Assembly (NCBI GenBank): GCA_938074205.1
Contig: CALJES010000005.1
Location: 10,136-74,135 of the forward strand
DNA: 64,000 nt
Direction: 5' to 3'
Source of the DNA: an uncultured bacterium
GTDB taxonomy: Bacteria; Armatimonadota; UBA5829
In this document: in pieces, positions 1-64,000 of the stretch
Layout of the letters: every line of letters begins with the position of its first letter
Numbering within the stretch: position 1 is the first letter of the stretch
The notes under the pieces: generated by a model
The model's input: the letters and a program-made list of their open reading frames with translations, nothing else
What the model was told of the DNA's origin: nothing
The model's database searches: none
Made by a program: the position numbers and the translations under genes

Positions 1-1
1 A

Positions 2-1708
2 CTAGTTGTTTGCTTTGGACTTTGGTCTTCCTTCGGCACGTAAGCTCCCGGAGGAAGCCGTTACAAGCCTATCGCGCGCAGCCGGATCCCAAGCTATGCT
101 AGTTTCGAACACGCCTCTCGCATCGGTGAGGCCAGTTTGCTTAGCGGGCTTACCTCCGTTAACCGTAAGCGATACCAGACATGACGGCACTGGATTGTCA
201 TTCGTGTCGTAAGCTGTCACACGAACAAGCGAGCCCGCAGTGCCGGCATCTTTTGCCTCAACATCGACCGCAAGTCTCACCGGTGCACCGTTAATGACCG
301 ACACAGGCGCCTCGAGGATACGTCGTCCGATTATCGCATTAACCGCACCCTTACGAGACTTGATAGGCGTGAAGTAACCCTTCTGGTTCACAAATCCTAC
401 TCCGCCTTTGGTACCCCATATTACCTTGTTCAGTAGGTCTTCAGACGGCGGTGACGCATCCGAACTTGACAGGCCCAACAACATACCATATCCCGATACC
501 ACCTCAGAAGGCAAACCACTTATGCTAAGCGGCGAAGTAGGTTCGAAATCCGGAATAGGGGCAAACACCAGGAGCGCGTTAGCCACCTCCCTCTCAATGC
601 CTCCAGATGGAGAGTTGATCACCACCCCGCGGATTGAAAGGGCAGTCGAACCTCCGCCGTCCAGATTAATTGCAGTTACAGCACCCAGGCGCTTCATCAG
701 GTCGGCAAGATCAGGCAGGCTAATCCCCGCACTTATGCTCTGCCTGCCGTCAACCGTTACCAGTAGGAGTTTGTTATCTGCGGTAACGCCAACAGCAGTT
801 CGAGGGTGTCTTGCTTTCTCAAATCCCGATACAGAGAAACCCTCAGCTATCGTATCGATCCAAGTCTTTCCATTGCGCAGTAGCCAAGGACCTCCGCCGA
901 CTGCCTGCGAAACGTTTGTCCAGTCGAACCCATTGGGGCTGATTATATCGAAGCGCAGCGTAATCGCATCGCCCACCGCAACACTGCTCTCAAGAAACGC
1001 CGCCGCCTCGCCACCGGCCGATAAGATCACACCGTCGCTGGAATTGGGGGCATTAATAGGGCCGCGCTTTATCTCTCTGACGACAAGCTTTAGCGGCGTA
1101 TTGATACGAACTGGCGGATTCTCCAAAGCGCAAACAAGATTGATTCCACCGTTAGAGCTGATTGCAACGGGGCCAAACGCGTTGGTGTAGATTACTATCT
1201 CGCCCGACGACCTCGAACGGTTTATCCCGGCCACGGCTCGCTCAGCACCCGAGGCTGTAGTTAGCACGGCTTTCATCTTGGGGGTATCAAAGAAGACGCT
1301 TCGATCACTAGTTATTGCTACTGCGGCACGGTTTCCGGCAGGTTCACTTATCAGCTCCCCGTCAATTATGCAGATACCCAGCGGATCACCGGTAAAAGGA
1401 AAGAAATCAGCGTTTATCCCGACAACTGCGCCTGTTCGTGCGGTGAGGCTGCTGACCGTCTCGCGTCCCCTTACAGGATCATTTGCCAAAATGGCGTCTT
1501 TACCGAGGGCAGCTTTTATTTGTACATTGGTGTCCGTCAGATCAATGCTGACGCAGTTAATGACAAGCGGGCAACTAGGGTTGGTTTGAACCTCTTGAAT
1601 AAGCGTTATGCCCGGCGCTATGTCCTTGACCACGGGCTGCGCGTGTACCGACACGCAAAACAGCGCAAGCAGCACCGTCAGCGCAAGAATTGATCTACTA
1701 CTCCGCAT
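2..1708 (-). CDS. Secreted phosphodiester glycosidase (NAGPA) family protein with C-terminal Ig-like domain
   Basis: Motifs GINADFF, HPRTAVG, VDGRQ, NLDGGGS. Signal peptide from ATG 1708, which has a GGAGG RBS; the track start at 1813 overlaps queG. Confidence 0.8.
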   Translation of the reverse strand: MRSSRSILALTVLLALFCVSVHAQPVVKDIAPGITLIQEVQTNPSCPLVINCVSIDLTDTNVQIKAALGKDAILANDPVRGRETVSSLTARTGAVVGINADFFPFTGDPLGICIIDGELISEPAGNRAAVAITSDRSVFFDTPKMKAVLTTASGAERAVAGINRSRSSGEIVIYTNAFGPVAISSNGGINLVCALENPPVRINTPLKLVVREIKRGPINAPNSSDGVILSAGGEAAAFLESSVAVGDAITLRFDIISPNGFDWTNVSQAVGGGPWLLRNGKTWIDTIAEGFSVSGFEKARHPRTAVGVTADNKLLLVTVDGRQSISAGISLPDLADLMKRLGAVTAINLDGGGSTALSIRGVVINSPSGGIEREVANALLVFAPIPDFEPTSPLSISGLPSEVVSGYGMLLGLSSSDASPPSEDLLNKVIWGTKGGVGFVNQKGYFTPIKSRKGAVNAIIGRRILEAPVSVINGAPVRLAVDVEAKDAGTAGSLVRVTAYDTNDNPVPSCLVSLTVNGGKPAKQTGLTDARGVFETSIAWDPAARDRLVTASSGSLRAEGRPKSKANN

Positions 1709-1736
1709 CTTGCCTCCTACGCAAACAAGTAATCGT

Positions 1737-2675
1737 CTAATAGCTTTGCGCTTCAATGCGACCGATCGCCCACAGGGCGTGTTCCGCCAACACAGGATTG
1801 GCTTCTTCCGCAAGCTTTTCCAACGCCGGAAGGGTTTCCTTGCTCCGGAGATTTCCGGCAGCTACCGCAGCGTTGCGACGGATGGTGTCGCGCCCGATCC
1901 ATCCTATGGAACTGCCACGAACGCGCGCCTGGAAATCCTTCTCGTTGAGCGATATCAATTCTATCAGGTCCGGGTATGCTCCTGGAAATAAAGGCTGCGC
2001 AAATTCGGGAGTTGCCGGCATGATACCTTGGTTCAATGGACAAACTTCTTGGCAGACGTCGCATCCGTACACCCTGTTATCAAGCTTAGCTCTCAGTTCG
2101 AGGGCTATGATCCCTCTGTGCTGTGTAACGCCAGACAGGCACAGATTGCGATCTACCTGATACGGACGGATTATCGCACGCGTGGGACACTGCCTGATGC
2201 ACTCTCCACATTCGTAACAAGTGTCCAATACGCGCGTTGCGCCGGGGGACAACCTAAGATCAGTTATTATTTCCCCGAGCACAACCCAGGAACCGCTGCC
2301 GTCGACATAGATGTTTGCATTCCAACCTCTGAAACCGACCCCCGATAGCACCGCCAGTTTGCGTTCGGGTATCGGAGTCGTATCGACACAGATTTCCAAG
2401 ACGCTATTCGGACACTCCTGGCGAATTGCCTCGCACAGGCCCGAGAGCTTTTCTTTCAGCACCAAGTGATAATCCAAGCTGCGAGCGAATCGAGCAACGA
2501 CGCCGCGCGGTCGATCATCAGACGGACACTCCTGCGGCGGCAGATACGAAAGCGCCACACAAATCACCGACTGAGCCCACGGAAATCTCCGGCGCACCTC
2601 ATCTATGGCAGGAGCGACCCCGAATGCGCTAAAGCCTATACCCCGGGCACAATCCTGTAGTGTCTGCAGAATCAC
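1737..2675 (-). CDS. queG: Epoxyqueuosine reductase
   Basis: DYH motif, CVDTTPIPER, CxxCxxCxxxCP and GCDVCQEVCP 4Fe-4S motifs, RRNAAVAAGN, C-terminal HEAT-like repeat. Confidence 0.85.
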   Translation of the reverse strand: MILQTLQDCARGIGFSAFGVAPAIDEVRRRFPWAQSVICVALSYLPPQECPSDDRPRGVVARFARSLDYHLVLKEKLSGLCEAIRQECPNSVLEICVDTTPIPERKLAVLSGVGFRGWNANIYVDGSGSWVVLGEIITDLRLSPGATRVLDTCYECGECIRQCPTRAIIRPYQVDRNLCLSGVTQHRGIIALELRAKLDNRVYGCDVCQEVCPLNQGIMPATPEFAQPLFPGAYPDLIELISLNEKDFQARVRGSSIGWIGRDTIRRNAAVAAGNLRSKETLPALEKLAEEANPVLAEHALWAIGRIEAQSY

Positions 2676-2764
2676 GGTCTAATCATAGCATGAGAGGACG
2701 AAACCAGCAGTAAAAACAGTCTTGCACCGCTAAAAATGGTAGTAGAAACCTCGGAGGTAGGCAA

Positions 2765-5053
2765 ATGAGCCTCAGAATACCGATAAGAGTTGCTAACACA
2801 AGCACCGCTACTGGACAAAGACCAGTCACAGGTGGGGTTCCTATAGGCCAAGGAGAAGCCCCTGCAAACCCGATATTCGTTATGCTTGATCAGAATGGTC
2901 AGCCGATTCCAACTCAAACTCAGGTTACGGCAAAGTGGCCTGATGGCAGCGCTCGCTGGGTTCTGATAGACTTTCTCGCTGATCCGCCTGCCGGAGAGAC
3001 GCAGTCTTTTACCTTGTGTCTCGCTGACGAGAATATCCACCCAGCCAGCGCTCCCGATTTTGGCGCCGCCATTCAGCCCTGTGGCGACTGCGTAGCCCGG
3101 ATTGATCGGCATCTGCACTTAACGCTTCGTGCAGTCGACGCCGCTGAGCAAGTTTATCGCGGTATAGTTTCAAGCTTCGACATGCTCGTGGATGGCGCCA
3201 TAAGGAAAACCTTTGCCGTTTCTGGCTCTATGCTTGACGAGAACGACCGCCGCTGGTTCGGCTTCCGGACATGGATTCACGTTTTCGCAGGCACGCGAAA
3301 GATTCTAATCGAACCCCTGCTTGTAATGGACGCTGAAGAAGGCCTCATCCAAAAGATAAAAGAGCTTGCGTTGGACCTGACGCCACACGGTGGCCTGAGG
3401 AAGGTCATTCTCGGCGGCACGCCGGGGTTTGTCGGTCAACCCTCAGAAGGCCTACGGCTCTTCCAGATTGATGACCAGCAGTACACAATAGACACCGCCG
3501 AATCCCGTGGAACGAGAGCTCCGGGATGGATGGAAGGCGAGACTGATTTCGGAAGAATCGCGGTCGCGATGCGCGATTTCTGGCAGCAATGGCCGAAAAG
3601 CCTTGAGGCGAACGCTGAGCGGCTTACTATCGGCCTACTGCCGCGGTTTCAAAACGGCGCGTTTGACCATATGCAGCCGTGGTACAAGTACGACTACCTC
3701 TTTGAAGGGGATTGCTACAGGATCCGAACTGGCCAGGCGCGCAGATGGCAAGTCTGGCTGGAAATCGAAGGCGAAGGCACAAATCTGGCTGCCCACGCAA
3801 ACTCGCCTCTCGTGCCATTTGCCGACCCCGGCTACGCAATCTCGACGGGCGTATGGGGCCAAATTGCACCAGCTGGCGCGTGCGGGCAAGAGACTTATGA
3901 CGAGTGGAGTGCAAAGTCCCTCGAATCTCACCTGGACGCAATCGAGCATTCGAGAGACTACGGCGCGATGAACTGGGGCGATTGGTTCGGCGAGCGAAAA
4001 TGCAATTGGGCAAACAACGAATACGATACGGCACGACAGCTATACGTCCACTTCGCCCGAACGGGCGATCCCAGGGCATTTCACCGCGCGTTCGTGACAG
4101 CGCGACACACCTCCGAAGTCGACATAATCCATCACGTTAATAAAGATCTAAAGGCATACTTCCTGGATGAAGTCTGCCGACTCTACACGAACCGTGGAAT
4201 CAGAGATAATTATCCTATACGACCCGGCATGGTTCACGCTCACTGCGTTGGACATGTTGGAGGCTTCCATCCAGTAGAAAAAATCCACGAACTCTACTGC
4301 GAACTGAACCCAGTCCCCAGCGGAAATCCATACCTATGCCTGGATCCCTACAACATAAGCCACCTTTTCACACACGGAATGGTCTACCACTACTTACTTA
4401 CCGCAGATCCCTGGGTTCGAAGCACCTTGGACAAGATCGGTGATAACCTGGCCAAGCTTGTTGAATACGGCAAGTTCCCCTTCGCTGGACGTGGCTGTGA
4501 GGCAAGGGAATACGGATGGCCTATTATCGCGCTGTGTGCATTGTACGAGCTAGAATGGGATGCGCGTTATATTCGCGCGGCTCGAACATTGGTAGATCAG
4601 GTTTTAGCGCTACAGGATCCCGGACAAGGAGGCTGGCTGCGAAGAATCGGATACGGAACCTGCGCCTGCGAGGGCGAAAAGCACGAGGGAGAAGCGACTT
4701 TCCTGAGCGCCATCCGAATCAACGCGCTGTGCCGCTACTACAAGCTCTCCGGCGACGAAAGGGTGCTCCCGCCCATCAAGCGCGCAGTCGACCAGCTAAT
4801 CGAAGACCGCTGGAATGAAGAGAAGTGCGCTTGGCGGCATACGGCATGCCCGAAAGCTGACACGTACGGTCACGTCGGAGTAGTAACTATGGCTATTGCC
4901 AATGCCGTCGACCTCTTCGGAGATGCGAATTACAGGCGCATTCTGCAAAAATCAATGCACAAGATCCTGGAAAATCCCAGTCTGGGCAAGGGCTACGGTC
5001 CTCACGCGTACGGCACAGCCGAAGCGGCAGCTGTTCTTGGGAAGTCCGGCTAG
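2765..5053 (+). CDS. PcRGLX/YetA-like protein (exo-rhamnogalacturonan lyase-like, alpha/alpha barrel)
   Basis: N-terminal PVTGGVP...WPDGSARW motif, RDFWQQWPK, YGAMNWGD and NNEYD segments; 762 aa. Confidence 0.6.
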   Translation: MSLRIPIRVANTSTATGQRPVTGGVPIGQGEAPANPIFVMLDQNGQPIPTQTQVTAKWPDGSARWVLIDFLADPPAGETQSFTLCLADENIHPASAPDFGAAIQPCGDCVARIDRHLHLTLRAVDAAEQVYRGIVSSFDMLVDGAIRKTFAVSGSMLDENDRRWFGFRTWIHVFAGTRKILIEPLLVMDAEEGLIQKIKELALDLTPHGGLRKVILGGTPGFVGQPSEGLRLFQIDDQQYTIDTAESRGTRAPGWMEGETDFGRIAVAMRDFWQQWPKSLEANAERLTIGLLPRFQNGAFDHMQPWYKYDYLFEGDCYRIRTGQARRWQVWLEIEGEGTNLAAHANSPLVPFADPGYAISTGVWGQIAPAGACGQETYDEWSAKSLESHLDAIEHSRDYGAMNWGDWFGERKCNWANNEYDTARQLYVHFARTGDPRAFHRAFVTARHTSEVDIIHHVNKDLKAYFLDEVCRLYTNRGIRDNYPIRPGMVHAHCVGHVGGFHPVEKIHELYCELNPVPSGNPYLCLDPYNISHLFTHGMVYHYLLTADPWVRSTLDKIGDNLAKLVEYGKFPFAGRGCEAREYGWPIIALCALYELEWDARYIRAARTLVDQVLALQDPGQGGWLRRIGYGTCACEGEKHEGEATFLSAIRINALCRYYKLSGDERVLPPIKRAVDQLIEDRWNEEKCAWRHTACPKADTYGHVGVVTMAIANAVDLFGDANYRRILQKSMHKILENPSLGKGYGPHAYGTAEAAAVLGKSG

Positions 5054-5086
5054 GCGGTCTGCAAATTTGCGGACATCGTGCCGCGC

Positions 5087-6313
5087 CTAGCCGTTTGCGA
5101 CCTCGTTGGCAATCCTGACCCATTCTTTCAGTCGCCACGGCTGGTGTTCGACCGTCTGCACATCCTTGAGCGTGATATCTACGAAGCACCCCTTTGAGTC
5201 TTCGAGGGCCCTTTTGAGAACGCGGCGGATGTGATCTGGGTCAAACCCGCAGCACACCATTTCGGCCGGGTTGGGTCTGTATGAGAAAATGTAGTCCGTG
5301 CCTATTTGCTCAGCACAGCGCTTGACATCGGCGACCGGCGTCACCGCGATTCTTCGCAGGTTTGGAATTCGCCTGAGCATGTCGATCTTGTTCGTCAGAT
5401 CCTCGCAGCAGCCGTAAGCCGAAAGCCCAAACTTGGATATGATCGGCAGCTGATACTGAAGCATAAACTCCCAATGCATTTCGGGCGATATCAGCGTATA
5501 CTCCTGTGCTGCCATGAAAACCCAAAGCTTGTCGCGGGTCACAGGAGCGCTGTTCGCCTTAGGATCTGGCAGCTCGCGCGCGTACGGCACAGCCTGATTA
5601 TAGCTATTGGAGAGCTGCCAGTCTCCCGCTTTTTCGGCTTCCTCTTGCGCTTTGAGTATGCCATCACGCATAAATGCGAGAACCTCATGCAGCCATTCAG
5701 GGTTATCGACCATGTCCCACATCAGTTGGTCGAGACCGCGCAGATACGATAGGTACGTGGATATATCTGCTCCCCAGATGCTCCACGCAGGGGACCTATC
5801 CACGTTTACCTCTAGGATATCGCCGACGGCGTCCTGCAGCTGGGCAACGCTGCGGGCAGTGGCGTCTTCGTCGATAACGTGCTTCGGCACGACCATCTTC
5901 TTGGCGTCGTCGAGAGTCTTTATCGCCGGATCGAACTTCCACGATCCGCCAGGCAGGTCTGATGGAATGCGCCCTATCGGAAGTCCCCACAACCCCTCAG
6001 GCGCAATCACCGCTGCCCGCTGGGTAATCCACGGCTCAAATACCCAATCATCCCCGCACGACGCATGGAAAAGCTTCAACCGAAGCTGCTGTTCGTGCGC
6101 TCTGTAGAACGGATCTTCACACTCTAGGTTGACCACATCCGGAATCTCGTGCGCGCACGGCCAATCGAGTATCAAGATGGGCACTCTGGTTCGGACGAAA
6201 CTGTTGTGATCTCGCCAGAGCTTCCTTCTGGCTTCCTGTATAGGGTCAGCAGCGACCTCCGCGTATTGCTTGGCAAGATCGCGAAGTATGATTACGTCTT
6301 TATTGCATTGCAT
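5087..6313 (-). CDS. Uroporphyrinogen decarboxylase-like (URO-D/MtbA TIM barrel) protein
   Basis: LRGLDQLMWDMVDNPE, ISPEMHWEF and YGCCE motifs. Confidence 0.6.
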   Translation of the reverse strand: MQCNKDVIILRDLAKQYAEVAADPIQEARRKLWRDHNSFVRTRVPILILDWPCAHEIPDVVNLECEDPFYRAHEQQLRLKLFHASCGDDWVFEPWITQRAAVIAPEGLWGLPIGRIPSDLPGGSWKFDPAIKTLDDAKKMVVPKHVIDEDATARSVAQLQDAVGDILEVNVDRSPAWSIWGADISTYLSYLRGLDQLMWDMVDNPEWLHEVLAFMRDGILKAQEEAEKAGDWQLSNSYNQAVPYARELPDPKANSAPVTRDKLWVFMAAQEYTLISPEMHWEFMLQYQLPIISKFGLSAYGCCEDLTNKIDMLRRIPNLRRIAVTPVADVKRCAEQIGTDYIFSYRPNPAEMVCCGFDPDHIRRVLKRALEDSKGCFVDITLKDVQTVEHQPWRLKEWVRIANEVANG

Positions 6314-6389
6314 TGTTGATTACCTGGTCGTTGGGCTGAAAGCAGCGCTTCCAGCCCCAGTAGTTCGAATAGTCCACCGTTGGAGGCAG

Positions 6390-7754
6390 CTATCTTCTGA
6401 TTTCTCGCAGCAGCTCCTCTACCTTCTCCTGCATCAGTTCTTTCGTCTTTGCCTCAAGATTTAGGCGGATCAACGGCTCAGTGTTTGAGGGACGAACGTT
6501 GAACCACCAGTCTTCAAACTCAGCCTTATAGCCATCCAGCCACGTGGTACGTTTTGCTGAGCCGTCGTATCGCGCCGCCAATCGCTTGAGAACAGCTTGC
6601 ACGTCCTGCACTTTGGAGTTTATCTCTCCCGAATGGAAGTAACGGCGCAGCGGAGCAACGATCTCTGATGCCGGTTTACCCTCGCGCAGAAGGAGTTTGA
6701 TCATGTTAAGCATCGCCAGGTCGCCGTTATCCGTGGTGTAGAAATCGCTGAAATAGTAGTGGCTTGAAAGCTCGCCGGCAAAGTATCCGCCTTCCTCCCG
6801 CATCTGTTTCTTTATAAGCCCATGCCCGACACGGCACTCAACAGCTTCTCCTCCTGCCTTTGTGATCTCCTCGGGAACTACCCAACTGGAACGCAGATCG
6901 TACAATATTCGAGCGCCTGGTTTTTTATTGAGCATTTCCCTTGCGATTAGGGCCGTGACGAGGTCGCCAGGTATTATATTTCCTTTCTCGTCTACAAAGG
7001 CTACCCTGTCGCCATCGCCATCGAAAGCTACACCCAGGTCAGCCCCTTCGTCGACCACTCGGTCCCTCAGCGTAAGTAGGGTTTCAGTCTTCAGCGGGTT
7101 AGCCTCGTGGTTGGGGAAAGAACCGTCCAGCCGCCAATATAGACGTATCGGCTGGTTTCCGACTCGCTCAAATATTCCGGGCAGCACGTAGCCGCCCATG
7201 CCATTGCCGCAGTCCACGACCAGCTTCAACCCGCCGAAGTCTCGAATCTCTGCATTATTCAGAACAGCCTCAGCGTACGCGTCGCGCACATCTTGCTGGG
7301 GCAGAAGTTTGCCTTTTTCGGCAGGCTCGGGAAAATCGCCCGCACACGCCATTTTCCACAAATCCTCGTTGGAGACGAAAGCTATACTCGGCACAGCGCC
7401 GGGGCCTGTCATCTTATAGCCGTTATATTCGGCGGGGTTGTGAGAAGCACTGCACTGTACGCCGGCATCAGCATTCAGGTAGTTCACAGCGAAATAATAC
7501 ATCGGGGTTGAGGAAAGCCCAATGGGTATGACATCAGCACCTTGGTCAACCAAACCCCTAATAGTGGCGGGCACGAATGTTTCTGCCGAATCCCGCATAT
7601 CGTGGCCTACGACGACGCGCTTGCATTTCATAGCAACAACGAACGCACGCGCAATGCGGTAGGCGACGTCATCATCTATTTCCTGCGGGTATAACCCCCG
7701 AATATCGTAAGCTTTGAATATGTCTTTTTTGATCTCTCGGTGTCCTAAAGCCAT
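6390..7754 (-). CDS. Phosphomannomutase/phosphoglucomutase
   Basis: FKAYDIRG, SASHNP catalytic serine loop, DGDGDR metal loop, RPSNTEP. Confidence 0.92.
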   Translation of the reverse strand: MALGHREIKKDIFKAYDIRGLYPQEIDDDVAYRIARAFVVAMKCKRVVVGHDMRDSAETFVPATIRGLVDQGADVIPIGLSSTPMYYFAVNYLNADAGVQCSASHNPAEYNGYKMTGPGAVPSIAFVSNEDLWKMACAGDFPEPAEKGKLLPQQDVRDAYAEAVLNNAEIRDFGGLKLVVDCGNGMGGYVLPGIFERVGNQPIRLYWRLDGSFPNHEANPLKTETLLTLRDRVVDEGADLGVAFDGDGDRVAFVDEKGNIIPGDLVTALIAREMLNKKPGARILYDLRSSWVVPEEITKAGGEAVECRVGHGLIKKQMREEGGYFAGELSSHYYFSDFYTTDNGDLAMLNMIKLLLREGKPASEIVAPLRRYFHSGEINSKVQDVQAVLKRLAARYDGSAKRTTWLDGYKAEFEDWWFNVRPSNTEPLIRLNLEAKTKELMQEKVEELLREIRR

Positions 7755-7951
7755 ATCTCGACCTCCTGTCAGCGTAGATTATAGCACGAAGCGAGAGTTT
7801 GCATCTGGCACGGCTAATCCGTAGAAAGGAAAAATGCCCAGCCCAACTGCTAATTGGAATGTTTGGCAAAACTGCTGCGGTTCAGTATAGCAGAAGATTT
7901 CTCGGCGAATTAATTATTACCCACACACTATACATTACATACCTAGTCCTA

Positions 7952-7980
7952 TTGCTCCCCCGACGAACTCGTGGTAGCAT
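7952..7980 (+). promoter_or_regulatory. Putative sigma70 promoter for the AGE epimerase gene
   Basis: TTGCTC-17nt-TAGCAT with an extended -10 TG. Confidence 0.4.
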
Positions 7981-8000
7981 TCTTGCCGGAGGTGGCAAGC

Positions 8001-9158
8001 GTGTACGCAGAGGTTTACAAGAAAGGGCTCCTTGAGGATACTATCCCGTTTTGGACCCGACACAGCGTCGACTGGGAGCACGGCGGATTTCTGACTTTCC
8101 TGGATCGAGATGGCTCTGTCTACGGTGGTGACAAGCCCGTCTGGCTACAGGGGAGGATAACTTGGGTCTTTGCAAGGCTTTATAACGAAGTCGAGAAACG
8201 GCAGGACTGGCTCCAGCTTGCGCGACACGGAGCAGATTTCCTCGAAAAGCACTGCTTCGATACGGATGGCCGCATGTTCTTCTTGACCACCCGCGACGGA
8301 ACACCGCTGCGCAAGAGGCGATACGTGTTCTCCGAGGTCTTCGCGGTTATGGGTTTCGCAGAACTTGCAAGGGCAACCGGTGAAGACCGATATCGAGCAA
8401 AAGCGGCCGAAACGTTCGACACGTTGATGCGTTACCACACTACGCCTGGCCTCCTCGAGCCCAAGGAAATACCGGGCGCCCGCCCATCAAAAAGTCACGC
8501 AATGCCGATGATACTGATTCCCACCTGCCAAATCGCTCGGACGGTAGACAACCGGCCGGTATACAACGAAACCATTGATCGCTCCCTGTTCGAGATCTTC
8601 AACCACTTCTGCAAACCCCAACTGCGCGCGCTACTGGAAAGGGTAGGTCCTAATGGAGAGATTATCCCCGACTGCCCTGAAGGACGCCTGATATTGCCAG
8701 GGCACGCCATCGAATCCGCATGGTTCATTATGCAGGAAGCTCAAATCCGCGGAGACCATCAGCTAGCGCTAAACGCAATCCCCATACTCGAGTGGTCGCT
8801 TGAGCGCGGCTGGGATTCGGAATACGGCGGACTGCTGTACTACACGGATCTAGAAGGCAAGCCCTGCGTGCAATATGAGTGGGACATGAAGCTGTGGTGG
8901 CCTCATACAGAGGCACTGGTTGCCACCCTCATGGCATACACCATAACTCGCGACGAGAAATGGCTGCGTTGGCACAACAGAGTTCACAAATATACCTACT
9001 CCCACTTCCCAGATCCCAACTACGGCGAGTGGTTCGGTTATCTACACCGCGACGGCACTGTGTCTCACCGCCTGAAGGGCAATCTGTGGAAAGGCCCGTA
9101 CCACCTAGCCCGCATGCAGCTTATGTGTTGGAAGATGGCGGAGAAACTAGGTTTGTAG
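8001..9158 (+). CDS. N-acylglucosamine 2-epimerase (AGE family)
   Basis: PGHAIESAWF, KLWWPHTEAL, EWFGYLHRDG, WKGPYH. GTG 8001 follows GGAGG; track start is 7971. Confidence 0.88.
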   Translation: MYAEVYKKGLLEDTIPFWTRHSVDWEHGGFLTFLDRDGSVYGGDKPVWLQGRITWVFARLYNEVEKRQDWLQLARHGADFLEKHCFDTDGRMFFLTTRDGTPLRKRRYVFSEVFAVMGFAELARATGEDRYRAKAAETFDTLMRYHTTPGLLEPKEIPGARPSKSHAMPMILIPTCQIARTVDNRPVYNETIDRSLFEIFNHFCKPQLRALLERVGPNGEIIPDCPEGRLILPGHAIESAWFIMQEAQIRGDHQLALNAIPILEWSLERGWDSEYGGLLYYTDLEGKPCVQYEWDMKLWWPHTEALVATLMAYTITRDEKWLRWHNRVHKYTYSHFPDPNYGEWFGYLHRDGTVSHRLKGNLWKGPYHLARMQLMCWKMAEKLGL

Positions 9159-9170
9159 ACAACCCCCACG

Positions 9171-12100
9171 TCAGCCTTCGCTGCCGGAACCGGAGGTGAA
9201 CACTTCGCTAGATACCGGCGCCAACTCAGGTTCTTTTTCCCTCGCTCTTGCTGGAGGGTAGAACCGACGCGCGATGCCCTGCCAGAGGTCATCGATAATC
9301 GTGTACATAACCGGTATAACGATCAAAGTCAGCAGTGTTGAAAGTGCCAATCCGCCGATAACCGCAATTGCCATCGGCGAACGCAGTTCGGCTCCTCGAG
9401 ACAATGCGAGAGCTGTAGGAAGCATGCCCCCTATCATTGCCAATGTCGTCATGAGAATCGGTCTCAACCTAGTGGGGCCGGCTTCAAGTATCGCCTCATC
9501 GCGGCTTTTGCCCCGGGATCTCAGGGTATTAGTATAGTCAACCAAGAGAATTGCGTTCTTTGCAACAAGACCCATAAGCATAATAATCCCGATCATCGCC
9601 ACAATGGAGAAGGATTTGCCTGTCAGAAGCAGCGCCAGTAGAGCGCCGACCATCGCCTGTGGCAAGCTGAACATGATCACAAAAGGCGTCAGGAACGATT
9701 CAAAGAGGGCGCCCATCAAAATATACACCAGCGCTATCGCCAAGAACAGGGCCGAGAACATATAGCCGAAGCTCTCATACATTATCTGCTCGAAGCCGCC
9801 GGTGCCAATCGAGGTGCCGGGAACGTGTTCAATCTTCTGCAGCGCGCTGTCGACCTGCCTACTGACATTGCCCATTTGCGCACCGGATGCGATGTTAGCA
9901 GTTACATACACCACACGCTGACGGTTCTTTCGGTCGATCTTAGTCGGGGCAAGACCGTATTTGACCTCCGCAACGTCCTTCAAGTAAACGGGCGCACCAT
10001 CCACTGAGCCCACTATAACGTTTTCTATATCGGACGACTTATCACGATAAGGACGCGCAAATTGCACTCGGATAGGATACTCCGTGCCTTCTTCGCGCAG
10101 CTTCGCGCTATCGTCCCCGTCTATTGCAGTGCGAACCGCTGATGCAATCTGAGCAACTGTTAGATTGAATTGCGCCGCCCGCAGCTTATCCACGATTATC
10201 TTACGCTCCGGTTTGCTTTCCTTGTATGAAATTTCAACGTCAACGGCACCCGGCAGACGGCGCATCACAGCGGCTACTCTGTTCGCCTCCTCAATGATGT
10301 CGCTCATTTTCTGACCCTGCACCTCTTTTTGAATACCTTGGCGGGCACCGCCGCCCATTCCGCCAGATACCGAGGTGCTTATGAGCGCAGCTCCGGGGAT
10401 CGAAGCCATCTGAGCAGCCACCCAGTCCGCTATCTCTTGTATGCTGCGCTTGCGCAGGGATTTGTCGACGCACTGCGCTTCGATGGAAGCATATTCGGAA
10501 CCAGTGTCGCCGCCGAAAATCGAAGTGCCCGACGCGCCAACAACGCTAGAATAGAAGCCCCCCTTAAGTTCCGGCACCCGATCCAACACCCGCTCAATCT
10601 TTCTGACAACCTCATCCGTTGCCTTAAGCGACGTCCCAGGCGGCGTGCGAACAGATATCTGGAACACTCCTCGGTCTACATCAGGGAACATGCTGAAGCC
10701 GAACGGCAAATACACCGTTAACGCAACGATTGCTGTCACGATTCCAAAACCGAGCGCTATTCCCTTGCTCTTCGCATCGATCCTCATTGCCGCGACGCTA
10801 AGCGCCAGAGCCAACAGCGCAATCACTACGCGAGGCATCATCATCTTGGCAGCAGCCGGACCTGCCCCCGCACTCGGCAGCGGCATTGTCATAGCCACAA
10901 CGACCAAAAGCGACACAAACCCGATAACAACCGTAAGGAACCGATTATGCAAAGCCCACTGCAGAACACCGCGGTAATGCCTGTCCAGACTAGTGAGAAA
11001 GCCTGCCACTACCCCAAAGACGCGACCAAAAAATCCATCCACCCTGTCCCTCAGTGTTGCCGTTCCGTTCGCCAGCCTTTCCCTCAACGCTTCGCGATCG
11101 CGCTCCTCTTCATCGGCGCTTTTCATCCACCTAGAAGCAAGCATCGGGGTAAGTGTAAAGGACATCAAAAGCGAAAACGCCGTGGCAGTGGCAACTGTTA
11201 TACCAAACTGACGGAAGAACTGCCCGACGATTCCGCCCATAAACGCAATCGGCACGAAAACAACTATATCAACAAACGTGATGGTAATCGCCGCAAGGCC
11301 GATTTCAGAACGTCCATCCAGGGCAGCTTGCCTGGGGTGCTTGCGCATTCTGAGGTGGCGCTCGATGTTTTCGAGAACCACAATCGAGTCATCAACAAGG
11401 ATCCCCACCACCAGCGAAAGCGCTAATAAGGTCATGTTGTTAAGGGTGAAACCCAAAGCGTTTATCGGGATGTAGGTGGCCATGATCGAGGTCGGAATAG
11501 CTATGGCAACTATGAAAGTCGCCCTCACAGTGTGCAGGAACAAAAACACAATTGCAACAACCAGCAGGATGCCTTCGGTAAGGCTCTTGTTAACGTCGTG
11601 CAGGGAGTCTTGAACGAACTGGGAGTCATCGCGCGCGATAACCAGTTTGACCCCTTGCGGTAGTAAGTCTTTTAGCGCGCGCAGTTCTCTTTTTATTCCT
11701 TTGGCGACCTCAACTGTATTAGCGCCGGTCTGTTTTTGAACGCTGATGGTAACGCTGGGTTTGCCGTTCAGTCTGCTTATCTGCTTCGGTTCAGCGACCG
11801 TATCTCTTACTGTTGCAATGTCTCCGAGGCGAACGGTCGTCCCCGGCGCACCACCCTTGCCCGGTATATAAAGGCGCAGATTGGCGATCTCCTCAGCAGT
11901 CTGAAACTCGCCAACAGTCCTGACCGAGTAATCCCTTGCTCCCTCCTTTATGGACCCGGCAGGGATGTTCAAGTTGGCAGCCCTGATCGCCTGAACCACC
12001 GCCGTTATGGGTATACCGTATGCCTGAAGGCGATCCTTATCCACCGCAACGTTGATCTCGCGCTGTTCGCCGCCGATAACGTTTACCGCCGCTACACCGC

Positions 12101-12602
12101 GAACCTTCGCAAGGCGGTCAGTTATGACATCGTCGGCAAGGATGCGCATTTCCCTAGGGGAAATCGAACCGTACATGCCGATCAGCATAATCGGCTGGGA
12201 GCCGATATCGAGTTTGAGTACCCGCGGGTCCTCGGCGTCTTCAGGAAGTTCACCCTGCACCGAACCCACCTTATCGCGCACGTCTGCTGCGGCAGCGTCG
12301 GGGTCTGTCCCAAGCTCGAACTCGATCAATACGGTAGACAGACCCTCCTGTGAGGAAGAGGTAACATTGCGAACCCCTCCGATAGACATGACCGCCTTCT
12401 CGATAGGCTCGGTAACGGTGGTTTCGATTTCGTTTGGCCCTGCTCCGGGATAGACTGTTACGACCGTCACGTAGGGCATCTCGATGTTCGGGATCAATTC
12501 AGCCGGCATCTTCGACCGCGATTGCCACCCAAGCACCACCAATGCCAGCACAAACATAACTATGAATATCGGTCGGCGTATAGATACGTCGGTGAGCCAC
12601 AT
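9171..12602 (-). CDS. RND efflux permease (AcrB/MdtB-like, HAE1)
   Basis: GILVDDSIVVLEN, KNAIL and RLRPILMTT motifs; 1143 aa. Confidence 0.93.
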   Translation of the reverse strand: MWLTDVSIRRPIFIVMFVLALVVLGWQSRSKMPAELIPNIEMPYVTVVTVYPGAGPNEIETTVTEPIEKAVMSIGGVRNVTSSSQEGLSTVLIEFELGTDPDAAAADVRDKVGSVQGELPEDAEDPRVLKLDIGSQPIMLIGMYGSISPREMRILADDVITDRLAKVRGVAAVNVIGGEQREINVAVDKDRLQAYGIPITAVVQAIRAANLNIPAGSIKEGARDYSVRTVGEFQTAEEIANLRLYIPGKGGAPGTTVRLGDIATVRDTVAEPKQISRLNGKPSVTISVQKQTGANTVEVAKGIKRELRALKDLLPQGVKLVIARDDSQFVQDSLHDVNKSLTEGILLVVAIVFLFLHTVRATFIVAIAIPTSIMATYIPINALGFTLNNMTLLALSLVVGILVDDSIVVLENIERHLRMRKHPRQAALDGRSEIGLAAITITFVDIVVFVPIAFMGGIVGQFFRQFGITVATATAFSLLMSFTLTPMLASRWMKSADEEERDREALRERLANGTATLRDRVDGFFGRVFGVVAGFLTSLDRHYRGVLQWALHNRFLTVVIGFVSLLVVVAMTMPLPSAGAGPAAAKMMMPRVVIALLALALSVAAMRIDAKSKGIALGFGIVTAIVALTVYLPFGFSMFPDVDRGVFQISVRTPPGTSLKATDEVVRKIERVLDRVPELKGGFYSSVVGASGTSIFGGDTGSEYASIEAQCVDKSLRKRSIQEIADWVAAQMASIPGAALISTSVSGGMGGGARQGIQKEVQGQKMSDIIEEANRVAAVMRRLPGAVDVEISYKESKPERKIIVDKLRAAQFNLTVAQIASAVRTAIDGDDSAKLREEGTEYPIRVQFARPYRDKSSDIENVIVGSVDGAPVYLKDVAEVKYGLAPTKIDRKNRQRVVYVTANIASGAQMGNVSRQVDSALQKIEHVPGTSIGTGGFEQIMYESFGYMFSALFLAIALVYILMGALFESFLTPFVIMFSLPQAMVGALLALLLTGKSFSIVAMIGIIMLMGLVAKNAILLVDYTNTLRSRGKSRDEAILEAGPTRLRPILMTTLAMIGGMLPTALALSRGAELRSPMAIAVIGGLALSTLLTLIVIPVMYTIIDDLWQGIARRFYPPARAREKEPELAPVSSEVFTSGSGSEG

Positions 12603-12660
12603 AGTGCTTACTCCGAATCAATGATTCGATTTGATCTTGAATTGTTGCTCATTTTCAGAG

Positions 12661-14154
12661 CTACTTTACTATAAGCGACTTCGCAGAAGCTGCGGAACGA
12701 TGATTGATTACTTTCACCAAGGAGCCGTCCTGCAGGTTCTGGCGTCCTCGCGTTACTACAATATCGCCCGGCTTCAGCCCAGAGCCTTCAGCTACCTCCA
12801 CGAATTCGCGATTTTCCCTGACGACAACCACATCCACACGCCGAACAGTATTGTCCGGCTTGAGCACAAACACCATTTTGCCGCCGCGCCGATCCTCTAT
12901 TGCATCCTTTGGAACTAGTGTAACGTTGCGGTCGACTCCAATTACTATGCTGCCCCGGGCGAACATCCCAGGCTTGATGAGCTGGTTCGTTTTATCTATC
13001 CTAATCCGCACCGGGAAGTTTCGACTTTGCGGCGAGGCAGCGGGGAATATCTCGTCCACGGTACCTTTGAAAACGCTGCCCGGCAGCGCGTCGACTCGCA
13101 CCTCTACAGGCTGCCCCTTTCGAATGCCGGCAAGCTCCATCTCCGAAATGCTGCCCTTAAAATAGACAGAAGCCAGATTGACGACCTCCGCAATCGGCTG
13201 GCCAGCGCCTACCACCTGTCCCGGATCTGCCAACCGCGATGAAAGCTCGCCGTCTATTGGTGACTTAATATACGTGTAACTAAGCTGCTGCTTGGCAAGT
13301 GCAACCGCCGCCTCTGCCTGCCGCACAGCGGCTTTGGCCTGCCTTACGTCTTCCTCACGAACCAGGTTCTGAGCTGCGTTCGCCTTAGCGGCTCGGAGCT
13401 GCTCGCGCGCTGTAGCCACTTGGGCTTCTGCTTGCCTGATGTCTTCCTTCCTGCCCCCTTCTTGAACTAGCGAAAGCTGCTCGCGAGCCGACTTGTATTG
13501 GGCTTGGGCAACGAGATACTGTGCCTTGGCGACATCGTAAGCCGACTGAGGAATCGCACCCTCCTTGAGCAGCTTCTCGTGGCGTTCGAAGTTGGCTTTG
13601 GCATTATCGAGATTTGCCTCAGCTTGCGCGACATTGTTCATCGCCACGAGCTCTTCCTGCGACCTAGCAGGCTTTTTCACAACGGCAAGTCTCGCCTCAG
13701 CAGCATCCAGAGCGGCTTTCGCCTGCTCTATGGCCGCATCAGTTTGGATTTTGGTTACCTTTGCGTTCGTGATAGCTTGGGAAAGCCTGGTGCGAGCCGC
13801 ATCGAGCGCAGCTTCTGCCTGTCTCAGGTTCGCGAGGGCGTCCTGCTGATCAAGTACGGCAACCACCATCCCCGCATGTACGCGGTCGCCTTCGCGCACA
13901 TATACCTGAGCTATTCTTCCCGGGATCTTCGCCGAAAGGACGGCTTTCGTAAGAGCGTTGATATCCCCGGTGACTTCAACCACCTTCTCCATGTCGCCGA
14001 GGATAACGCGGGCAGTTTCAACGGGTACCCCTTGCTTCTTCCATACCTGCTGAGTGGTTGGCGGTGGAGCCTTCGGCCTCCTGATAACACTCGCACCCCA
14101 AAGTCCCCCTAGTACCAGCACAACCAGCAAGATAACTAAAATCTTCTGTCTCAA
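12661..14154 (-). CDS. RND periplasmic adaptor (membrane fusion protein)
   Basis: N-terminal TM, lipoyl half-motifs (VREGDRV, IKSPIDG), long coiled-coil hairpin, KPGMF; TTG start after GAGGAGGT. Confidence 0.9.
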   Translation of the reverse strand: MRQKILVILLVVLVLGGLWGASVIRRPKAPPPTTQQVWKKQGVPVETARVILGDMEKVVEVTGDINALTKAVLSAKIPGRIAQVYVREGDRVHAGMVVAVLDQQDALANLRQAEAALDAARTRLSQAITNAKVTKIQTDAAIEQAKAALDAAEARLAVVKKPARSQEELVAMNNVAQAEANLDNAKANFERHEKLLKEGAIPQSAYDVAKAQYLVAQAQYKSAREQLSLVQEGGRKEDIRQAEAQVATAREQLRAAKANAAQNLVREEDVRQAKAAVRQAEAAVALAKQQLSYTYIKSPIDGELSSRLADPGQVVGAGQPIAEVVNLASVYFKGSISEMELAGIRKGQPVEVRVDALPGSVFKGTVDEIFPAASPQSRNFPVRIRIDKTNQLIKPGMFARGSIVIGVDRNVTLVPKDAIEDRRGGKMVFVLKPDNTVRRVDVVVVRENREFVEVAEGSGLKPGDIVVTRGRQNLQDGSLVKVINHRSAASAKSLIVK

Positions 14155-14216
14155 CGCCAGACCTCCTCGAGGAGATGTCAGTTCATCTTCTTTTGATCAA
14201 CTAATCGGCAGCCCAC

Positions 14217-15581
14217 TCATTCGAGCAGCCGCAACTTAGCAAGCTCAGGCTGGTTTGCCGTAGCCTTTTCAAACGCGGCTAGCGCTGCGGCATAGTCATA
14301 TCTAGCGTTTACGTGCTCCGTACGCGCCTGCGTTAATGCCAGCTCTGCATCGCTTAACTCCACCATTGTGGACACTCCGGCATTATATCTGACGTTTGCC
14401 AAACGCAGCGCTTCCTCCGCCAGTTTCACGTTCTGTTCCGCAGTAGCCATTCTCTTCAAGGCGTCCTTCAAAGCGAGAGTCGCATTTTTTACATCCAGCG
14501 CTACCGCGAGTTTTATGTTTTGAAGCGTCTGCGCGGATTTCTCGACATCAGCATTCGCTTGGTCAACCTTGGCTTTCGTAACTCCGCCATCCCAAATAGG
14601 CATCGACAAATGCAACAGCGCAACCCAGGATTCATTCGACGTGCTAAAGCCGGAAACGCGGAAATCGTAGTTGTAGTTCGCGGTCGCTGCGAGCGTAGGA
14701 AGAATACCCGTGCGCTGGAGCTTGACGTTCTTCCGGGCAAGTTCGAAAGCCGTCTCACCGGTTTTTATTTCAGGGCGCCTCGAATACGCTTCCTGAAGCG
14801 CCCAATCAAACTCCGGCTCTGGTTTCGATGTGTCCACAGTCACGTCTATCGGCGCCACTTTAGTCTGGGAGTTGACGTCGATCCCGAGCACTTTATTTAG
14901 CGAAGCCCGCGCCATTGCCACCCTCGACTGCGCCCGGATTAACTGTTGATTGAGATTCGCCACGTCAACCTCGGCTCGCATCACATCAAACTTCGGCGCC
15001 GTGCCAGCGGCGTAACGCGCATTGGCATCTTTCAGTCGGGTTTTTGCGACTTCCACCGCCGCGAGGGCTACCTCTTCTTGTGCCTGCGCACGCAAGAGCT
15101 CGTAGTACGCACTTTTCACATCGTATATGAGTTTTTGAGAGGTAGTAAGCACAGATAAGTAATCCACTTGGAACTGGTACTTGGCTATGTCCGAAAGGTA
15201 GCTGAGTTTCTTTGAAACGTCAATTGGCAAAAGGAAGTTCAATACCGCAGTTGTATCGTGCTCCCGAACTATGTCTACTCGAGGCCCTCCCGGAACCTCA
15301 AAGCTCACCTGGGGCCCCTGGCGAAGATGTTTTATCTCAGCACTGAACTTGGGGTTGAAATTTGCACGTGCTTCTTTCAGACCGCCCCTTGACTTGCCGA
15401 GCTGGGCAACGGCCGACTGCAGCTCAGGATTCCGTTCGAATGCTATTTCCAATGCTCGATCGAGAGTAAGCGTCTGCTCTGTAACCGGCGGCACATCTTC
15501 AGCGCAAACACAAGCAGCGCACCAAGCTATCGCTATAAAAAGGATCCCAAGGAACCTCAAATTTGCCACCTCCGCGGTCAT
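14217..15581 (-). CDS. TolC family outer membrane efflux protein
   Basis: Signal peptide, LTLDRALEIAFERNP, repeated RYxAG motifs, in operon with MFP and RND. Confidence 0.88.
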   Translation of the reverse strand: MTAEVANLRFLGILFIAIAWCAACVCAEDVPPVTEQTLTLDRALEIAFERNPELQSAVAQLGKSRGGLKEARANFNPKFSAEIKHLRQGPQVSFEVPGGPRVDIVREHDTTAVLNFLLPIDVSKKLSYLSDIAKYQFQVDYLSVLTTSQKLIYDVKSAYYELLRAQAQEEVALAAVEVAKTRLKDANARYAAGTAPKFDVMRAEVDVANLNQQLIRAQSRVAMARASLNKVLGIDVNSQTKVAPIDVTVDTSKPEPEFDWALQEAYSRRPEIKTGETAFELARKNVKLQRTGILPTLAATANYNYDFRVSGFSTSNESWVALLHLSMPIWDGGVTKAKVDQANADVEKSAQTLQNIKLAVALDVKNATLALKDALKRMATAEQNVKLAEEALRLANVRYNAGVSTMVELSDAELALTQARTEHVNARYDYAAALAAFEKATANQPELAKLRLLE

Positions 15582-15613
15582 TTTGACCCAGACCTAAGCG
15601 CAAGATAGCTAAC

Positions 15614-15880
15614 CTACCGATCCTCCCCGTCAGAGCCGGCCTGGTCACCTGCGCTATCGATCTTTTTCAGTGTTTCCGAGAGAAGAGTGAAGAAATCGCG
15701 CACTTTGTCGATTTTACACAGTACTATTCCCAAACCGGCAGGATGTCCCAACACCAGAAGCTTATCTCCCGGGTTTATTCCGAGCCTCTTTCTTGCTTCC
15801 GCCGGTATAACGACCTGGCCTCGATCGCCTACAGTTGCAGCCCCGAAGAAGTTGCTTTCAAGCGCCAATTGCTCATCCAT
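15614..15880 (-). CDS. AbrB/MazE/SpoVT family DNA-binding protein
   Basis: TVGDRGQVVIPAEARKRLGINPGD motif; ATG 15880 follows an AGGGAG RBS. Confidence 0.85.
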   Translation of the reverse strand: MDEQLALESNFFGAATVGDRGQVVIPAEARKRLGINPGDKLLVLGHPAGLGIVLCKIDKVRDFFTLLSETLKKIDSAGDQAGSDGEDR

Positions 15881-15901
15881 GCCCAACATCTCCCTGCAAG
15901 C

Positions 15902-15962
15902 TTTGTGTGACACATCATGCAAATCACACAAATATTATCAGCATGAATGCTCTGAATGTCAA
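15902..15962 (-). promoter_or_regulatory. sigma70 promoter plus palindromic operator of the AbrB-TolC-MFP-RND operon
   Basis: TTGACA(15962-15957)-17nt-GATAAT(15939-15934), then a perfect 9-bp inverted repeat TTTGTGTGA-N13-TCACACAAA at 15902-15932. Confidence 0.65.
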
Positions 15963-16004
15963 GCCGATTTGCCACCTGAAAACACAGTTCCCGCGAAGTT
16001 ACGC

Positions 16005-17294
16005 CTAGCCCTGAATTGCAAAGGTAATAGCGAAGATGACAGCTATCGCCGCCATAATGGGGTGTATTTGTCGGGCTTTGCCGCGCAGAAGCTTTATCAG
16101 CGTGTAGGCGATGAAGCCGTAGCCAATACCGTGTGAGATTGAAAGAGTCAAGGGCATAACTATCATTATGAGAAATGCGGGAAACGCCTCTTCGAAGTCG
16201 TCAAACGATATCTCCCTCACAAGGGACATCAGTAGAAACCCGACTATTATCAAAACCGGCGCCGTCGCGACGGCCGGAACCATTCCCACAACCGGCGAAA
16301 AGAACAAAGCGAATAGAAAGAGAATTGCAACCACCAGGCTAGTAAGTCCGGTTCTGCCGCCCTCGCCGACGCCCGCTGCGCTCTCTATGTATGTGGTGGT
16401 CGAACTGGCGCCGCAAAACGCTCCCCACGCCGCTGCCAAGGAATCGATAAGTAGCACGCGCCGCAGCCGCGGCATACGGCCGTCCGGCCCGACAAACCCG
16501 GCCTGCTCGCCGACCCCGATTACCGTGCCCATCGTATCGAAGAAGTCGACCATCATAAACGAGAATATGGCAGCTGCGAATGCCAGCGACGCGGCACCAA
16601 GTATATCAGCCCTACCAAACGTCGAGAAATCTGGCAGCGCGAGCCAGCGGCTTGGAGCTTTTGCCTGCCCAAAAATGAATGCTATGGCAGTAGTCGCAAA
16701 TATGCCCAGAAGCAGAGCCCCGCGCACGCGCCACGCCATCAACACCGCCGATATCGCAACTCCCGCAGTAGCTATCAGCGTCTTAGTGCTGTGTAGCGAG
16801 CCGTAAGTGAGTATAGGTCCTTTCTCGGGATGTATTATCCAACCTGCACTCTGCATTCCCAGCAGAGCAATGAGTAGTCCGATACCGACGCCTATAGCGC
16901 GCTTTAGGTTCATCGGAATAGCCCGCATTACGGCCTCTCTCAAGCCAACCAATACGAGCAGGAAGATCAGAAGCCCTTCGAGTACGACCACCCCCATCGC
17001 CACCTGCCAAGATACGCCGCGCGAAAGCGCGAAACTAACGACCGCACTGTTCATTCCCATACCAGCGGCAAGCGCGAAGGGATAGTTCGTATAAAGCCCC
17101 ATCGCCAGCGTAGGCACCGCGGCTCCTATGCATGTACCGGCAACAGTTGCTTCGAACGGTATTCCGAGCGCAGAAAGAACCGTGGGGTTCACGAAAATGA
17201 TATAGGCCATTGTCATGAAGGTAGTCAGACCCGCAACTACCTCCGTCTTGACGCTCGTTCCGCGTTCCTCAAGTCTGAAGATGCGATTTAGCAT
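16005..17294 (-). CDS. NCS2/AzgA family purine permease
   Basis: GLTTFMTMAYIIFVNP, DFFDTMGT, YIESAAGVGEGGRTGLT. Confidence 0.92.
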   Translation of the reverse strand: MLNRIFRLEERGTSVKTEVVAGLTTFMTMAYIIFVNPTVLSALGIPFEATVAGTCIGAAVPTLAMGLYTNYPFALAAGMGMNSAVVSFALSRGVSWQVAMGVVVLEGLLIFLLVLVGLREAVMRAIPMNLKRAIGVGIGLLIALLGMQSAGWIIHPEKGPILTYGSLHSTKTLIATAGVAISAVLMAWRVRGALLLGIFATTAIAFIFGQAKAPSRWLALPDFSTFGRADILGAASLAFAAAIFSFMMVDFFDTMGTVIGVGEQAGFVGPDGRMPRLRRVLLIDSLAAAWGAFCGASSTTTYIESAAGVGEGGRTGLTSLVVAILFLFALFFSPVVGMVPAVATAPVLIIVGFLLMSLVREISFDDFEEAFPAFLIMIVMPLTLSISHGIGYGFIAYTLIKLLRGKARQIHPIMAAIAVIFAITFAIQG

Positions 17295-17331
17295 GTGATA
17301 TTCGCTATGACATGGTCGCTGCGTGCAGCGG

Positions 17332-17856
17332 CTAGTATGTCACGATGGTGCACACATCATAGCCTTCGAGCTGTTTACGGCCGTTTAGGGCGCTGAGTTC
17401 GATCAGGAATATGATACCGGCAACGACCCCGCCAACCTCCTCCACAAGCTGCGCCGCTGCGCGTGCCGTGCCGCCTGTGGCAAGCAGGTCATCTATTATC
17501 ACGGCTCGCATTCCCGGTTCGATAGCATCTCTGTGCATCTCGACCGCGCTCGTGCCGTATTCCAGAGCATACTCCGCCCTCACCGTCTCCGCAGGCAACT
17601 TACCCGCTTTTCGAACAGGCACAAATCCGACCCCTAATTCGAATGCCGTAGGCGCACCCAATATGAAACCCCGTGATTCTATACCCACGATCACGGCCGG
17701 CTTCATCGGACGAGCACAGTCCACAAGCGAGCAAACAACTTCGCGAAACGCTTGAGGGTCTTGAAGAATGGGGGTTATGTCTCTGAAAAGGATACCCGGG
17801 GTAGGAAAATCTGGAACATCACGAATAAGCTGCTTCAGTGTGGCCTCACTTATCAT
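17332..17856 (-). CDS. apt: Adenine phosphoribosyltransferase
   Basis: DFPTPGILFRDIT, RKAGKLP, IDDLLATGGT; ATG 17856 after GGAGGA. Confidence 0.95.
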   Translation of the reverse strand: MISEATLKQLIRDVPDFPTPGILFRDITPILQDPQAFREVVCSLVDCARPMKPAVIVGIESRGFILGAPTAFELGVGFVPVRKAGKLPAETVRAEYALEYGTSAVEMHRDAIEPGMRAVIIDDLLATGGTARAAAQLVEEVGGVVAGIIFLIELSALNGRKQLEGYDVCTIVTY

Positions 17857-17949
17857 TCGCTCCTCCGTTAACACTGCATACACACACCGCAGGTCTTACA
17901 GCTACAAGCAACCTTAATCAAAACCCGCGCCCACCCGTACGCAAGTACC

Positions 17950-19011
17950 TCACGCTCTCAAGCTTTGCTTGTACGGGGGATAAGCTATGCCCTTCTCAGT
18001 TATGATCGCCGTAACAAGAGCGGCAGGGGTTACATCGAAGCTGGGGTTGATCACGTTGGCGCCCATGGGGCATATGCGCTTGCCCTCAATATGGGTGACC
18101 TCCTCATACGGCCGCTCCTCGATAGGGATTTCATCGCCAGACGCAAGCGAAAAATCGATGGTAGATGTAGGTGCCGCGACGTAGAAAGGTATGCCGTGAT
18201 GATGTGCCAGCACAGCCACAGAATAAGTGCCAATCTTGTTAGCTACGTCACCGTTGGCTGCTATGCGGTCAGCGCCAACGACAACGCAGTCAATGCGCCC
18301 TGCACGCATAAGAGAGCCAGCCATGTTGTCAGTGATAACCGTGACAGGAATGCCGTCTTGTACAAGCTCAAACGCAGTAAGTTTCATTCCCTGCAGCCGA
18401 GGACGCGTCTCATCAGCATACACATGCACCCGTTTGCCTGCTTCAACGGCAGCCCTGATCACGCCGAGCGCAGTTCCGTACGCCACGCACGCCAACGCTC
18501 CGGCATTACAATGCGTCAGCACGTGCCCGTAATCGGGCATCAGTTTCGCCCCGTATTCCCCGATCTTTCGGCACACTTGTTCGTCTTCTTCGAGCATGGC
18601 GCGCGCCGTCTGCTCTAACACGTCTTTGAGCCTGGCGCTATCGTATTTTTTCCGCACGCACTCGCGCGCAGCTTTCAGCATCCGCTCTATTCCCCAAAAC
18701 AGGTTCACCGCAGTAGGACGGGTGTTCCTTAGTATGTGAGCGGCATGCTCCAACCGGCGGAGTAACTCTTCCGGTTCTTCTGCTTCACCCGAACCAGCGG
18801 CCGCATCGTGCTGCTTAGCATTCCTTGCGGCCAACGCGATTCCCAAGGCTGCAGTCACTCCTATAGCGGGCGCACCGCGCACCTTCATGGTCTTGATGGC
18901 GTCTGCTACTTCTTCGGGAGTATCAAGCTCCAGGATAACCAGCTCGTGCGGCAGGCGATTTTGGTCGATCAGCAGCACCTTGCCCTGGACGTAATCTACA
19001 GTTCGATGCAT
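17950..19011 (-). CDS. mtnA: Methylthioribose-1-phosphate isomerase
   Basis: VRGAPAIG, RPTAVNL, THCNAGALA, ETRPRLQG, ANKIGTY. Confidence 0.95.
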   Translation of the reverse strand: MHRTVDYVQGKVLLIDQNRLPHELVILELDTPEEVADAIKTMKVRGAPAIGVTAALGIALAARNAKQHDAAAGSGEAEEPEELLRRLEHAAHILRNTRPTAVNLFWGIERMLKAARECVRKKYDSARLKDVLEQTARAMLEEDEQVCRKIGEYGAKLMPDYGHVLTHCNAGALACVAYGTALGVIRAAVEAGKRVHVYADETRPRLQGMKLTAFELVQDGIPVTVITDNMAGSLMRAGRIDCVVVGADRIAANGDVANKIGTYSVAVLAHHHGIPFYVAAPTSTIDFSLASGDEIPIEERPYEEVTHIEGKRICPMGANVINPSFDVTPAALVTAIITEKGIAYPPYKQSLRA

Positions 19012-19022
19012 TAGGCTTACAC

Positions 19023-19829
19023 TTACCCCAATCTGGCGTACTTCAGCGCAGTTGCACACGGACAATCGCGGGTATCAGGCATGCGCCTTATCATCTCCAG
19101 GATGAGCTTCTTGACGCGTTCGTTGTTGGCATTGAGAACGTTGATTATTTCCGCAGCGGATACGGGTTCGGCCCCGCCCTCGGCCACGATCCCAACGTCG
19201 TAATCCGTAACCAGCGCAATGTTCACATAGCATATTTCTTGTTCGAGCGCCAAGACACACTCCGGATACTGCGTCATGTTTACGACGCTCCAACCCATTT
19301 TCGTAAACCACAAACTCTCAGCGCGCGTGGAAAACCTCGGCCCCTGGATAACCACGCAGGTACCGCCGTCGTGCATCGTCACCCCCTGCTCCCGGCCTAT
19401 TTCCACAGCCAGCCTGCGCAAAGTTGGACAGTAGGGTTCGGCAGCGGAGATATGCGTGGTAATGGGACCGTCATAGAATGTATCCTTGCGTCCGGATGTG
19501 CGGTCGACAAACTGATCGCACACCACAAAGTCCCCCGGCTTAATATGAGCCTGCAGACTGCCTACAGCATTTGGCCCGATAATTCGGGTGACGCCCAAAT
19601 GTTTCATAGCATAGATGTTCGCGCGATACGGAATCGCATGGGGCGGATACTGGTGCGACTTGCCATGCCTAGGCAGAAACGCAACCCTTCTGCCGGCAAC
19701 AGTGCCCACCGCCACTTTATCGCTAGGCGGCCCATACGGCGTCTCGACTTTGATTTCTTCGAACTCGTCCAACAAAGAGTAAAAACCAGAACCCCCAAAC
19801 ACGCCGATTTCCGCTTTGTAATCCGTCAT
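19023..19829 (-). CDS. mtnP: S-methyl-5'-thioadenosine phosphorylase
   Basis: GGSG, RHGKSH, GPRFSTRAES, NMT, VTDYD; adjacent to mtnA. Confidence 0.92.
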   Translation of the reverse strand: MTDYKAEIGVFGGSGFYSLLDEFEEIKVETPYGPPSDKVAVGTVAGRRVAFLPRHGKSHQYPPHAIPYRANIYAMKHLGVTRIIGPNAVGSLQAHIKPGDFVVCDQFVDRTSGRKDTFYDGPITTHISAAEPYCPTLRRLAVEIGREQGVTMHDGGTCVVIQGPRFSTRAESLWFTKMGWSVVNMTQYPECVLALEQEICYVNIALVTDYDVGIVAEGGAEPVSAAEIINVLNANNERVKKLILEMIRRMPDTRDCPCATALKYARLG

Positions 19830-19922
19830 AATCTCCCCCTATGGAAACTCCCACGTGCTGCTCCTTGGAGCACTCGTAAAATTTACAGTTTTACACTACA
19901 CCGCGGGCTTTATGTTACCCCC

Positions 19923-20645
19923 TCAGACGGCTCCCATGTCCGTTGAAGACCATTTGTCAACCGCCTCAAGCGCCTCAAGCGCCGCTGCTTGCTCTGCCTG
20001 CTTTTTGCTCTTACCCCTGCCGCGACCTAATACGCGGTCGCCCAGGCGAGCCTCGACGGTGAAAGTCTTGTCGTGATCGGCACCAGACTCTTCGATCACC
20101 ACATACCGGGGTGCCCTCTTATAGATACCTTGAGTGTGCTCCTGAAGCAAAGTTTTGTAGTCTCTTATGTGCTCCTTGCGTTCTATGTCGATAAGGATAG
20201 ACTCCAACGCTTTCAGGATAAACTCTCGGGCTGCGTCCAAGCCAACATCCAGAAATATCACCGCGATGACTGCCTCGAAGGTATCAGCCAGAATGGAGGG
20301 TCTAGCCCTGCCCCCACTAGCCTCTTCTCCGGCGCTCATCAATATGAATTCCGGCAGACCCAGTTGCCTAGCGCTCTCGGCAAGCACAGGCTCGCTGACA
20401 GCTACTGCTTTTGCCTTGGCCAATTCGCCCTCAGGTCTATCGGGAAACTGCTTGAACAGGTACTCCGACACCACCAGCCCGAGCACGGCATCGCCGAGAA
20501 ACTCCAGCCGCTCATTTGACTCGGATACGCTTGACTCGCCCAAGTACGACTTGTGAGTCAGCGCTTGCTCCAACAGGCGAACGTCGCGAATCTCGATTCC
20601 CAGCTTCCCGCAAACCTTCTTGACAGTCTGTGCATCAAGAGCCAT
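19923..20645 (-). CDS. rnc: Ribonuclease III
   Basis: NERLEFLGDAVL signature, C-terminal dsRBD (KSKKQAEQ). Confidence 0.96.
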   Translation of the reverse strand: MALDAQTVKKVCGKLGIEIRDVRLLEQALTHKSYLGESSVSESNERLEFLGDAVLGLVVSEYLFKQFPDRPEGELAKAKAVAVSEPVLAESARQLGLPEFILMSAGEEASGGRARPSILADTFEAVIAVIFLDVGLDAAREFILKALESILIDIERKEHIRDYKTLLQEHTQGIYKRAPRYVVIEESGADHDKTFTVEARLGDRVLGRGRGKSKKQAEQAAALEALEAVDKWSSTDMGAV

Positions 20646-20661
20646 ACCGTCGAAATAGCCG

Positions 20662-21861
20662 CTACTCCAGGCTGCGCACAGCCCTTTCCAACCTATCCAT
20701 GCCCTTTTCTATGGCCTCCATAGAAGTGGCGTAGGAAAAGCGCATGTAATCGTCTGCACCGAACCCGAAACCGGCAACCGCCGCCACCTGCGCCGCTTCT
20801 AGAGCAAAAGCTTCGAAATCAGCCGATCCCTGGATAACTTTACCGTTATACTTCCGGCCGTAAAGACCAGAAACGTTTGGGAAAGCATAAAAAGCCCCAC
20901 CCGGCATCAAGCATGATATACCCTCTATGGAGTTCAGGCGCTCGACGATGTAGCGGCGCCGGCGGTCGAATTCCGCCACCATTGCATCTACCACGTCCTG
21001 AGGCCCCTCGAGCGCCGCCACCGCTGCCGGTTGCGTAAACGAGACCATATTGGACGCACTGTGGCTCTGGATAGCCTCCATCGCCGCCACAATCTCCTTT
21101 TCGGCCGCCGCATAGCCCAGCCGCCAACCAGTCATAGAGTAAGCCTTGGAAAACCCGTTGACGGTTATTGTGAGTTTCTTTATCTCAGGCCCAAGCGAGG
21201 CAATCGACACGTGTTCCCGGCCATCGTAGATAATTTTCTCATAGATTTCGTCTGAAAGCACGTAAAAGCCCCTTTCGACGGCCAGCTCAGCTATCTGCTC
21301 AATCTGTTTTCGGTCGTAAACCCCGCCCGTGGGATTCGAAGGACTATTCAAGATCAGCATGCGAGTTCTTGGAGTAATGGCCTCGCGAAGCTGTTCGACC
21401 GTGACGGTGAAACCTGTAGATTCGTCCGTGTGCAAGTAAACAGGCTTGGCGTCTGCAAGCCCCACTATCTCAGGGTAACTCACCCAATAAGGCGCGGGTA
21501 TGATCACCTCGTCGCCCGGATTAACGGTGGCTAGGACAGCGTTATAGATAGAGTGCTTGGCGCCCAAAGAAACGATTATGTTTGAGGGCTCATACTTCAG
21601 GCCATTCTCGCGCTCGAGCTTGGCGCATATGGCCTTTCGAAGTTCAAGAGTGCCGGCAGTAGGGGTATACTTGGTAAACCCGGAAAGCAGCGACTTTATT
21701 GCGGCGTCTTTTATGTGCTGCGGTGTATCGAAGTCGGGTTCGCCGGCGCCAAAGTTCACAATATCGATCCCTTCGGCTTGCATCTGCTTGGCTTTCGCTG
21801 AAGCGGCGAGCGTAGGAGAAGGAGCTATTCTTCTGGCGCGGTCTGAGATAAACAATTCCAA
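20662..21861 (-). CDS. Class I PLP aminotransferase (aspartate aminotransferase-like)
   Basis: GEPDFDTP, NSPSNPTG, SDEIY, SKAYSMTGWRLG. Confidence 0.92.
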   Translation of the reverse strand: MELFISDRARRIAPSPTLAASAKAKQMQAEGIDIVNFGAGEPDFDTPQHIKDAAIKSLLSGFTKYTPTAGTLELRKAICAKLERENGLKYEPSNIIVSLGAKHSIYNAVLATVNPGDEVIIPAPYWVSYPEIVGLADAKPVYLHTDESTGFTVTVEQLREAITPRTRMLILNSPSNPTGGVYDRKQIEQIAELAVERGFYVLSDEIYEKIIYDGREHVSIASLGPEIKKLTITVNGFSKAYSMTGWRLGYAAAEKEIVAAMEAIQSHSASNMVSFTQPAAVAALEGPQDVVDAMVAEFDRRRRYIVERLNSIEGISCLMPGGAFYAFPNVSGLYGRKYNGKVIQGSADFEAFALEAAQVAAVAGFGFGADDYMRFSYATSMEAIEKGMDRLERAVRSLE

Positions 21862-21944
21862 CTACCTCCTGTAAGCTTAAGAATGAACAGCAGCAGGGGG
21901 AATCGCCATCCAAAGCACGTATTCCGCCTGCTGCCGCCCACGGC

Positions 21945-23183
21945 TTACCCAGCGAAGCGCTTGAATATAATCGTAGCGTTCTGACCGCCGAACCCGAAAG
22001 AATTGTTCATCGCGTAATCGACTTTCGCCTCTCGTGCAGTGTGAGGGACGTAGTCGAGGTCGCATTCGGGATCAGGTTCGAAGAGGTTTCTTGTAGGCGG
22101 AATCACCCCGTCCGTAATTGCTTTCACGCACGCTATGCTCTCGACAGCTCCCGCCGCACCAAGCAGATGTCCAATCATAGACTTAGTAGAGCTGATCGCA
22201 ACTTTGTAGGCGTGCTCGCCGAGCACTTGCTTGATAGCCTTGGTTTCCTCCGGATCTCCTATCGGCGTAGAAGTGCCATGCGCATTGATGTAATCTATCT
22301 TTTCCGGTTCAATCCCCGCGCTCTTTAGCGCGTTTTGCATGCTTCTAGCTGCACCATCGCGATGGATAGCAACCATATCGTAAGCGTCGGCCGACAGCCC
22401 ATAACCGGCGATTTCGGCATAGATTTTGGCTCCTCGCTTCTTCGCCCTCTCCAATTCTTCTAACACCAGCACTCCGGCGCCCTCGCCCATTACGAAGCCG
22501 TCGCGATCCTTATCAAAGGGTCGGCTTGCGTGCTCTGGGTCATCGTTGCGCGTCGAAACCGCTTTCATAGTGCAGAAACCCGCGTAAGAAAGCGGCCTTA
22601 TGGCAGCCTCAGAGCCTCCCGCCAGCATTACGTCGGCGTCGCCCCGGCGAATTATATGCCACGCTTCGCCGATACAGTGGCTCGCCGTAGCACAAGCCGT
22701 CACTACCGCCATATTGGGCCCCTTGGCACCAGTCTGAATCGCAATAACCCCGCTTGCCATGTTGGCTATGAGCATCGGCACGAAAAACGGGCTCACCCGC
22801 CGCGGACCGTACTCAATGAGGTTACGGTCGTTTATTTCCCAGGTTTCAACTCCGCCGATGCCGGAACCAACCAGCACGCCCACTCGGCACGCATTCTCGT
22901 CGGTGATCGTGAGCCCGCTGTCTGCCAGCGCCATCTTCGCAGCAACAACCGCAAACTGCGTGAACCTGTCCATCCGCCGCGCCTCTTTGGGATCAATAAA
23001 CTGCGACGGATCGAAGCCCTTCACCTCACCTGCGATTCTTGTCGAGTGGTTGGAAGCATCGAAATGGGTTATTGGGCCTATGCCGTTCTTGCCTGCTTTG
23101 ATGGCTTCCCAGTACTCGTCGACGGTATTGCCGACAGGCGTAATCGCGGCAAGGCCCGTAATAACAACTCTTCTATCCTGCAT
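21945..23183 (-). CDS. fabF: 3-oxoacyl-ACP synthase II
   Basis: TACAT catalytic Cys, [22 protein letters not shown]. Confidence 0.96.
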
Positions 23184-23429
23184 CTACCCTTGCTCAGCCA
23201 ATTTTTTGTCTATGTACTCTACTGCTTGCTTAACCGTCTGAATCCGCTCGGCCTCTTCGTCCGGTATTTCGATCTCGAATTCATCTTCGAAGCCCATAAC
23301 CAGATCAACTACGTCCAGAGAATCTGCGCCCAGATCGTCAACGAACGAGGCCTCCTCGGTGACTTCCTCTGGGCTGACCTTTAGCTTGTCCACGACAACT
23401 TTTCTGACTCTCTCAAGAGTGGTTGACAA
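23184..23429 (-). CDS. acpP: Acyl carrier protein
   Basis: DLGADSLD phosphopantetheine site. Confidence 0.96.
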
Positions 23430-23474
23430 TTTGGTTCCCTCCGTGATTTGTAAAGCTTAGTGTGTAGTTATAGT

Positions 23475-24230
23475 CTACATCGCCAGTCCGCCATCGACTG
23501 CGATGACTTGGCCGGTTATGTAGCTCGATGCGTCTGAGCAGAGGAAAAGCACTACCTCTGCGACATCCTCCGGAGTACCAAGTCGCCGTAAGGGGATCCT
23601 ATCCTCGATACCCTTCCTGGCGTCCTCGGGCATTTCTTCTGTCATAGCGGTCTGAATGAACCCAGGCGCTACGGCATTTACGTTGATACCCCTCGAGCCG
23701 AGCTCCTTGGCAACTGACTTGGTAAATGCTATGACCCCTCCTTTGGAAGCCGAGTAGTTCGCCTGCCCCACGTTGCCTACTATGCCCATAACGCTGGACA
23801 TGTTCACAATCTTGCCTGTGCGCTGCCGCATCATAAGCTTGGCAACAGCCTTGGTGCAGTTGAATACGCCTTTCAGGTTAGTATCCAAAACCGCGTCCCA
23901 CTCAGCCTCGCTCATCCGCACCAGTAAGTTGTCGCGGGTTATCCCGGCGTTGTTGATTAGTATATCGATCTTGGAAAACCTGTCAACTGCGGCTTGAACC
24001 ATTCGCTCGACGTCAGAAGCGTCCGCAACATTTGCCTGCAGCGCAAGCGCTTCGCCCCCCATCTGCTCAACTTCTTTTGCAACAGCCTCCGCAGCTTCGG
24101 CAACGTAGTCAACAATGACAATCTTTGCCCCTTCGCCAGCCAATCTCAGAGCGATCGCTCGCCCGATGCCCTTTCCGGCTCGACCCGCGCCTGTTATAAG
24201 TGCCACTTGTCCTTCCAGCTTCATATCCAC
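23475..24230 (-). CDS. fabG: 3-oxoacyl-ACP reductase
   Basis: [13 protein letters not shown], fab operon context. Confidence 0.95.
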
Positions 24231-25210
24231 TAACCCTGCAAACTCAAAAGCGCATCGACCGATGCCTTATCGCCTATAGAGTGTACCTCAGCGGCAGGTG
24301 CGATGCGCTTGATAAGTCCTGCCAACACATTGCCTGCCCCTAATTCTATAAATGCTTCGACCCCTGCGTCAAGCATGCGCTGCACCGATTCAACCCATCG
24401 CACACTACCCGTAATCTGCTTCGAGAGGTTCTCTCGAATTTCAGATGCAGACGTTTCCCGCTCAGCACTAAAGTTCGCTACCACCGGCACAACCGCGTCT
24501 CGGATCTCCGCCGACTCAAGAAATCGCGCCAGTTCTTGGGCCGCGGATTCCATCAGTGGCGAATGGAAAGCGCCCGCAACGTTCAGCGCAACTACGCGCT
24601 TTGCACCCATTTCCTTCGCAATTTCAGATGCTCGCTCAACTGCGCTGTGTTCCCCTGATACAACCGTCTGTATTGGGCTGTTGAAGTTGGCGGCAACGAT
24701 TGTGCCTGCGCTGGATGCTTTGCGCACCACCTCCTCAACTTGCTCCGGAGACAATCCCAACACAGCAGCCATAGTGCCCGGATGTTCCTCGGCTGCCTTC
24801 TGCATCAGCTCAGCGCGCTTGCGCACCAGTTTTAGGCCCGTCTCGAAAGAAAAAGCACCCGCCGCAAAAAGCGCCGCATATTCCCCTACGCTGTGGCCAG
24901 CGGTGAACAGCACGTTTCCTCGAGTCTCCTCTTTCAAAAGCGGCGATTCGATCTCCCCGCAGCAGCCTTCGGAGCCGTACAAAGCCACAAGGGCGGCGCA
25001 AGATGTCACATAGAGCGCCGGCTGCGTATTGATCGTCTGCCTGAGCTCATCCTCCGGCCCCTGCCAACACAGTTTCGATATCGCGCAGCCGAGCATGTCA
25101 TCGGCACGGGCGAACACGGCTTGCGCAGACGGAAAGTTCTCCGCCAGATCTCTTCCCATGCCTACCTCTTGCGACCCCTGCCCAGGAAAGACCAGAGCAA
25201 TCTTTCTCAA
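24230..25210 (-). CDS. fabD: Malonyl-CoA:ACP transacylase
   Basis: [21 protein letters not shown]; start is TTG 25210 or ATG 25225. Confidence 0.95.
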
Positions 25211-25212
25211 TC

Positions 25213-26208
25213 CTAAAACACCCATTTCATCACCCCCGCAGCCCAGGTAAGTCCAGCTCCAAAGCCCACCGTAACCACAATATCGCCCTTCTTTATCCTG
25301 CCCTCCGCAACCGCTTCATCAAGCGCAATCGGGATCGACGCGGCGGACGTGTTGCCGTATCTCTGCAGGTTTACGTAGAACTTTTCCATCGGCAGTCCCA
25401 GCCTGTTGACGGCGGATTCTATGATTCTAGTATTCGCCTGATGCGGAACGATGAGATCGATGTCTTCAATGCTAAGACCGCACTTAGACACAACGCGCTC
25501 AGTAGCCTCCGCCTGGATTTTGACGGCAAACTTGAATACTTCCCTGCCCTCCATGTAAATCTTGTCGCGGTTTGCGGCTAGGTCTTCCGGCGTATAAGGG
25601 CTCCGACTACCGCCTGCCGGTATACACAACACTCCCGCACCCGACCCTTCCGATCCCAGCTCAAAAGCCATGAAGCCTTCGTCCTCGCCCACCGGCGCCA
25701 CCACCGCTGCGCCAGCCCCATCACCAAAGAGCACGCACGTACTGCGATCAGTCCAGTTAGTCACCCGAGACAATAAATCCGCACCTATCACTAGAACGTG
25801 TTGGTAGTGTCCGCTTCGAACAAACGCGTCCGCGGCCGCAAGCCCATACACGAAACCCGAACACCCGGCCGCCAGATCGAAAGCCGGTGTCCCCTTACAA
25901 CCAAGCGCATTCTGCACGATGCACGCCGTTGCAGGCAGCGGCGTATCTCCGGTAAACGTCGCAACAATGATCAAGTCTATGTCTTCGGGACCCAACCCCG
26001 CGCATTCGATTGCCTTCATCCCCGCCTTGATCGCGTAGTCGGAGGTGCCTTCTCCCTCCTCAGCGATGCGCCTCTCCACAATTCCAGTCATCGTGCGGAT
26101 CCACTCGTCTGACGTATCGACTATCTTCTCCAGATCGTGGTTCGTCAAAACGCGATCCGGCACCGCAGAACCGACTCCTATTATCCCTGCTCTCTTTTGC
26201 ACACTCAT
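25213..26208 (-). CDS. fabH: 3-oxoacyl-ACP synthase III
   Basis: AGCSGF, PHQAN, YGNTSAASIP, GFGAGLTW. Confidence 0.96.
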   Translation of the reverse strand: MSVQKRAGIIGVGSAVPDRVLTNHDLEKIVDTSDEWIRTMTGIVERRIAEEGEGTSDYAIKAGMKAIECAGLGPEDIDLIIVATFTGDTPLPATACIVQNALGCKGTPAFDLAAGCSGFVYGLAAADAFVRSGHYQHVLVIGADLLSRVTNWTDRSTCVLFGDGAGAAVVAPVGEDEGFMAFELGSEGSGAGVLCIPAGGSRSPYTPEDLAANRDKIYMEGREVFKFAVKIQAEATERVVSKCGLSIEDIDLIVPHQANTRIIESAVNRLGLPMEKFYVNLQRYGNTSAASIPIALDEAVAEGRIKKGDIVVTVGFGAGLTWAAGVMKWVF

Positions 26209-26259
26209 AAGTGTCCCTCAGCACTCAATATAAATTGCCTGCGCCCTATTAAGGCACAC

Positions 26260-26284
26260 AAAAAACCGGCGGCTTTAGCGCCGG
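26260..26284 (-). terminator. Intrinsic terminator between plsX and fabH
   Basis: Minus strand CCGGCG-7nt-CGCCGG followed by a T6 tract. Confidence 0.5.
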
Positions 26285-26319
26285 CATTTCGCCACTAATA
26301 GTTTCAATTAGGGCCAACT

Positions 26320-27306
26320 TCAGACATTAGCCAGTGCATTTCTTATCGCATCAACGACGCCCTGACTCACCGCTTCCTTAGCCACACGAATGGCGTTCGC
26401 GACCGCGTTTGCGTTCGACCGCCCGTGGCCTATTATACATACACCGTTCACCCCCAGAAGCGGAGCGCCACCGTATTCGCTGTAATCCAATCTGCGCTTC
26501 AAGCGTTTTATGAAGGGCAAAAGGAACGCTACGGGGATCCAGTTCAGAGGGCGGCGCCTCAGCTCCTCTCGCACGAGATAGACAATGTGCTCAGCCAATC
26601 CCTCTGCCGACTTCAGGGCCACATTTCCCGTGAAACCATCCGTCACCACAACATCCGCCGCGCCCACAAACAAATGCCGCCCCTCTACATTGCCCACAAA
26701 ATTGATAGGAGCATTGGCAAAAGCTTGATGTGCGGCGCGCGTTAGCTCGTTCCCCTTGCACGGCTCCTCACCGATCGACAGCAACGCTACCCGCGGCTTT
26801 GTAATCCCCAGCGCCTTCTCAGCGTATATGCTGCCCATCACTGCAAACTGCACGAGATTCTCGACGGTGCAATCAGAAACCGCCCCCGCATCTATCAGGA
26901 TGGTAGGACCATGCCTACCTAGCCAGACAGTCGCTATTGCCGGTCGATCGATACCCTGAATCCGGCCAAGTTTGAGCGTGGCCACCGCCATTGCAGCGGC
27001 CGTATTGCCCATGCTGACCAGGGCATCAGCTTCCCCACTGGCTACCATAGATGCGGCAACCACCACCGACGCATCCCTCTTGGTTCGGACGGCATCCACT
27101 TCCTCGTCCATGCCAATGACTTCGGATGCGTGGCGGATTGCGACAGAAGCCGAATCCAGTTCGCCTGGCGATACGAACTGTCTTACCTGCGCCTCATCCC
27201 CGACCAGAACAACATCTACGCCACAGAGCCTGGCGCCGCGGATGGCTCCCTTTACTATCTCAGCCGGGGCGTGGTCGCCGCCCATAGCGTCGACGGCTAT
27301 TACCAT
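26320..27306 (-). CDS. plsX: Phosphate acyltransferase
   Basis: IAVDAMGGDHAP, DGFTGNVALK, GGAPLLG, HGRS. Confidence 0.95.
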   Translation of the reverse strand: MVIAVDAMGGDHAPAEIVKGAIRGARLCGVDVVLVGDEAQVRQFVSPGELDSASVAIRHASEVIGMDEEVDAVRTKRDASVVVAASMVASGEADALVSMGNTAAAMAVATLKLGRIQGIDRPAIATVWLGRHGPTILIDAGAVSDCTVENLVQFAVMGSIYAEKALGITKPRVALLSIGEEPCKGNELTRAAHQAFANAPINFVGNVEGRHLFVGAADVVVTDGFTGNVALKSAEGLAEHIVYLVREELRRRPLNWIPVAFLLPFIKRLKRRLDYSEYGGAPLLGVNGVCIIGHGRSNANAVANAIRVAKEAVSQGVVDAIRNALANV

Positions 27307-27315
27307 GGGCGAGTC

Positions 27316-27513
27316 CTATTCCGCCTTCTTCTGCTTCTCCTTGATCGACAAAACCATGCGTCCGTTGTAGAACCCGCAGGCGAGACACGCGTGGTGAGGC
27401 ATCTTGGGTTCGTGGCATCTTGGACACGTGGCCAACGTCGGCGGCGACAACTTGTAGTGAGTTCGCCTGAGGCGAGTCCTGTGATTTGAATGTCGTCTTT
27501 TCGGTAATGCCAT
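27316..27513 (-). CDS. rpmF: 50S ribosomal protein L32
   Basis: MALPKRRHS, CxxC...CxxC zinc ribbon. Confidence 0.96.
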   Translation of the reverse strand: MALPKRRHSNHRTRLRRTHYKLSPPTLATCPRCHEPKMPHHACLACGFYNGRMVLSIKEKQKKAE

Positions 27514-27514
27514 T

Positions 27515-28060
27515 TTATTCTACAGACTCCTCATCTTCGAATATCTTCGCCAACGCCGCAAACGGATTGGCGTCGGCTTCCGGCGGGCAACCGCAAGGCC
27601 CGTCGTTCAGATTCGCCCCGCAACGAGGGCACAGCCCTTTGCACTCGTCTGAGCACAAAGGTTTAATCGGTAAGGCGAGCAATATGCTCTGCCGAAGAAG
27701 CTCAGTCAGGTCGAATATGCTATCGACGAACAGGGGCTCCCGCTCTTCTTCGGGAATCTCGTCCTCCTCTGCCGCTTCAAGCATTTCTATGGTATGTCCT
27801 GCTATCTGCAGCTCCTCTTCTATGGGCAGACGAAGCTCTATCGTATGAGCACGCAGACACCGCGAACACTCCAATTCAACCGTAGTGGAGAAACTCCCCC
27901 TTGCCACGATGTGCCGGCCGGTATTGGTGAATGTGACTTGACCCAAAATCGGCGCCACGCACCACACGTCCCCGCCGAAGTCCTCTATGGGCGGCTCGTT
28001 TATTTCGTAGCTGATCTGCTTGCCCAGATGGGTGACTATCTCTGTCAGATCTAGTCTCAT
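27515..28060 (-). CDS. DUF177/YceD family protein
   Basis: CSRCL, LCSDECKGLCPRCGANLN; upstream of rpmF. Confidence 0.92.
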   Translation of the reverse strand: MRLDLTEIVTHLGKQISYEINEPPIEDFGGDVWCVAPILGQVTFTNTGRHIVARGSFSTTVELECSRCLRAHTIELRLPIEEELQIAGHTIEMLEAAEEDEIPEEEREPLFVDSIFDLTELLRQSILLALPIKPLCSDECKGLCPRCGANLNDGPCGCPPEADANPFAALAKIFEDEESVE

Positions 28061-28123
28061 TGTCTTCCTTGCCCCGCTACAAAACGGGGAAATCGACGGT
28101 TATTCACGTAACTTACCGTCTCG

Positions 28124-29359
28124 CTATCGAACACCGGCTCCGGTCTTGCGTGACTGCAAAACCCCCACGGTCTCGCGGGCTATCATTCGTTCCTCGTTTG
28201 TAGGTATCACGAATATCCGCACTCTGCTCGCTGAAGAGCAAATCTCTGCCAGACCGCGAGCAGACCTGTTCTTCTCCTCGTCAAGCTGTATGCCAAGGAA
28301 CTCCAGCCCTTTACAAACGCGAGATCGCACCTCGCTGGAGTTCTCTCCTATGCCGCCGGTGAACACAACTGCATCCAATCCGCCCATCGCGGCTGCGTAT
28401 GCACCTATGTACTTTTTAACCCTGTAACAAAAGATGCTCAGCGCAAGCTCGGCACGCCTATTTCCTTCAGCAGCGGCCTTCGCGATATCGCGCATATCGC
28501 TCGAGATACCCGAGATCCCAAGCAAGCCGCTGCGCTTGTTTATCAAGTCATCTATCTCGTCCGGGGTTGCCTGTTGTTCTCGCGCCAGGTAAAGCAGAAC
28601 CGCCGGATCTATATCGCCGCTTCGGGTGCCCATCACAAGCCCCTCTGCCGGGGTCATGCCCATACTCGTGTCGACAACCCTGCCGCCGACAATTGCCGTC
28701 ATCGAGCACCCATTGCCCAAGTGGCAAGTGATAATCTTGGACGTTTCACGAGACACTCCTTGCTCTTCGAGAAGCTTGAGGGCCTGCCCAGCAACGTACC
28801 TGTGGGATGTCCCGTGAAATCCATACCGGCGCACGCCGTAGTCTGTATAATAATTGTAAGGCAAAGCGTATATATAAGCATAGTCCGGCATGGTTGCGTG
28901 AAAGGCAGTGTCAAATACGGCAACCTGCGGAACCCCCGGCATCAAACGAATGCACGCTTTGATACCCTTCAGGTTCGCCGGGTTATGCAGCGGTGCCAAC
29001 ACGCTCATTTTGTCGATCTCAGCTAGAATTTCATCGTTAATAACCACCGGCTCGACAAATCTCTCGCCACCATGCACCACGCGATGCCCCACAGCGGATA
29101 TGTCATCTACGCTCGCTATCGCTCCGTGCTGAGGATCCGTGAGCAGTTTAAACACACGATCCATGGCCTGATCATGGTCAGCCATGTCCACATCCACTTC
29201 AACCTTGCCGTTCTTGGCGGTTTCGTGTTTGATCTTTCCGCCTCCGCCCTTCACGCCTATTCGCTCGGCAATTCCCTTCGCAAGCACCTCTTCCGAATCA
29301 GAGTCGATAAGCTGGTACTTTAGCGAGGAACTCCCGCTGTTTAGAACTAGCACTTTCAT
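28124..29359 (-). CDS. ackA: Acetate kinase
   Basis: LNSGSSSLK, GHRVVHGG, YGFHGTSH, FTGGIGEN. Confidence 0.96.
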   Translation of the reverse strand: MKVLVLNSGSSSLKYQLIDSDSEEVLAKGIAERIGVKGGGGKIKHETAKNGKVEVDVDMADHDQAMDRVFKLLTDPQHGAIASVDDISAVGHRVVHGGERFVEPVVINDEILAEIDKMSVLAPLHNPANLKGIKACIRLMPGVPQVAVFDTAFHATMPDYAYIYALPYNYYTDYGVRRYGFHGTSHRYVAGQALKLLEEQGVSRETSKIITCHLGNGCSMTAIVGGRVVDTSMGMTPAEGLVMGTRSGDIDPAVLLYLAREQQATPDEIDDLINKRSGLLGISGISSDMRDIAKAAAEGNRRAELALSIFCYRVKKYIGAYAAAMGGLDAVVFTGGIGENSSEVRSRVCKGLEFLGIQLDEEKNRSARGLAEICSSASRVRIFVIPTNEERMIARETVGVLQSRKTGAGVR

Positions 29360-29456
29360 ATTCGGTCCCCAATTCTATCGCCTCTCGGTCGGCTCTCAGT
29401 GCACTCAGAATCTCGTCCCAACCGCACTGACAGACGACAAATCGGCGTAGTGATAT

Positions 29457-30464
29457 CTAACTTTTCACCTGCGTAGCTTGGACGGCTGTTATTGCCACTA
29501 CGTTCAGTATATCCTCGGCGTCACATCCGCGAGAAAGGTCATTGACCGGCTTTCGAAGCCCCTGCAGAACAGGCCCATACGCTTCAGCCTTGGCCAGCCG
29601 CTGAGTCAATTTGTAGGCAATATTTCCGGCGTTCAAGTCGGGAAAGATGAGGGTGTTGGCTCTGCCAGCGACTGGACTTCCCGGCGCCTTTTTCTTCGCC
29701 ACCCATTCGTCAAGCGCGGCATCCACTTGTAGCTCTCCGTCTATGAGCAGATCCGGCCTCCTGCTTTTGGCAATATTTGTAGCCTCAATAACCTTGTCCG
29801 CTATGGGATCTTTTCCGCTTCCCTTAGTCGAGAATGAAAGCATTGCCACACGCGGCTCGAACCCCAGAAGTGTTCGCATCGTCTCCGCGCTTTGAATTGC
29901 TATCTCCGCGAGCTCTTCCGCATTCGGGTTTATCACTAAACCGCAGTCTGCAAAGATGAAAACGCCTTGCTCGCCGTATGCACAATCAGGCACTATCATC
30001 ACAAAAAAACTCGAGGCCAGTTTACATCCTGGCGCGGTCTTCAGAATCTGAAGCGCGGGCCTGATGGTATCTGCAGTCGAGTGGGTAGCACCGGAAACCT
30101 GCCCATCCGCTTGACCGGCGTATACCATCATGCAACCGAAATATAGCGGATCCCCAACTGCTTCGTAAGCTTGCTCGAGTGTGATTCCCTTGTGTTTCCG
30201 AAGTTCGTAAAACTGCTTTGCGTAATCCTCTCTCAGCTGGGAGGTTGCAGGGTCTTCGATTCGACACCCTGAGATATCTGCTCCGGCTTCCATCGCCGCC
30301 GCCTCGATCTTTTCCCGCGAGTTTACAAGTATGATCTCGGCCAGGCCCTGTTCCACGATTTTCTGAGCCGCTGTAACGGTTCTCACATCGTCGGCTTCGG
30401 GCAGCGTTATGCGTTTTTTTGCTTCCCGAGCCTTAGCATAAATTGTTTCCATCACGTTCGGCAT
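29457..30464 (-). CDS. pta: Phosphate acetyltransferase
   Basis: LSFSTKGS, DGELQVDAA, FPDLNAGNIAYK, NDLSRGC. Confidence 0.95.
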   Translation of the reverse strand: MPNVMETIYAKAREAKKRITLPEADDVRTVTAAQKIVEQGLAEIILVNSREKIEAAAMEAGADISGCRIEDPATSQLREDYAKQFYELRKHKGITLEQAYEAVGDPLYFGCMMVYAGQADGQVSGATHSTADTIRPALQILKTAPGCKLASSFFVMIVPDCAYGEQGVFIFADCGLVINPNAEELAEIAIQSAETMRTLLGFEPRVAMLSFSTKGSGKDPIADKVIEATNIAKSRRPDLLIDGELQVDAALDEWVAKKKAPGSPVAGRANTLIFPDLNAGNIAYKLTQRLAKAEAYGPVLQGLRKPVNDLSRGCDAEDILNVVAITAVQATQVKS

Positions 30465-30605
30465 TTTCCAGCACCATAACAGTTATTCAATTTCCAATTT
30501 GCGACAACAACGCCCCCTCACATCCACGAACTGCAGATACAGCGGCCGCCTTCCTTAAATCGGACACCAGCCGCACCTTGAGCGGCATCAAATACTACCC
30601 GACGA

Positions 30606-31202
30606 CTACCTTCTAATAACGCCGCGGTCCATGGGGATTATCGGTTCGGGCTCGCCTTTTTCAGCATAAATTCGGCTCTCCAGCTTCTCCCTGCCTTTCT
30701 GGAGAGTGCTCATAACCTTTGCCAGGTGATTCTCTATTGCAGCCAAAACCTCTCGAGCGTATTCATCGGCTCCCCGGCGAGTCTCTCTGGCCGTCTTTTC
30801 AGCGTTCGCCAGTATCTCCTGCGCCTGAGCTTTTGCCAACTGGTTGATTTCGCTCGTATCGATTAGCTTTGCTGCCATCTGTCGAGCTTCGTCTAGGATG
30901 CGCTTAGCTTCTTTGTTAGCATTCTGGATTATAGCTTCGGCCTCTTCCCTAGCCGAGGCTACGATCTTGTCGCTCTCGGTTGCCATTCGGCTAGCACGCC
31001 TGACTTGGTCAGGCAAGGAAGCCCTGATTTTGTTAACCAGCATATGAAACTCTTCAAGGTCCAGGCCCCAAGCCTTACCGAAGAGGGAATAGCTTCTCTC
31101 AGCCAGCTCCTCTAGTGAATCCAGTAGCTTAAGGATATCTTCCTGTGAGCCCAGCGCCCTATAGTAATTGACGGGACGTGTAGTTTGTTGCTCTTGATTC
31201 AT
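30606..31202 (-). CDS. Coiled-coil protein of the conserved coaD-downstream family (DivIVA/ATP-synthase-b-like)
   Basis: Long heptad-rich helix, ADEYAREVL; start overlaps the coaD stop. Confidence 0.65.
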
Positions 31203-31699
31203 CTCTTCTCAGCCTCCTGCGCTCTACGTCCTAGTTTAGCCAGCAGCTTCTCTTCAACGCACTTCGGTACCAAGCCATTGATAGACGTTCCGAGATGTGC
31301 CAGTTCTTTTACCAAACTGGAACTCAAGAACGAATACTCCGCGCTTGTCATCATAAAAAGCGTCTCCACTTCCGGATTGAGACGCTTGTTCATAAGAGCC
31401 ATCTGCAACTCATATTCGAAGTCCGAAACGGCCCTCAATGACCTGATGAGCACTTTTGCCCCTTTCTGGCGGGCGTAGTCGACGGTCAGTCCCTCAAAAC
31501 AGTCTACACTAACGTTTTCCAGGTGTCCACACGCCTGCCGAAGCAGCTCCATCCTCTCTTCTACACTAAAAAGCGGCTGCTTCTCCAAATTCACCGCTAC
31601 GGCAACGATGACTTGGTCAAACACGCTTGTCGCCCGCTCGATTATATCTAAGTGCCCGCAAGTCACCGGGTCAAAACTGCCTGGATAAATTGCCTTCAT
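31199..31699 (-). CDS. coaD: Pantetheine-phosphate adenylyltransferase
   Basis: [26 protein letters not shown]. Confidence 0.95.
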
Positions 31700-33840
31700 C
31701 AGCTCACCGTGACCAACTGCAACCCTTCATATTTTTTGAGCAAATCTTCCTTGAGCAACCGATGCTCAGGCTCCGAAAGCTGAGGATCTTTTTCCACCAG
31801 TTGGAATGCTTCCTTTCGCGCAAGCTCCAACACGGGAACATCGCGGAATATATCCGCAATTTTCATCCCTATCATACCGCTTTGCTTAGTTCCGTAGAAT
31901 TCCCCCGGTCCTCGAAGCTTGAGATCCTCCTCTGCTATTACAAAGCCATCCGTCGTAGAGGCCATAATCTGCATTCGCCTAACGGACTCCTCAGAGGTGC
32001 CCTCGCAAATCAGCACGCAGAAAGACTGCTCCGGCCCCCTGCCGACTCTGCCCCTGAGCTGATGCAGTTGCGCAAGGCCGAATCTATCGGCGTCCTCTAT
32101 AACCATCACAGTAGCATTCGGCACGTCCACGCCGACCTCGATCACCGTTGTAGAAACCAAAATGTCAATCTCGCCTCTGCGGAATGCGCTCATTATGGCA
32201 TCCTTTTCTTCTGTTTTCATCTGCCCGTGCAAGAGACCCACCCGCAGATCGGGAAACATCTCATTTGCCAGGAACTCCGCCAAGTCGTTTGCCGCCTGCA
32301 CCTGCAGTTTCTCGCTTTCCTCTATAAGCGGGCAGACAACATAGGCCTGCCGTCCCTGATCGATTATCTTTCGCAGTGCCTCGTATACTTTTTTGCGATC
32401 GCTCTTTTGCTTCCAGTGAGTTTTCACGGGCTTGCGTCCCGGAGGAAGCTCGTCGATGATTGAAACGTCCAGGTCGCCGTATACGGTGAGAGTGAGCGTC
32501 CTCGGTATTGGCGTTGCCGTCATAACTAGCATATCCGGAGTCAGACCTTTCTCCAAGAGCGCCGCCCGCTGAAGCACACCAAACCGGTGCTGCTCGTCTA
32601 TGATCACAAGCCCCAGCTTGTGAAACTGCACACCCTCTTGAATAAGAGCATGGGTGCCTATGACAATCTGAGTCTGGCCGGAAGCAATCCGATCTCTCAC
32701 GATCTGCCGCTGCTTGGCGCTCAAACTACCCGTCAGCAGGTCGACGTGTATGCCAATGACATCTAGCTTGCCGATATATTCTGAAATCCCCAGGTAGTGC
32801 TGCTCAGCCAGTATCTCTGTCGGCGCCATCAGCGCAGACTGATACCCGTTGCGCGCCGCTATCAACATCGCCGCGAGCGCTACCACCGTTTTTCCGGAGC
32901 CAACGTCGCCCTGCAGCAGCCTATTCATACACACCGGACGTGCCATGTCCGAGGCGATCTCTCGTATAACGCGCTTCTGCGCATCAGTTAGTTCAAAAGG
33001 AAGTATCTGTCGCAACTGCTCCAGCAGATCTTCGGGTATCCTGAACTCGATTCCCCGCCCCGGGGCTTCGGCTCCGCGCTTTCGCATCGCTAAAGCAAGC
33101 TGCAGCAGGAAAAGTTCGTCGAATACCAGCCGTTTCCGCGCAGCCTCAAGCGCTTTCTCATCTGTCGGAAAGTGTATATTTGATATCGCCTCCTGTATTC
33201 CGACCAAATCTAGCCGTCCGCGCATATCTGCCGGAAGGGTTTCTTCCAGCATCGACGCGTAAGTGTCGATAGCATTTCGAACAATCCTGCGAAGCAGAGT
33301 CTGATACATACCCTCAGTCAGAGGGTATATCGGAACAACCCGTCCGCTGGAGAGCGGATCCGCCTCGTCGGAATATACTTCCCACTCAGGATTAGCGATC
33401 TCTACTCCCCACCGCCCGCACTGCACTGTCCCGTAGGCGACTATCCGCTTACCCCTCAGCTTTTGAAACTGCTCTCGGCGGAACTTCTGGTTAAACCACG
33501 TCAACACAACAACGCCGGAGCCGTCGTCAACTATGACCTTAGTCAATACCAGCGGACCGCGCGTGCGCACGTTGTCCGCCGCAACCACAGTCCCAGCTAT
33601 AGTTACCGCCTGGCCGTGTCGAAGCTGCGACACGCGGGCAAAGTGAGTGCGGTCCTCGTGCCGACGCGGAAAATAGAACAACAAATCCCTTACGGTAAAG
33701 ATACCAAGCTTGTTGAGAACTCCTGCCAGCCGCGGACCGACGCCTTTAACATATTGAACCGAAGTGTCCAACGTCCCAGGAAGGTCCGTCGATCGGGGTT
33801 TCTTTGCGGGCTGTACGTCAGCAGCTTTCGCCAGTGCCAT
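31699..33840 (-). CDS. recG: ATP-dependent DNA helicase RecG
   Basis: [33 protein letters not shown]; ATG 33840 lies downstream of the promoter. Confidence 0.96.
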
Positions 33841-33867
33841 AGGTGGGGATCCCCGTGCGACCGCGCT

Positions 33868-33897
33868 ATTATAGCTCCTGGCCAGGTTCGGTGTCAA
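33868..33897 (-). promoter_or_regulatory. Consensus sigma70 promoter of recG
   Basis: TTGACA-18nt-TATAAT. Confidence 0.7.
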
Positions 33898-33921
33898 ACA
33901 AAGAAGCCGGTCTGCAGACAA

Positions 33922-33953
33922 ATTAGGCTCGGCGAGGAATAGCCGAGCCTAAT
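33922..33953 (-). terminator. Hairpin terminator after tRNA-Ser
   Basis: 12-bp stem ATTAGGCTCGGC/GCCGAGCCTAAT. Confidence 0.6.
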
Positions 33954-33973
33954 CAATTTTCGAGGTATATACC

Positions 33974-34067
33974 TGGCGGAGAGGCCGGGATTCGAACCCG
34001 GGGTACGGCTTTATCACCGTACAATCGCTTAGCAGGCGACCGCTTTCGACCACTCAGCCACCTCTCC
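33974..34067 (-). tRNA. tRNA-Ser (GCT)
   Basis: GGAGAGG/CCTCTCC acceptor stem, anticodon loop CTGCTAA, long variable arm, GGTTCGAATCC, encoded CCA end. Confidence 0.96.
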
Positions 34068-34200
34068 CCAAGCAAAGTTATTGTACCACGCTTTGTCCGG
34101 ATTATCAACCGGTTTTTTCGGCAACATCCAGAAGGAAAGATCGCCTCTTCGATATAAAATTTGGTTAACCACAAATTAACACAGAGAGGAGGATACAACA

Positions 34201-34890
34201 ATGCGTTTCCTCATTGTGGCAGTGGCCCTACTTTGCGTCTGCGCGAGTAGCTTCGCGGACGACATAGTCACTATGCCCACTGCCAACCAACTCAAAGCTG
34301 GCGAAGTAGATGCCGCCGTGTACTACATCAGCTTGGACTTCCCCGATCCCCAGCCTCAGTTCGTCCAGTATCAAACCCTCTACGTAGGACTGACGGACAA
34401 TATTGAGCTGGATGTGCACCGGGCAAACGTGGACAAAGACAAATCGTCCGTGGTGCTTGTAGCATCCTATAAGCTGATGTCTGAAACCGCCACTGCACCT
34501 GATCTGGTCTTCGGGCTGCGCAACTTCAATCGCGCCACAACTACCAACAACCCCGCCGCAAAGGATAAAAGCGAGGACATGTCCGCGTTTTTATCCGCTG
34601 CGAAAACGTTCTTCTTCCGGCCGTCGATGCCTGGGCCACCGCTGGTGAGAGCACATCTCAGCCTCGGCACCAAGGACTGGACACTCTTCGGCGAGGAGCG
34701 GCACAAGGGATTGTTTGGCGGGCTGCAGTTTCTCTTCACGCCATATTTGGGTGCTGTGATTCAGAACGATGGCACAGATACCATTACGGGTGTCACGATT
34801 ATGCCCCAAGGCACTGGTTTTACCATCAAAGCCGGCACTTTCGGAGATCACACCTGGGTTGGGCTCTCGTGGCGCAAGGATTTGTTCTAG
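34201..34890 (+). CDS. Putative outer-membrane beta-barrel protein
   Basis: Signal peptide, amphipathic beta strands, C-terminal Phe; GAGGAGG RBS. Confidence 0.55.
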   Translation: MRFLIVAVALLCVCASSFADDIVTMPTANQLKAGEVDAAVYYISLDFPDPQPQFVQYQTLYVGLTDNIELDVHRANVDKDKSSVVLVASYKLMSETATAPDLVFGLRNFNRATTTNNPAAKDKSEDMSAFLSAAKTFFFRPSMPGPPLVRAHLSLGTKDWTLFGEERHKGLFGGLQFLFTPYLGAVIQNDGTDTITGVTIMPQGTGFTIKAGTFGDHTWVGLSWRKDLF

Positions 34891-34913
34891 CGCTCACCAA
34901 CTAAGAACCCAAA

Positions 34914-34948
34914 CAAATATGGCTCGGGCTGTGCCCGAGCCATATTTG
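34914..34948. terminator. Probable bidirectional terminator between convergent genes
   Basis: Perfect 16-bp inverted repeat CAAATATGGCTCGGGC-TGT-GCCCGAGCCATATTTG. Confidence 0.65.
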
Positions 34949-34978
34949 CTAACTCCCCATTGTGCGCAAAATAGGAAA

Positions 34979-37543
34979 CTAGGAAATCTCTATTTCCAAT
35001 TCCTCGCCAGCCTTTACCCTCACCGGCGAAGCAAGGGTCACAATTGCCCTATCGTCTTCCCTGACAATCGAACACCCAATCCGACTGCCACCGACGCTTG
35101 CGCTTACGGAGCTTCCAGGAAGATCCGACGGAACATCAATTTCAATCCTCTGAAGCTCCAACTCACCCCAACTCACACCAATCTTCGCAACCAAGCTTTT
35201 TCGCAACAGCTTCTGAGTGTAGATGCCCCATCCGGACCCTGTCGAGTAGAAGCACCTAAAATCGGCAGCGTTTACCTTCGGAGCAAAGGAGATTGCTTTC
35301 TCGGGCGCATTGTAGTGATACCCCGAAAGCGCCAGGATTAGTGACCAGCTTGCCATAGCCCTTGCGTAATGATGACCGCATTCAAACTCGTTCCATGGGT
35401 TGCGAGCTATTCCGTCGTGCCGATCGCGAACACCCTTGACTATGGCAAGACCTTCGTCCAGCATTCCCTCATAAATCAAATGAGCCGCCACCTGATACTC
35501 TATGCCTGTCCATACCTCGTCAGCATAGGTAAACGGGAACCTCGGTCTGCCGCCGTGAGGCCAGGTGCAAAGTAGTAGACCGGCCTCGGTGTTTAGCGCG
35601 TATGTCCGTTGGACGCTTTCATGTCTAGAAAGATCCTGCTTCCAGTTATACTTGAAAATGGACTCCAACGCCTTCTGCACCTGATCCTGCGGCAGAACAT
35701 GACCTAGGTTGACCACCTCGCAGAACCACTGACCTAAGAGCTGGTCCGACAAGCAGCCTTGACCAAACTGATACCTGGGAGCCGTTTCGACGTCGCAATC
35801 CTGCACGAAGAACTCACCGTTGAAGAGCATCCTCGAGTGTTTTTCAAACCCGCTCTGGAAAAGCTCCGCACATACCGCCGAGAACTCCTGATCACCAAGC
35901 ACCGCAGCCATCTTTTCCATAGCCTTAAGCGCGCCCAAATAGAGCGTGCCCATCATAGTGTTGGCACCAACAAACTCGATGTCGTAGGTATTATGTTGGA
36001 CGCCCTCCATGACGCCATCCTGGTCCTTATCCCACTCAGCCCACGCGTACTGCAGACTCTTCTTTGCGCCCGGGTAAACGAGTTTCAGGAAATCCAGATC
36101 GCCGGACATCAAATATTCACGATAAAGCTTCAATATACACCCCATCTGACCGTCGGCAGCAGCATAGAACTTGTGGAGAGTGCGGCCGAGCGGAACGTGG
36201 GTGCGGAAAGCCATCTTCCCGTTTTCCTCAACGTTGTTGGTAAAGTCGGTAAGCCGCATCGTGCGCTCTAGCCTGGGAAATAGAAACGCCAACGCCTGTT
36301 CATAGTTGTATACGTGTGTGCAGTTCATTGGGCAGCAGCCCCCATAATCGCTGCAGCCCTCAAAGCCGTAGAAGCGATCGTCGTCAAGCCAGAGGCCGGT
36401 GTTGGTGCGCATTATGGACATGTTAGCCCCGACCGCATCTAGAACAATTCGAGGCAGCGTGCTGCTATATAGGGCATCCTTGAACTTACCCGTCTCAGCC
36501 TCTAGCCGCTCTAGATTTCCAATCACATAACGAGCGACATCCCAAGCGTCAGACCAGAAGTCAGCATAGCGGTTCCTAAGCTTCGCTCCCCTCACTTCTG
36601 GCTCGCCATTCCAGTAATTCTCGCGGTTCGGGAAGTACCACGTGAACACAAAAGGCAGTTCGGCTGACTCTCCCGGACCAATAGAAACCTTTAAACCTAA
36701 ACTCGCGATATCTGCGGTGTCATCGGGACTGGGATCGTGAACGCCGTTGTCCCGAAATTCCCCGTCATCACGAAAGTCGTCCCAAAACGCCTGTGCATCG
36801 TCCCACCAACCGCCGCGCGTCCAAGCCTCGATATGCGTCGTCAGCTCATGTGTGGTCACCAACGCACACGAGCCGAAACGCAGATCATCAGCAGGATATT
36901 TTGACTGCGTCATCCGAATGCCCCGGAAGGATCCCTCGTCGATAAAATCGTTTTTCTGCTGGCCGAAACCGCCCCCTCTTCTGCCCGGCTGATACGTGCC
37001 GTCGTAGCCACAAGGATTCATCATCGACCAACATACCGTCACATCCACCCGCTCACTAGACTTGTTAGTAACGCGGTAGCGCAGGATAGCGGTCGGAATC
37101 GCCGAATCCTTCTCATTAAGCGGGATGAAAGGGTTGAACGCCACCAGCTCTACATCCACCGGCAGATCCGAATCCACAAACCTAACATAGGCAAACGGGT
37201 ATTCACCTTTGAAAACAGCGTCCTCAAGCCGCGGCAGCCCACAAACCTCCTGCGGCGGCAAACCACCGCCGCTTATGAAAGGCGGCAAGAGCCTCGATTC
37301 CAAAACGCGCGCCAGTGTTTGGCCAGATGCCTTTCTGACAAAAATCGCGGGGAATGTATACGGCAATACCCTGCCTTTGCCTGGCCTGTTGAATATCTCC
37401 CAGTCCCGCAAATTCCCGCGGCCACCAAGGGATACCGTGCCAGTGCCGATGCCTCCCAGAGGAAACGCAATTTCTTTGAGCGAGGGTCCGGTAAATGCTC
37501 TCTGCTCTCCTCGGGCAAATAATTTATCTTCTGTGTAAGCCAT
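34979..37543 (-). CDS. GH116 family glycoside hydrolase
   Basis: PLGGIGTG N-terminal motif, AADGQMG, HNTYD, DQLLGQW, EVWTGIEY, HYARAM. Confidence 0.88.
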   Translation of the reverse strand: MAYTEDKLFARGEQRAFTGPSLKEIAFPLGGIGTGTVSLGGRGNLRDWEIFNRPGKGRVLPYTFPAIFVRKASGQTLARVLESRLLPPFISGGGLPPQEVCGLPRLEDAVFKGEYPFAYVRFVDSDLPVDVELVAFNPFIPLNEKDSAIPTAILRYRVTNKSSERVDVTVCWSMMNPCGYDGTYQPGRRGGGFGQQKNDFIDEGSFRGIRMTQSKYPADDLRFGSCALVTTHELTTHIEAWTRGGWWDDAQAFWDDFRDDGEFRDNGVHDPSPDDTADIASLGLKVSIGPGESAELPFVFTWYFPNRENYWNGEPEVRGAKLRNRYADFWSDAWDVARYVIGNLERLEAETGKFKDALYSSTLPRIVLDAVGANMSIMRTNTGLWLDDDRFYGFEGCSDYGGCCPMNCTHVYNYEQALAFLFPRLERTMRLTDFTNNVEENGKMAFRTHVPLGRTLHKFYAAADGQMGCILKLYREYLMSGDLDFLKLVYPGAKKSLQYAWAEWDKDQDGVMEGVQHNTYDIEFVGANTMMGTLYLGALKAMEKMAAVLGDQEFSAVCAELFQSGFEKHSRMLFNGEFFVQDCDVETAPRYQFGQGCLSDQLLGQWFCEVVNLGHVLPQDQVQKALESIFKYNWKQDLSRHESVQRTYALNTEAGLLLCTWPHGGRPRFPFTYADEVWTGIEYQVAAHLIYEGMLDEGLAIVKGVRDRHDGIARNPWNEFECGHHYARAMASWSLILALSGYHYNAPEKAISFAPKVNAADFRCFYSTGSGWGIYTQKLLRKSLVAKIGVSWGELELQRIEIDVPSDLPGSSVSASVGGSRIGCSIVREDDRAIVTLASPVRVKAGEELEIEIS

Positions 37544-37622
37544 ATTCCACCCCTTGTATGCAATCTGATATGCCACTCAAATCTGCCGCAGAAAAATATC
37601 CTTCAATATACCAGCCCGAAAG

Positions 37623-38048
37623 CTAGACGTCGAAAATCACCCTAGCCCGCCACTCTCCATTTTGCTCCTCAATAGACATCTGGTGATAGGTGACAGCTTT
37701 GATTTGAGGCCCTAGCCATTCTATTGTGTTGTCGATTTTCTTTGCGTCCACCCACGCACTCAGACGGCCGCAAGAAAGGTCGGTAATCTCGATGTCTATA
37801 GGCAGCAACCTATCAGCGTCGAACATCACAAGAAGCTCAGTGAGAAACTTTTGAAGCAGCTCCTCACTATCCGCACCCACCACCACAACCTGCTTGTGAA
37901 CTTCGGGATTGTACTTTTCGAGCTCAGCCATTTGCGAAAACATGCCGTAAGCGCAGTTTTCGAACGCCTCAGCCAGGTTGCGGCCTATTCCAACCACTCC
38001 CACATCAGCCGTGTGCTCAACAACCTCAAACCTTCGTTCCCTTGTCAT
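37623..38048 (-). CDS. Archease
   Basis: EHTADVG and IKAVTYH motifs, ends FDV. Confidence 0.9.
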   Translation of the reverse strand: MTRERRFEVVEHTADVGVVGIGRNLAEAFENCAYGMFSQMAELEKYNPEVHKQVVVVGADSEELLQKFLTELLVMFDADRLLPIDIEITDLSCGRLSAWVDAKKIDNTIEWLGPQIKAVTYHQMSIEEQNGEWRARVIFDV

Positions 38049-38087
38049 AGCCTAGTTAACCCTGCGCAATTCGCACAACAAACCAAC

Positions 38088-39785
38088 TTAGCGCGCCGGC
38101 ACAAGCTTCACCGCATCCGCGAGCACGTTTCCATCCGCATCGTTGGACATAGTAATGGATCCCTTCCGGCCCTTTTCGAACCGAAAAGTGCCCAGTTTGA
38201 CCCATCCTCCCTTTTGGTTTCTCAAATCGACCCGAACTGTTTTGCTCCCATCCGCCGATTTCACAATCACCGGCGCGTTGGAAGCGTGATCTTTCATTGG
38301 ATCCGGACCGAACCACGCATACACCGTGTAAAGACCCGTCTTCGGAACCTTGGGCGTGAATATGGCGCGGGCATCCCCAGAACCTTTGTATGCCCAGTGC
38401 GTGCCCAGATAGTAGCCGATACCGGCGTGGACGTCATTTGTCGCGAGAAGCCAGCGACCCTCGAACGAAACGTTCGGCGGGTCGTCCATGTCGTCAACCA
38501 CCACAGCTTGCTGCTCTTCCTTGGGTCTTTGAGGAGGCTTTTTGTAAACGTTGAGCCCCACCTGCAAGTCAGCACCACAATGGTTTTCCACCGATAGCGG
38601 CCCAGCGATTCTGTTTGCGCTAAAAATCGCCGATTCGGTTTTTTTGTTAAGAGCCAACTGTTTGCGAGGAACCATAAAGTTGCAGGCGTTGACAATCAAG
38701 TTGCCGCCGAAGGTCTCAATTGCGGGAACGCCTTTCCGGAAGTGATCCCAGTAGACGAAATTGCAGGCATTGAACGTGACGGTACCGCTGCCGGCTATTC
38801 GGGCAATTTGATGCGCCGGCCCCCAAAATGAACAATTGGAAAACTGGACTACGCCGGAGTGCGTTTCCTTGACTACAACCTCTGTGGGATTCTCGCCCTG
38901 AAAACTTACGAACTCGCCATTTGTAATCAGAAGCCCTGGCGGCTGTGTCTGCTCGATAAGAATAGCTACGTTCGTTGCATCCGCACCAATGCCCAGAAAG
39001 TTGCCGTTGGCTGCCCCATCCTTGGACTGGATAAACCTATAACCAACGCGGTAGCCAAAACAAAACGTGTTAAAAACGTATTCCCAATCTGTCCGAGCAA
39101 AGATGAAGGCCTCGCCATTCTCAGCCAACCACTCCCGTATTCCCGTTTTTTCGTCCCAAGTCCAAAAAGGCCAAAAGTGCACATTCTCGATGCGCCCTAT
39201 GTCGTAGCACTTATCCACGAATATTCCGCGCCTCAGCGGTTGACCGTAAAGGTTGCGGATGTAGTGGCGACCTGAGGGCCTGCTGCCGAAGTCTACGGCA
39301 TTATAGGGGTTCACCAAGAGACAATCGATTATCGAAGGATTATCGCCGCCCGCACATGCAATACACCAAGGATAGGGCTTGATGTTGTCGGGCTTTTGGT
39401 TGGGATAGAACACCGTGATGCCCTTTATCGTGGAGTTTATGCCAAGGGTTATGAATGCGGGACCGTCTTCCTGGCCTTCGCCCTCAACAGCCAGGAGCGT
39501 GCTGCCGGACCCCCATCGCCAGCAGACCGGTATCTTCCACACTCCCTCTAGCGTCACGCTATTCGGCACATATATGTGGGATTTTATCAAGTACGTGCCG
39601 ATGGGCACAAACACGGTGCCACCGGTCTCCTTTACCGAATCCAACGCGGCCTGAAAAGCAGCCGTGTCGTCGGTTTTCCCATCGCCTTTTGCACCAAAAT
39701 CCTTGACGTTCACCTGCACCGGCTTGTCAGCCAGGGATGGTGAGGTAAAAACAACCAACAGCGCGAACACAATAGCCCCAACCAT
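38088..39785 (-). CDS. Secreted right-handed beta-helix (pectate lyase 3-like) protein with C-terminal xanthan-lyase/golvesin-like module
   Basis: NVKDFGAKGDGKTDDTAAFQAA; C-terminal GLYTVYAW, WVKLGTFRF, VLADAVKL. Confidence 0.7.
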   Translation of the reverse strand: MVGAIVFALLVVFTSPSLADKPVQVNVKDFGAKGDGKTDDTAAFQAALDSVKETGGTVFVPIGTYLIKSHIYVPNSVTLEGVWKIPVCWRWGSGSTLLAVEGEGQEDGPAFITLGINSTIKGITVFYPNQKPDNIKPYPWCIACAGGDNPSIIDCLLVNPYNAVDFGSRPSGRHYIRNLYGQPLRRGIFVDKCYDIGRIENVHFWPFWTWDEKTGIREWLAENGEAFIFARTDWEYVFNTFCFGYRVGYRFIQSKDGAANGNFLGIGADATNVAILIEQTQPPGLLITNGEFVSFQGENPTEVVVKETHSGVVQFSNCSFWGPAHQIARIAGSGTVTFNACNFVYWDHFRKGVPAIETFGGNLIVNACNFMVPRKQLALNKKTESAIFSANRIAGPLSVENHCGADLQVGLNVYKKPPQRPKEEQQAVVVDDMDDPPNVSFEGRWLLATNDVHAGIGYYLGTHWAYKGSGDARAIFTPKVPKTGLYTVYAWFGPDPMKDHASNAPVIVKSADGSKTVRVDLRNQKGGWVKLGTFRFEKGRKGSITMSNDADGNVLADAVKLVPAR

Positions 39786-39916
39786 AGATTTGAGCTCCTT
39801 TTACAATTACGTATCTGAACCTGAGCTTTATACGGCGAAACGGCGAGTTCCTGCCTCGCGATTCAATCTTGCCAAGCTACAGTCACGGCAAATTTCGGTG
39901 AGTTGCAAAAGCGCAG

Positions 39917-41215
39917 TCACTTCACCTCTCCCACCGTATAAAACGAGCCGGTTACCAAGACCAGGTCATCCTCCGAAGCCACATCCACAGCGCGCGAGAC
40001 CGCCAGGGGAACCGGTTTTTGTATCTCCACATCATCGCAGAACCTGCGCGCCTCTTCTGCAAGTTTTTCAGCAGGCAGCGCCAGGTGCCACTGGGATTGC
40101 GTGGCTATTATCTTCGAGGCCATCGGCGCAATTTGCTCGAGAAAAGGCCTAGCAGGGTGCGTGGAGAGCATTCCAACCACCAATATCATCCTCCGGTGGT
40201 CAAAAAGCTCATTAATCGAACTTGCCAATGCCCTTGCGGCGTCAGGATTGTGCGCGCCGTCCAGGACTACCGTCGGCCGGTCCTGTATAACCTCGAGCCT
40301 GCCAGGGATATAAGCGTTGGCCACCCCTGCAGCAATCGCCTTTTCGGGTATTCTAATCTCGTATCTTTTGAGCGCTATTATGGCTGCAACTGCTGTAGCA
40401 GCGTTGACTATCTGAAAAGATCCGGGAAGTCCGGGTTTCAAACCGGTTATGTGATGGTCAGCACCGTGGATAGAAAAGCTGTTTCCTCGGGGAACATAGC
40501 GCAAGTGCACGTCAGCCGATGGCGAGCCGGGCTTGCCATATCGATGTTTCATCACCCGCCATACTTCAGCCCCTTCTTCCCTGCAGCGCGATAGTACCAC
40601 CCGCCAAGCAGGCTCATCTTCAACCGCAGTGACCAGGGGCACGCCGGTCTTTATGATTCCGGCCTTCTCAAAAGCGATCTTTTCTGTGGTATCCCCCAGC
40701 CGATCCATGTGGTCCAGCCCAACGTTGGTGATAATCGCCACCATGGGGTGAACTATGTTAGTGGCGTCAAACCGCCCGCCCATTCCTACTTCCATCACCG
40801 CAAAGTCGACCATCTGCCGCGCAAAGTAGATAAACGCAGCCATAGTCTTAACTTCGAACTCAGTCACCGGGCCCAAATTCGTCTCAGCAAGGTCGTCGGC
40901 TATCGGCTGTATTTCGCTTATCAGTTCAGCGAAATCGGCCTTGGGGATCAGCGCGCCGTTAATCTGAATGCGCTCCCGAAGGTCGTAGACGTAGGGCGAC
41001 AAATATAGTCCAGCACGGTAACCGGCTTCGCGGAGTATAGATGCTATGAAAGTGGCAGTGGAACCCTTGCCGTTCGTCCCACCAACGTGAATTACTCGCA
41101 AACTTCGGTGGGGATTGCCGAATGCGTGCGCAAGGGCTGTTATGCGTTCGAGCCCAAACTTTATCCCGAACTTGGTCAGCCCGCCCAGGTATTCAACTGC
41201 CTGTTCGTAGGTCAT
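39917..41215 (-). CDS. folC: Folylpolyglutamate/dihydrofolate synthase
   Basis: GTNGKGST, EVGMGGRFDATN, LDGAHN, TGSFY. Confidence 0.93.
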   Translation of the reverse strand: MTYEQAVEYLGGLTKFGIKFGLERITALAHAFGNPHRSLRVIHVGGTNGKGSTATFIASILREAGYRAGLYLSPYVYDLRERIQINGALIPKADFAELISEIQPIADDLAETNLGPVTEFEVKTMAAFIYFARQMVDFAVMEVGMGGRFDATNIVHPMVAIITNVGLDHMDRLGDTTEKIAFEKAGIIKTGVPLVTAVEDEPAWRVVLSRCREEGAEVWRVMKHRYGKPGSPSADVHLRYVPRGNSFSIHGADHHITGLKPGLPGSFQIVNAATAVAAIIALKRYEIRIPEKAIAAGVANAYIPGRLEVIQDRPTVVLDGAHNPDAARALASSINELFDHRRMILVVGMLSTHPARPFLEQIAPMASKIIATQSQWHLALPAEKLAEEARRFCDDVEIQKPVPLAVSRAVDVASEDDLVLVTGSFYTVGEVK

Positions 41216-41405
41216 TGCAGTTCCCAAGACCTTCCAGTAATACGGCTTCAACGATGACCTGAGTCAATCCTGCCGCTTCGGAATCCGAACGTAGCGTCAG
41301 GCCAAAACGTCGGCTCAATCAAAACAAGTCGAGCAATCTGCACCGGTGAGGATCGCTTACGGAAGGAGCGGTTTCATTCAGTGGTGGATAGTCGAAGCAA
41401 AGGCA

Positions 41406-42320
41406 TTACAATGGCTCAATGAAGTCTGCCGTCATCGGTTTGCCTACACCAGTGTTGAAGCCTATAACTCGCACCTGGGCATCGGCATTTATTGTCTGCG
41501 GCAGAGGAGACTTTAGGTATATTGTCTTGCGACGAGGCGGATCTAACGCGATGTAGCCCGTATTCGGCATTCTGATACGATCAACAAAAACGGTCAAGGT
41601 TTTGCCCGAGGCATCAATTTGCTCAACACGGCCTATAAGCTCTATATCGCCCTTCTTGAGCGTTCGCCTGGCCTCGCCGGATACTACCTGAGGTGCTTTG
41701 CTCGTGGGGGCAGCAGCCGCGGTTGAAAGCGGCTTTGGCGCGGCCCTTGAAAACTTGTATACAAAGAACCGCGCGAGGTCGTCGATTTCCTGCGCTCGGC
41801 TTGCAGGTCCTACCACAGAGAGCTCTACTACAGGTGCGAATCTATCTCCCAACGGAGCCATAGCCATACAGCAGTAAGCTTTTCTTCCTGCCAGGGCTGG
41901 CTTCAATACCTGCGCTACCGGCTGATCTTTGTCCACTGCGTAACTGCCCGCAAGCCCTTTGAAAAGCAGATCGCCGACCTCTATTTCCCAACGCTTGGCT
42001 CCTGCCAGCCATCCATCAGCGGCAGCAAGCGATTGAAGCGCCTTTTCGATTGCGGTGGCAGGGAGCATCTCCTCAGGAACCGCGGTAACCTTCACCAGAT
42101 ACACCAGGTTACCGTATCGGAAGGCCTCACACAGTTTGATCGGCTCCTGGACAGCTATGGCCTGCTTTACAGAAGTTTGGGGCACGTTCACCGCGAAGCC
42201 AAAGACCTCATACCAGACAACCCTGCTCTTCGGCTGCTGCGTTGCCGCACACACAAAGCTTCCCACGGCAAACACCAACAACCCAATGACAATTATCCTT
42301 AGCTCACTGGCGCGGTTCAC
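41406..42320 (-). CDS. Hypothetical secreted protein with C-terminal OB-like domain
   Basis: Signal peptide, Ala/Pro linker, short beta-rich C-terminal domain. Confidence 0.5.
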   Translation of the reverse strand: MNRASELRIIVIGLLVFAVGSFVCAATQQPKSRVVWYEVFGFAVNVPQTSVKQAIAVQEPIKLCEAFRYGNLVYLVKVTAVPEEMLPATAIEKALQSLAAADGWLAGAKRWEIEVGDLLFKGLAGSYAVDKDQPVAQVLKPALAGRKAYCCMAMAPLGDRFAPVVELSVVGPASRAQEIDDLARFFVYKFSRAAPKPLSTAAAAPTSKAPQVVSGEARRTLKKGDIELIGRVEQIDASGKTLTVFVDRIRMPNTGYIALDPPRRKTIYLKSPLPQTINADAQVRVIGFNTGVGKPMTADFIEPL

Positions 42321-42358
42321 GTGGGTGAAACTGGCTCTTGAAGAGTTCTCAGCGATTA

Positions 42359-42985
42359 CTACAGAGCCTCCAGAAAGTTCTGGACCTCGTGAAAGAGATA
42401 GTCGTACGCAGCATCTATGTGCGGCTCAACGCTTGAGATATCTGTGAATGGCGTCGGATGCTGCACGTCGAGCTCTATATAAATCTGAGAAAGGTCACTG
42501 AAAAACGGCTCTATTTTGAGCTCGTGAATCCCGTTCTGGTGCAAAACGAATCTGAGACCTACGCCCTTGCGCCCCGGGCCGAGAATGTCCATCGTATCCC
42601 TTATAGAGCTCAGGGCGCTGTTTTCTATAATCTCAGCCGAGGTCGTACCCTCAACCGGAAGGAACGCAGTTAGCTTGACGCCAAAAGTCAGAAACTGCGG
42701 TATCTGCAACCGCTCCTGTGCAAGCCCAAACAGATCCAATGCCTTTTCCTTGGCCGCTTGGAAGTAGTCGACCGTTTCGTTGACCTGCAAGCGGGTGGTT
42801 TGGATGAAAAAGTCGCCGGTAGGATTCGCCATCCGTGCCCCGTCAGGCAGATGCTGCAGGGTCTGATACGGATAACGCTCGGTGATATCGGCATAGATGC
42901 GGTTAACTTGCTGCTGCTGAAGCTGGTAAGGCGGATATACAACTCCTGCAGTCAGTCTTCGGCACGTGAGAAGCTCAGTTTTCAT
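42359..42985 (-). CDS. Hypothetical protein
   Basis: 208-aa ORF co-oriented downstream of yebC; no family recognised. Confidence 0.6.
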   Translation of the reverse strand: MKTELLTCRRLTAGVVYPPYQLQQQQVNRIYADITERYPYQTLQHLPDGARMANPTGDFFIQTTRLQVNETVDYFQAAKEKALDLFGLAQERLQIPQFLTFGVKLTAFLPVEGTTSAEIIENSALSSIRDTMDILGPGRKGVGLRFVLHQNGIHELKIEPFFSDLSQIYIELDVQHPTPFTDISSVEPHIDAAYDYLFHEVQNFLEAL

Positions 42986-43038
42986 CTGATTTCAAACCTA
43001 TGGTTGGGTCTGGAGAGTTCGTCTGAGAAAGCTCTCGT

Positions 43039-43794
43039 CTAAACGGCAGCTGATTGCATGACCTCATCAGGGATGTCAAAATTGGAGTATGCCTGCTGCA
43101 CGTCGTCGTTTTCCTCCAACGCATCCATTAATCTGAGGATGCGCGAAGCTTCCTTTGGATCTTCGATCCTCACAGTAGTTTTAGGAAGCATTGTCACTTC
43201 GGCTGACGTATATTCTATGCCTGCCTGAACAATTGCATCCTTGACCTTCTGCAAATCCCCCGGCTGACAGAGGACTTCTATCGTGTCGCCATCAACGCGT
43301 ATGTCTTCGGCGCCGGCGTCCAAGGTCGCCATCATAACGCTTTCCTCGTCAGCCTTGTCTGCCGGAATCTGCACCAGCCCTTTTTGGTCAAACATCCAGG
43401 CCACACAGCCGCTCTCGCCAAGGTTTCCGCCGTTTTTCGAGAATATGTTGCGCAGTTCTGCAACGGTGCGGTTTCTGTTGTCGGTTAGGCAAGAAACCAT
43501 TATTGCCACCCCGCCGGGACCGTAACCTTCATAGGTAATCTCTTCAAAGTCTCGGCTCTCACCAGTCTGACCGGTGCCGCGCATAATAGCGCGCTTGATA
43601 TTCTCCTGGGGCATGCTTGCCTCGCGCGCTTTCTGAATCGCAAGGCGCAGCCGCAAGTTCGTTTCGGGATTGTCCCCGCCCTCTCGCGCAGCCACGATAA
43701 TCTCGCGCGCAATCTTCGTGAAAAGCTTACCTCTGACGGCGTCTTGTCTCTCTTTCCGAAGCCTGATGTTATGCCATTTTGAATGTCCAGCCAT
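43039..43794 (-). CDS. yebC: YebC/PmpR family protein
   Basis: MAGHSKWHNI, YEGYGPGG, TDNRNRT, LEENDDVQ. Confidence 0.93.
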   Translation of the reverse strand: MAGHSKWHNIRLRKERQDAVRGKLFTKIAREIIVAAREGGDNPETNLRLRLAIQKAREASMPQENIKRAIMRGTGQTGESRDFEEITYEGYGPGGVAIMVSCLTDNRNRTVAELRNIFSKNGGNLGESGCVAWMFDQKGLVQIPADKADEESVMMATLDAGAEDIRVDGDTIEVLCQPGDLQKVKDAIVQAGIEYTSAEVTMLPKTTVRIEDPKEASRILRLMDALEENDDVQQAYSNFDIPDEVMQSAAV

Positions 43795-43951
43795 TCTACG
43801 TCAGTACCTCGCGGTATCAGAGAAGATGCCTGCAGGGACGCTGGGCAACAGCATGCGCAAGCCTTCCGTTTGAGACCGATACCGCAGCCCAACCCGGCCG
43901 CGACTGCCACCAATGCGCACGCCACAGCGCCCAGCCAAATCCGACAGCGGC

Positions 43952-43980
43952 AGTATATCACGCATACAATTATCGGTCAA
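43952..43980 (-). promoter_or_regulatory. sigma70 promoter of yebC (about 150-nt leader)
   Basis: TTGACC-17nt-TATACT. Confidence 0.6.
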
Positions 43981-44132
43981 GCTAACCGGATAGCCTCAGG
44001 GTTACGCGCTGAGCAGGTGAAGCGGTGCCCTCATCTGTTGACCGTTATGTTTGGCAAGATTGGCTCCCCGCCGAAGGAAATGCACTGCCGGCGGATTAAG
44101 TAGAATAATACTACAATTGCGGAGGTTGATCT

Positions 44133-46979
44133 ATGCGACGGTGCATTTCGGTAGTTGTGCTTACATTAACCGGCATGCTCATAGGTGCCAGTTGGGCTGC
44201 AAAGGCTCCCCAGGGGTACCTGGCGCCTGTGGTGACGGCAAGATACATCGACACTTCGAATACGCAAGCAGCCTGCGAAAAGATCTGGAAGCTTCCCGTC
44301 GCAATCCCCCGATTCGAACATTTCCTCTTCGGCTACCTGCCTGAACAGCAGACCGAGGTGCGATTAGCCTACGATAGCTCCAACCTTTACGTTGCATTCC
44401 GGTGTTTTCAGGATGACACAAACAAGATCATAACCGAACGCACACAGCGCGACTCCAACGTCTGGAAAGACGACTCAGTTGCGCTCATGCTCGATACAGA
44501 CGACAACCCGAAAACCTACTTTCGGCTGATTGCAAACGCCGCCGGCGTGCAAGCCGACGAGAAGGATGACAGATTCTCGCCTGCAAGCTGGGATGCGCAA
44601 TGGACCACTCAGCCCGGGCGAGAAAACGATGCTTGGACCCTGGTTATGATCGTTCCTTTCAAATCGCTGGGCATGCAAGCGCCCAAACCCGGCACAAGCT
44701 GGGGAGTCAACTTCAGCCGCTACAGCGCCGGTTACAAGGAGCATAGCATCTGGACGCCAGTGAGCGGCGCCACCTATCAGCCTGAGCTCTGGGGCCGGTT
44801 GGTATTCGGCGATGCACAGGCGCCCATTGCCTCCGTTTCGCCTGACGTGCCTGACCGACGAAAGGAATACGCGCCGTGCGGTTACAGGGCTGCCGGAACG
44901 TGCAGCCCGCCGGCAACACCCATCAGCGTGCCCGGACCTCAGCAAGCAGACATCCGAATTTCCAACCCCTCAAAAGAAGATCTGAAATTGATCGCGCAGA
45001 TCATAGTCGACGAGAAAATCATCGCAACGCATAGAACCATAGTACCCCCGGGCGATCACACATGGAAGCTTACGTACATATTCCCTCTTGAGGGAGAGCA
45101 CCAGTTGAAGATCGGCCTGGTCGATCAGCGCACCGGCAAAGCCATCATGCGCACGCCCCAACAGTGGGTCTATATCAAAAAGCATGCCCAGCGCGTTCGG
45201 CAGCTCAGGGAAATGCTCGATGGGTGCAACCCTGCCACGGATGCAGCCTGCAAGCAAGTGGCCGTCGCCAAGCGCAGCGTTGAAGAGTTGGCCCAAAAAG
45301 TGAGAGCCGCTTACGGCAACAAACAGCGGTGGGAAGCGTTGGATGACGCCATCAAAGCCGCCGAAAAGGAAGTCGGATTAGCCAGGTGCTTATCCGCTGA
45401 CAAGAACGGCCTGGGCTACGTGGTAGGCACAGCGGATTCATTAACCAAGGTGTATCGCGATGAAATTTTCGAGGGAAAGTTTGAAACGCCGGTTCGGATT
45501 TCTGCCGCGCGAAAGGAGTTTGAATCCGCTCAGGCCGTAGTGATCGCCTACGATAGGCCTCTTCGCAACGTGAGAGTTTCGGTGAGCCCGCTTGCCGGCC
45601 CCGGCGGGGCGATAATACCAAGTTCGGCCGTTCAACTGGACATGGTAGACTGGGTGAAGACGTATCCACCGCGATACGCCGTCGAGTACATCGGCTGGAC
45701 TCCAGACCCAATAGTCGACCTAGTGCCGTTCAACCTGGAAAAGGGAGCCCTTCGGCCGATATGGATCACCGTGTGTCCTCCCGAAAACGCGCCTGCCGGG
45801 CTATATAAGGGCAAGCTGACCGTCAGACCGCAAGATGCGCCGGCGTGTTCGGTCCCCATCGAAGTTCGTGTTTGGAACTTCACTATGCCCACGCGCAAGG
45901 CTATGAAAACTGCCTTCGCGTTCTTTCCGCACGAGATGACTGCCTGGTATGGCAAATTCACCGACGAGATGAAATGGCAGTGGTACGATTTTCTGCTTAA
46001 GCACAATATCAACCCCACAAACATCTACTCAACCAAAGGCCCAGCCCTTTCTCACGAGGACCTGGAATTCTGCGTTCCACGCGGACTCAACGCTTATACG
46101 CTCATCTGCACCTGGGGTAAAGAGGGCGAGGCGCTTCAGAAGATGCTGGATATGATCGGCGCCGAATGGGAGTATCTCAAATCCCGCGGCTGGACCGACC
46201 TGCCCTACGTATACGGCTTTGACGAGCTCGGCCCAGATAAATACCCCGAACTCCGAGATACCTACGGCGCAATAAAAAAGGCCTTCCCCCAGCTTCCCAC
46301 TATGACCACCGTTCACCCGAACCCCCACTTAAAAGGTTACGTGGACATCTGGGTCCCATTGACGGCAAACTGGGACCTGGAATCGCACATTGAATACACG
46401 AAGGCCGGAGACCAGGTGTGGTGGTATGTCTGTTGCCATCCGTTCCATCCCTGGCCCAACTTCTTCATAGATTACCCGACTATCGACCAGCGCATAATCT
46501 GGTGGATGAACTGGAAATACCAAGTGCCAGGGTTCCTCTACTACGCAATCAACCTCTGGGACGCCAACTACAAAACGGAAGACGTCACCGAACACCCTGA
46601 TCCCGAAGCCCGAAAAGCAATTGCCGAAGGCAAGCGTTGGCCGGAGGTGCCATGGAATCCGTTTAGCTGCGCGACGTTTAGCGGCGACGGGCAGTTGGTC
46701 TACCCCGGTCCAAACGGCAAGCCATACAGCTCTATGCGGTTCGAAGCGATCCGTGACGGAATCGACGATTACGAATACTTCTTCCAGTTGAGCAAGCTGG
46801 TAGAAAAGGCGCAAAAATCAGGCAAGGTGGATCGCGCGCTCATCGCGAAGGCCAAGAAGCTACTGGCGGTGCGCAACGACGTCGTAGCTTCAACAACTCA
46901 ATATACCTTCAACACTGAAAGGCTCTTCGCCGCCAGAGCTGAGGTGGCTGAGATGATCGAGCGGCTCAGCGGAAACTAG
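44133..46979 (+). CDS. Secreted CBM9-like plus GH123-like (DUF4091) protein
   Basis: TEVRLAYD, DDSV, WGVNFSR (CBM9-like); C-terminal VWWYVC, GFLYY, GDGQLVYPG, SMRFEAIRDGIDDYEY. Confidence 0.72.
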   Translation: MRRCISVVVLTLTGMLIGASWAAKAPQGYLAPVVTARYIDTSNTQAACEKIWKLPVAIPRFEHFLFGYLPEQQTEVRLAYDSSNLYVAFRCFQDDTNKIITERTQRDSNVWKDDSVALMLDTDDNPKTYFRLIANAAGVQADEKDDRFSPASWDAQWTTQPGRENDAWTLVMIVPFKSLGMQAPKPGTSWGVNFSRYSAGYKEHSIWTPVSGATYQPELWGRLVFGDAQAPIASVSPDVPDRRKEYAPCGYRAAGTCSPPATPISVPGPQQADIRISNPSKEDLKLIAQIIVDEKIIATHRTIVPPGDHTWKLTYIFPLEGEHQLKIGLVDQRTGKAIMRTPQQWVYIKKHAQRVRQLREMLDGCNPATDAACKQVAVAKRSVEELAQKVRAAYGNKQRWEALDDAIKAAEKEVGLARCLSADKNGLGYVVGTADSLTKVYRDEIFEGKFETPVRISAARKEFESAQAVVIAYDRPLRNVRVSVSPLAGPGGAIIPSSAVQLDMVDWVKTYPPRYAVEYIGWTPDPIVDLVPFNLEKGALRPIWITVCPPENAPAGLYKGKLTVRPQDAPACSVPIEVRVWNFTMPTRKAMKTAFAFFPHEMTAWYGKFTDEMKWQWYDFLLKHNINPTNIYSTKGPALSHEDLEFCVPRGLNAYTLICTWGKEGEALQKMLDMIGAEWEYLKSRGWTDLPYVYGFDELGPDKYPELRDTYGAIKKAFPQLPTMTTVHPNPHLKGYVDIWVPLTANWDLESHIEYTKAGDQVWWYVCCHPFHPWPNFFIDYPTIDQRIIWWMNWKYQVPGFLYYAINLWDANYKTEDVTEHPDPEARKAIAEGKRWPEVPWNPFSCATFSGDGQLVYPGPNGKPYSSMRFEAIRDGIDDYEYFFQLSKLVEKAQKSGKVDRALIAKAKKLLAVRNDVVASTTQYTFNTERLFAARAEVAEMIERLSGN

Positions 46980-48658
46980 GGTATCCCCTCGAGTGCTCCG
47001 ACAGGGTAGCACGAACCGCGGTTGAACTTGCCGCTTGAGGCGTCGGCAAGCTCCGCTTCGAGCGCGTCAACCACATCGTCCCAAGTGCAAATGAGCGCGC
47101 AACGGCCGGTGACTATTCGAAAAGCGCCTCGGTGGGAGCGGTCGACGCTTCTGATGTCCTTGTAAAGTCCGACGGCTCGCATCATGTGCTCCACCGCCTC
47201 TGAATCATTCCCGCGCGCATGCGCCAGTGCCGCCCTAAGGCGCTGAACATAGAACTCGCCAAGCCTGCCCATACAAAATGCGTCCCGTGCGAAGGAAGGC
47301 AGCTCCTTCTCGCCTGAGGCGCTTCGCATCCCCTTTTCGCCCGCCGCCACAGCTTGCTCCGCCAGGTCCGCAAGCTCCTCGATTAGCTCTTCAGGACCGT
47401 ACGCATCAGGCGGCGTTCCCGATCGAACGTGCTCCGCCAAGTGCACCACGCGGTCGCCCGTGACCTCTTGCCACCAGTTTCTGCCCCAAAACACCGGCTG
47501 GTCATCTAGGTGCAGCATATCCTCTATGGAGAAAAGGCGTGGCTTGCCGGTGTCGTAATCGCGAACGCAACACAGCTGCGGATGCCACTGGTTCTGCTTA
47601 TCTGCCCCAAAATAGAGCGCCACAAGCTCAAGAATGCGGGAGCCCGCTTGGAATCCAGGCAGCAGTTTCTTGTTTCTAAGGAGCCATTTTGGCTGTCCGT
47701 CGTTTAAAAGTCGATCGAAGCCAGCTCCACCCCATACGCTATACCACACCAAATCGCGCTGGAACTGGTATTTAAAATAAGTGTCGGACGTGTGGGGCCA
47801 GTGGTAGAGGGCTAGCGGCTGGATCGAGAATCCGGCGCAGCCCAGGTCATCAAGATTGGCAAGTATCCCTTCGGCAGTGTCGTAGCTGAAGCTTGTCCAT
47901 GGCTCGAAATTGGAAATCCAAAACTCAGCCAGCACGTTCTCTGCTCCGGCTGATTCGACCCAGCTCGTAAACATCGGGTCTGGGTTCGGATCGACCAGGT
48001 GTTCGTAAGTGTATTTCACAGAGAACTTTACCGGCCTGCCGCCACGCCGTTTGATGCCATCTATGAGCTCGCTCGGATCGGCACACCATCCGCGCACAAA
48101 CAGCTTCGCATCCGGACGCACCGAATCCAACGCCTCCAAAACAGCCTGCCGGACAAAATCTGCCCTGCGTTCGGAGACGTTCTCGCTTGCATCGACGAAT
48201 ATGCCCACAAGCTCCGGATAGGTCGCCAGCGTCTCCCGCACGCAATAGTTTGTGTATTCGAGGGCAAAATCGGTAACCTTTGACGATTCCCCCGGCGCAA
48301 TCCCCCTCGCCTCTAACATCGGCTTCGGATAATAGATATTGAAAAACAGCAAGTAGGGAGCTATGTCGTATTGAATGGCGGTTTCGAATATCCAGTGGTG
48401 CATTCTCTGGTAATCGCGCAGGCGATCTTCGCTGATCACTCGAGATTCGGGGTAGGCAGGCAGATCTACCATAAACGGAAACGGATGAGTGTTGGCGAGG
48501 ATCATCGCGTCGAACCCACACGAGCTCATCGTGCGAAACATCTTCTGCCAGACGCTCTTATCGAAAAACCAGCGATTGTTTGAGAAGGCATATGGTTCGT
48601 CGAATGCTCGGTAGTCTCCACTTGCAACCGGGTCCCACGTCCAGAACGCCTTCAGCAT
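46976..48658 (-). CDS. Hypothetical protein, possible glycoside-hydrolase-like TIM barrel
   Basis: 560 aa, Trp/Tyr-rich, HPFPFMVDL and YPELVGI segments; ATG after GGAGGAG. Confidence 0.5.
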   Translation of the reverse strand: MLKAFWTWDPVASGDYRAFDEPYAFSNNRWFFDKSVWQKMFRTMSSCGFDAMILANTHPFPFMVDLPAYPESRVISEDRLRDYQRMHHWIFETAIQYDIAPYLLFFNIYYPKPMLEARGIAPGESSKVTDFALEYTNYCVRETLATYPELVGIFVDASENVSERRADFVRQAVLEALDSVRPDAKLFVRGWCADPSELIDGIKRRGGRPVKFSVKYTYEHLVDPNPDPMFTSWVESAGAENVLAEFWISNFEPWTSFSYDTAEGILANLDDLGCAGFSIQPLALYHWPHTSDTYFKYQFQRDLVWYSVWGGAGFDRLLNDGQPKWLLRNKKLLPGFQAGSRILELVALYFGADKQNQWHPQLCCVRDYDTGKPRLFSIEDMLHLDDQPVFWGRNWWQEVTGDRVVHLAEHVRSGTPPDAYGPEELIEELADLAEQAVAAGEKGMRSASGEKELPSFARDAFCMGRLGEFYVQRLRAALAHARGNDSEAVEHMMRAVGLYKDIRSVDRSHRGAFRIVTGRCALICTWDDVVDALEAELADASSGKFNRGSCYPVGALEGIP

Positions 48659-48659
48659 G

Positions 48660-49580
48660 CTATCTCCTCCCCACAATATCGATAACCGCCACTTCCGGTC
48701 GGCACCAGAAGCGCACCCTGGGTGCGGCTCCGCCTTCCATGCCTATTCCTCGGTTGACGTACATCAGCGAACCTTTGTGGGAATACATTCCAGCCTGGTA
48801 TTTGCCGACCAACTCCTGGTCCGGCAGCAGTGCGCCGAACACAGGGATTCTTACTTGCCCGCCGTGGGTATGTCCTGCAAGCATCAGGTCGATGCCGCAC
48901 CTGGCTGCCATCTGAAAATGGTCTGGCTTGTGACAAAGCAACACCTTGTAAGCATTGTGCATAGTCGCCGGCGGGTTCGGCGCGCTCGGCTTATACCAGG
49001 ACATATAACCCAGAGCGATACGCAAACCTCCGGGACCACGGAAACCAGCCCATCCGCAAAGCACCTTTACCCCACAAGCGCTGAGGGCGTGCATATCGTC
49101 ATCGGCGTCCCAGTTGCCCTCGACTGCGTATACAGGAGCTATATCCGAAAGCCTTGCACCTATCCGCGTTAGGCGGCGCAGGACCGAAGGAGATTTATCC
49201 ACCGTGTAGTCGCCGGTAAGAACGATCAGATCAGGCCCTGCGCGGCGCGTCAGCTCTATCATTCGCTCTTCGCGGACACTGCGCTTTTCGAGATGAAAAT
49301 CCGTCAGATGCACTATGCGGATGCGCGCTCCCTTGGGTAGCTTCTTCGTTTCAGCGGAATGGTGCGTCAACTGAACCCAATTAGGTTCAACCTTTGTCGC
49401 ATATATTACGCAGAACGCAAGCACTCCCAAAAAAAGTAGCCAAATTGCCGCCTGTGGTCGGCTCACCTTGCGCCCGATTGCCCAGAACGCCAAAATTCGC
49501 AGATTGCCATATACGATTACCCACGCGCCAGCAAAGAGAATTGCGACTACCACGTGCCGCGCCAAGTTTGAGGTCTGCAC
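48660..49580 (-). CDS. Membrane-anchored metallophosphoesterase (YkuE-like)
   Basis: DFH, GD, GNWD, GHTHGGQ motifs; two N-terminal TMs. Confidence 0.88.
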   Translation of the reverse strand: MQTSNLARHVVVAILFAGAWVIVYGNLRILAFWAIGRKVSRPQAAIWLLFLGVLAFCVIYATKVEPNWVQLTHHSAETKKLPKGARIRIVHLTDFHLEKRSVREERMIELTRRAGPDLIVLTGDYTVDKSPSVLRRLTRIGARLSDIAPVYAVEGNWDADDDMHALSACGVKVLCGWAGFRGPGGLRIALGYMSWYKPSAPNPPATMHNAYKVLLCHKPDHFQMAARCGIDLMLAGHTHGGQVRIPVFGALLPDQELVGKYQAGMYSHKGSLMYVNRGIGMEGGAAPRVRFWCRPEVAVIDIVGRR

Positions 49581-49702
49581 CTATATTATCCTTGGACCTG
49601 CAGGTATTTTTGCCCTCCGCGCACATTTGCCATCCGTATGCGCAGGAATTCTTTCAGGTGAGGCGAATTGCAACATAGATGAGATAATACACGGAGGTCG
49701 AG

Positions 49703-50527
49703 ATGGCTGACAAGTTGAGAATAGGCGTGATGATGTCGCTGGGCAAAGACATCGACGCGGAAATGAAAAAGGTCCGCGACTTCGGCTTGGACAACTGCCA
49801 GCTCGCATGCTGGGATCCGAGCTTGTATACGGATCAGATGCTAGCAGCGGTCAAGAAGGCAGCCGGCGATTACGGGGTAGAGATAACTTCACTGTGGGCA
49901 GGCTACCCGGGCAAAGTGCATTGGAACTTCATCGACGGCCCTGCCACCATAGGCCTTGTCCCGCCGGAAACTCGCGAAATGCGCGTTCGGGCGCTGATAC
50001 AGGGAGTGGAGTTCGCATCGAAGCTGGGGGTTGCGTCGGCCACCACACACGCCGGGTTCATCCCCGAAAACCCCAAGGACCCCCTCTATGCAGGCACGAT
50101 TGACGCGCTCAAACAAGTCGCCGTGCGAGCCAAGGAATTGGGACTTCTATTCTGCTTCGAGACAGGGCAAGAAACCCCCATAACGCTTCTGCGGGCGATG
50201 GTCGATATCGGAACAGACAACCTGGGCGTTAACTTCGACCCGGCAAACCTGCTTATGTATGGCAAGGCAAACCCCGTGGATGCTCTAGATATACTGGGAC
50301 CGTATGTCAGGGGCGTGCACGCAAAGGACGGCGAGTATCCGACTAAGCCGACTCACCTTGGAGTCGAAAAGCCTCTTGGCGAGGGCAGGGTGAACTTCCC
50401 TGAATTCATCGCAAAGCTCAAGTCGTTCGGCTACAGCGGATGCCTCACCATAGAGCGAGAGATCAGCGGTCCGCAGCAGATTGAGGACATAAAGAAGGGC
50501 ATCCAATATCTGCAGCCGCTTTGCTAA
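49703..50527 (+). CDS. Sugar phosphate isomerase/epimerase (xylose isomerase-like TIM barrel)
   Basis: FETGQE, NFDPAN, HAKDG, LTIERE metal ligands. Confidence 0.85.
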   Translation: MADKLRIGVMMSLGKDIDAEMKKVRDFGLDNCQLACWDPSLYTDQMLAAVKKAAGDYGVEITSLWAGYPGKVHWNFIDGPATIGLVPPETREMRVRALIQGVEFASKLGVASATTHAGFIPENPKDPLYAGTIDALKQVAVRAKELGLLFCFETGQETPITLLRAMVDIGTDNLGVNFDPANLLMYGKANPVDALDILGPYVRGVHAKDGEYPTKPTHLGVEKPLGEGRVNFPEFIAKLKSFGYSGCLTIEREISGPQQIEDIKKGIQYLQPLC

Positions 50528-50537
50528 ATGCAAAGCG

Positions 50538-51467
50538 CTACTCGCCAGTTGGCGCGCCAAGCTCAGAAGGTATCCAATTCTCCAACACGCGCTGGGGCGT
50601 CAGCTCCTTAAACTTCAGCACCTTCCGAAGCGCGTCCAGCAGGTGCTCCTCCCTGATGGTTCCTATAAGCTCCGACTCAAGTATCTCGACGCCCCGCTCG
50701 CGCGCCTCTTTTTCGACGAAAGAATATACCTCCCACAGGCCGACCTCCTGCGGGCACGTTATGTTGAAGGAGACCTGCGCGATACCTCGGGATGCCAGGT
50801 AGAGCCCTATCGCCTTGACGCCGTGCATGCCCTTGCCCGATTTGCGAAGGTCGCGTATCTTGGCCGCTATGGAGCGAGCTATTTCGACATCCTTGGAAGC
50901 CAAGTTTATGTTGTAGGCGATCAGGGGTCCGCGAGCACCAACTGCGACGGCACCAGCAGTCGGATGTAAACGCGTAGGCCCCATATCCGGCGCGCGGTCT
51001 CCCACAAGTTCGACATTCCTGAGCGCTTCAAACCCACCTTTGCGAACGTTTTCCAAGCTGCGCCTTTCCGGAACCCTCGCGGATTCCTCGTAAAGGTATA
51101 CAGGCACGTCGAGGTACTCAGCAATGTCGGTGCCGATGGCGAAGGCCAGATTACAAGCGTCCTCCATGCTCGCATCTAACAGAGGCACCACAGGCACCAC
51201 ATCAACCGCTCCGATCCTCGGATGGACTCCCATGTGATGGTTGAGATTGATAAGCTCCACTGCAGCTCGAGCCCCTGCGAAAGCTGAGCGTCTGACGTCC
51301 TCCGCCGAGCCGAGAAATGTTACCACGCAGCGGTTATGGTCTGGATCCGCTGAGTAATCCGCCACAACGACATCGCTTGCCTCGGTGATGCGGCGCACTA
51401 TCTCCTCGACTACGCCTCTACGCCGGCCCTCGCTGAAATTGGGCACGCACTGAAAAAGCTTCGCCAA
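50538..51467 (-). CDS. ftcD: Glutamate formimidoyltransferase
   Basis: CVPNFSEGR, DHNR, HPRIGAVDVVP, QVSFN. Confidence 0.9.
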   Translation of the reverse strand: MAKLFQCVPNFSEGRRRGVVEEIVRRITEASDVVVADYSADPDHNRCVVTFLGSAEDVRRSAFAGARAAVELINLNHHMGVHPRIGAVDVVPVVPLLDASMEDACNLAFAIGTDIAEYLDVPVYLYEESARVPERRSLENVRKGGFEALRNVELVGDRAPDMGPTRLHPTAGAVAVGARGPLIAYNINLASKDVEIARSIAAKIRDLRKSGKGMHGVKAIGLYLASRGIAQVSFNITCPQEVGLWEVYSFVEKEARERGVEILESELIGTIREEHLLDALRKVLKFKELTPQRVLENWIPSELGAPTGE

Positions 51468-51500
51468 CGGAACACCTCCGCGGTATAGGGATGGATTAGG

Positions 51501-51530
51501 AATATACGACTGTTAGTAGTCTAGTGTCAA
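51501..51530 (-). promoter_or_regulatory. sigma70 promoter of ftcD
   Basis: TTGACA-18nt-TATATT. Confidence 0.55.
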
Positions 51531-51549
51531 GTGGCAAACATATCAATTG

Positions 51550-51584
51550 ACGGGGAGGCGCGAAAAATCCAGGCGCCTCCCCGT
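51550..51584 (-). terminator. Hairpin closing the capsid/lysis operon
   Basis: 12-bp stem ACGGGGAGGCGC/GCGCCTCCCCGT, about 60 nt after the endolysin stop. Confidence 0.55.
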
Positions 51585-51644
51585 TTAATCAACCCAGCAT
51601 CAGCGCTCGCCCACGCCTTAAGCCGCAACCAAATGCCATGCCCG

Positions 51645-52007
51645 CTACCTCCACTCCACGTGGCAGCCCTCCTGCGGAATCGTCGCCAATCCCAGTCGAG
51701 CGGCCTCTTGCTTTAGCTGCGCGTAGAACTCGGGCCAGTTCCAACCCCTCGACTTGCTTACGATGTCCGCAGCTCTGCCGGAAAGGTGCCGGCTGTTCAT
51801 CGTCCAGGTGACAGGCTTGCATCTTTTGTGATGCGTTCTGCCGTATCCGTAAAGCCATTCCTGGCGCTCGCGGCTGCGTGCGGCTTCGAATATTATCGGG
51901 TCGAATCCGCGTTCGGTCATGCGATCCAAAAGTCGCTCAACCTTGCGCCTAAACGGCTCCCAAAGCGAGTTTATGTCCGCACAGCGTGCAGGTTCCCGAG
52001 CTATCAT
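51645..52007 (-). CDS. M15 family peptidase endolysin (L-Ala-D-Glu peptidase-like)
   Basis: RSRERQEWLY, SRHLSGRAAD, EGCHVE zinc motifs; ATG overlaps the holin stop (ATGA). Confidence 0.82.
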   Translation of the reverse strand: MIAREPARCADINSLWEPFRRKVERLLDRMTERGFDPIIFEAARSRERQEWLYGYGRTHHKRCKPVTWTMNSRHLSGRAADIVSKSRGWNWPEFYAQLKQEAARLGLATIPQEGCHVEWR

Positions 52008-52327
52008 CTCTTGCCCCTTTTCCACTGCTGATAGACATGCTCAACCAGCAGATTCGCAATCGATTGCGGCACCGGAAACCCCAGCTTGCGCACCGTAAAC
52101 TCCTGCAAGTAAGTCACCGCCTGCGCACGTCGACCCTCAGGAGAAAGCTCTTCTATCGCGGCAGCACGCTCAATCGCATCCGTTATCCGTGCAAACCCGA
52201 TTCTGCGAAGCCATTTGCGCGCCCACGCCGGAAGCCTGTCCCTGCGAGCGGCAAGAGCCGTCAGAAAACCTACGATCCCCACTGCCAGGGATATCCAATC
52301 GTCCAACGGAACGCCTTTCCAATCCAT
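52004..52327 (-). CDS. Putative holin (single N-terminal TM, LL-H-like)
   Basis: One TM followed by a helical cytoplasmic domain, basic C-terminus, coupled to the endolysin. Confidence 0.6.
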   Translation of the reverse strand: MDWKGVPLDDWISLAVGIVGFLTALAARRDRLPAWARKWLRRIGFARITDAIERAAAIEELSPEGRRAQAVTYLQEFTVRKLGFPVPQSIANLLVEHVYQQWKRGKR

Positions 52328-52355
52328 AAACTCAAAGCTCCTTTCGCGAAATCCA

Positions 52356-52655
52356 CTAGGCGAGGATGGCGATCTTCACCACGATAGTCTCCCCGATTCG
52401 GTTGTTCGAAGTCTTCAGCACCGTATATGTGCGGCCGTCGCGGGTGATACGATCGTTGAGCGCAATGGGAACCTCAGGTCCGGTCACGAGCATCAAAGCA
52501 GGCCTTGCAACACCCATCAGCTCAACATCATCCAGATACGTGCGCATCGTCCCGGAGTTCAGGGGTGCAAATACGCCGTAATAGGTGTTTGAGCCCAACA
52601 CAAACCTCTCGCCGTATGTGGCGATTTTCCGTTTGACGCGCTCTAGAAGCCTCAT
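52356..52655 (-). CDS. Putative head-closure (stopper) protein
   Basis: 99 aa, beta-rich, NDRITRDGRTYTV motif typical of FII/gp16-like proteins; ATG directly after the adaptor stop. Confidence 0.55.
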   Translation of the reverse strand: MRLLERVKRKIATYGERFVLGSNTYYGVFAPLNSGTMRTYLDDVELMGVARPALMLVTGPEVPIALNDRITRDGRTYTVLKTSNNRIGETIVVKIAILA

Positions 52656-53084
52656 CTACCAAACCTCCTCGCCGATAGAAAAAACCGTCTGCGCGTCCTT
52701 CGTGTTACTCGACGTGCCGCTTTCGGACATCATCGGCAGCATGCTTTTAAGAAACGGCGCAAGACGCGTCGCCCCCTGCTGGATGAGATCCACTCCCTGC
52801 CGTGAGCGTTCTCCAATAGACAACCCCGCCACTGAAAACTGCTCAGCTGCGCCAGCTTCTCGCGCCAACTGCTCCAGGAACTCGCCAGTTATTATCTCCA
52901 GCATCCCCAACTTGAGCACAGCCTGCAGGTTCTCATCGGCAGTGTTCGCCAAGTGCTCCGGCGAAATAGAAAATTCGAGCGTGGGCTGCAACTCAGCTAT
53001 CAAGGCTGAGATTGCGGAGTCGTAATCCGAGGTGGTTATCATCGCCTTGCGCTTGACTTCGGCCGCGGTGATAGTTATCGCCAT
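52656..53084 (-). CDS. Putative head-tail adaptor (gp6/gp15-like)
   Basis: Helical, ITAAEVK...DSAISALI N-terminus, immediately after the MCP. Confidence 0.55.
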   Translation of the reverse strand: MAITITAAEVKRKAMITTSDYDSAISALIAELQPTLEFSISPEHLANTADENLQAVLKLGMLEIITGEFLEQLAREAGAAEQFSVAGLSIGERSRQGVDLIQQGATRLAPFLKSMLPMMSESGTSSNTKDAQTVFSIGEEVW

Positions 53085-53102
53085 AGGTCGCTCCTTTCTA
53101 GG

Positions 53103-54008
53103 CTAGCTAACCTGGCTTCCGTAAGCTGTCTGCCAGAGGCCGTAGCCTGCATTGTAGCGAGCGCGGACGCCGTATATGTATTGATCGCGCATAAACCCGC
53201 TCTCGGAGTCTGCCTCGAGAGCCGCGAACTCCACCGGCGTGCGAAGCTGGAGCAGAATGGGCTTGAGGATCCCTTTTGTCGAAAGGACGAACCAGTTGTT
53301 GGGATCAGTCAGATACGGCGATACGATCAAATCCAGCTTGCCACGCAGAACGTTGGAAGATAGCCTGGCAGTGGTTGAGCCCTCCTCTGGCCAGTAGGTG
53401 GATTCCAAAAGCTCCATGGCGGTCCACTGCAGGTCTGGGGGCACCACCAGCACGTCTGGCACAATTCCCAACAGCTTCCCGCGATCGTCCTTGAACTTCA
53501 TCATCGCCGTAATCGCGCTCTGAAGCGCGGCAGCATCCAGAGGAAGCGTCCCCTTGTTCGACTGCGTCCCGGATTCGCCTGTAGCATGGTCAGTGTCGAA
53601 GAAATACTGGCCGTCATAACACGGCGTGCTGAACCCGTTTGCAAGCAGGGTAAACACCAGCTCGTCCATATGGCGCTTCACCTCGCGCGCCAGCGACTGC
53701 ACGCGCAGCCTGATTTGGCCGTATTTATCGTCCTCGATTGCTGCGCGCTCTATTGCGATAGAGGACTCCCAGGTCTTGTTTCGGATGGTGTAACTGTGCT
53801 CCAGAAGTCCCAGAGGCATGCGTTCATCTGTGAACTCCCTAACTCTTGGCACAGCTCCCAGCCAGGCGTATACTTCCTCGTCAGATTCGGACGGCACTAT
53901 TGTCGCGATGCGCTCGTAGTCGCCGACCGCCGAATCCAGCGCCTCGAAGAACACGGTTTTCAGTCCGTCCTCGAGCAGTTTGGGTGTATCTGATCTGGTA
54001 AGCGGCAT
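53103..54008 (-). CDS. Mu-like major capsid protein (gpT family)
   Basis: YAWLG, AIEDDKYG, CYDGQYFFDTDH signature, LVVPPDL, YGVRARYNAGYGLWQ; ATG 54008 after GAAAGGAG. Confidence 0.88.
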   Translation of the reverse strand: MPLTRSDTPKLLEDGLKTVFFEALDSAVGDYERIATIVPSESDEEVYAWLGAVPRVREFTDERMPLGLLEHSYTIRNKTWESSIAIERAAIEDDKYGQIRLRVQSLAREVKRHMDELVFTLLANGFSTPCYDGQYFFDTDHATGESGTQSNKGTLPLDAAALQSAITAMMKFKDDRGKLLGIVPDVLVVPPDLQWTAMELLESTYWPEEGSTTARLSSNVLRGKLDLIVSPYLTDPNNWFVLSTKGILKPILLQLRTPVEFAALEADSESGFMRDQYIYGVRARYNAGYGLWQTAYGSQVS

Positions 54009-54075
54009 TGTGTTGCTCCTTTCTTGGTATGTTGATAGTTGTAGTAGGCCGGCAACAGCAGGCTGTGCCGGCTTT

Positions 54076-54492
54076 TTAACTTGCGTATCGGTCGATGCGG
54101 ATTCGCACCTGTGTGGGCGATATGCTCTCGACGGCCACTCCGGCCTTGATGCCATTTGTGGTTGCGGCGTCGGTGACGGTTTGGTTGTCCACTATATTGA
54201 ACTCGACGCCTACGTCCGTCTGCGCGCCGTTTGCCCCGCCGTCGATAAAGACGAAAGTGCCTGTGGTTTCAACCCTGATCGACAGATCTCCAGGGTTGCC
54301 GGCGGAGTTATCGAGCGTTTCGTAGGCTACGCCTGCGAACTTTTCGCCTGCGGTATCCGAGGCATTTGTGGCGTAGCCGGCGGAGTTGATGCTGACCAGC
54401 GCGCCCTTAGGGATCTTCACGGCAGCCATCGGATAGCTGATCAGCTTGCCATCTTTTCTCTTTGCTTCTCTTGCTGTTGTGGTTGCGGTCAT
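54076..54492 (-). CDS. Capsid decoration/cement protein (Mu-like)
   Basis: 138 aa, KIPKGALV...FAGVAYE..DNSAG; located between protease and MCP. Confidence 0.65.
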   Translation of the reverse strand: MTATTTAREAKRKDGKLISYPMAAVKIPKGALVSINSAGYATNASDTAGEKFAGVAYETLDNSAGNPGDLSIRVETTGTFVFIDGGANGAQTDVGVEFNIVDNQTVTDAATTNGIKAGVAVESISPTQVRIRIDRYAS

Positions 54493-54548
54493 GGTATGCT
54501 CCTTTCGTGTTGTGATTTGCCGCTATGCGGCGGCAGAGATGATGCGCA

Positions 54549-54950
54549 TTGCCGAAAGACCCCATCCCCAACCAGATAGATCGAATTGGAAACCGGCGGC
54601 TGGCGGGGTGTACGGCTAAGTTCGCGGCACTGCTGCTTGTGGGGATCGGCGTTTTGGCTGTCACCACTCGGACTACACGCGATCCGGGCACCAGGTTCGC
54701 AGTAGCTGTGGGGCTTTGCGGGCTGCTTTTCGGATTTTACGTGTCGCTTCTTTCGACGTGGGCAAGCAGGGTTCTCAGTTGGTTCTTTGTGCTGTTCCCG
54801 ATAGCCGCCACGCTGGTGATGTATGTATGCCGGACGATGCTGGGCTGGTCTGACGAGCTGCCGCTGAGATTGGTTCTTGCGCCGCTTGCGTTTGCCGCCG
54901 GTTTCCTGGTGGGGAAGGGGAGGTTAGCAAGGGTTCAGCGGTTGCGGTAG
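54549..54950 (+). CDS. Hypothetical four-TM membrane protein, antisense to the capsid module
   Basis: Four hydrophobic segments; fills the gap between protease and decoration genes; weak TTG start. Confidence 0.5.
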   Translation: MPKDPIPNQIDRIGNRRLAGCTAKFAALLLVGIGVLAVTTRTTRDPGTRFAVAVGLCGLLFGFYVSLLSTWASRVLSWFFVLFPIAATLVMYVCRTMLGWSDELPLRLVLAPLAFAAGFLVGKGRLARVQRLR

Positions 54951-55672
54951 CGCTCTACTTGGCTCGTGGTGACGCCTAGCTTGGCGAATACCTCGGGCTC
55001 CTCGCCTGCGATATCCCCTGCCTCAGCTAGCTCAGCAAATTCGATCACCTTCGGCTGAGACTCCAGAAACCACAAAAACAACCTCCTGACTGGCATAGCC
55101 TCACCGCCGAACGTTATCGCGTTGGAGTCGTCCGACTCGAGTATCGCCCTTGCGAAAAGCTCCGCTGCTGGCACGAGCTTGCCCTCGCGCTTGAGCCTTT
55201 CTATCTCGATTTCGGCATCTTTGCGGCGGATTTCTTGGCGAAGCCGCTCAGCCTCGGTAACTGCGGAAAACGGCTCGTCAAGGACTAGCTCCGATTGCGC
55301 CGGAATAGATAACTGGCTGCCGGCGAAGACCGTGGCGTCGGCGACTCTCGGCTCGCGCACGAGCGAAACCTCCAAAATTGCGCTTTTATCGTTTCGAAGG
55401 GCGACCGAAAGCCGACGCGCGTTTGCGGCCTTCACAAGCTCCCAGGCAGCGCGGGTGAATCGGAGCCTGCCGAAGAGTTCCTTGCCCTTGCGGTATACGG
55501 ACTTCACGACCCCGAGCGCGCCGTCGAAAGGTGTGGCGATGTGCTCAATGCGTATAGGTGCTTCGGTCGTATTTTGGACGATGCGATCGAGGTCCTCTTC
55601 TGTTATCTCGACTCCTCTATCTGGATAACTACCCGCCTCAAATAACTTGGCTTCTCTTTCGATTGTGTCCAC
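54935..55672 (-). CDS. Prohead protease-scaffold fusion (Mu gpI/HK97-type)
   Basis: IRIEH, LEVSLVREP, C-terminal coiled coil ending KLGVT; GTG 55672 after AGGAAGGGAG. Confidence 0.72.
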   Translation of the reverse strand: MDTIEREAKLFEAGSYPDRGVEITEEDLDRIVQNTTEAPIRIEHIATPFDGALGVVKSVYRKGKELFGRLRFTRAAWELVKAANARRLSVALRNDKSAILEVSLVREPRVADATVFAGSQLSIPAQSELVLDEPFSAVTEAERLRQEIRRKDAEIEIERLKREGKLVPAAELFARAILESDDSNAITFGGEAMPVRRLFLWFLESQPKVIEFAELAEAGDIAGEEPEVFAKLGVTTSQVERYRNR

Positions 55673-55694
55673 GTTGATCTTAACTCCCTTCCTT

Positions 55695-56960
55695 TCAAAT
55701 TTCTGACGGTGAAACATTTCCATCCCCCGGAATACCCAGGTACTCCCGAATCCAGCCCTCGTTCGGCCGCACCACATTGCCCGCCACCAGTTTGGCTATC
55801 ACATCAGCAAGCGACTCCAAATCCCGATCCTCAAGCGGACCCAGACTGAAAACGGGATACGCACCGGCACTGAAGTTGTAGTCAACCAGTCGCCGGATCA
55901 CCTGCTCGCGCATAATCGACTCCTCCAGGTCCCGCTTCAGCTTCGCCAGGCACATCTTCAACACGCTCAGGTGCACCTTCGCAAGCGCAAACGAGCCGAC
56001 GCGCATGCCCTCCTCAGTGAGCAATGTCTGATGCAGGATAGCCTTTGCAATCTGCCTGTCGTGAAACTCCAGCGCCTGCAAATATCCTGCCTCGCCGCCC
56101 CTGTGCGCCTCCAGAAGCTCGATCTGCACATCTTCCGGGATGACTATCGCCGTCTCCTGTTGGATCTTCTCGAGCACGCGCAGCAGCTCTTCCTGGGCAG
56201 CCTTCGGCGTGCCGCGTTTGTAGGAGCCTTTTGCCGTAGGCGAGCCGTATTTCTCCAAGTAAAGGTTCATAAACCGCATCAGCACGTCTTTCGACCAGTA
56301 GTGCTTATAGGCGGCGCGCAGATCGGACGTGCCGTAAGGCGATTCATACCGCGGATTGTAAGAGTAGATTATGAACTTCTCCGGCGGCAGGTGCGTTTCG
56401 TTGATATTAGCCTTTCCCACCACAGGCGATGATCCCGCGAATCCCGTGCGTTTCAGCGACTTTATGTTCAGAAACTCATCTGTCACGAACTCGAAGGTGG
56501 ACGGGTCCTTCGCCTTGATCGAAGCAAGCCCTATCATGCCGGCGTAAGGCTGCCTGTCGATGATGCGGTAGTTTATCTCGAGTATAGAAAAGCCTTTCGC
56601 AATGGCGTCCAGCGCATTGGCGAGCACGTCCAAGATGGAGCCGCGCATATCCTCCAGCGCAAAACGGACGAAATCTGCAATGCGAACGTCCTCCGGATAA
56701 TCCGAAGCAGGATGTATTTCCCAACCGCGGGAGAGCACTGCAAACTTCTTGATCGCCAGGCAGGCTTGAACTTGCGCGTCCTGCTGCATCTGATCATAAA
56801 CCGCGTATCCTCGCTTGCCCACAAGATCGTCCGGGTTGCACGGCGGAATGCCCTTCAGCACGGCAGGCAAACCTCCGCGAGCCGAGGCAACCTCCCCAAG
56901 CGGCGGCGGACGCCGAAGACTTGCCTTGCGCGCAAACGCATGAAAAAACCGAATTGACAT
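55695..56960 (-). CDS. Portal protein (DUF935/Mu gp29-like)
   Basis: DAQVQAC, LDAIAKGFS, YESPYG, LEKYGSP, QIAKAILHQTL, GSFALAKVH. Confidence 0.85.
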   Translation of the reverse strand: MSIRFFHAFARKASLRRPPPLGEVASARGGLPAVLKGIPPCNPDDLVGKRGYAVYDQMQQDAQVQACLAIKKFAVLSRGWEIHPASDYPEDVRIADFVRFALEDMRGSILDVLANALDAIAKGFSILEINYRIIDRQPYAGMIGLASIKAKDPSTFEFVTDEFLNIKSLKRTGFAGSSPVVGKANINETHLPPEKFIIYSYNPRYESPYGTSDLRAAYKHYWSKDVLMRFMNLYLEKYGSPTAKGSYKRGTPKAAQEELLRVLEKIQQETAIVIPEDVQIELLEAHRGGEAGYLQALEFHDRQIAKAILHQTLLTEEGMRVGSFALAKVHLSVLKMCLAKLKRDLEESIMREQVIRRLVDYNFSAGAYPVFSLGPLEDRDLESLADVIAKLVAGNVVRPNEGWIREYLGIPGDGNVSPSEI

Positions 56961-57102
56961 ACTCAAACATTCTCCTTTCATGTATAGTGGGCTCTAGTGT
57001 AATATGTTTGCGTTCGCCTGTGCGCCGGCTGAGCTTCACTTGATCCGGGATGCTAAGAATGACAACTGACAAACACAGCAATACGCGTTCGGAGGTGTAA
57101 GA

Positions 57103-57963
57103 ATGGACATAATCTCGCAAATATTCTGGTTCATAATCCTGATATCGTTCATGCTGCCGGGCTTCAAGCAGCGGATGCTGGATTCCGCTCGATTGCGCCT
57201 CATACACTTGCTCGAAAAGAAGCGAGGCTCCCGCGTCATTACCCTAATTCACCGCCAGGAGCAGATGGCTTTATTCGGCATCCCCTTCTTCCGCTACATT
57301 AACATCGACGACAGCGAGCAAGTCCTCAGAGCGATACGGCTCACACCTGCGCACATGCCAATCGACATGGTTCTGCACACACCGGGAGGTCTGGTGCTCG
57401 CAAGCGAACAGATTGCAATGGCTCTTCGCGCCCACGAAGCTCCCGTTACCGTGTTCGTGCCCCACTACGCTATGTCCGGAGGCACGATGATAGCCCTGGC
57501 CGCAAATCATATCGTTATGGACAAGAACGCCGTGCTGGGGCCGGTCGACCCCCAACTGGGCGAGTATCCGGCTGCCTCGATCATCAAAGCAGTTGAAACC
57601 AAACCCATAAGCGAAGTCGAGGACAAAACCCTCATATACGCCGATATAGCTCGCAAGGCAATCGACCAGGTCAGATGCGTGCTCAAATATCTGCTAGCCG
57701 AAAAGTTCGACGAGGCCAAAGCCGAAGAGCTTGCGCGCACACTCAGCGAAGGACGCTGGACCCACGACTATCCGATCACCGTCGATGAGCTAATTGAAAT
57801 GGGAATCGACGTGTCCACAGACGTCCCCGAAGAAGTATATGCCCTGATGGATCTATATCCTCAGCCGGCACAGCGCAGACCCAGCGTGGAGTTCATCCCG
57901 ATGCCCTACGGTCCGCCTTCCCTGCCAACACCTAAACCCGGGCAGAAAGGTGACAAGGTTTGA
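57103..57963 (+). CDS. SDH-type ClpP-fold serine protease (DUF114/SDH_sah)
   Basis: N-terminal TM, LHTPGG, YAMSGGTMIAL, GPVDPQ, WTHDYP; GGAGG RBS. Confidence 0.85.
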   Translation: MDIISQIFWFIILISFMLPGFKQRMLDSARLRLIHLLEKKRGSRVITLIHRQEQMALFGIPFFRYINIDDSEQVLRAIRLTPAHMPIDMVLHTPGGLVLASEQIAMALRAHEAPVTVFVPHYAMSGGTMIALAANHIVMDKNAVLGPVDPQLGEYPAASIIKAVETKPISEVEDKTLIYADIARKAIDQVRCVLKYLLAEKFDEAKAEELARTLSEGRWTHDYPITVDELIEMGIDVSTDVPEEVYALMDLYPQPAQRRPSVEFIPMPYGPPSLPTPKPGQKGDKV

Positions 57964-57981
57964 ATCCGACCGCGCCACGTT

Positions 57982-58359
57982 TTAGGCGTCGACAACTGCA
58001 AAGATCAGCCCCAGGTTTCCCTCCGGGAACGCCATCGCGCCCATGAACTCGTCATAGGCTGCCCAATACACCGTGTACGTGCCAGCGGGAAGCCCCAAGG
58101 TAGCCAACACCGGCTGCTGGGCAATTCCGCGAAGAACCAACAGTAGGTCCCAGTTGGTAAGGCTCGGAGCAGCATCGAATCTGACGGCGACCATCGCGGG
58201 ACAGCCGTCGGCAAGTGCCACCGCCCCAATGGTAACTTTTGAATCTTCGGCCAGCGCAAGAGTAAAGCTGCCGCTGCTTTCGCCACCGACATCCGCGATC
58301 TGGATGCCTCGCCTGGTGCGAAGCGAGGTCTGAATGGGTATTACGTTTTGAGTGGCCAC
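57982..58359 (-). CDS. Hypothetical beta-rich protein
   Basis: 125 aa, GTG start after AAGGAGG. Confidence 0.55.
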   Translation of the reverse strand: MATQNVIPIQTSLRTRRGIQIADVGGESSGSFTLALAEDSKVTIGAVALADGCPAMVAVRFDAAPSLTNWDLLLVLRGIAQQPVLATLGLPAGTYTVYWAAYDEFMGAMAFPEGNLGLIFAVVDA

Positions 58360-58403
58360 GCGTTTTCCTCCTTGGAACGTATTCGATGGTCGATAAAAAC
58401 TGC

Positions 58404-58430
58404 AAAAAAAGACCCGCCTTTCGGCGGGTC
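58404..58430 (-). terminator. Intrinsic terminator of the PEP-CTERM gene
   Basis: GACCCGCC-GAAA-GGCGGGTC-T7 on the minus strand. Confidence 0.85.
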
Positions 58431-58461
58431 AAAAGGAAACTCGTTCTGCGTTCTGACTTGA

Positions 58462-59208
58462 CTAACTTCTGCGGCGCCTAAGCACGAACATCGTGCCCCC
58501 AACTCCCGTCAGCACAGCCAAGAATCCGCCCGGCTCAGGGATTTCGCGCACTCGGAAGCTCGAAGTTCCGCTCGCCAGGTCAAATGGTGTAAGGTCGAAC
58601 TGGAACTCCGACTGCATGTCGTAGATGTTCCCTACGAACTGCCACGGTGGCACGGTTTCCCCAACAGCGATCGTTCCGTAAGCCGGCACAATCACCGGGC
58701 CGCTTACCAGGTACGCAAAGGTAGCGAACCCCGGGCTGTTGTACCTGGCCTCGTAGAACTTCCCACCAGGGAAAAGCCCGTTAGCAATTGCACCACCGAC
58801 AGCACCACCCTGTTCATCGCCATCAGTAACGGTGATACCCGCGGTGGCCGTTGCTTCCCCTAGGATTGCTGGGAAGATCAGCAGGCCCGATGTGATCACA
58901 AATGTCGTGGTCGCGTGACCTGCCTGCACGTTGAAGGCCAGGTTGATGATCGGGTCAGGGTCCACAGAAATTAGCACCTGCTTGATGACGGCGCCGTTGG
59001 CAAGACTGATATCGCGCCATTCTTTCTGTAGCATCCCATTGTAGCCCGCCAGTTCGGCCGCGTTGTCTATCACAACGCTGACGGCTACAACGTTTCCTTC
59101 ACTGCGCACCGCCAGCGCCCAACCCTCAGTCGACGGAGCTGCGCTCGCAGAGCACGCCGCAACTATCGCCAGAACCAAAACCACTGCTCCCAACCAACTC
59201 GCTCTCAT
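58462..59208 (-). CDS. PEP-CTERM surface protein
   Basis: Signal peptide; C-terminal IPEPGG, TM segment and RRRRS. Confidence 0.85.
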   Translation of the reverse strand: MRASWLGAVVLVLAIVAACSASAAPSTEGWALAVRSEGNVVAVSVVIDNAAELAGYNGMLQKEWRDISLANGAVIKQVLISVDPDPIINLAFNVQAGHATTTFVITSGLLIFPAILGEATATAGITVTDGDEQGGAVGGAIANGLFPGGKFYEARYNSPGFATFAYLVSGPVIVPAYGTIAVGETVPPWQFVGNIYDMQSEFQFDLTPFDLASGTSSFRVREIPEPGGFLAVLTGVGGTMFVLRRRRS

Positions 59209-59285
59209 AGCACCTTTCCTCCAATCCTTGTGGCGCTTCTGCATTTGGGAGTCAAGCAAGGGCACCACGTCCCTCGTCAGTTCGC

Positions 59286-59314
59286 AATATATCCCAAGGT
59301 ACGGGGTTTGTCAA
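59286..59314 (-). promoter_or_regulatory. sigma70 promoter of the PEP-CTERM gene
   Basis: TTGACA-17nt-TATATT. Confidence 0.65.
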
Positions 59315-59379
59315 CCGTCCGTAGAAAATTTTATTCAACTATTTTTTGGGCTTGTTTTTGGGCTCCAATTAGTATTGTG

Positions 59380-60702
59380 TCACCATCCGTACATTGTAGA
59401 CCTCATGCCGCTTGCTAAGTAACTCGCCGATGCGCCCATTTGCCTCGCCTGTCTACACGCAAGGGCCAACGCGACAACTAAATCATCGGTGCAGCCAGCG
59501 CCTGCCTGTAGCCTAACATTGCCCGCTTCGGTCAGCCGATACTCGAAATACTGCAGCTCGCGCAGGAGCTCCTCGTGCCGAGGAATCGCAATCGCCCTCC
59601 GAGCAAACCTCAGCGCCAGCTCATCAATCAGCTCGCGCTTCGACTGATTTGTGAACACAATGCCTTCCACACGCGTATCCAGGCAATCCTCATACGCTCT
59701 TGCTCTCAATTGTTCTAGTAGAGGATCGCCAATGGATGTTTGATCAGTCAAAACCGCTGAAACCCCATGCCGCCGCAGAAAATCCACGGCCCGGTTGATC
59801 TGCAGGTGCCAACTGATTCCATTAAACCGTTCGATCCCTGTAACCGCCAGCGTAGACCCGGCAACTCCCACAGCCACAAGCGCGGTGTAATCGCCGTAGC
59901 GCGCCCAGTCAATCCCTGCCGCCACAAACTCGTAATCGGGCGCGTTGGGATGATAGTCCGCAAGCGCCGCTTCGATATCGTCCCACGTAAATACGCTCGA
60001 CTGGTCATCCACAAACTGCGCCTCGTATTCGACAGCAAACTGCCTCGGCGTAAGCTCTGCCCGTTGCGACTCAATGTACTCCCTACAGATGTGAGGGTTC
60101 AACCACGACGGAAACCGAAAAGAACGTATCGGCCGCGCGTGGTTGGAAGAGCTACTATTCATCTGTCCTTGCACGAATGCCCTGTAGAAATGGTTCTTAC
60201 CGAACGGGGTGGAGATCATCACCAGTTTTCCCCCATTATCGGCGAGCATCGGAGCTATCACCTCTTGAATTACGCTGTCTCGGACGTAGGCGGCCTCGTC
60301 CACTATTACCCTGTGCGCGGCGTGCCCGCGCAGGTTGCGGCCGTCTTCGTCGGCTGTGCGAGCCATAATCAAACTGCGCCCCACGTTGATTTTGGGATAC
60401 GGCGTGCGGATGACCTTAGTCACGCTGCGCGTCAGGCTCGAACCCAACAGCAACCTCTCAACCGTATCCGATATCAGGCGGCTCTGGTCATAGGTGGGGC
60501 TAACTACCATCTGAACGCTGCCCGGACAGGCTATCGCCATAGATGCCACGTCCACGGCTGCTGACTCAGTCTTTCCCCATCTTCGCCCACACGCAGCAAC
60601 CTTGACCGGCGAATCATCCAGCATCCAAATCCTCTGCGTCTCATGCGGCTTCCATCCCCAAATCCACTTTGCAATCATCAGGCGTTTCTTAGGCTCAAGC
60701 AT
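59380..60702 (-). CDS. Terminase large subunit
   Basis: Walker A GRRWGKT, Walker B IVDEAAY, coupling motif ISTP, nuclease acidic motifs GIDWA, DYT and DDLV; ATG overlaps the terS stop. Confidence 0.9.
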   Translation of the reverse strand: MLEPKKRLMIAKWIWGWKPHETQRIWMLDDSPVKVAACGRRWGKTESAAVDVASMAIACPGSVQMVVSPTYDQSRLISDTVERLLLGSSLTRSVTKVIRTPYPKINVGRSLIMARTADEDGRNLRGHAAHRVIVDEAAYVRDSVIQEVIAPMLADNGGKLVMISTPFGKNHFYRAFVQGQMNSSSSNHARPIRSFRFPSWLNPHICREYIESQRAELTPRQFAVEYEAQFVDDQSSVFTWDDIEAALADYHPNAPDYEFVAAGIDWARYGDYTALVAVGVAGSTLAVTGIERFNGISWHLQINRAVDFLRRHGVSAVLTDQTSIGDPLLEQLRARAYEDCLDTRVEGIVFTNQSKRELIDELALRFARRAIAIPRHEELLRELQYFEYRLTEAGNVRLQAGAGCTDDLVVALALACRQARQMGASASYLASGMRSTMYGW

Positions 60703-61069
60703 CGGAAGCCTCCTCATCAGAAGCCGCAAGCGCCCGATTGACGATCTCCCCCAGCGCATCAACGGGGTCCTGGGCAGGCGTTTCGAAGGCGCCGCTGAGT
60801 TTGAGCGTTTCGAGAAGGACCTTCGGGTCCGGCTTGGCCGTGCCGCCATTGGTCTCGCAGAGTGCAGCAGCAGCCTTGAGCGCAGCCTGCCGCGCAAGCC
60901 GGAAAAGCGAACGAGCCTGCTGCTTCTCGCGCTCGCGCAGCGCATCCGCAAAGTCGGGCATTCTCATCCAACGCATAAGCGTCCTCAGCCGCACGCCGAC
61001 CATCTCAGCAACCATCCAATCCGGATAGTTCATCAACAACTCTACAGCAAGTGCACGCTTGGCATTCAT
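60695..61069 (-). CDS. Putative terminase small subunit (N-terminal HTH)
   Basis: VAEMVGVRLRTLMRW HTH followed by helices; 8-nt overlap with terL; GGGAGGT RBS. Confidence 0.62.
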   Translation of the reverse strand: MNAKRALAVELLMNYPDWMVAEMVGVRLRTLMRWMRMPDFADALREREKQQARSLFRLARQAALKAAAALCETNGGTAKPDPKVLLETLKLSGAFETPAQDPVDALGEIVNRALAASDEEASDA

Positions 61070-61194
61070 CTGAAAATTTACCTCCCATAATTACAAGCCC
61101 ACAAAACGGGCATTTTGCTCTTAAGATGGCAAGATATTTCTGTTAAATGTTGTTCACTGGTGGTGTACACACTCGAGGCGCGCTACACCGATGT

Positions 61195-61224
61195 TTGCAT
61201 TTTGAGGTCCGCTTGCGGTAAACT
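61195..61224 (+). promoter_or_regulatory. Putative sigma70 promoter upstream of the riboswitch
   Basis: TTGCAT-18nt-TAAACT. Confidence 0.45.
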
Positions 61225-61254
61225 AGGTAAGCATCGAAAATACGGGTTAGCTTT

Positions 61255-61376
61255 AGAAGGGGAGTAGCAGCCCGGGAGCTTCGTCGCTTTCGGGAAGGTG
61301 GTGTCAACATCCTGCCTTGCGTGTTTGGTGCAAGGCTGGCGCCCCTGCAGAGAATATCTGCAATGCGAGACCTTTG
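61255..61376 (+). ncRNA. yybP-ykoY (manganese) riboswitch
   Basis: AAGGGGAGTAGC, GTCAACA and GCGAGACCTT hallmark segments upstream of a cation exchanger. Confidence 0.85.
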
Positions 61377-61414
61377 TTCCGATCTACTGGTGTGGCGGGA
61401 CAGAGGTCTTTTTT
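61368..61414 (+). terminator. Riboswitch expression-platform terminator
   Basis: AGACCTTTGTTCCG pairs with CGGGACAGAGGTCT, followed by a T tract; overlaps the 3' strand of aptamer P1. Confidence 0.7.
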
Positions 61415-61423
61415 GGTGTGGAT

Positions 61424-62428
61424 ATGATGACGTTTATAGGCTTAATCGGCGGACTGGTAATCATATTCTTCGCGGCTGAGCTTTTTACCAACGCAATCGA
61501 GTGGTTCGGCAAAAGGCTGGACCTGAGCGAGGGAGCTGTGGGCAGTGTGCTTGCAGCGGTCGGCACGGCATTGCCGGAGACATCAGTAGCGCTAGTCGCT
61601 GTTCTAGCCGACGGCGCAGGCCATATGGAGGCAGGCATTGGAGCGATACTCGGCGCGCCTATGATGCTCAGCACGCTGGCTATGTTTATGACGGGCTTGG
61701 CTGTGGTAGTATTTGCGGCGATGGGGCGCAGGAAGTTTACCGTGAAGGCAGACTACCAAGTTGTCGGTAGGGATTTGCGCTCGTTTTTCAGCGTATACAT
61801 CCTCGCGCTTGTCGCCGCCCTTATCCCCGGCAAGGCCTACAAGCTGCCGATAGCCGTATTTCTGCTTGCGGCTTACGCGTATTACGTCCATAGGACGTTT
61901 AACGCGCGCAAAGAAAACCAAGAGTCCGAGAAACTTAGGCCGCTTCACTTTCACCGCAACTCATCCCGGCCTCGGCTAAGGCTAGTTTTGGTACAACTTT
62001 TCTGCGGGCTAGCGCTTATGCTGTTCGGAGCGCGCACATTTGTGGAGTCGGTGACACAGGCATCCAAATCTATGGGTGTATCTCCCCTTGTCTTGAGCCT
62101 CATAATCACCCCCATAGCTACTGAGCTTCCTGAGAAGTTCAATTCGATAACCTGGGTGAGGCATCGGAAGGACACCTTGGCGCTTGGCAATATAACGGGT
62201 GCGATGGTGTTCCAGAGCAGTATTTTGCCTGCGGTGGGGATATTCGCCACGCCCTGGCACCTTGACGCCCAGGCCGTCGCAAGTATCATTGTAGCCTTGT
62301 TGGCATCATTTGTGGCTTGGGCTGAGATGACTATTCGCAAGAGACTCAGCCCGTATTCGCTGCTTGCTTGCGGGCTTTTCTACGCCTTGTATCCGGTGTT
62401 TGTTTTTGTGATTCTGCCTAGAATATGA
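61424..62428 (+). CDS. Ca2+/cation antiporter (CaCA, YrbG-like)
   Basis: alpha-1 GTALPE and alpha-2 ATELPE repeats, GNITG, about 10 TMs. Confidence 0.88.
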   Translation: MMTFIGLIGGLVIIFFAAELFTNAIEWFGKRLDLSEGAVGSVLAAVGTALPETSVALVAVLADGAGHMEAGIGAILGAPMMLSTLAMFMTGLAVVVFAAMGRRKFTVKADYQVVGRDLRSFFSVYILALVAALIPGKAYKLPIAVFLLAAYAYYVHRTFNARKENQESEKLRPLHFHRNSSRPRLRLVLVQLFCGLALMLFGARTFVESVTQASKSMGVSPLVLSLIITPIATELPEKFNSITWVRHRKDTLALGNITGAMVFQSSILPAVGIFATPWHLDAQAVASIIVALLASFVAWAEMTIRKRLSPYSLLACGLFYALYPVFVFVILPRI

Positions 62429-64000
62429 GCGCACTTCACACAGACTATTTCCTGGGCCTAGACATCTCCACGCAGACGGTGACGGCGCTTATCATCGGAG
62501 TTTCGAGCCGCGACGGCATCCCCGCAGAGATTATCCTGGAGCCCGATTGGCGAAGCTTGCGGCCCTGGGGCTCAGAATCGGACCGCAAGTCCCCTGATGT
62601 GTGGGTCGAATTGGCCAGGCAGGCAATTGATGAGCTAAAGTCGCGATGTGCTCACGCACGCGAAGTTCGCGCCCTAGGGGTGAGCACCGCCTTCCCAGGC
62701 ATATTCGCAATCCTGCGCGACGGAAGCATCCACCCGCAGTTTGTAAGCCTATATGACAACACCAGCGATGCTGGCGTACCCGACGAGGTATTCCATGACC
62801 TGCTTGCAGCTGCGGAAGACGATACGATGAACCGCATGTGGCCCGGAAACATGGCCATAGGCCTGGCGCACCTGGTCAAGGATTGCGGATTGCCGTTGAG
62901 GGAAGTGTCTGCCCTCGTGCCGCCGAATACCGCGTTTTCTTATGCGCTGGCGAGAGCATGCCGCGCCGATGTGGATTTGCGCGCGTTGCCGACCGATTTC
63001 ACCCAGGCAATAATAAGCGGCCTGTATGATGCCAGAACTGCTTTGCCCGTGCCAGAGGGCGTGGCGAAGTTTTTGAAAAGTTTCCTGCCGTCCATGGATG
63101 GCGCACAAGTAGCCCAGTTGCTGCCTCGCGCGGTGCCCTCGTGGCGCAACAGCGTGCCCAGCTCAGTTCTGGGAGACGTGCGCGAAGCATTTGGACTGCC
63201 TCACCTGAAAGCAATATCGGTCGGCGCGGGCGACAGTCCGTTGGGGGCGCTGGCGTTGGGTGCCGGCGGCGACAATGTTCTAAACGTGCGCGGCTCCAGC
63301 GACTCGCCGGTCCTCACGGTTCCCTCGATTAAACCGAGGCGCACGCCCAGGGAGACTGTGTTGCATTACCCGCTTCCGACGGTAACTTCCCCCTCGGATT
63401 CGCCTTGGTGCGTGGTAGCGCCGATGCTTCGAAGCGGCAGGGTATGGGACTGGGTGAAAAGACTGCGGTTCACCGAGGAGGATTCCGATGCGGACGCACA
63501 CCTGGAAGCCCTCGCCACGGAAGCCCTGAAGCGACGGTTCGAAGCCGGCGTGCCGCCAATTTCGTTCGACACGGCACTAGGCGGAGAAAGGGCTCCGGAT
63601 TGGGATGCTCACGCCACCGGGCGCATACAAGGTCTGGTCGAACAGCACGGGTTGGGTGACATTGCGCTGGCTGCGCTAGAAGGGCTTTCCGTTAGGCTGA
63701 GATGCTGCGTCGGCCTTATGGAATCGCGCTACGAAATGTCTGCGCCAAAGCTGGTGCTAGCCGGCGGTCCGGCAAAAAACGACCTGTGGAGCTGGATTAC
63801 AGGCTTGTTCCTGGGCAAGCAAACTTATCGGAGTGGGTTCACGGATGCTTCGGTGCTGGGAGCGGCGATGTTGGGTTATGCAACTAGCCTCGATGGTCTG
63901 CACCCAGATGCCGAAATCTCGCGTCGCCTTAGGCTGCTGGCTGCGTTGGCCACCCAACACCCGGCCGTTCGCGCCTACCCTGTAGCTGCTCCGGATGATA
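62425..64000 (+). CDS. FGGY family carbohydrate kinase (partial, runs off the window; absent from the ORF track)
   Basis: ATGA overlap with the antiporter stop; MSALHTDYFLGLDISTQ, GAGD, GGERAPDW, ALAALEG, AGGPAK, SVLGAA. Confidence 0.8.
   Translation, partial: MSALHTDYFLGLDISTQTVTALIIGVSSRDGIPAEIILEPDWRSLRPWGSESDRKSPDVWVELARQAIDELKSRCAHAREVRALGVSTAFPGIFAILRDGSIHPQFVSLYDNTSDAGVPDEVFHDLLAAAEDDTMNRMWPGNMAIGLAHLVKDCGLPLREVSALVPPNTAFSYALARACRADVDLRALPTDFTQAIISGLYDARTALPVPEGVAKFLKSFLPSMDGAQVAQLLPRAVPSWRNSVPSSVLGDVREAFGLPHLKAISVGAGDSPLGALALGAGGDNVLNVRGSSDSPVLTVPSIKPRRTPRETVLHYPLPTVTSPSDSPWCVVAPMLRSGRVWDWVKRLRFTEEDSDADAHLEALATEALKRRFEAGVPPISFDTALGGERAPDWDAHATGRIQGLVEQHGLGDIALAALEGLSVRLRCCVGLMESRYEMSAPKLVLAGGPAKNDLWSWITGLFLGKQTYRSGFTDASVLGAAMLGYATSLDGLHPDAEISRRLRLLAALATQHPAVRAYPVAAPDD

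Follow-up and report, generated by a model that had tools for sequence, protein, structure and literature searches.

A probable host-maintained phage head and lysis module of Mu-type ancestry in Armatimonadota

We have investigated a cluster of phage-derived genes within a 64,000-nt stretch of DNA, referred to here as the window and used for all coordinates, from the genome of an uncultured armatimonadotal bacterium that is 97.9% complete (G000). The module genes are intact, co-inherited and under purifying selection, and occur without genes for tails, replication or integration. Comparison with related genomes points to vertical inheritance of the module within at least one armatimonadotal class. 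The reading which we consider probable is that it is a domesticated phage head and lysis module of Mu-type ancestry, maintained by the host and predicted to make tail-less, plugged, DNA-filled capsids. It resembles gene transfer agents (GTAs) in its evolution and phage-inducible chromosomal islands that form capsids (cf-PICIs) in its anatomy, and by analogy we propose that it may package and transfer host DNA.

Results

Gene content of the module

The Mu-type set of packaging, capsid, neck and lysis genes extends from 51645 to 61069 on the minus strand, and all ten module genes are open by ORF reading, as originally predicted. The accompanying claim of ten co-oriented genes in canonical order holds in that the genes are real, intact and all on the minus strand, but they are not contiguous, terL and the portal gene being separated by a 2.4-kb insertion with three extra ORFs, one of which is on the plus strand. 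A terS-like small terminase gene (124 aa, 60695-61069, minus strand; weak match to phrog_7344, E 1.7e-4) lies upstream of terL, its stop overlapping the likely terL start, and was recovered by tblastn in 18 of the 23 genomes with fetched loci. The large terminase (∼439 aa, 59380-60699, minus strand) matches Terminase_6N (E 3.1e-11), Terminase_6C and phrog_2 (E 4e-44), which places it in the headful-type (T4-type) family; its ORF extends to 60951, alignment with relatives begins at about residue 85, and the likely start is 60699. The portal (55695-56981, minus strand) is of the Mu type (PF06074, E 1e-73; phrog_113, E 4.2e-90) and is followed by a gpI-like head maturation protease/scaffold gene (54935-55777, minus strand; phrog_976, E 2.7e-12) whose PF10123 score of 20.1 bits is under the 25.2 cut-off. 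The major capsid protein (302 aa, 53103-54011, minus strand) belongs to the Mu gpT family (PF10124, E 2.8e-79), with solved relatives 8rkc (E 5.5e-58) and 9jod. Its ORF spans 53103-54155, the first 48 residues being unconserved and the true start, with the conserved MPLTRSD, lying at 54011.

Between the protease and capsid genes is a 138-aa virion structural protein, a candidate decoration protein (54076-54492, minus strand; phrog_1731, E 2.4e-24), which shows 32-93% identity among 22 sequences and has no match in a PDB search. Genes for c-di-GMP turnover adjoin this gene in family f2 and Capsulimonadaceae loci. A possible membrane ORF of 133 aa (54549-54950, plus strand) lies between the protease and 138-aa protein genes; counterparts 33% identical occupy the same position in G017 and G011, no Pfam match was found, an HMM gave no homologues beyond these two genomes, and its status as a real gene is uncertain.

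Downstream of the capsid gene, p142 (52656-53084, minus strand) is a helical protein with five helices in its predicted model (pLDDT 76), no family match and no significant fold match in sequence and structure searches, and nearest Atlas clusters consisting of Armatimonadota and Uroviricota hypotheticals; it is a candidate head-tail adaptor from its gene position between capsid and stopper. In contrast to this positional label, and to 'holin', which is inferred, and 'decoration', which lacks a PDB match, the original labels of terL, portal, capsid and stopper are supported. The stopper or head-completion protein p99 (52356-52655, minus strand; model pLDDT 90.9) has the SPP1 gp16/lambda gpFII fold, its best Foldseek match being the T1 stopper 9l0e_A (E 3.9e-3, TM 0.61), with the Pam3 neck, the lambda neck (8k37_M, 8xow_f) and SPP1 gp16 (2kca, 7z4w) among the further top matches. 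The holin-like p107 (52004-52327, minus strand) has one N-terminal hydrophobic helix in an alignment of 11 orthologues and no match in Pfam and PHROG profile searches, and its gene lies directly upstream of the lysin gene both here and in relatives. The lysin itself (51645-52025, minus strand) is an endolysin of the VanY/M15 metallopeptidase type (phrog_465, E 3.8e-12), with an SRHLSGRAAD motif and a downstream His, a PF02557 score of 23.2 bits, just below the cut-off of 25, and orthologues kept in G003 and G001. The slot after the holin-like gene is occupied by VanY here, Amidase_3 in 16 loci and NlpC/P60 in 8 loci, a pattern that indicates non-orthologous replacement at a conserved position.

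Insertion and neighbouring genes

The terL-portal distance is 0-360 nt in most loci. In the window, the gap holds a host-type, ClpP-like SDH serine protease gene (57103-57963, plus strand; PF01972, E 7e-124), which is also found there, with 85-86% identity, in G001 and G002 where the gap is covered. Adjacent is a 125-aa ORF (57982-58359, minus strand) without a Pfam or PHROG match, homologues of which lie inside the cluster in G001, G002 and L164 at varying positions. The third ORF (58462-59268, minus strand) encodes a 268-aa exported protein, named PEP-CTERM type from its sequence with a C-terminal PEP...RRRRS tail, which matches no Pfam or PHROG family. It is also found in G003, and the slot is occupied by PEP-CTERM genes in L037 and L063 too. 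This gene has a promoter-like site at 59314-59286 (11/12 matches) and a terminator-like hairpin followed by a T-run at 58430-58411; as this strong hairpin lies between terL and portal, coordinated expression of the module in G000 is not assured.

The left neighbour is ftcD, as originally described. The right neighbour, said to be a Mn riboswitch operon, is instead a gene of the Na/Ca-exchanger family, and an Rfam scan detected no family in 50000-64000 at gathering score and none in 60900-61500 at E ≤ 1.

Distribution and co-divergence with the host

Distribution was examined in G000 and 40 relatives up to class level. The capsid gene is present in 35 of these 41 genomes and terL in the same 35. 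Wider sampling recovered the module in 46 of 52 further genomes from the class and in 134 of 401 from the phylum, where entire families are without it. Capsid identity declines with rank, being 87% within the genus, mostly 76-82% at family level (50-64% for six divergent genera), then 67-74% within the order and 55-68% within the class. Nearly all genomes carry a single copy; the additional one in G010 belongs to a true phage. Three of the six genomes without the module (G012, G033, G038) are 96-99% complete, so the module is dispensable.

The order terS-terL-portal-protease-138-aa protein-capsid-p142-p99 is kept in most of 20 related 15-20 kb loci. The genes that recur in these loci are confined to head, neck and lysis functions, and none of the 20 has a conserved tail module, transposase or replication block next to the head genes. 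In five genomes (G007, G018, G034, G036, G040), terL and the capsid gene are on separate contigs and both are kept. Lesions occur in some MAGs: the 138-aa protein gene is split in G011, the capsid gene contains a TAG in G023, and terL is in pieces in G002 and G031. Flanking genes are unconserved even within the genus, which would also fit a mobile element; host synteny around the locus is itself limited to blocks of just 3-6 genes between G000 and G003 of the same genus.

A concatenated seven-gene module tree from 21 genomes largely matches the rpoB tree, although not at all splits, 13 of 18 being common to both; 2000 label shuffles gave 0.3 on average and never more than 4. Patristic distances correlate (r = 0.89), the module evolving at ∼1.8 times the rate of rpoB. 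The capsid trees are less simple. True phage contigs (L028, L168, L169, L170), with capsid proteins 54-61% identical, interleave with host copies, L169 being sister to family f5 with support of 95-98, and the deep backbone lacks resolution. Monophyly of the 19 core rows, a group named post hoc after the first tree, is merely not rejected by an AU test (p 0.42). Every in-silico check from the original prediction that was run agrees with domestication rather than random decay, but this interleaving means that a single clean domestication is not demonstrated.

Purifying selection

Selection was estimated by the Nei-Gojobori method in six within-genus pairs with rpoB as reference. At saturated or high dS, dN/dS is 0.019-0.18 across terS, terL, portal, protease, 138-aa protein, capsid, p142, p99 and p107, well below 1 as had been anticipated, compared with 0.025-0.054 for rpoB. 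Values are 0.04-0.09 for terS, 0.035-0.063 for portal, 0.04-0.085 for the gpI-like protease, 0.019-0.071 for the capsid gene, 0.076-0.125 for p142 and 0.10-0.18 for p99. The terL motifs reported as recognisable in the original prediction show no variation among the 23 genomes compared, whether in Walker A (CGRRWGKT), in Walker B (VDEAA) or in the Asp motifs of the nuclease. In the pair G017/G011, dS of the terS-to-capsid block is 0.14-0.31 versus 0.61 for rpoB, which would fit recent exchange.

Search for tail, integration and replication genes

In line with the original prediction, the named ORFs from ftcD to the exchanger gene match no family of integrases, transposases, replication proteins or tail proteins, and profile searches detected neither an integrase or excisionase nor a regulator or replication gene within the module or next to it. 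The genome scan likewise gave no sign of tail, transposase or phage-integrase genes at unlinked sites; only two tyrosine recombinases were found, both on contigs other than that of the module. Tails were sought with seven Pfam families, for two of which the controls were silent, and with tblastn. Profile searches of G000 gave no match to sheath, tape measure, Baseplate_J, Phage_tube, Sipho_tail or rve, the silent controls being those for T4 gp19 and the PF02914 transposase. The tblastn searches of G000 with all ORFs that follow the capsid gene in related phage contigs (eight plus seven) returned head genes only, and those with a myovirus prophage of relatives returned nothing tail-like. The closed genomes G014, G017 and G039 carry the module without a sheath or tape-measure match, and 76 compared loci share no conserved same-strand gene downstream of the module past the lysis genes.

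The related true phages have in common with the module only the portal, protease, 138-aa protein and capsid protein. The module has no gpF-like minor head protein, whereas the related phage L028 has one. Of eight tail-side ORFs in L028 a single one matches PHROG, weakly and in a family without an assigned function, which makes the tails of this lineage difficult to recognise. Tail genes could be present in unrecognisable form. The myovirus prophage, a potential tail source, occurs in 11 of 41 relatives and is absent from G000 and most module carriers.

Discussion

Relationship to known systems

GTAs are phage-derived structural clusters on the chromosome, without replication or integration genes, which have a long history of host inheritance under purifying selection and are released by lysis. 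The module is like RcGTA of Alphaproteobacteria, BaGTA, VSH-1, Dd1 and VTA in being a structural cluster without replication or integration genes, inherited with the host under purifying selection, and in its predicted release by lysis. Unlike these, its heads are of the Mu gpT/portal type rather than the HK97/RcGTA type, its lysis genes sit inside the cluster, and no tail genes were found for it. To our knowledge every characterised GTA is tailed, so 'GTA' is used here as an analogy and not as membership, and packaging of random host DNA and its transfer by the module are putative. Like Mu and Mu-like prophages it has the gpT capsid, the Mu portal, the gpI-type protease/scaffold and the T4-type headful-family large terminase, but not a transposase match (no rve match; the PF02914 search control was silent), a gpF-like minor head protein, a tail module or a regulatory region.

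GTAs are the subject of PMC11841831 and PMC5721377. As described in 10.1101/2025.02.11.637232, cf-PICIs have terS, terL, portal, protease, capsid and head-tail connector genes of their own but none for a tail, and tail-less DNA-filled capsids are released that later take up tails from other phages. These islands possess an integrase together with regulator and replication genes, undergo excision, and are found as identical copies in different species. The module is similar in its terS, terL, portal, protease, capsid and connectors and in being tail-less, but it has no integrase, regulator or replication gene and tracks the host tree. Thaumarchaeotal head-tail provirus-like loci, as presented in the cited part of PMC6563490, have an apparently functional morphogenesis module without att sites or replication genes, and are read as possibly GTA-like and proposed to be domesticated. 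Unlike the module, those loci are few, highly divergent and judged to have separate origins, and that part of PMC6563490 describes no class-wide orthology or selection test for them.

Alternative explanations

The module could belong to a complete tailed GTA whose tail is encoded at another genomic site by genes that have diverged beyond the reach of the families and queries used. We consider this unlikely, even though RcGTA genes are spread over several loci, the module is already split between contigs in five relatives, the adaptor candidate and stopper are kept under selection, as tail docking requires, and L028 shows how poorly PHROG recognises tails of this lineage. Against it, the profile searches of G000 for sheath, tape measure, Baseplate_J, Phage_tube and Sipho_tail were negative (with the T4 gp19 control silent), all post-capsid ORFs of 8 + 7 related phage contigs detected head genes only, and no conserved same-strand gene follows the lysis genes in 76 loci. 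A selfish satellite-like element, packaging itself and adjoining DNA and spreading on pirated tails for its own benefit rather than that of the host, is likewise improbable. In its favour, the module has the anatomy of its cf-PICI counterpart (terS, terL, portal, protease and capsid genes plus connectors, with no tail), flanks differ among species of one genus, the low G017/G011 dS (0.14-0.31 vs 0.61) would fit recent exchange, and 11 of 41 relatives hold a possible tail donor. However, that donor is absent from G000 and most carriers, integrase, excisionase, regulator and replication genes are missing in and beside the module, host genes lie inside the cluster, distribution and trees follow the host up to the class, and flank turnover is in line with the very short background synteny.

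Purifying selection implies some function without specifying which, and a conserved function other than transfer might be a programmed lysis that frees DNA for the biofilm matrix, a decoy in abortive infection, or interference with related phages via the capsid and scaffold proteins that they share. The portal, protease, 138-aa protein and capsid which true phages have in common with the module are an obvious interference target, and c-di-GMP genes lie beside the 138-aa protein gene in the f2 and Capsulimonadaceae loci; interference or lysis would not need invariant terminase ATPase/nuclease motifs, portal and stopper together, and we give functions of this kind little credence. An ordinary, functionless, decaying Mu-like prophage remnant would explain the missing tail, gpF-like protein, transposase and regulators and the frameshifts or stops in a few relatives, but it is already contradicted by distribution (35 of 41 genomes, 46 of 52 in the class sample), tree congruence, ten open genes in G000 and dN/dS of 0.02-0.18 at saturated or high dS, and is highly improbable.

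Proposed mechanism

If the module is a host-maintained source of tail-less capsids, a subpopulation of cells would assemble proheads from portal, gpI protease/scaffold, gpT capsid and 138-aa protein. TerS and TerL would begin packaging on the unexcised chromosome, filling heads with host DNA that would be taken up randomly or else in a processive series starting at a pac site within the locus or close to it, and the adaptor candidate p142 and stopper p99 would seal the portal channel. The holin-like p107 and the peptidoglycan hydrolase would then lyse the producer, releasing tail-less, DNase-resistant, DNA-filled capsids. The stopper is also the tail-docking surface in lambda and SPP1, making capture of tails of unrelated phages, as in cf-PICIs, the most concrete delivery route; alternatively, recipients may take up released DNA.

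Base composition counts against the domesticated reading: the module has a GC content of 56.6% versus 51.7% for the genome, and its GC3 of 0.64-0.70 exceeds the genome 95th percentile of 0.63, although the adjoining host gene ftcD has a value of 0.66.

Results

The Mu-type head-plus-lysis module occupies positions 51645-61069 of the window, on the minus strand, within contig C5 of a 3.02 Mb host genome (19 contigs, 97.9% complete), and is bounded on the left by ftcD (50538-51467) and on the right by a Na/Ca-exchanger family gene (61298-62428). In order, its open frames, all on the minus strand, encode a small terminase-like protein (terS), a large terminase of the T4-type family (terL), a Mu-type portal, a gpI-like protease/scaffold, a 138-aa virion protein (phrog_1731), the gpT capsid protein, p142 (a 142-aa helical protein), p99 (99 aa), p107 (107 aa with one N-terminal hydrophobic helix) and a VanY/M15-type lysin, the next gene being ftcD. 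Identity of the Mu-type head genes gpT, portal and gpI was confirmed by PF10124, PF06074 and phrog_976, respectively. The capsid ORF as called is too long and its start was set at MPLTRSD, position 54011, by comparison with relatives; the terL start is most likely 60699, one base inside the terS stop. Public annotation of the capsid gene is limited to 'Mu-like prophage major head subunit gpT family protein', and composition is ambiguous, module GC3 being high relative to the genome.

The original prediction of ten contiguous, co-oriented genes requires correction, as terL and portal are separated by a 2.4-kb insertion of three ORFs: a PEP-CTERM-type gene (58462-59268) equipped with a promoter-like and a terminator-like site of its own, a 125-aa ORF and a ClpP-like SDH protease gene on the strand opposite to the module. 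The predicted Mn riboswitch at the module boundary was likewise not recovered, Rfam searches giving no match. The junction between terL and portal is a hot spot for insertions, with a gap of 0-360 nt in most loci and a MIP-type channel gene, as read from the sequence, in one genus. PEP-CTERM-type exported protein genes occupy this gap in three lineages (window 58462-59268; L037:1875-3618; L063:4650-5189), either independently inserted or retained.

Order from terS to p99 is held in most of the 20 loci fetched for comparison, p142-p99 being relocated in two relatives (G014 and G004), and terL and the capsid gene are found on separate contigs in five (G007, G018, G034, G036 and G040). The slot following the holin-like p107 gene contains VanY in the window's genus, whereas Amidase_3 fills it in 16 loci and NlpC/P60 does so in 8; the slot retains its function although the enzyme is replaced. 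Host family f2 carries an opposite-strand GGDEF gene upstream of the 138-aa protein gene, and a PAS-GGDEF-EAL gene is present in the same place in Capsulimonadaceae loci, whose head genes are ordered differently. A diguanylate cyclase gene directly upstream of the 138-aa protein gene (L020, L023, L024, L030 and L053 in family f2 and others; L064-L083 in Capsulimonadaceae) recurs in two distantly related groups, which hints that the module may be under c-di-GMP control. In the window, a hydrophobic 133-aa ORF (54549-54950, plus strand) runs antisense to the cluster in the interval separating the protease and 138-aa protein genes, with counterparts of 33% identity at the same position in the relatives G017 and G011; it could encode a genuine small membrane protein, or be a shadow frame that is conserved. 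No similarity was detected that would make it a remnant of the GGDEF gene occupying that slot in other families.

The p99 model (pLDDT 90.9) resembles phage stoppers and head-completion proteins, namely the T1 stopper, the Pam3 and lambda necks and SPP1 gp16 (Foldseek probability 1.0, TM 0.5-0.65, best E 3.9e-3), and profile search of PDB gave a chance-level match only. For p142, the candidate adaptor, the PDB profile search returned 0 matches, Foldseek against PDB and BFVD returned nothing at E<=0.001 and the Atlas contained unnamed clusters only. Complex prediction for p142 with p99 scored 0.01, which gives no answer and weighs neither way. The 138-aa protein found no match in the PDB profile search.

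Pfam and PHROG searches of the ORFs from ftcD to the exchanger gene detected no replication, integration or lysogeny gene. The host genome gave no match to Phage_sheath_1, PhageMin_Tail, Baseplate_J, Phage_tube, Sipho_tail or rve (the Phage_T4_gp19 and DDE_2 searches had silent controls), and tblastn of the tail-side ORFs of related phages against it was negative. MuA/MuB genes were absent from the window flanks; PF02914 was unmatched with its control silent everywhere, and rve was unmatched with its control positive in 6 genomes. Only two tyrosine recombinases were found in the host genome, on contigs C18 and C11, away from the module. As far as recognisable tail genes go, the gene content would not amount to a complete tailed particle able to deliver DNA.

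Sheath and tape-measure matches in 11/41 relatives belong to a separate myovirus-like prophage. This cluster was considered as the missing tail half of the module and rejected: capsid, scaffold and methyltransferase genes of its own accompany it, no more than 11/41 genomes carry it and it is absent from the window's genome. It is collinear over at least ~18 kb and common to 9-11/41 relatives in three families (L121-L128, at G010:C67, G016:C9, G023:C160, G003:C123, G025:C1, G009:C7, G032:C77 and G022:C55, respectively), with genes for a large DNA methyltransferase, scaffold, capsid (phrog_2522), neck, a 615-aa sheath, tube, a tape measure of ~1000-1200 aa and baseplate-like proteins. Such cross-family synteny is unusual for a prophage.

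Of 41 genomes, made up of the window's own and 40 relatives reaching class rank, 35 have the capsid gene, and terL occurs in exactly those 35. Three of the six genomes devoid of the module (G012, G033 and G038) are 96-99% complete. Capsid identity drops with host rank, from 87% within the genus to mostly 76-82% in the family, 67-74% in the order and 55-68% in the class, with values of 50-64% in six divergent genera of the family. In a sample of the phylum, 134/401 genomes carry the capsid gene; by family, the window's class gives 23/27, 6/6, 2/2, 10/11 and 5/6 for its five members, and other families are nearly saturated (17/18, 20/29) or empty (0/27, 0/13, 0/12, 0/11).

A concatenated seven-gene module tree shared 13 of 18 splits with the rpoB tree in 21 genomes, against an average of 0.3 and at most 4 shared splits in 2000 label shuffles. 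Disagreements concern deep splits, several of which are poorly supported. Patristic distances of module and rpoB are correlated (r = 0.89, omitting pairs with G018 because of its very long branch), the module evolving at ~1.8x the rpoB rate. Conserved flanks were uninformative as a test of vertical descent, because background synteny extends over only 3-6 genes: flanking host genes of the module in the same-genus genome G003 map to the window's genome in 3-6-gene blocks on four other contigs. Comparison of G003:C108 and G003:C171 with contigs C4, C5, C11 and C14 finds order broken into such blocks around the locus, a very low synteny for genomes whose RpoB is 93% identical.

Nei-Gojobori dN/dS was 0.019-0.18 for all nine module genes tested in six within-genus pairs, compared with 0.025-0.054 for rpoB, at dS of 0.14-4 with saturation in two comparisons; the 138-aa protein gene of G011 and the capsid gene of G023 were left out, their values being frameshift/stop artefacts. 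In terL, the motifs Walker A and Walker B and the nuclease Asp motifs show no change in 23/23 genomes, and split genes occur in a few MAGs. Both the vertical inheritance and the low dN/dS that the original prediction put forward as tests are borne out, the one by presence in 35/41 genomes and agreement with rpoB, albeit with phages interleaved in the capsid-only tree, the other by values of 0.02-0.18 across module genes. Within one genus, the terS-to-capsid block of G017 and G011 (L013, L014) has a dS of 0.14-0.31 (five genes out of six, omitting the 138-aa protein gene because it is split) vs 0.61 for rpoB and 0.83-0.89 for p99 and p107; the block looks younger than the genomes, as if recently exchanged by homologous recombination between both species.

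Contigs of true phages, L028 in relative G010 and L168-L170 and L175 from IMG/VR, overlap the module only in the portal, protease, 138-aa or capsid protein, which are followed by long same-strand ORF runs having no homologue in the window's genome; in L028 at least 8 same-strand ORFs follow the capsid gene, unlike in the module. Phage-like labels (L028, L168, L169, L170, L079 and L095) are based on reading ORF maps. The same-strand run after the capsid gene was dropped as a metric for sorting phage-like from head-only loci, since shadow ORFs made it unusable and the window itself scored 0. In capsid-only trees, from which identical sequences and those <250 aa were removed beforehand, phages interleave with host copies: L169 is sister to host family f5 (support 95-98), and L028 and L168 lie on long branches close to family f1. 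Deep branching order does not resolve in these trees, and monophyly of the 19 core host rows is neither rejected nor shown (AU test, p 0.42); therefore, phages and the resident module may have swapped head genes, or capture may have happened more than once.

Discussion

The best-supported explanation, and in our judgement a reasonably probable one, is that the module is domesticated and would build, fill, plug and release tail-less capsids. Random decay, in which pseudogenes, strain-specific presence and dN/dS near 1 would mark a neutral remnant, is excluded, as these marks do not characterise the module. Domesticated defective prophages were reportedly treated by Bobay et al. in 2014. A Mu-like prophage would share the gpT, portal and gpI head genes, but in such prophages a tail module follows the head genes, whereas here the lysin is adjoined by ftcD.

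GTA particles contain random host DNA, in an amount too small to include all of the locus that produces them, and deliver this DNA to recipient cells. Like GTAs, the module is a chromosomal, phage-derived structural cluster that lacks replication, integration and lysogeny genes and is vertically inherited with purifying selection on its structural genes; unlike the tailed GTA particles, it has no recognisable tail genes. The predicted GTA-like domestication stands with respect to inheritance, selection and the missing replication and integration genes, and falls short at the tail, which was not found. The module resembles cf-PICIs, the phage-inducible chromosomal islands that form capsids, in having its own packaging, capsid and connector genes with no tail genes found, but cf-PICIs possess an integrase, an AlpA-type regulator, primase/rep and excision functions, none of which occurs in or beside the module, and spread across unrelated species, whereas module identity tracks host rank and the trees are congruent. 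Tail-less cf-PICI capsids are known to acquire tails from other phages (10.1101/2025.02.11.637232). The module is GTA-like in evolution and like a cf-PICI capsid module in anatomy. One defining feature of each family is missing, the tail in the one case and integrase/replication with horizontal spread in the other, and the module is placed in neither.

More speculatively, and with rather low expectation of being correct, Armatimonadota may have independently domesticated a further gene-transfer system, the first that is head-only. The vertically inherited, organelle-like module would fill Mu-type capsids with chromosomal DNA in situ, the stopper would plug them and double as a universal tail dock, and the producer would then be lysed. 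Capsids would become infectious only after capturing tails shed by unrelated phages or, alternatively, would be DNase-proof DNA parcels. If true, tail piracy would be a host-owned trait and extend beyond a satellite trick. To our knowledge, only a handful of independent domestications of phages into gene-transfer particles exist, all of them tailed. A module of head and lysis genes that is tail-less, class-wide and under selection would be a new domestication lineage in a barely studied phylum and would connect the GTA field with that of tail-pirating satellites. It offers a concrete ten-gene set expressible in a laboratory host, in which capsid formation, DNA content and accepted tails could be followed. 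A search of the literature on gene transfer agents, Mu-like elements and prophages in Armatimonadota found no description of the module.

The domestication reading also carries a warning for annotation, in that 'Mu-like prophage' calls in Armatimonadota MAGs would denote host genes, as probably would some IMG/VR 'viral' contigs. Three short contigs filed there as viral genomes (L164, L165 and L166) have the head-only layout of the module and capsid proteins 69-81% identical to that of the window, and are probably Armatimonadota chromosomal fragments. Another IMG/VR contig, IMGVR_UViG_3300029286_000095 (L175/L226; 42369 bases), has a capsid gene match at both contig ends, which suggests a complete phage genome, terminally redundant or circular. 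Its capsid protein is 55% identical to that of the module, and this genome would serve well as a reference for the ancestral type of phage.
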